Shown: in pieces, positions 1-16,459 of the stretch
Numbering within the stretch: the stretch's first letter is position 1
Layout of the letters: every line of letters begins with the position of its first letter
NCBI GenBank assembly: GCA_037380845.1
Contig: JARRRI010000061.1
Location: 1 to 16,459, forward strand
Reading direction: 5' to 3'
Length of the DNA stretch: 16,459 bases
Origin: Candidatus Sulfobium sp.
Lineage (GTDB): Bacteria; Nitrospirota; Thermodesulfovibrionia; Thermodesulfovibrionales; UBA6898
Translations under genes and position numbers: made by a program
The notes under the pieces: generated by a model
What the model saw: the letters and a program-made list of their open reading frames with translations, nothing else
What the model was told of the DNA's origin: nothing
The model's database searches: none

Positions 1-1395
1 ATAGACCAGCTTCTAGGATCAGGGAACACCTTCTGGGTAAATTCTTCAAATCACACCCTTATTGAAGTTTTCTGCGGTTTAATCGCCATCATTATTGGTC
101 TGATATTGTCCTGGGAATATCTGGTTTCGGGGAAAAAGAATATTCTTTTTCTTGTTTATGCACTCTTTTCCATGGGTATCTTTGACTTCTTTCATGCTTT
201 TTCTGATTACTGTCACAATCTCTTCGTGTGGTTCCATTCTTCCGGCGCTTTTTGGGGCGCCGCTCTTATGTTCTCTTCAACATTTTTCATCAGCCGTGAA
301 ATCGGAAACAAAAAGTCAAAAATTTGGACGAGACGATTTCATATATTATTGGGTATCGGGTTGGTCCTTCTTTATGCGCTGCTGTCCATGAAATATTATC
401 TTTTAATTCCCGATGTCCTTCGAATGAAACTGCCGCATCATACTCATATAACTTTAGTAAAGGGACATTTCAGCGATTTTATCTATATCTTCAATTTCTC
501 CGCGTGCTTATTCTTTTTATTTTCCGGCTTCTTTTTCATTAAAGGTTTTCTGAAATCAAACGATGTCATTTATTTAATTTTCGGATTAACTGCCCTGCTC
601 CTGTTTGAAAGTGAGATTTCTTTCACGATCTCAAACTTATGGGATTTTATGTGGTGGTACTGGCACTTCATCAAAGTCATTGTTTTTTCAGGTCTGTTGC
701 TGGGACTTGCCTATGGATTCGCACGTTCTTTTTATAATCTTGACAAGTCAAAAATGGCATTATCGACGCTGCTTAAAGAAATAGAACATAAAAATGTTGA
801 AATCATGAAAGCATACGATAGATTAAAGGAGACACAGAGATATCTGAGCGAGTCGGAAAAACTTGCCTCTATAGGCAAGATTGCGGCATCAATGGCGCAT
901 GAAATAAGAAATCCATTAGGAGCAATCACAAATTCTCTTGAAGTTCTGAAGAAATACGGCTCTGCAAGCGTAGAAGATGCCGAATTATTTGAAATTCTTG
1001 ATAAAGAAATAGACCGGCTGAACAAGCTGGTAGAGGATTTTCTGAGTTATTCCAGGCCATCCAGACTGAACGTGCAGAAGACAGATATAAATGGGCTGAT
1101 TGGCGAAACGCTTAAGGTTTTTAAAATGAACGAAAAGACCAGGGGGTTGATCATCAGAGAAATATTTACTTATCCCATCCCTCTTGTTCAAATCGATAAT
1201 CATAAAATAAAGCAGGTTTTGTTAAATATCTTCTTTAATGCTCTTCAGGCGATGCCGGCCGGGAAAGGTGTCTTATCTGTACAGACAAAATATAAAAAAA
1301 CGGAAAATGAAGCAGAAATAAATATTACTGATACAGGAACCGGAATGTCTGACGACATTCTGGCCAGAGTTTTTGAACCTTTTTTTGCCCGTTAA
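1..1395 (+). CDS. Membrane sensor histidine kinase (MASE3-like multi-TM N-terminus, HisKA, HATPase_c); 5' end outside the window; C-terminus truncated (probable pseudogene or assembly lesion)
   Basis: Frame is open from base 1 (IDQLLGSGNTFWVNSSNHTLIEVFCGLIAIIIGLILSW...), so 106 is not the true start. Several TM helices carry HxxxE, DxxH and WxH motifs typical of MASE3. H-box AHEIRNPL, N-box QVLLNIFFNALQAM, G1 DTGTGM and F-box FEPFF are present; a stop follows 2 codons later and there is no G2 box (GxGLGL). Confidence 0.9.
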   Translation: MDQLLGSGNTFWVNSSNHTLIEVFCGLIAIIIGLILSWEYLVSGKKNILFLVYALFSMGIFDFFHAFSDYCHNLFVWFHSSGAFWGAALMFSSTFFISREIGNKKSKIWTRRFHILLGIGLVLLYALLSMKYYLLIPDVLRMKLPHHTHITLVKGHFSDFIYIFNFSACLFFLFSGFFFIKGFLKSNDVIYLIFGLTALLLFESEISFTISNLWDFMWWYWHFIKVIVFSGLLLGLAYGFARSFYNLDKSKMALSTLLKEIEHKNVEIMKAYDRLKETQRYLSESEKLASIGKIAASMAHEIRNPLGAITNSLEVLKKYGSASVEDAELFEILDKEIDRLNKLVEDFLSYSRPSRLNVQKTDINGLIGETLKVFKMNEKTRGLIIREIFTYPIPLVQIDNHKIKQVLLNIFFNALQAMPAGKGVLSVQTKYKKTENEAEINITDTGTGMSDDILARVFEPFFAR

Positions 1396-1456
1396 TCCTG
1401 ACGAGACTGCTCTAAGGGAAGAAACGGAAACTGTGACATCACTGGAACATAATTAA
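1382..1456 (+). pseudogene. Probable orphaned C-terminal tail of the histidine kinase in the +1 frame
   Basis: Reads FLPVNPDETALREETETVTSLEHN*. 'FLP' matches the usual last strand of HATPase_c, and its TAA (1454-1456) sits 1 nt before the GTG start of the regulator. Confidence 0.6.
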
Positions 1457-1457
1457 G

Positions 1458-2819
1458 GTGGCAGAAAAGAAAACAAATATTATGGTTATCGACGATCAGG
1501 ATGGCATGAGAAGAAGTCTTGCCATCTTGCTCAGAAGAGCCGACTTTCACGTTACAGAGGCCGAAAACGGCGAGGCGGCTATTTCGCATCTTCACCGTAC
1601 GACCTTTGATGTCGTTATTACTGACCTGAAAATGTCGCCTGGTACAGGTATGGATGTGCTGTACTATATCAAAGAAAAGCACCCCCTGACTGAAGTGATA
1701 ATTATGACAGGGTACGGCACCATAGATTCGGCGGTTCTGGCGATGAAAATGAAGGCTTATGATTACATAGCGAAGCCTTTCAAACATGAAGAACTCATTC
1801 ACAGAGTGAGAAAAGCCGTGAATCATCTGGAAACCAAGAAAGAAATGGCGGAAATGCATTCCATTGGGAAGAGAAATGGTAGATTTATGTATATAAAGGG
1901 GACCAGCCAGGCAATTCAAGACTTGACATCATTATGCGACAGGATCGCACGAGTCGATCTGCCTGTACTTATAACCGGGGAAACGGGAACTGGAAAGAAT
2001 CTTATTGCAAAGACAATACACGGCTTAAGCTCCCGGTCTGAAAAACCTTTGATTTCAGTTAATTGCGCTGCCGTTCCTGAATATCTGCTTGAAAGTGAAC
2101 TCTTCGGTCACGCAAAGGGCGCTTTTACAGGAGCTCTGATGGACAGAAGAGGTTTGTTTGAGGAAGCGGAAGGAGGCTCATTGCTTCTTGACGAAATAGG
2201 GAGTATGCCGATCACGATGCAGGCAAAGTTGCTCGATGTTCTTCAGGAACGCATGATCCGTCAGGTTGGAAGCAACAAGACAAAAAAAGTTGATGTCAGA
2301 ATTATGGCTGCGACTAATACTGACCTCGAGCGGGCCGTTCTGGACGGCAATTTCCGTGAAGACCTCTATTACAGGATAAAAGTCACACATATTCATATTC
2401 CTCCTCTGAGAGAACATTCCGAAGATATTCCCATTCTCGTCCGGCATTTCCTCGACCTGTGCAGGCAGGAATTCTCCCGGCTTGATTTAACGTTTACGCC
2501 TGAGGCAATCTCTTTGCTGTCATCGTATGACTACCCGGGCAATATCAGAGAGCTTTCTAACATTGTATCCAGCGCAGCCGCAATTTCTCGGGATGCCACC
2601 ATAACTTCGCAGGACCTCGCATTAAGCTTTACGAACAAATTATTTGAAATGTCCGCAGGCTCAGATCAGGAAAGCCCTCCTGAAACTCTTGATGAATGGG
2701 AAAAGGACCTCATTATGAAGAGTATAAAGAAACATGATCAGAATCTTTCAAAAGTCAGTGCTGAATTAGGGATCGGCAGGACCACGCTCTGGAGAAAAAT
2801 GAAGAAGTATAATATTTAA
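1458..2819 (+). CDS. NtrC-family sigma54-dependent response regulator (REC, AAA+, Fis-type HTH)
   Basis: Receiver motifs VIDDQ, ITDLKM, MTGY and KPF; Walker A GETGTGK; ESELFGH; GAFTGA; Walker B LLLDEIG; FREDLYYR; PGNIREL; C-terminal HTH SAELGIGRTTLWRKMKKY. Confidence 0.97.
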   Translation: MAEKKTNIMVIDDQDGMRRSLAILLRRADFHVTEAENGEAAISHLHRTTFDVVITDLKMSPGTGMDVLYYIKEKHPLTEVIIMTGYGTIDSAVLAMKMKAYDYIAKPFKHEELIHRVRKAVNHLETKKEMAEMHSIGKRNGRFMYIKGTSQAIQDLTSLCDRIARVDLPVLITGETGTGKNLIAKTIHGLSSRSEKPLISVNCAAVPEYLLESELFGHAKGAFTGALMDRRGLFEEAEGGSLLLDEIGSMPITMQAKLLDVLQERMIRQVGSNKTKKVDVRIMAATNTDLERAVLDGNFREDLYYRIKVTHIHIPPLREHSEDIPILVRHFLDLCRQEFSRLDLTFTPEAISLLSSYDYPGNIRELSNIVSSAAAISRDATITSQDLALSFTNKLFEMSAGSDQESPPETLDEWEKDLIMKSIKKHDQNLSKVSAELGIGRTTLWRKMKKYNI

Positions 2820-2827
2820 TAAGGAAA

Positions 2828-3100
2828 TTACTTAAGCCATTTGATCAAGTTTATAGTAATAAGGAAGTTTTCCCCCTCCTCCTCTTTGACGAGCCGATAA
2901 AACTCACAGATCCTGCAGTCCTTATATTTTTTCGCAAAACTTCCGACGGGCTCCCCACCGCACATGGTCCCGGCCACTACCCAGCACACTCTTCCGGCGT
3001 GTTTCCCGCCATGAGCACCATCGAGTTCATCAAATACAGCTGCGGGACAAACGCCCAGTTCCTCAGCGTTCACTCCCCCGGCCTCTCTTCCGCACTTCAT
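2828..3100 (-). CDS. Small Cys-rich protein, two-CW-domain-like (putative metal or Fe-S binding)
   Basis: KCGRExGG...GVCPAA...HGGKHAGRVCWVVAGTMCGG...CRICEFY: six Cys in the pattern recalled for two-CW domain proteins. GGGAG lies just upstream of the ATG. Confidence 0.75.
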   Translation of the reverse strand: MKCGREAGGVNAEELGVCPAAVFDELDGAHGGKHAGRVCWVVAGTMCGGEPVGSFAKKYKDCRICEFYRLVKEEEGENFLITINLIKWLK

Positions 3101-3110
3101 TATCTCCCAG

Positions 3111-3848
3111 CTAACGTAAACTGCTCTCGTATCTCCCTTTTAAAATAATGTTTCCTCTCTGAATCAATTTCTTTAACCGTCCGAGTGTAGTTCCAATTCC
3201 CTCTGACGCTTTACCGCCGTCCAAATATGCTCTCAGGGCATTGTTGAACTGATTATAGAACTCCTCATCCAAATGAATGAAATCATTATTATCTCCGTCA
3301 GATAAGTTGTCGGCATTTCTGCTGCCCATGATTGTGAATAGTTCATCCCACTGCAATTTCGCGTTGTATAACGATAGACGCACTTGATCCTCTTCCAATA
3401 ATTCCGGTGTGATGCAATCGTCGCGAAATGTCCTGATATGCTCAAGTAAACCCTCTAAATCCGGATAGCATCTCCGCGTAAGCAATAACAACTGCTGTAC
3501 CGCGGCTACAGACCATATGAAATCTGAAGAAATATCCCCTTTTAAATAGAGTATTGCCGCATTATTGAAATATTTTGCAAACTCTCTGTTCTGTACCAAA
3601 TAATCATTCCATTCTATATAAGAGATCAGGTTACTCTTTCTCCTTTCCGTGACAGCCGCTGTAACTGCATCCCAATATTTTTGCGAATGATGAAGGAAAG
3701 AACGTATTTCCCGCCCCCCGGTTTGTCGGATACAGGCATAATCTTTCTGCCCGGCAATCACGGCGGCATTTCTTCCACCGTTTTGCAAGGACGCACATGA
3801 TGTCAGGTTTGCTATTAACAATCCAAACAAGAGTAAATTCAGTTTCAT
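3111..3848 (-). CDS. Hypothetical lipoprotein
   Basis: 245-aa ORF with signal peptide and lipobox (MKLNLLLFGLLIANLTS-C). No family recognised and no clear Shine-Dalgarno. Confidence 0.7.
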   Translation of the reverse strand: MKLNLLLFGLLIANLTSCASLQNGGRNAAVIAGQKDYACIRQTGGREIRSFLHHSQKYWDAVTAAVTERRKSNLISYIEWNDYLVQNREFAKYFNNAAILYLKGDISSDFIWSVAAVQQLLLLTRRCYPDLEGLLEHIRTFRDDCITPELLEEDQVRLSLYNAKLQWDELFTIMGSRNADNLSDGDNNDFIHLDEEFYNQFNNALRAYLDGGKASEGIGTTLGRLKKLIQRGNIILKGRYESSLR

Positions 3849-3992
3849 GTTATTATTTTCGCATGAATATCATCCATATCTCAATGTCTATTATTATTGC
3901 GATGAGTTCCAACTTTTCCAACCCTTTTAAAGTCTATACTTGCGGGTTAGAATGTTCACGTTACATTCAGGACATCCATAGGCGATTGCGCC

Positions 3993-4021
3993 ATTATATC
4001 CTCGCCCTTTATCATGAGCAA
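3993..4021 (-). promoter_or_regulatory. Putative sigma70 promoter for the lipoprotein and two-CW genes
   Basis: Minus strand reads TTGCTC-N17-TATAAT (perfect -10, 17-bp spacer), about 145 nt upstream of the 3848 start, in an intergenic gap. Confidence 0.45.
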
Positions 4022-4084
4022 GTCTGTCGCCTGATGTATAAACTACCGGAATCAGCAATGCCGTCTGTGACAAATGGTCCTTTT

Positions 4085-4615
4085 TCACATTCCCTCTCTA
4101 AGAGTCCATTTGTCGCTCTCCGGGGTTATCCAATAAAGTTTTTCTCCGGAAAGGGTGCGGCCGGCTCTTGCTCCGCAGAGGACATCCAGTTTATATGAAA
4201 ACCTCAAATTAATTTCACCAAAGCCGTTGAGGTAAAGAGACGGGGTATCCCTGTCGATCTCCACTAGACTGTTTACGGCCAATTCCCGGCCCGGCGGCAG
4301 GGAAGAGTTTCCGCCGTCCGGGAATACACCGTCCCGATCGTGCATCAGTTTGATCCATTGACCGAGAGCTTCAGCCTGAGCAAAGAACTCCCTCGTGAAC
4401 CCCGTGAGAACGACCCTGGCTTTGGATATATTCTTGAGCGATAATGTGATCTTATAAGTTCCGCCTCCCTGATAGGAAATGTTCTTAATTCCAACATTCA
4501 CGCAACTGGAGTTCGTGCCATACCCGTAATTAGCCCGGGGGCAAATCAGCAGTGCCATAATGAAGCCGGCACATAAAATCGAATACCTGGCAATTTTGAT
4601 TTTCATCTTTTGCAT
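4085..4615 (-). CDS. Exported hypothetical protein; paralog of 15976..16459 and distant paralog of 6143..6730 and 5553..6104
   Basis: N-terminal signal or TM segment; motif Y-x7-N-x-S-x15-Q-x6-W; C-terminus LYWITPESDKWTLRE versus LYWIIPGTDHWMLRE in the paralog; AGGAG upstream. Confidence 0.8.
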   Translation of the reverse strand: MQKMKIKIARYSILCAGFIMALLICPRANYGYGTNSSCVNVGIKNISYQGGGTYKITLSLKNISKARVVLTGFTREFFAQAEALGQWIKLMHDRDGVFPDGGNSSLPPGRELAVNSLVEIDRDTPSLYLNGFGEINLRFSYKLDVLCGARAGRTLSGEKLYWITPESDKWTLREGM

Positions 4616-4682
4616 GACCGGCAGAATCTCCTATTCTGTTCGACTGACATGAATATTGTTGAAATTCACCAGACAACTTCCC

Positions 4683-5090
4683 TTATTTGACGTCGACAGT
4701 AATGACTGCCGTGTCTTCCTTATTGCCATCATTTATACGGATATAAACTTCCCACTCGCCCGGCATGGTGAAATTCAGCCTTTCAATGAGATACCGATCT
4801 TTCCCCTTTTCCTTTATCACCGGCGCTTCACTTGAGCCATGCTGGTGGACCGGCATCCACGGCGCCGCTTCTATCTTCAGCTTTCCTCCGCCGGCCGCAC
4901 CCGTTTTCTTATCGACAACCGACAGTTCCATGGCATTCCTTCCCACTTTTACGCTGTCCGGAACTTCAACGGAAATATCGAACACACCGTTTTCCGTCGT
5001 TGCCTGAATTTTCTTGAAGCCCGTGAGGAAAAAGCCGCTGACCAGAATGGTCCCAACACAGACTATATACCTAAACCTCTTCTTATCCAT
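4683..5090 (-). CDS. YtkA/FixH-like exported protein, putative copper chaperone
   Basis: Hydrophobic N-terminus; KVGRN, WMPVHQHGS and RY...LNFTMPGEWEVYI match the YtkA-like pattern. Start moved to ATG 5090 because AGGAGG lies 7 nt upstream. Confidence 0.8.
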   Translation of the reverse strand: MDKKRFRYIVCVGTILVSGFFLTGFKKIQATTENGVFDISVEVPDSVKVGRNAMELSVVDKKTGAAGGGKLKIEAAPWMPVHQHGSSEAPVIKEKGKDRYLIERLNFTMPGEWEVYIRINDGNKEDTAVITVDVK

Positions 5091-5120
5091 TAGCAACCTC
5101 CTCAAGATGACGCAGCGGTA

Positions 5121-5537
5121 TCATTGTCCAACAACGCTGACATCGACAACCGCGGAATCCTCCCTATTTCCGTTCTTTATTTTAATGTAAACTTCCCAAT
5201 CTCCGGCAGCGTCAAATCTAATATTTTCAATCGAGTACACTCCTTCTCCCTTGTATTTAATGACCGGCACCCCCGTGATGGCATGCACATTAGTCGGCAT
5301 CCAAGGAATAACTTCCAATTCAAGTTTCTTATTTACCGGCTCATTTGATTTCCTGTCATAGAAAATCAGTCTCATGGTATTCCTTCCCGTTTTAATGGGG
5401 CTGGTTAGAAATTCTGCAGAAACGATATAATTCCCCTGTTCCGATTCAGTCCTGCTGTTTTGAAAACCGAAAAGAAAAGGCCCGATCAGAAACAGGAAAA
5501 CCAGGGTTATCGTTCGTCTCAAGAGATACATATTCAT
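5121..5537 (-). CDS. Second YtkA/FixH-like exported protein
   Basis: KTGRN, WMPTNVHA and GVY...IRFDAAGDWEVYI; clear tandem paralog of 4683..5090. AGGAGG lies 8 nt upstream of ATG 5537. Confidence 0.78.
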   Translation of the reverse strand: MNMYLLRRTITLVFLFLIGPFLFGFQNSRTESEQGNYIVSAEFLTSPIKTGRNTMRLIFYDRKSNEPVNKKLELEVIPWMPTNVHAITGVPVIKYKGEGVYSIENIRFDAAGDWEVYIKIKNGNREDSAVVDVSVVGQ

Positions 5538-5552
5538 TAACAATACCTCCTG

Positions 5553-6104
5553 TCAGTGGGGCGGCATCGGGATCACGATAGGGACTTTGTTATCAGCGAA
5601 ATCGACCTGCGCCAAAATGTCCGCGTCCGTCATAAAAAAAGGCTTTAAATAAACGTATACATCCGTATACCTCTCAACAACCTCTTCCTCCTTAAAGGCA
5701 CTCTCGGGCAGGACGAATAAAGAACTATGAAGTTTCACCTGCATATAACCATCCATCAGTTACTAGGCATATGTGAGGTTGCGGTCTATGGCCCCGCGAT
5801 AGTGATAGAGGCGCGCTGTGACCCGGGGATGCGTCACATAAACAGGTTCATCAGATACATTGTCTACTTTGATCACTGCTTCATATTTCTCCGGCTGTTT
5901 TTTTATATCCCATGCATCATGTATATCGGGAAACACCATAAAAAAAGCAAGTTTTTCCAGACGCTCTTTTTTCTCCTTTTTTTCTCTGATGATCTGATCC
6001 TGCTTGTACCCTACATAATAATCGGCCAAGAAAACCGCGCAGAGAACCGCCATGATTATAATTATCGTCTTTTTCTTCTTTCTTAATGCTCCTGGCAGTT
6101 TCAT
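5553..6104 (-). pseudogene. Disrupted membrane-anchored ABC-accessory protein ending IPMPPH (ORFs 5763..6104 and 5553..5756 are one gene)
   Basis: Both ORFs share one frame and are separated by TAG TAA (5765-5760). RNLTYA**LMDGYMQV is colinear with RDLPYNEYLIRKYMHV of the adjacent paralog. About 33 codons are also missing near 5811-5816 relative to that paralog. Confidence 0.8.
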
Positions 6105-6142
6105 TGCACGGCCTTTGCTAAGCCAAGTTCACTATCATTCAT

Positions 6143-6730
6143 TTATCTGTTGATTTTTGTCTCATTCCAGTTCCTGAATGCCGTAATCGGCATGTAAAAG
6201 GGGACTTTCGTTTCTCCGAAATCTATAACTTTCCTGATCTCCTGATCACTCAGATAATAAGGCTTCAGGTAGACATATGACGACGACCTCCTCTCTACAA
6301 CTTCACCCTCCTTGAAACCGCTTTCAGGCACCACATACATAAAAATATAAAAATGGACATGCATATATTTTCTTATCAGATATTCGTTATAGGGCAAATC
6401 GCGACTAATCCTGACGTATTTCTTGAAGAGGCTCTGGTCTTCCGGCTCAATCTTATGGACCTGCTCTTCCTCTTTGTTTTCGTCGTCCTTTACGGGGACC
6501 TCGGTCCAGGAAATACTTCCCGTCTGGACAAATGCTTTCACTACAGGAGGCGATATATAGATAGCCTCGTCAGAGACATTGTCTGTCCTCAACCAGACTT
6601 CATATTCCTCGGTCATTTCAATATCCCTGGTGGGTCTGATGTCCCGGATATCGGCAGAGAGCATATAAAAAGCCTTTGTCTCCAGATCTCTGATCCTCGC
6701 GGATGAACCAACCGCTAATGCCCTGATATC
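6143..6730 (-). CDS. ABC-accessory exported-type domain, N-terminally truncated (no TM anchor; first in-frame ATG at 6664)
   Basis: Paralog of 5553..6104 (DNVSDE, PESxFKExEVVER, YVYLKP, KVP). Homology continues upstream of the ATG (RIRDLETKAFYM versus KKERLEKLAFFM), and the frame is open to 6730 without a canonical start. Confidence 0.7.
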   Translation of the reverse strand, partial: DIRALAVGSSARIRDLETKAFYMLSADIRDIRPTRDIEMTEEYEVWLRTDNVSDEAIYISPPVVKAFVQTGSISWTEVPVKDDENKEEEQVHKIEPEDQSLFKKYVRISRDLPYNEYLIRKYMHVHFYIFMYVVPESGFKEGEVVERRSSSYVYLKPYYLSDQEIRKVIDFGETKVPFYMPITAFRNWNETKINR

Positions 6731-7368
6731 TCAATATCATGGGTAGAATATAAAATAGTAATCCCCTTCTCTTCGGTGAGTTTCCTGAAGGTTTGTATTA
6801 CAAAAAGCCTGTTTTCCCTGTCGAGATTAGCGGTCGGCTCATCCGCAAGGATCATCAAGGGATGTGTTATCAAGGCACGCGCGATAGCCAGTCTCTGATT
6901 CTCCCCGCCGCTTAATTGAGTCGGCATATGATATATCCGGTGACCCAAACCGAGGGATTTAATCGTTTCTATCGCCTCCTCCTTGAGATTTCTGTTATTG
7001 CTCCTGGGCTTCCAGAAATTAAAAGGCAAAAGGGTGTTTTCAAGAACGTTAAGCATACGCAGAGGCTTTGCGTCCTGAAAAATAAAGCTGAATTTTTCCC
7101 TCCTGAAATTGACGAGTTTTTCCTCTGAAAGGGTATCTATCCTGACGCCTTCCAGATAAACCTCGCCGGTCGTAGGTTTGTCAAGGGCACCCAGTATGTT
7201 CAGCAATGTGGTCTTACCGGACCCGCTGGGACCGACAAGGGCAATAAGTCCGCCCTTATCTATATTCAAATTGATTCCATCGAGAGCCTTAACCTCTGAT
7301 GCTCCGGTAAAAAAAGACTTCCCTACATTATGCAATGCCAGGAAATGCTTGCTATCGCCGCTCGACAT
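6715..7368 (-). CDS. ABC transporter ATP-binding protein (LolD/MacB-like), apparently C-terminally truncated
   Basis: Walker A GPSGSGKT, Q-loop FIFQ, signature LSGGE, Walker B ILADEPTANLD and H-loop STHD. It stops shortly after the H-loop and lacks the terminal 'xxxMxDG' strands present in paralog 9834..10562. Confidence 0.9.
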   Translation of the reverse strand: MSSGDSKHFLALHNVGKSFFTGASEVKALDGINLNIDKGGLIALVGPSGSGKTTLLNILGALDKPTTGEVYLEGVRIDTLSEEKLVNFRREKFSFIFQDAKPLRMLNVLENTLLPFNFWKPRSNNRNLKEEAIETIKSLGLGHRIYHMPTQLSGGENQRLAIARALITHPLMILADEPTANLDRENRLFVIQTFRKLTEEKGITILYSTHDIEISGH

Positions 7369-7372
7369 AAAT

Positions 7373-8563
7373 CTATACCTCCCACTGCGTTCTAAAGGTT
7401 TCGGTTATTTTTATGCTGGATAATTTGTAGGTTGGATAAAAGCTTGCGACCAGACTGCAGAATACACCGACCAGTAAAGCGATAAGGAGGAACTGAGGCT
7501 TGGCACTTATAGCCGCTCCGATTTTCAGGAAAAAGGCATCAAGGAGATATGATGAAATTAAACCGATAAGGTAGCCGATAATGCCGCCTGATATTCCCAC
7601 AATAACGTATTCGTAGAGAAATATTATCAAAAGTTGAGTTCTCGAAGCACCCACCGACTTCAACATGCCGATTTCCTTTACCCTCGAATATAGAAGGTTG
7701 GTGACGATGTTAAATATTGAGAATATACTTACTGCGATCGTGGCAATTGCAATCGACAGGAGAAATCTGAACGTTTTCTTCAGTAAAATATACTTCATCG
7801 TGCTGAACTGCTGGGGAGAGAGGGCCTTTATATTGGGGATGCTGTTATTTAATTGATCCGTTACTGAAGTCAATAATTTCTTGTCTCTGTCCAACGAAGA
7901 ACTCTGGACATTTACGACCGACATAAGGCCTTCTCTGTCAAAAAGCTTCTGGGCAACCGAAAAAGGTAAAAAGACCATATAATCTTCGGCTGCATTGGTC
8001 GGTCTCAGCAGACCTACAATCTTGAATTCTCGATTGTTTACCATGATTTTTTCGCCAACAATCAAACTTTTCTCTTTTGCATATGTTCCGCCCAGTACTG
8101 TTTCGTCATATGCGGCAGGCCATGTCCCGCTATCGAGATTCCACGAAGATCGCGCCTCCAATTCTTTCTTGAAATCGATGCCTGCTACAACAGCTTCCAA
8201 TCGCTTTGTTCGGTACCGGATGTCGGCTTTCTGGTAAATCCTGGGAGTAATAAGAACTGCCGGGTTCTTCCCGGAAATATTCTGCTTGATGATTCCCTCT
8301 ACGTCAGCAATAACAGAAACCGGGATGTATTCATTAAGAATGACCCCTATCTGATCTAGGCTCGCCGGTTGAATATTCTTTGGCTGAACCATCAGGGTGA
8401 ATCCAAATTTGGATGCCAGGTTTGTGAGAAAACTATCGGCGTTGTCAAGAGTCAAAACTATTGTGCTGAGGATAGCAACAGGGATGGCAACAGCTATCAA
8501 TACGTAAAGTGTTTTTCCTTTTCTTCTGGTCAAATCCTTTGTTGCCATCGAAAAAAGCTTCAC
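7373..8563 (-). CDS. ABC transporter permease, MacB/FtsX/LolE family
   Basis: One N-terminal TM, a large periplasmic domain and three C-terminal TMs; RVKEIGMLKSVGAS motif; GTG start with GGGAGG SD. Confidence 0.93.
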   Translation of the reverse strand: MKLFSMATKDLTRRKGKTLYVLIAVAIPVAILSTIVLTLDNADSFLTNLASKFGFTLMVQPKNIQPASLDQIGVILNEYIPVSVIADVEGIIKQNISGKNPAVLITPRIYQKADIRYRTKRLEAVVAGIDFKKELEARSSWNLDSGTWPAAYDETVLGGTYAKEKSLIVGEKIMVNNREFKIVGLLRPTNAAEDYMVFLPFSVAQKLFDREGLMSVVNVQSSSLDRDKKLLTSVTDQLNNSIPNIKALSPQQFSTMKYILLKKTFRFLLSIAIATIAVSIFSIFNIVTNLLYSRVKEIGMLKSVGASRTQLLIIFLYEYVIVGISGGIIGYLIGLISSYLLDAFFLKIGAAISAKPQFLLIALLVGVFCSLVASFYPTYKLSSIKITETFRTQWEV

Positions 8564-8564
8564 A

Positions 8565-9830
8565 TCAAACCTCCCACTGAGTTCTAAAGGTCTCGGTGAT
8601 CTTTATCCTTGATAGTTTATAAGCAGGATAAAAAATGGCGACCAGGCTGCATACGACGCCAAGCGACAGGGCGATCCAGAAATACTGGGTGCTGATTCTA
8701 ATGATCGCTCCGATGTCCAATAGAGAATTCAGGATATAAGCCATTCCTACGCCGGCGAGGAAACCGACGGAACCCCCAAGCAGACCGAGGATAAGATGCT
8801 GATAAAGAAACAATCTGAGAAGCTGAAATCTCGATGCGCCTACTGACTTTAAAAGTCCGATCTCCTTAACGCGCGAGTAGAGGGCGCCGGTAACCGTATT
8901 AAAAATCGAGAAAAAGCCCACGGCCAGCGTCGCCAGAACTATCGAAAGCAGAAACTTATAAAGCATATTAAAGAACTCAAATTGAACTTCTGCAATGTTT
9001 AGCTGAGAAACTGATGTAATTCCGGTGACTTTCTTATTCAATTCAACCATCGCGTCACCAACGGGGCATTTCGGGCACATGGCCCTGACGCTGAGCAGGG
9101 ATACAAATCCTTCCTTATTAAAGATTTTTTGAGCGGTCCCGAGGGGAATAAATACCATATAATCGTCAGCGGAATTTGTTTCCTGCAACACTCCGACGAC
9201 ATTAAATTTCTTATTTTTTACCGTGACCGAACTGCCGGCTGTCAATCCCTTAACACTGGCGAATGTTCCGCCGAGCACCGCTTCGTCTTCTCTGGCCTTC
9301 CTAAGCCGATTTGAGTCTTCAGGCCATGTCCCACTGGATAGGTCCCACCAGAATCTGACGAAATATTCCTTATAGAAATCAACCCCTGCCACTATTGTCT
9401 GTATACCGTCAACATCAGTCTTCTCATAAAGCCGAGGAGCCCACGTAGGAGGCTGTATACTTATCTCGCCAATACCCGGTCTTGAAACCAGGCCGCCCTT
9501 CTTTTCCCATCCCGTTTTTATCGCTTCATCGTAGATTTTTGCTATATGCGGGACCGCTGATTCAGGGATATATTGCCCCAGGACCACATCTGACGATGAC
9601 ACAGTTCCGGGACTTACATTATCTCCCTTATTGCCTGAGACACCGGCCGGCCGTACCGTTAAGGTATGTCCAGTCCGTGTAATAACTTCCAGTATGGTAG
9701 TGTTGGCGGAATCACTGACTATTGAAAGTGACGTGAGCAGGGCAACTGCAATGACTATGGCCAGAACAATTAATCCATTCCTTCCGGGCCTCCTGATCAA
9801 CTCTATGAGAGCAACCTTCAATATTCCCAT
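8565..9830 (-). CDS. ABC transporter permease, MacB/FtsX/LolE family, with periplasmic CxxC
   Basis: Same topology; RVKEIGLLKSVGAS motif; RAMCPKCP in the extracytoplasmic domain. Confidence 0.93.
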   Translation of the reverse strand: MGILKVALIELIRRPGRNGLIVLAIVIAVALLTSLSIVSDSANTTILEVITRTGHTLTVRPAGVSGNKGDNVSPGTVSSSDVVLGQYIPESAVPHIAKIYDEAIKTGWEKKGGLVSRPGIGEISIQPPTWAPRLYEKTDVDGIQTIVAGVDFYKEYFVRFWWDLSSGTWPEDSNRLRKAREDEAVLGGTFASVKGLTAGSSVTVKNKKFNVVGVLQETNSADDYMVFIPLGTAQKIFNKEGFVSLLSVRAMCPKCPVGDAMVELNKKVTGITSVSQLNIAEVQFEFFNMLYKFLLSIVLATLAVGFFSIFNTVTGALYSRVKEIGLLKSVGASRFQLLRLFLYQHLILGLLGGSVGFLAGVGMAYILNSLLDIGAIIRISTQYFWIALSLGVVCSLVAIFYPAYKLSRIKITETFRTQWEV

Positions 9831-9833
9831 TTG

Positions 9834-10562
9834 TCAGCATCCTCCCATCAACAGCGTAACCGGATCAGCTACATTCTCATACAGCACACCGTCCTTCATA
9901 ACAAAGACCTTTTTTGCCTTTTCTATCCATGCCAGTGTATGGCTGACAACTATCACAGTTTTTTTATACTCTTCGTTAATATGGCGAAATATTTCTATTA
10001 CTTCCTGCTCCGTTCTGATATCCAGTTCCCCTGTAGGTTCATCAGCGAGAATTATATCGGGGTCATTCATAAGGGCGCGCACAATAGCCACTCTTCTCTG
10101 TTCACCTCCCGAAAGTTCCGAGGGGAAAGCGGCGACCTTTTCTACCATATCAAGCTCGCGCAGCATAGAGACGGCTTTTTCCCTGATTTTATCCCGGTCT
10201 TTCTTCCCGCCGTTGGCAAATATCAGGGGCATGACAATATTGTTCATTACGTCGAGAGATGGCAAAAGACTGAAGGATTGAAAACAGAATCCTATTTTTT
10301 TGTTTCTGAATTTGGATATAGCCTTATCATCGTGGCTCCATATATCGACTCCCTCAATTCGGACTGTCCCACCCGTAGGTTTTGTAAGACCGCCTATCAC
10401 GCTGACCAGAGTCGTCTTGCCCGACCCGGAATGGCCCATGAAGACCGCAAAATCAGACTCTTCGATGTCAAGATTTATCCCTTTCAGCGCCTCCACGTGC
10501 TGCTCTCCCACGTGATAAATCTTAGTCAAATCCCTTACCTCAATAAATGATCCCATCATCAC
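9834..10562 (-). CDS. ABC transporter ATP-binding protein (LolD/MacB-like)
   Basis: Walker A GHSGSGKT, FCFQ, LSGGEQRR, ILADEPTG, H-loop VSH and terminal VMKDG. The start overlaps the upstream permease stop. Confidence 0.96.
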   Translation of the reverse strand: MMMGSFIEVRDLTKIYHVGEQHVEALKGINLDIEESDFAVFMGHSGSGKTTLVSVIGGLTKPTGGTVRIEGVDIWSHDDKAISKFRNKKIGFCFQSFSLLPSLDVMNNIVMPLIFANGGKKDRDKIREKAVSMLRELDMVEKVAAFPSELSGGEQRRVAIVRALMNDPDIILADEPTGELDIRTEQEVIEIFRHINEEYKKTVIVVSHTLAWIEKAKKVFVMKDGVLYENVADPVTLLMGGC

Positions 10563-11776
10563 AGCCCCTGCTTCATGGTTTCATGAGGATCTATCTTTAC
10601 AGCGATGAAGGCCGGATATGTGGACCCGGTGATTCCCATCAGCAGAGCGATCGCGATTGCGCCGGCGGCAAGTATGACTATAAGTTCCGGCGGGGGCAGC
10701 ATGAAGGGGATATTGAGAAGCTTAAGATAAAAAACAATCGATCTTTGAAACAGTTTAAGCATTATACCTCCGATCAGCATGCCGATAAGGCCGCTGATCA
10801 CGCTTATCATGGTAGATTCGTAAAGGACAAGCTTAAATATTGCGGCCTTGGTCGCACCGATCGCTCTGATGATCCCTATTTCCCTTTTCCTCTCATTAAC
10901 TACGGCAGAAAATATAGCATTGATCATGAGAATATTAGACATGACAAGAACAACAATCAATGCGATGATTCCGGAAAAAACCGCGACAGTTGTCTGCCGG
11001 GCAGACGTTTGAATATTGCCGGTAGTAACGACTTTGAGATTAGGATTGTCCCTGAGAATGGAAAATGTTATAAACGGTATTTTTGCTCCGACTGCCAGTT
11101 GGACGAGTACACCCGATATTTTGCCGTTAATCGGCTGCAGCGGTTGAATCGATGGATCCGACCGCGATTTCTCGGACATTTCATAAGCTTTATCCAAATC
11201 AAAAAAGATGGCGTTATCATATAATCCGATGCCGGTCCTTTCCAGTTTCCCCCAGACTCTCAGGTTTACTCCATAAAATCTTATACTATCACCCACATTC
11301 CACATGGTCATAGCGCCGATAATTGCCCCGTCTTTTGGAAACTCTTCTTTTTTGCTCTTTTTTTCGACCCATGGAAGAACAGTAAAATCATCAGAGGGAT
11401 CGAACCCGATTAAGAAAGAATTACCGGTAATACAGCATTCCCCGGTTGCGCTCGTAAGGAAGATCTGAGCAGACGCTCTCTTGACGCCCTTTAACGAGCG
11501 GACTTCCTCCACGACAGATTTGTTCATATAAAAAGCGGACGGCTCCCCCGTAAGTAAGGCCGATTTCAGGTTGACCAATGATTCCTTGGGGATTACCAGA
11601 ATGTCAGCTCCAAGTTTCGAGAGGCCTTTATCCAGGCTATGATGGATTCCTATTATGAGTATGGAACTGGCGAACAAGGCCCCTATGACCATACTCACAC
11701 CGAAAAGTATGATATAAAATCTTAACTGTTTAACCTGAAGGTTCTGATAAGCCAGTCTGAATAACGATAAGACCAT
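10559..11776 (-). CDS. ABC transporter permease, MacB/FtsX family, with periplasmic CC motif
   Basis: LGADILV, ERKREIGIIRAIGA, 1+3 TM topology and GECCIT motif. Start placed at ATG 11776 (MVLSLFRLAYQNL, GGAG upstream) because the 11872 ATG lies inside an inverted repeat. Confidence 0.92.
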   Translation of the reverse strand: MVLSLFRLAYQNLQVKQLRFYIILFGVSMVIGALFASSILIIGIHHSLDKGLSKLGADILVIPKESLVNLKSALLTGEPSAFYMNKSVVEEVRSLKGVKRASAQIFLTSATGECCITGNSFLIGFDPSDDFTVLPWVEKKSKKEEFPKDGAIIGAMTMWNVGDSIRFYGVNLRVWGKLERTGIGLYDNAIFFDLDKAYEMSEKSRSDPSIQPLQPINGKISGVLVQLAVGAKIPFITFSILRDNPNLKVVTTGNIQTSARQTTVAVFSGIIALIVVLVMSNILMINAIFSAVVNERKREIGIIRAIGATKAAIFKLVLYESTMISVISGLIGMLIGGIMLKLFQRSIVFYLKLLNIPFMLPPPELIVILAAGAIAIALLMGITGSTYPAFIAVKIDPHETMKQGL

Positions 11777-11844
11777 CAGCTGATCATCTCCAATTGTTCT
11801 TAATGTCTTTTGAGTCTTCCCGCCGGACTCGTAACTAAAAGATC

Positions 11845-11878
11845 TTCTCCATGATGGAGGAGCCTCCATCATGGAGAA
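11845..11878 (-). terminator. Perfect 16-bp inverted repeat after tcdh (terminator-like or mRNA-stabilising hairpin)
   Basis: TTCTCCATGATGGAGG-AG-CCTCCATCATGGAGAA, about 33 nt past the tcdh stop. On the minus strand it is followed only by a weak U-tract (GATCTTTT). Confidence 0.6.
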
Positions 11879-11910
11879 ATTTGAAGATTCAGTTCATGTT
11901 CAGCCGTTCT

Positions 11911-13455
11911 TTATGTAGTCGGACATCTCGAAATCGAAAGTTCCTTTTTATTCCGTGGCACGATTACGGAATCGTGATGACCATACGGACTCGGCAGATA
12001 ACCGTAGAACTTGTCGTCCTTGACGCGCACTACATAGGTACCGGTATTGGTCTTCTGATATCCGCTATAGACGCCAAAGAGCCACTTGCCGTCACCGGTA
12101 CAGGCGATCGTATGAGTATCGGGACCGATTTCAATCACTTTCGTTATCTTCCAGGATCGCGTATCAACAACGGCTATCGAATTTTTAGTCGGAGGTGGCC
12201 ACCAGAGAGTAACGTACATCTTGCTGACGTCAGGAGTAAACGCCATATGGAAGGGGTTAGGATACGCGCCTCTCCAGCTCCGGTCTCCTACTCCTGCGAC
12301 CCTTTTCCAACTCGTAGGATCATTTTGGTTGGAAGAATCGAACACCGCCATTATGTTCTCTCTGCTGTTGTTCATTAGGACAAAGAAATTGCCGTCCGGA
12401 CTGTAGCCGGCCTGATGTGCCGGTGTCGGCACATTCTTAAATTTGGCTTCCCATTCCCCGTTGCCCACTTTCCGCAGGGGTATCTGAAAGTCTATTTTGG
12501 CCTGCTTGTCAGAGCCAACGACAACAGCCTTTGGTTCCCACGTCCTCGTATCGAAGACGACACCAGCACCGAGTAATCTGAGGGCGGCTATACCGTACCT
12601 TTCGTGATTCGGGTCCCACCCAAGAGAATCAAGTGCAACGACGTTCTTCAGCTTGTGACCCGGCACCTTGCCCTGCTCGGCAAAGAGTTCGCCACCCGGA
12701 ACAAGCTCCCAATCGATCTTGATCCCCTTGGTACCTTTCAGGTCATAGGGAGGGCTTAACTTCTTGATTGTGAGAGTGCCGCCGTCGATCCATGCCCTCG
12801 AGAGCTCGGAATTATTGTATTCCCAGTTAAAGGCGACAAGGGCTTCGACTGACGAAGGATTTGTCCCTTTCCCCCTTCTGAAAATACCCATCAGATCCTT
12901 CTGACCGTCGCACACGGCAAACCTTTCATTGTCAGGAGCAGCCGTAACATGCACGCCAAGACCTACCCCTGTTGTTTCTGCGACGTCCTCCTGTATTTCC
13001 ATCTTGCTTCCATCGTACTTAACCCTCCAGATGTTAAACCCTTCCGCAGGATCCTTGACCGGCGTCGTAACGCCATAAATATACAGGTTCTTCCCGCCCT
13101 GGGAATCCACTATATACTCGAATTCCTTATAGGGATCTGGAGAATGGAACGCCGCAAGATGGTGCACTATAGGTGTCTTATTGCCGGCTGAAATGGCCAT
13201 ATTGATCCATGCCATACATTCGCCCGTGGACATATCATATGCACCAACGCCGCCGGCAAATTTGCCCGGGACCAGATGAACATACTTGCCAATCTGGTCA
13301 TAGACGTCCTGAAAAGTGGGATCACTGAAGATGCCGGCTTCAGCCTCTCGCGCCCGGAATAATGAACCCAGTCCGAGTTTCGAGCCGATTCCAACTCCAG
13401 CCGCAGCTGTGCCGGCAATCCCGGCCTTCAACAAACCACGCCTCGAAATTCCCAT
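11911..13455 (-). CDS. tcdh: Thiocyanate dehydrogenase (TcDH, thiocyanate desulfurase)-family Tat-exported tri-copper beta-propeller enzyme
   Basis: Tat signal SRRGLLK...AEA (cleavage near residue 40). Colinear with the Thioalkalivibrio paradoxus TcDH sequence as I recall it: YDQxGKY, PGKF, HHxAAFxSPDPYKEFE, QGGKNL, GLGVHVT, DGQKD, KIDWELVPGGEL, HQAG, WRGAYPNxFHM, WWP, GPDxHT, SGYQ, LPSPxGHHD. AGGAGGT SD. Confidence 0.92.
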   Translation of the reverse strand: MGISRRGLLKAGIAGTAAAGVGIGSKLGLGSLFRAREAEAGIFSDPTFQDVYDQIGKYVHLVPGKFAGGVGAYDMSTGECMAWINMAISAGNKTPIVHHLAAFHSPDPYKEFEYIVDSQGGKNLYIYGVTTPVKDPAEGFNIWRVKYDGSKMEIQEDVAETTGVGLGVHVTAAPDNERFAVCDGQKDLMGIFRRGKGTNPSSVEALVAFNWEYNNSELSRAWIDGGTLTIKKLSPPYDLKGTKGIKIDWELVPGGELFAEQGKVPGHKLKNVVALDSLGWDPNHERYGIAALRLLGAGVVFDTRTWEPKAVVVGSDKQAKIDFQIPLRKVGNGEWEAKFKNVPTPAHQAGYSPDGNFFVLMNNSRENIMAVFDSSNQNDPTSWKRVAGVGDRSWRGAYPNPFHMAFTPDVSKMYVTLWWPPPTKNSIAVVDTRSWKITKVIEIGPDTHTIACTGDGKWLFGVYSGYQKTNTGTYVVRVKDDKFYGYLPSPYGHHDSVIVPRNKKELSISRCPTT

Positions 13456-13553
13456 TTAAATACCTCCTTTCCTGCAAATTACTTTCCGCCTTGAAACATC
13501 CCCTCAACTCTTTTCTGCAAGCAGCCTCCTTTCTTTCGAGATATGCATATCAT

Positions 13554-13569
13554 TTCAAATTACATGCCC
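13554..13569 (-). promoter_or_regulatory. Putative sigma54 (-24/-12) promoter of the tcdh operon
   Basis: Minus strand GGGCATGTAATTTGAA = GG-N10-GA versus consensus TGGCACG-N4-TTGC. Spacing is correct with a non-consensus A at -12; about 100 nt upstream of the ATG. Confidence 0.6.
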
Positions 13570-13584
13570 GGATCCTGTATCGCT

Positions 13585-13597
13585 CCATTGTTTGATT
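13585..13597 (-). promoter_or_regulatory. IHF-like site
   Basis: AATCAAACAATGG has one mismatch to WATCAANNNNTTR, has an upstream A-tract, and lies between the sigma54 site and the enhancer palindromes. Confidence 0.4.
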
Positions 13598-13632
13598 TAA
13601 AAGGATTTTTTTGAGAGTGTACACACTCGGCT

Positions 13633-13682
13633 TTGTTCATTGCGAAACATGAGTCAGTTCCATTTGTTTCATTATGAAAACA
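13633..13682. promoter_or_regulatory. Pair of putative enhancer (UAS) palindromes for a sigma54 activator
   Basis: TTGTTCA-TTG-CGAAACA (13633-13649) and TGTTTCA-TTA-TGAAAAC (13665-13681); shared consensus TGTTTCA-N3-TGAAACA; centres 32 bp apart. Confidence 0.6.
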
Positions 13683-14314
13683 ACAAACTCATGCAGTGAA
13701 AAAAATCGTGGTTAAAGGGTCGCAAGCCGGTTCCGGATGAAAAAGGAGTTGAATTGATAATTAACATTGCGTACTGAATCCCCCTCGAAGAAATTCTCGG
13801 GGGGAAGTTGAAGATCATGCGATAAATGCAAAAGGCGGTGTATCACCGTTACCACTATCGTCTGAAAATGAAGTTTAGTAAAGGAGGCTTCGGGATGCCT
13901 GATGTCGTCGAAGCGATCTAATAGGGGGCTGTTTGTCACGGCCCCGCAATGCATCCAGATTGGACATGGCAATCAATTCAGGAGCAAAGTGCAGTACAGA
14001 GTCGTCCGGGCAGATTATACTGAGGTTCTTTCGTCCTCACGCTTCTTCTCCCCGATCCCGGTCGAAGGTGTAGAAACCTGAGGAAACCCAGCCGGAATAT
14101 CTAGACAAGTACCAATTGCCGGCTCCGATGTCGCCTCTTTCCCTGCTTTCGATCATTTTGAGAGGACTGGTCGCCTTGACGTCCCGGTTTGTACTTCTGT
14201 TTCAGCGAGCCTTCACCCATCGAGCTGGAGCCCTTAATCCGGCCGCGGCTCCGCTGCCTTTTTTTGATCGTCCTGCCGTTTAGTATTCTCAATTTATCTT
14301 TTTTTACCTGCGCT

Positions 14315-15766
14315 TCAGAATTTGAAAGTCAGTTCCAGGAAAGAGTAGTCTCCTTCAGAGCCATCAGGAAATGTCTTTTTTACGACATCTCCTCCCCACA
14401 TATGGGAGTAATAGAAATAGAGGCTAAGGTTCCTGCTGAGATTGTAAAAGAAGTGGCCGCCTGCCATCGTCCCAATGTTATCCTCTCCCTGGCTGGGCCT
14501 CCCGGTGAAGCCGAATACGGACCTTGATGTGGCGCCGGAGCCGAAATACCACCTGTCTCTGGAATTGTTCAGACCGACGAAATTCAAATCCAGCTTGACG
14601 GTCGTTTTGGGAGAAGGCTTCAGTATAAGCATTGCAAAAAGGTCCTCTATGTTCATGTAATTGTAATAAGCCGGGGTATTGGACTGCTTCCGCACAGTGG
14701 GAAGAAGCTGGAAGAAGGTTCCATGGTCATTGTCATTGGGATTGTCATCTCCGGATGAAACGAAATAGCCGGCCCTCACCCAGGGTTTAAGCGGCACATC
14801 GAGAAACTGGTATCCCAGTTCGGCGTTCCATGCCCATGACTTCTGGTCCAAACTGCCCCATGTGCCCCTCTGGACGGCTCCCCACAGGATGAGGTCCATC
14901 TCCCCTTTTTCGGACGGTCTGTATACGGAAGCAAGATGGAAGCCCAGTGTGTTTATCCTTATATCTCCCCTGTCAAGCGGTGAGCCGGCGGGCTGATTGT
15001 CCGCTTTTGTCAGGCCCCGGTCGTCTTCATAGTAGATATAAAAGAGTCTCGTGTCGCTGTAGGGTACTACCCCCTTTTTAAGGGTCAATGCCAGGTAGGC
15101 GGCATCTATCTCCCTTATCTCCGTCTGGCCGTTCTTTTCGAAACCGCCCTGCGTCGGGTGAAATGCAGCGGCTGTGACGTTGACGGAGGCACTGTCATAC
15201 GTTCCCACTCCGCCGTCGAAGCTCCTCTGGAAGGAGGACCAGCCGAAGGGGCCTATAAGCCTTTCCGAAATCCTTACTTTCTTAAGCCAGTTCATCTTGC
15301 GGTCGTCTTTATAAAGCACTTCCTCTCCATCGAAGAAGGTCAGCCTGCCGGCCTTGAGCGTAAAGGGCGCAAATTTCAGCTTCACATTTGCCTGCCTTAT
15401 GTAGGTCGAGGAAGGATTCTCCTCCCGGTCATGGATAAAGTATATCGCTCCGCCGCCGAGGACCCCCTGCGGCGGAGGGGCAATGGCATCATCGGGCAGC
15501 CCGAACATGTTTACATTCTGAAGCTGCAGAAAGGCGTCCAGATGATTCGATTCAAACTTCACTCCCAGCTTTGTGCGTGTGAACTCATAGAAATAGTCAT
15601 TATTGAAAGGTCCGGCAGGCTCAAAGAAATTCCAGTATTCCACCCTGCCCGTAACTTCACCTGAAAGCGATAATTTCGTCCCGTGATTACCGTAAAGAGT
15701 GACGTCGGCCGATACAGCCGTCCCCCAAAAAAGCACAAAACACAAACCTGCAATCAATCTTTTCAT
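14315..15766 (-). CDS. Outer-membrane beta-barrel porin, alginate export (AlgE)-like family
   Basis: Sec signal (…TAVSA), amphipathic aromatic-rich strands, KAGR, ERLIGPFGWS..QRSFDG, SSGDDNPNDNDHGTFFQLLPT and C-terminal LELTFKF with terminal Phe; GGGGAG SD. Confidence 0.85.
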   Translation of the reverse strand: MKRLIAGLCFVLFWGTAVSADVTLYGNHGTKLSLSGEVTGRVEYWNFFEPAGPFNNDYFYEFTRTKLGVKFESNHLDAFLQLQNVNMFGLPDDAIAPPPQGVLGGGAIYFIHDREENPSSTYIRQANVKLKFAPFTLKAGRLTFFDGEEVLYKDDRKMNWLKKVRISERLIGPFGWSSFQRSFDGGVGTYDSASVNVTAAAFHPTQGGFEKNGQTEIREIDAAYLALTLKKGVVPYSDTRLFYIYYEDDRGLTKADNQPAGSPLDRGDIRINTLGFHLASVYRPSEKGEMDLILWGAVQRGTWGSLDQKSWAWNAELGYQFLDVPLKPWVRAGYFVSSGDDNPNDNDHGTFFQLLPTVRKQSNTPAYYNYMNIEDLFAMLILKPSPKTTVKLDLNFVGLNNSRDRWYFGSGATSRSVFGFTGRPSQGEDNIGTMAGGHFFYNLSRNLSLYFYYSHMWGGDVVKKTFPDGSEGDYSFLELTFKF

Positions 15767-15916
15767 CTCGCTCTCCCCCTATTCCAGCAAGCTTAATTCT
15801 TAAATTACCCGGCCCATTCCAGCCGATAGCTAGTCCTCGTGTTCCTGGAATGTATTCCTCTCTACCCCGCAACGTTTCAATCTAAAACCAAAGCGTCCTC
15901 CTTTCCAGTTAGCTTT

Positions 15917-15937
15917 GTGCCGACCCGGCACTTTTTT
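15917..15937 (+). terminator. Short GC hairpin plus T-run, oriented antisense to the flanking genes
   Basis: GTGCCG-ACC-CGGCAC followed by TTTTTT on the + strand. Confidence 0.3.
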
Positions 15938-15975
15938 CCTTTTTGCAGCAAGTACTCTTGCATTTATGGCGTTTT

Positions 15976-16459
15976 TCACCTTTCTTCTCTCAACATCCAG
16001 TGGTCTGTTCCTGGAATTATCCAATAAAGGTTGTCGCCTGAAATCAACTGCTTTCCAGTTCCGGCAAGTTCAATTCCATACTTAAATTTGAGATTGATAT
16101 CCCCCCGGTAATTCTTGTACAGGTGCGAAATATCCGGCTGGATTTCAATAATGTAAACTATTTCCTTCTGCCCTCCTCGGGCAATCGAAAGGCCCTCAGC
16201 ATGCCCGCGGGGATGGTTTGCAAGGCTAATCCAGTTTCCGAGGACCTCTGTCTGCAGGGAAAACATGGTGTCTATTTTTTTAATGGAAATAACACCTTCC
16301 GAGTAGTTCTTAAGTGAAACTCTAACTTCATACCTGTCGCCACCAAGGAATTTGATACCGCTCACCGTGGCTGTTAAGGGCATGCGCAAATCGGCCGAAC
16401 AAGAAACTTTTGGCGAGTTCATAATAAAAATAAAGCCAAAAAATACCGGTACAAACAAA
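15976..16459 (-). CDS. Exported hypothetical protein, paralog of 4085..4615; 5' end probably outside the window
   Basis: GGDRYEVRVSLKNYS...QTEVLGNWISL...LYKNYRGDINLKFKY...LYWIIP aligns with GGGTYKITLSLKNIS...QAEALGQWIKL...LYLNGFGEINLRFSY...LYWITP. The ORF runs to the window edge. Confidence 0.8.
   Translation of the reverse strand, partial: LFVPVFFGFIFIMNSPKVSCSADLRMPLTATVSGIKFLGGDRYEVRVSLKNYSEGVISIKKIDTMFSLQTEVLGNWISLANHPRGHAEGLSIARGGQKEIVYIIEIQPDISHLYKNYRGDINLKFKYGIELAGTGKQLISGDNLYWIIPGTDHWMLREER

Follow-up and report, generated by a model that had tools for sequence, protein, structure and literature searches.

Does the stretch of DNA analysed here (the window, 16,459 nucleotides of contig C61) encode a genuine thiocyanate dehydrogenase (TcDH), in what gene setting does it stand, and which organism carries it? 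To our knowledge, work on TcDH has been confined to a few aerobic sulfur oxidisers, most of them halo(alkali)philic. The order of the host bin, the Thermodesulfovibrionales, is otherwise known for sulfate reduction, and the lineage is mostly anaerobic. The enzyme and its operon prove to be of a known kind, and the news from the window itself is modest; what sets the window apart is its host lineage, which lies outside those whose TcDH metabolism has so far been studied. A search of open-access papers found none linking TcDH with Nitrospirota or Thermodesulfovibrionales; where papers on the enzyme mention Nitrospira-type names, these stand for nitrifiers, an entry in a reference list or a different MAG, and one paper on a 'thiocyanate desulfurase' concerns Afipia.

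The TcDH gene and its active site

The gene is a single open frame of 514 aa on the minus strand (11911..13455); the plus-strand frame over the same letters contains many stops and is ruled out. A GGAGG ribosome-binding site lies 8 nt ahead of the ATG, and the translation has a twin-arginine motif (SRRGLLK, residues 4-10) with a hydrophobic stretch after it. The published TcDH Tat motif is [ST]-R-R-x-F-L-K (Berben et al. 2017, PMC5328954). Pfam recognises the TAT_signal only weakly (E 0.003; 17.9 bits, cut-off 22.7), and Pfam and NCBIfam gave no family match beyond it. In the PDB, phmmer matched nine different TcDH sequences of solved structure (E 1e-155 to 1e-168), from residue 35 or 48 through to residue 514, the next matches being unrelated propellers at E 2.5e-6 and 0.008. 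Among the nine are 8q9x (E 1.2e-168, residues 48-514), labelled 'Twin-arginine translocation signal domain-containing protein' in the PDB, which we take to be the Pelomicrobium methylotrophicum enzyme, and 5f75 (E 1.2e-157, residues 35-514), which carries the name thiocyanate dehydrogenase. Entries 5oex and 6uwe are presumably the same T. paradoxus ARh1 enzyme as 5f75. The last is documented as the TcDH of that strain (Tsallagov et al. 2019, PMC6504805).

The ten residues proposed in an earlier note as the tri-copper and catalytic set (K65, H98, H99, H169, E250, D276, H347, H403, H448 and H494) are all read in the minus-strand translation. Mapped through the T. thiocyanoxidans ARh2 TcDH (locus L035, 548 aa) in an 80-row alignment, they fall on K103, H135, H136, H206, E288, D314, H381, H437, H482 and H528, with matching residue types in the ARh2 enzyme and offsets of 38, 37, 37, 37, 38, 38, 34, 34, 34 and 34, consistent with the range of 38 to 34 given in the note. 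The HMMER alignment with 5f75 has an identical register. Nine of the ten are invariant in 80/80 or 79/80 aligned relatives, the single miss being a gap, and the H448 column holds His in 28 rows, Gln in 51 and a gap in one. The published active-site set is larger, comprising Lys103, His135, His136, Gln156, His206, Glu288, Asp314, His381, His437, His482, His528, Asp529 and Arg544 (PMC6504805), and all 13 are found in the window protein, as K65, H98, H99, Q119, H169, E250, D276, H347, H403, H448, H494, D495 and R510. By the same alignment the equivalent of Tyr164, part of the proposed electron path (PMC9456337), is also kept.

With its open frame, full-length PDB matches and mapped residues, the gene is intact and has the full catalytic set, as had been claimed. 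It resembles the solved enzymes (8q9x; 5f75/5oex/6uwe) over its full length, with small indels only, in all 13 active-site residues and in its Tat-type signal; it differs in belonging to a separate, Nitrospirota-only clade, known from sequence and ~49-52% identical to the proteobacterial branch (49% to the ARh2 enzyme, 52% to that of a Pelomicrobium MAG), and its N-terminal region is shorter than in the 548-aa Thioalkalivibrio TcDH. The gene is also present in public contigs from four marsh or salt-marsh runs; each piece from runs X1 and X9 differs from it by 0-5 letters, and across runs of two years the differences stay within 0-5 letters for each contig piece. On homology, 11911..13455 is very likely a true orthologue of thiocyanate dehydrogenase (EC 1.8.2.7) at the head of a helper operon, and oxidation of SCN- is the predicted activity of its product.

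Lineage of the enzyme and identity of the carrier

TcDH is uncommon, as the note says: in a collection of 185,579 species, each represented by a single genome, 270 stretches encode a relative. The family also comprises 171 protein clusters, and many of its members come from soil Alphaproteobacteria. The note's guess at a different lineage is borne out by the tree, a quick LG+G4 reconstruction that carries a warning of long-branch joins, in which the window belongs to a clade of 14 rows (clade I, SH-aLRT 100) on a long stem branch; the 13 other rows are all titled as Nitrospirota or Thermodesulfovibrionales MAGs. At the H482 column, His is present in 17 rows of both Nitrospirota clades (one more being a gap), in 10/10 rows of the Thioalkalivibrio/Pelomicrobium ('classic') type and in L031, and Gln in 51/51 rows of the large alphaproteobacterial branch. 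Alignment and tree thus place the window enzyme on the His-482 side of the family, together with the studied enzymes. Within the host's order TcDH was found in 15/317 genomes (~5%), and several clade I copies sit on Nitrospirota contigs that are 253 kb to 2.06 Mb long.

As the note had stated, the taxonomy of the host cannot be set from the window alone; it is Nitrospirota at the level of the clade, and the link to this particular bin is weak. Because the contig is a compositional outlier of the bin, the host assignment is unsure: its GC (0.472 against 0.534 for the genome) and its tetranucleotide correlation (0.717 against a median of 0.977) are both the lowest of the 70 contigs of at least 10 kb. 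Its presence in the bin may reflect a binning error or a recent transfer. Misbinning, in which case the carrier would be some other Nitrospirota of lower G+C and the dsr, apr and oxidase background would not be its own, is a possibility that we take seriously while favouring the opposite. Besides the atypical composition, it would fit the finding that none of the three other genomes of the host genus (0/3) has a TcDH, and in most relatives the cluster has a GC close to that of its flanks (L011, L012, L017 and L018 deviate by 0.04-0.12), so that the operon is not low in GC as a rule. Against it, the nearest TcDH copies are all from Nitrospirota, six of them in the host's family, and G012, a genome of that family, has a 94% identical fragment. 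Much of the rest of the contig, moreover, is a giant Ig-repeat gene, of a class often atypical in composition, for which 35-47% identical counterparts exist in 2/5 genomes, one of the same genus and one of the same family. DsrA is also present in 39/41 relatives sampled, so that a Dsr background would hold for any carrier within the order.

If the bin is accepted as the carrier, its gene content is that of a Dsr/Apr organism, with dsrA, dsrB and aprA, in contrast to the aerobic, Calvin-cycle sulfur oxidiser Thioalkalivibrio. A small ORF after dsrB gave a Pfam match to DsrD at E 0.005, below the cut-off, and the DsrD family search of the bin had no match, as it had none in the controls. Three genes of the haem-copper oxidase family are present, one adjoining a c-type cytochrome gene, and copCD-like genes are located elsewhere in the bin, on contig C3. 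NrfA was not found in the bin, and NarG yielded only weak partial matches below the cut-off, two of them in frames with one TGA; with no NrfA or true NarG found, there is no obvious anaerobic high-potential acceptor. Haem-copper oxidases do not discriminate TcDH-positive genomes, being present in 5/5 of these and in 14/20 TcDH-negative genomes of the family. Cyanase was found neither in the bin, by family search or by tblastn with the cyanase of L009, nor in the genomes of 41 relatives including the bin; since the family search was positive in only 1/14 controls, its negative outcome carries little weight.

We tentatively propose that a Dsr/Apr-carrying Nitrospirota of anoxic marsh sediment draws sulfur and electrons from thiocyanate by means of TcDH, the sulfur passing into disproportionation or Dsr metabolism and the electrons to a micro-oxic oxidase or another, anaerobic acceptor; as a whole, this scheme is considerably less secure than the identity of the enzyme. 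If true, it would be the first TcDH-based thiocyanate metabolism outside the aerobic proteobacterial sulfur oxidisers, and an unrecognised thiocyanate sink and source of cyanate in sediments. That an intact TcDH with its helper operon recurs in genomes of the order, at the frequency given above, and is abundant in several marsh metagenome runs suggests that thiocyanate turnover and cyanate release may occur in oxygen-poor sediments too.

Operon layout, regulation and substrate

The genes around TcDH had been read as a non-canonical, possibly undescribed module. All the context genes then listed are present by Pfam, namely a porin, five ABC genes (three FtsX/MacB_PCD permeases and two ABC_tran ATPases), two YtkA proteins and a sigma-54 activator beside a kinase, but the core layout has already been published for Thioalkalivibrio and recurs in 76/80 related loci. 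In the account of Berben et al. (2017, PMC5328954), TcDH is followed by four ABC subunits (two permeases and two ATPases), hypothetical proteins and a sigma-54 two-component system, and in T. thiocyanoxidans the whole TcDH set is induced on thiocyanate, up to 2^7.5-fold (PMC5744179). With the window proteins as queries, tblastn located the same gene order behind TcDH in ARh2 (L035), in the Pelomicrobium MAG (L029) and in most other loci. This core combines TcDH and MacB/FtsX-type ABC pairs with a protein anchored in the membrane and a two-component pair of the sigma-54 type.

ABC permease 1 (10559..11872, minus), with FtsX (C-terminal, E 6e-18) and MacB_PCD (periplasmic, E 4e-7) domains, has a homologue directly behind TcDH in 76/80 related loci; as these relatives are ~404 aa long, its true start is probably ~32 codons inside the longest ORF. 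ABC ATPase 1 (9834..10562, minus; 242 aa, ABC_tran E 4e-32) is syntenic in 75/80 loci. Permease 2 (8565..9830, minus; FtsX/MacB_PCD) is 37-40% identical to the second permease of the Thioalkalivibrio, Pelomicrobium and Sulfuritalea loci, and permease 3 (7373..8563, minus), recognised by Pfam, is its paralogue (40% identity), present as a separate gene in 12/14 clade I loci and in 0/66 others. ABC ATPase 2 (6715..7368, minus; ABC_tran E 2e-31) is 217 aa as assembled. Further along are YtkA-domain protein 1 (5121..5543, minus; 140 aa, Pfam E 6e-9), with an N-terminal hydrophobic segment, and YtkA-domain protein 2 (4683..5105, minus; E 5e-10), 40% identical to it. Relatives carry a single YtkA gene, matched by both window copies and found in 11/14 clade I, 3/4 clade II and 0/62 other loci. 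The domain has been implicated in copper-centre assembly in Bacillus subtilis (PMC13344008).

Compared with the Thioalkalivibrio operon (ARh2, L035), the window has counterparts in the same order at 26-50% identity, to which are added the third permease and two or three extra Ig-like paralogues. YtkA-domain proteins are present where Thioalkalivibrio has copCD, an alginate-export porin stands upstream in place of a TonB-type receptor, and tatA, fccAB and cytochrome c552 are not nearby; Pfam detected no cytochrome c, fccAB, copCD or tatA in the window, and the rest of the contig holds the one giant Ig-repeat ORF. The third permease, YtkA and the extra Ig-like paralogues are common to the Nitrospirota clade; peculiar to the window contig are only the porin, hyp245, hyp160 and the additional YtkA copy. 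Other members of the same clade have different genes upstream of TcDH: cyanase, at a distance of 1 kb, in L009; CopC, CopD, NosL and redoxins in L010; and TatA, TatA and TatC in L012. The window porin (14315..15766, minus; outer-membrane beta-barrel, Alginate_exp E 1e-29) lies 860 nt upstream of TcDH, an arrangement repeated in the run X1 contig (piece 12664-16459); a homologue is absent from all 80 related loci.

The regulatory pair lies at the opposite end of the window. A membrane sensor histidine kinase (1..1395, plus; HisKA, HATPase_c), whose 5′-end is off the contig, has a weak MASE3 match (E 4e-5; 23.7 bits, cut-off 31) and is 27-33% identical to the kinases of the nine proteobacterial TcDH loci with a match. 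It is adjoined by an NtrC-type sigma-54 activator (1458..2819, plus; Sigma54_activat E 5e-69, Response_reg, HTH_8) with receiver, AAA+ and Fis-type HTH domains, which is convergent with the operon. Homologues 58-66% identical have the same convergent position in clade I, and homologues 43-45% identical are located behind the operon in Thioalkalivibrio, Sulfuritalea and others; among the classic proteobacterial loci NtrC is found in 9/10 and the kinase in 9/10. Relative to L035 the activator is 45% and the kinase 31% identical, but the window pair is convergent and the Thioalkalivibrio pair co-directional. A plain consensus search of the window for sigma-54 elements gave seven matches against 11 expected by chance, none of them before TcDH. 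A scan weighted by comparison with the relatives identified a candidate -24/-12 element (13554..13569, minus), 114 nt ahead of the TcDH start, that keeps the GG of the -24 but is imperfect in reading TTGA rather than TTGC at the -12. Better elements, of the form TGGCAC-N5-TTGC, are present at -99 to -173 in 11/13 clade I relatives scanned (in L016 at -57 and in L011 at -407), and the window candidate is at a distance homologous to theirs.

It is improbable, in our estimate, that the enzyme acts on another substrate or to another end, such as detoxification, nitrogen or sulfur scavenging or the conversion of a different pseudohalide or sulfur compound, rather than for energy. The family does extend far beyond the few thiocyanate oxidisers, a distant member (P0083) bears the database name 'methanethiol oxidase', the clade has its long branch, and neither a cyanase nor a dedicated cytochrome was found in the bin. 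All 13 active-site and cavity residues are kept, however, the operon is of the type induced by thiocyanate in Thioalkalivibrio, and L009, within the clade, has cyanase beside TcDH; PMC6504805, furthermore, describes TcDH-positive Thioalkalivibrio that are also without cyanase.

Taken as a true TcDH, the window enzyme would be exported to the periplasm by Tat and form a seven-bladed propeller whose three-copper site turns SCN- and water into cyanate, zero-valent sulfur and two electrons. After export, the apo-enzyme may receive its periplasmic copper load from the ABC machine together with the anchored and YtkA proteins, a role suggested by analogy with NosDFY/NosL of nitrous oxide reductase. 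Both systems combine a Tat-exported copper propeller with an ABC system and small periplasmic or anchored proteins with metal-binding-type motifs, and L010 has a NosL gene upstream of TcDH; the window ABC parts are nonetheless of the unrelated MacB/FtsX family, without a NosD-like protein or a CuA domain, and the likeness is one of analogy only. The kinase and activator would turn on the operon from the sigma-54 promoter in response to a presumed inducer. Electrons would most likely pass via periplasmic c-type cytochromes to one of the haem-copper oxidases of the bin, the putative acceptor, zero-valent sulfur would enter the Dsr/Apr sulfur metabolism of the carrier, presumably a Thermodesulfovibrionales-type Nitrospirota of marsh sediment, and cyanate would presumably be released.

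Companion proteins and assembly lesions

Companion protein A (6143..6664, minus; 173 aa, alignment A2) is an Ig-like beta-sandwich with a conserved YMHV motif. Homologues are located behind ATPase 2 in 55/80 loci at E<=1e-5, or in 60 at E<=1e-4 with at least half of the protein covered. A fold search with its AlphaFold model (pLDDT 88.5) returned generic Ig-like sandwiches only, at TM <0.5, the best being the FixG-related domain 2r39 (E 4e-4, TM 0.34/0.48), and so gives no function; in the ESM Atlas the best match (0.88) was to unnamed clusters, under the trust level. Companion protein B (5556..6104, minus; alignment A3) is an anchored paralogue of A that is disrupted as assembled. In tblastn, residues 2-219 of a relative match window positions 6116-5556 in one frame, and the similarity runs on to a C-terminal Met-Pro-Pro-His. 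This ending is found in paralogue B and in the single-copy proteobacterial form, and the Ig-like companions share a conserved His. The MacB-type ABC machine and the Met-Pro-Pro-His anchored Ig-like proteins accompany TcDH across phyla and are the best candidates for the builder of the three-copper site.

The membrane-anchored companion of the core thus has homologues A and B in the window, but neither is whole as assembled. Companion A lacks the membrane anchor at its N-terminus and has little of the helix found in relatives (221-245 aa). Companion B is interrupted by an internal gap of ~31 aa that follows residue 97 and by a pair of neighbouring in-frame stops (TAG TAA, 5759-5764), and the conserved His of its YMHV motif is replaced by Gln. 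ATPase 2 is short of its last 27-29 residues; its relatives, of 246-247 aa, align to the window only over their residues 12-217 and 6-220 (tblastn). At two of these sites an assembly error is likely because public contigs hold extra DNA there: between 6700 and 6718 the window has 17 letters against 244 in the contigs of runs X1 and X4, which also show a joint at 5813/5814, the exact site of the internal gap in B. Contigs of runs X9 and X10 have loose ends at 6700, and that of X10 also at 6718. At least two of the lesions are therefore most likely assembly collapses between paralogous genes, whereas the stops and the His-to-Gln change of B are given as read in the window assembly. That the operon is decaying, with an open TcDH but broken helper genes and no active enzyme in this strain, would agree with these lesions and with a patchy distribution of TcDH that fits gain and loss, but the extra DNA in the public contigs and a TcDH that is itself without defect make it the least probable of the alternatives considered here.

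Companion protein C (hyp176; 4085..4615, minus; alignment A4) is secreted or anchored and beta-rich, ends in WxLREGM and matches no Pfam family; homologues are found in Nitrospirota loci only (12/18). Its kinship with A and B is distant, the hhalign probability against A2 being 96% (E 4e-9, 108 columns). The 'novel four-copy family' of the earlier note is therefore a real superfamily at the profile level, with two of its four copies fragments in the window assembly, but it is not novel, as it includes the 'hypothetical protein' already noted in the Thioalkalivibrio operon. The ORF of hyp245 (3111..3848, minus) has a lipoprotein-like N-terminus (LTSC), no Pfam or NCBIfam match and a homologue in only 1/80 loci (L011, 33%). 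At the far end of the window, upstream of the porin, hyp160 (15976..16458, minus) is a second copy of companion C, 35% identical to hyp176 (blastp E 2e-23) and aligned with it in A4.

The thiocyanate dehydrogenase and its relatives

The gene at 11911-13455 on the minus strand is the sole long ORF in this interval, a single open frame of 514 residues that begins MGISRRGLLK and is preceded by a GGAGG ribosome-binding site 8 nt 5′ of the ATG. A plus-strand reading of 11911-13455 was ruled out by its many stops. When compared with all PDB sequences, the protein matched nine distinct thiocyanate dehydrogenase (TcDH) entries over nearly the whole mature length, with E values of 1e-155 to 1e-168. The ten residues identified in the earlier note (K65, H98, H99, H169, E250, D276, H347, H403, H448 and H494) are all at these positions in the minus-strand translation. 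The numbering to which they had been matched is that of Thioalkalivibrio paradoxus, and in an alignment with the TcDH of T. thiocyanoxidans ARh2 (locus L035, 548 aa) each of the ten, offset by 38 to 34, pairs with a residue of matching type: K103, H135, H136, H206, E288, D314, H381, H437, H482 and H528. The legend to Figure 4 in Tsallagov et al. 2019 (PMC6504805) lists 13 active-site residues; the window protein keeps the three beyond these ten as well, with Q119, D495 and R510 at the positions of Q156, D529 and R544. Tyr164, proposed as part of the electron exit path (PMC9456337), aligns with Y127. The observation of a TcDH is confirmed, far above chance; the TcDH orthologue encoded in the window is intact, has a signal for export and retains the complete set of catalytic residues, and its gene heads a conserved helper operon.

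A protein search returned 171 clusters, with Nitrospirota MAGs the nearest named (75% identity), and a scan of one genome per species (185,579 species) identified 270 stretches that encode a TcDH relative, the best 80 of which were used in the locus comparisons. In a tree of 80 rows, constructed by quick maximum likelihood (LG+G4, SH-aLRT support only, with a warning from the tool of long-branch joins), the window is inside a 14-row clade with a support of 100, and the 13 other members are titled Nitrospirota, Nitrospirae, Thermodesulfovibrionales or Thermodesulfovibrio. Adjoining this clade is another, made up of four Nitrospirota rows, and all 17 named Nitrospirota rows are on one side of a single branch (support 95), separate from the branch of the studied enzymes that includes Thioalkalivibrio, a Pelomicrobium MAG, Sulfuritalea and Burkholderiaceae. 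The window TcDH is 49.4% and 52.0% identical to the ARh2 and Pelomicrobium MAG enzymes, respectively. Among the papers searched, none ties a TcDH to Nitrospirota or Thermodesulfovibrionales. The enzyme and operon are of a known kind; measured against those papers, the lineage is a new one.

A less likely alternative to a thiocyanate-oxidizing enzyme is a TcDH-family enzyme with another substrate or role. Throughout a large, mainly alphaproteobacterial branch (L037-L087), Gln and not the copper-ligand His is present at H482 (51 of 51 rows in the 80-row alignment). The window enzyme has His at this position, as do the studied enzymes. Members of the Gln-482 branch include Reyranella, Methylocella, Ancylobacter, Xanthobacteraceae and one Terriglobia MAG, and their loci usually have only one permease-ATPase pair.

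The helper operon

Permease 1, ATPase 1, permease 2, permease 3 (7373-8563) and ATPase 2 follow in this order 3′ of TcDH on the same strand, with Pfam matches to FtsX and MacB-like periplasmic domains and to ABC_tran. Behind ATPase 2 there are two ORFs with no family match, designated companions A (6143-6664) and B (5556-6104), two YtkA-domain proteins (5121-5543 and 4683-5105) and two more family-less ORFs, hyp176 (4085-4615) and hyp245 (3111-3848). Facing the operon from the opposite strand, in a convergent arrangement, are genes for a histidine kinase and an NtrC-type sigma-54 activator, and an alginate-export-family barrel (14315-15766) is located 5′ of TcDH. The gene content listed in the earlier note is, in this way, corroborated by Pfam, but its description of the cluster as non-canonical and possibly undescribed does not stand for the core, which has already been published and recurs in related loci. 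In Berben et al. 2017 (PMC5328954), the genes behind TcDH are those for four ABC subunits, for hypothetical proteins and for a sigma-54 two-component system, and the transcriptome paper of the same authors, including Table 1 (PMC5744179), has the same gene set all induced on thiocyanate. When the window proteins were used in tblastn searches of the best 80 of the 270 stretches, permease 1 was found behind TcDH in 76 loci, ATPase 1 and ATPase 2 each in 75, and the first family-less protein behind ATPase 2 in 55, with some of the misses being loci truncated by the end of a contig. Kinase and activator were each found in nine of the ten loci in the proteobacterial branch of the studied enzymes. 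Given the published layout and the same genes in related loci, the core is the canonical TcDH operon, an outcome that the earlier note had itself named as refuting this part of its reading.

Several additions recur across the Nitrospirota loci and are therefore part of the normal layout of the Nitrospirota form rather than specific to this contig. Within the best 80 of 270 stretches, 12 of the 14 loci in the window's clade, and none of the 66 others, have a separate third permease; a YtkA gene is present in 14 of the 18 Nitrospirota loci and a hyp176-type protein in 12 of these 18, the latter two in none of the 62 others. The Thioalkalivibrio operon has copCD whereas the Nitrospirota form has YtkA-domain genes, and YtkA plausibly stands where copCD stands in Thioalkalivibrio. 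As reported in PMC13344008, the YtkA domain is implicated in copper-centre assembly in Bacillus subtilis, where it occurs fused to CopC-CopD. Peculiar to this contig are the porin, with a homologue in none of these 80 loci, hyp245 (a homologue in one of the 80), the second YtkA copy, as relatives carry one, and hyp160 (15976-16458), a second hyp176-type copy beyond the porin. The porin and TcDH are separated by an unusually long non-coding gap of 860 nt (13456-14314), in which the sole ORF (13712-13972, 86 aa) has no family match.

In three clade relatives, the region 5′ of TcDH carries genes consistent with thiocyanate oxidation. A cyanase (L009:8479-8919) is located 1 kb before TcDH, together with another porin, in the first; CopC, CopD, NosL and redoxins (L010:2218-5954) are 5′ of TcDH in the second, and TatA, TatA and TatC (L012:8116-9609) in the third. 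None of these flanking genes (cyanase, CopC, CopD, NosL, redoxins, TatA or TatC) is on the window's contig.

The earlier note had grouped four ORFs as a novel family. Their kinship is upheld: hyp176 and hyp160 are 35% identical (E 2e-23), hyp173 (companion A) and hyp113 are 45% identical over 38 residues, and profiles of the two pairs match with a probability of 96% (E 4e-9, 108 columns), so that the four constitute one superfamily. The novelty is not, because the ARh2 counterpart (L035:15191-15934) is, by position, the 'hypothetical protein' of the published operon. That protein, with one N-terminal helix, is described in PMC5744179 as induced ~2^5-fold on thiocyanate. No Pfam or NCBIfam model was found for the superfamily. 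Counterparts of companions A and B in relatives have 208-245 aa, with an N-terminal membrane anchor, a charged helix and a sandwich domain with a conserved YMHV; a C-terminal MPPH is found in B and in the single-copy proteobacterial form. A structure predicted for hyp173 from 18 sequences (pLDDT 88.5) has an Ig-like beta sandwich, with only generic fold matches (best E 4e-4, TM <0.5). In alphaproteobacterial loci, the companion domain is part of open frames 460-880 aa long whose starts coincide with or precede the ATPase 2 match (L039:12586-14121, L055:7164-9437, L057:6838-9471 and similar), which suggests, from the reading frames, that the companion is fused with the ATPase.

Control of the operon by the adjacent kinase/activator pair is likely, as judged from upstream elements. 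A plain search of the window for the sigma-54 consensus gave matches not above chance, but a weighted upstream scan of 13 clade relatives located good elements of the TGGCAC-N5-TTGC type, which are between -99 and -173 in 11 of them, the outliers being L016 at -57 and L011 at -407. The window has a weaker element at the homologous distance (13554-13569, at -114), with TTGA at the -12 part.

Host and proposed thiocyanate metabolism

The contig is 25,345 nt long, with the window as its initial 16,459 nt, and belongs to a bin of 3.18 Mb (104 contigs, 100% completeness, 1.8% contamination). A giant minus-strand ORF (17096-25345; L102:1097-9346) occupies the rest of the contig and runs off its end; it encodes at least 2749 aa, with counterparts 35-47% identical in one same-genus and one same-family genome. 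Its domains are Ig-like, CARDB, fibronectin-III, PD40 and discoidin-type, a composition reminiscent of surface or adhesin-like proteins.

The contig could be mis-binned. Of the 70 contigs of at least 10 kb, it has both the lowest GC (0.472 vs 0.534 for the genome) and the lowest tetranucleotide correlation (0.717 vs a median of 0.977). In most relatives, operon GC is near that of the flanks, with deviations of 0.04-0.12 in L011, L012, L017 and L018, and the outlying composition here therefore points to recent acquisition or a binning error. TcDH is patchy in the order (15 of 317 genomes, 13 of 122 genera): among other members of the family, 6 of 53 genomes have it, and the 3 other genomes of the genus lack it. 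Assignment to Nitrospirota is safe at the clade level, as several clade members are on contigs of 253 kb to 2.06 Mb.

The bin holds dsrA and dsrB, followed by a DsrD-like ORF (E 0.005, below the cut-off), aprA, copCD at another location and three haem-copper oxidase family genes, one cbb3-like, one aa3-like and the third beside a c-type cytochrome. DsrA is present in 39 of 41 relatives' genomes sampled, the bin included, and oxidase-family genes in 33 of the same 41. Cyanase was not found in the bin, either by a family search (control positive in 1 of 14 genomes) or by tblastn with the L009 cyanase, nor were NrfA or a true NarG, for which there were weak partial matches below the cut-off. Molybdopterin-oxidoreductase-like frames on two other contigs of the bin (C29:36765-37283 and C13:49286-49789) each contain one in-frame TGA, and may encode selenocysteine-containing formate dehydrogenase-type enzymes.

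With this inventory, apo-TcDH would be exported by Tat, and the MacB-type ABC machine, the anchored Ig-like proteins and the YtkA proteins could deliver copper in the periplasm, by analogy with copper loading of nitrous oxide reductase by NosDFY/NosL. Following the mechanism as summarised in PMC9456337, TcDH would split SCN- into cyanate and sulfur, with two electrons passed to a periplasmic cytochrome. Under low oxygen, a haem-copper oxidase would then receive the electrons, and Dsr/Apr metabolism would take up the sulfur. Entry of the anion through the alginate-export-type barrel is possible but speculative, as the porin-TcDH association is not conserved. The lineage in which TcDH would act in this way is Dsr-type and mostly anaerobic.

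Damage within the operon and the assembly

From permease 3 to YtkA, the window is ~285-300 nt short relative to its relatives. ATPase 2 ends 27-29 residues early, companion A starts only at the end of the helix, with stops immediately 5′, and companion B lacks ~31 residues internally, is interrupted in frame by the adjacent stops TAG TAA (5759-5764) and carries Gln in place of a conserved His, with similarity to relatives continuing in the same frame to the final MPPH. Sixteen public sequencing runs contain part of 5400-7500, and in 10 of them at least half of the words sampled from this interval occur; every run bears the label marsh or salt-marsh metagenome, and the best-matching ones may include the source sample. 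In two of these (X1 and X4), a contig spans 6700 to 6718 with 244 nucleotides of other sequence where the window has 17, and there is a joint exactly at 5813/5814, the site of the gap in B. Contigs from two others (X9 and X10) terminate loosely at 6700 and, in X10, also at 6718. Pieces of the public contigs end at 5724, near the two stops in B. The joints and loose ends indicate that the junction lesion and the gap in B are most likely an assembly collapse between paralogous genes, or a minority variant, rather than signs of a decaying operon, and the window is probably mis-assembled at repeats between these genes. The TcDH gene has 0-5 differences per piece in the public contigs that cover it (X1, 6718-12688 and 12664-16459; X9, 11075-12937 and 13080-14338).

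At 3111, the end of hyp245, contigs from all four runs also show a joint, with 35 nucleotides of other sequence. Within the sensor part of the kinase (100-666), contigs from X1, X4 and X10 differ from the window at 30-45 positions and have a 3-letter insertion at 315, with the rest of the window nearly identical; this divergence may reflect a second strain or a variable sensor domain.
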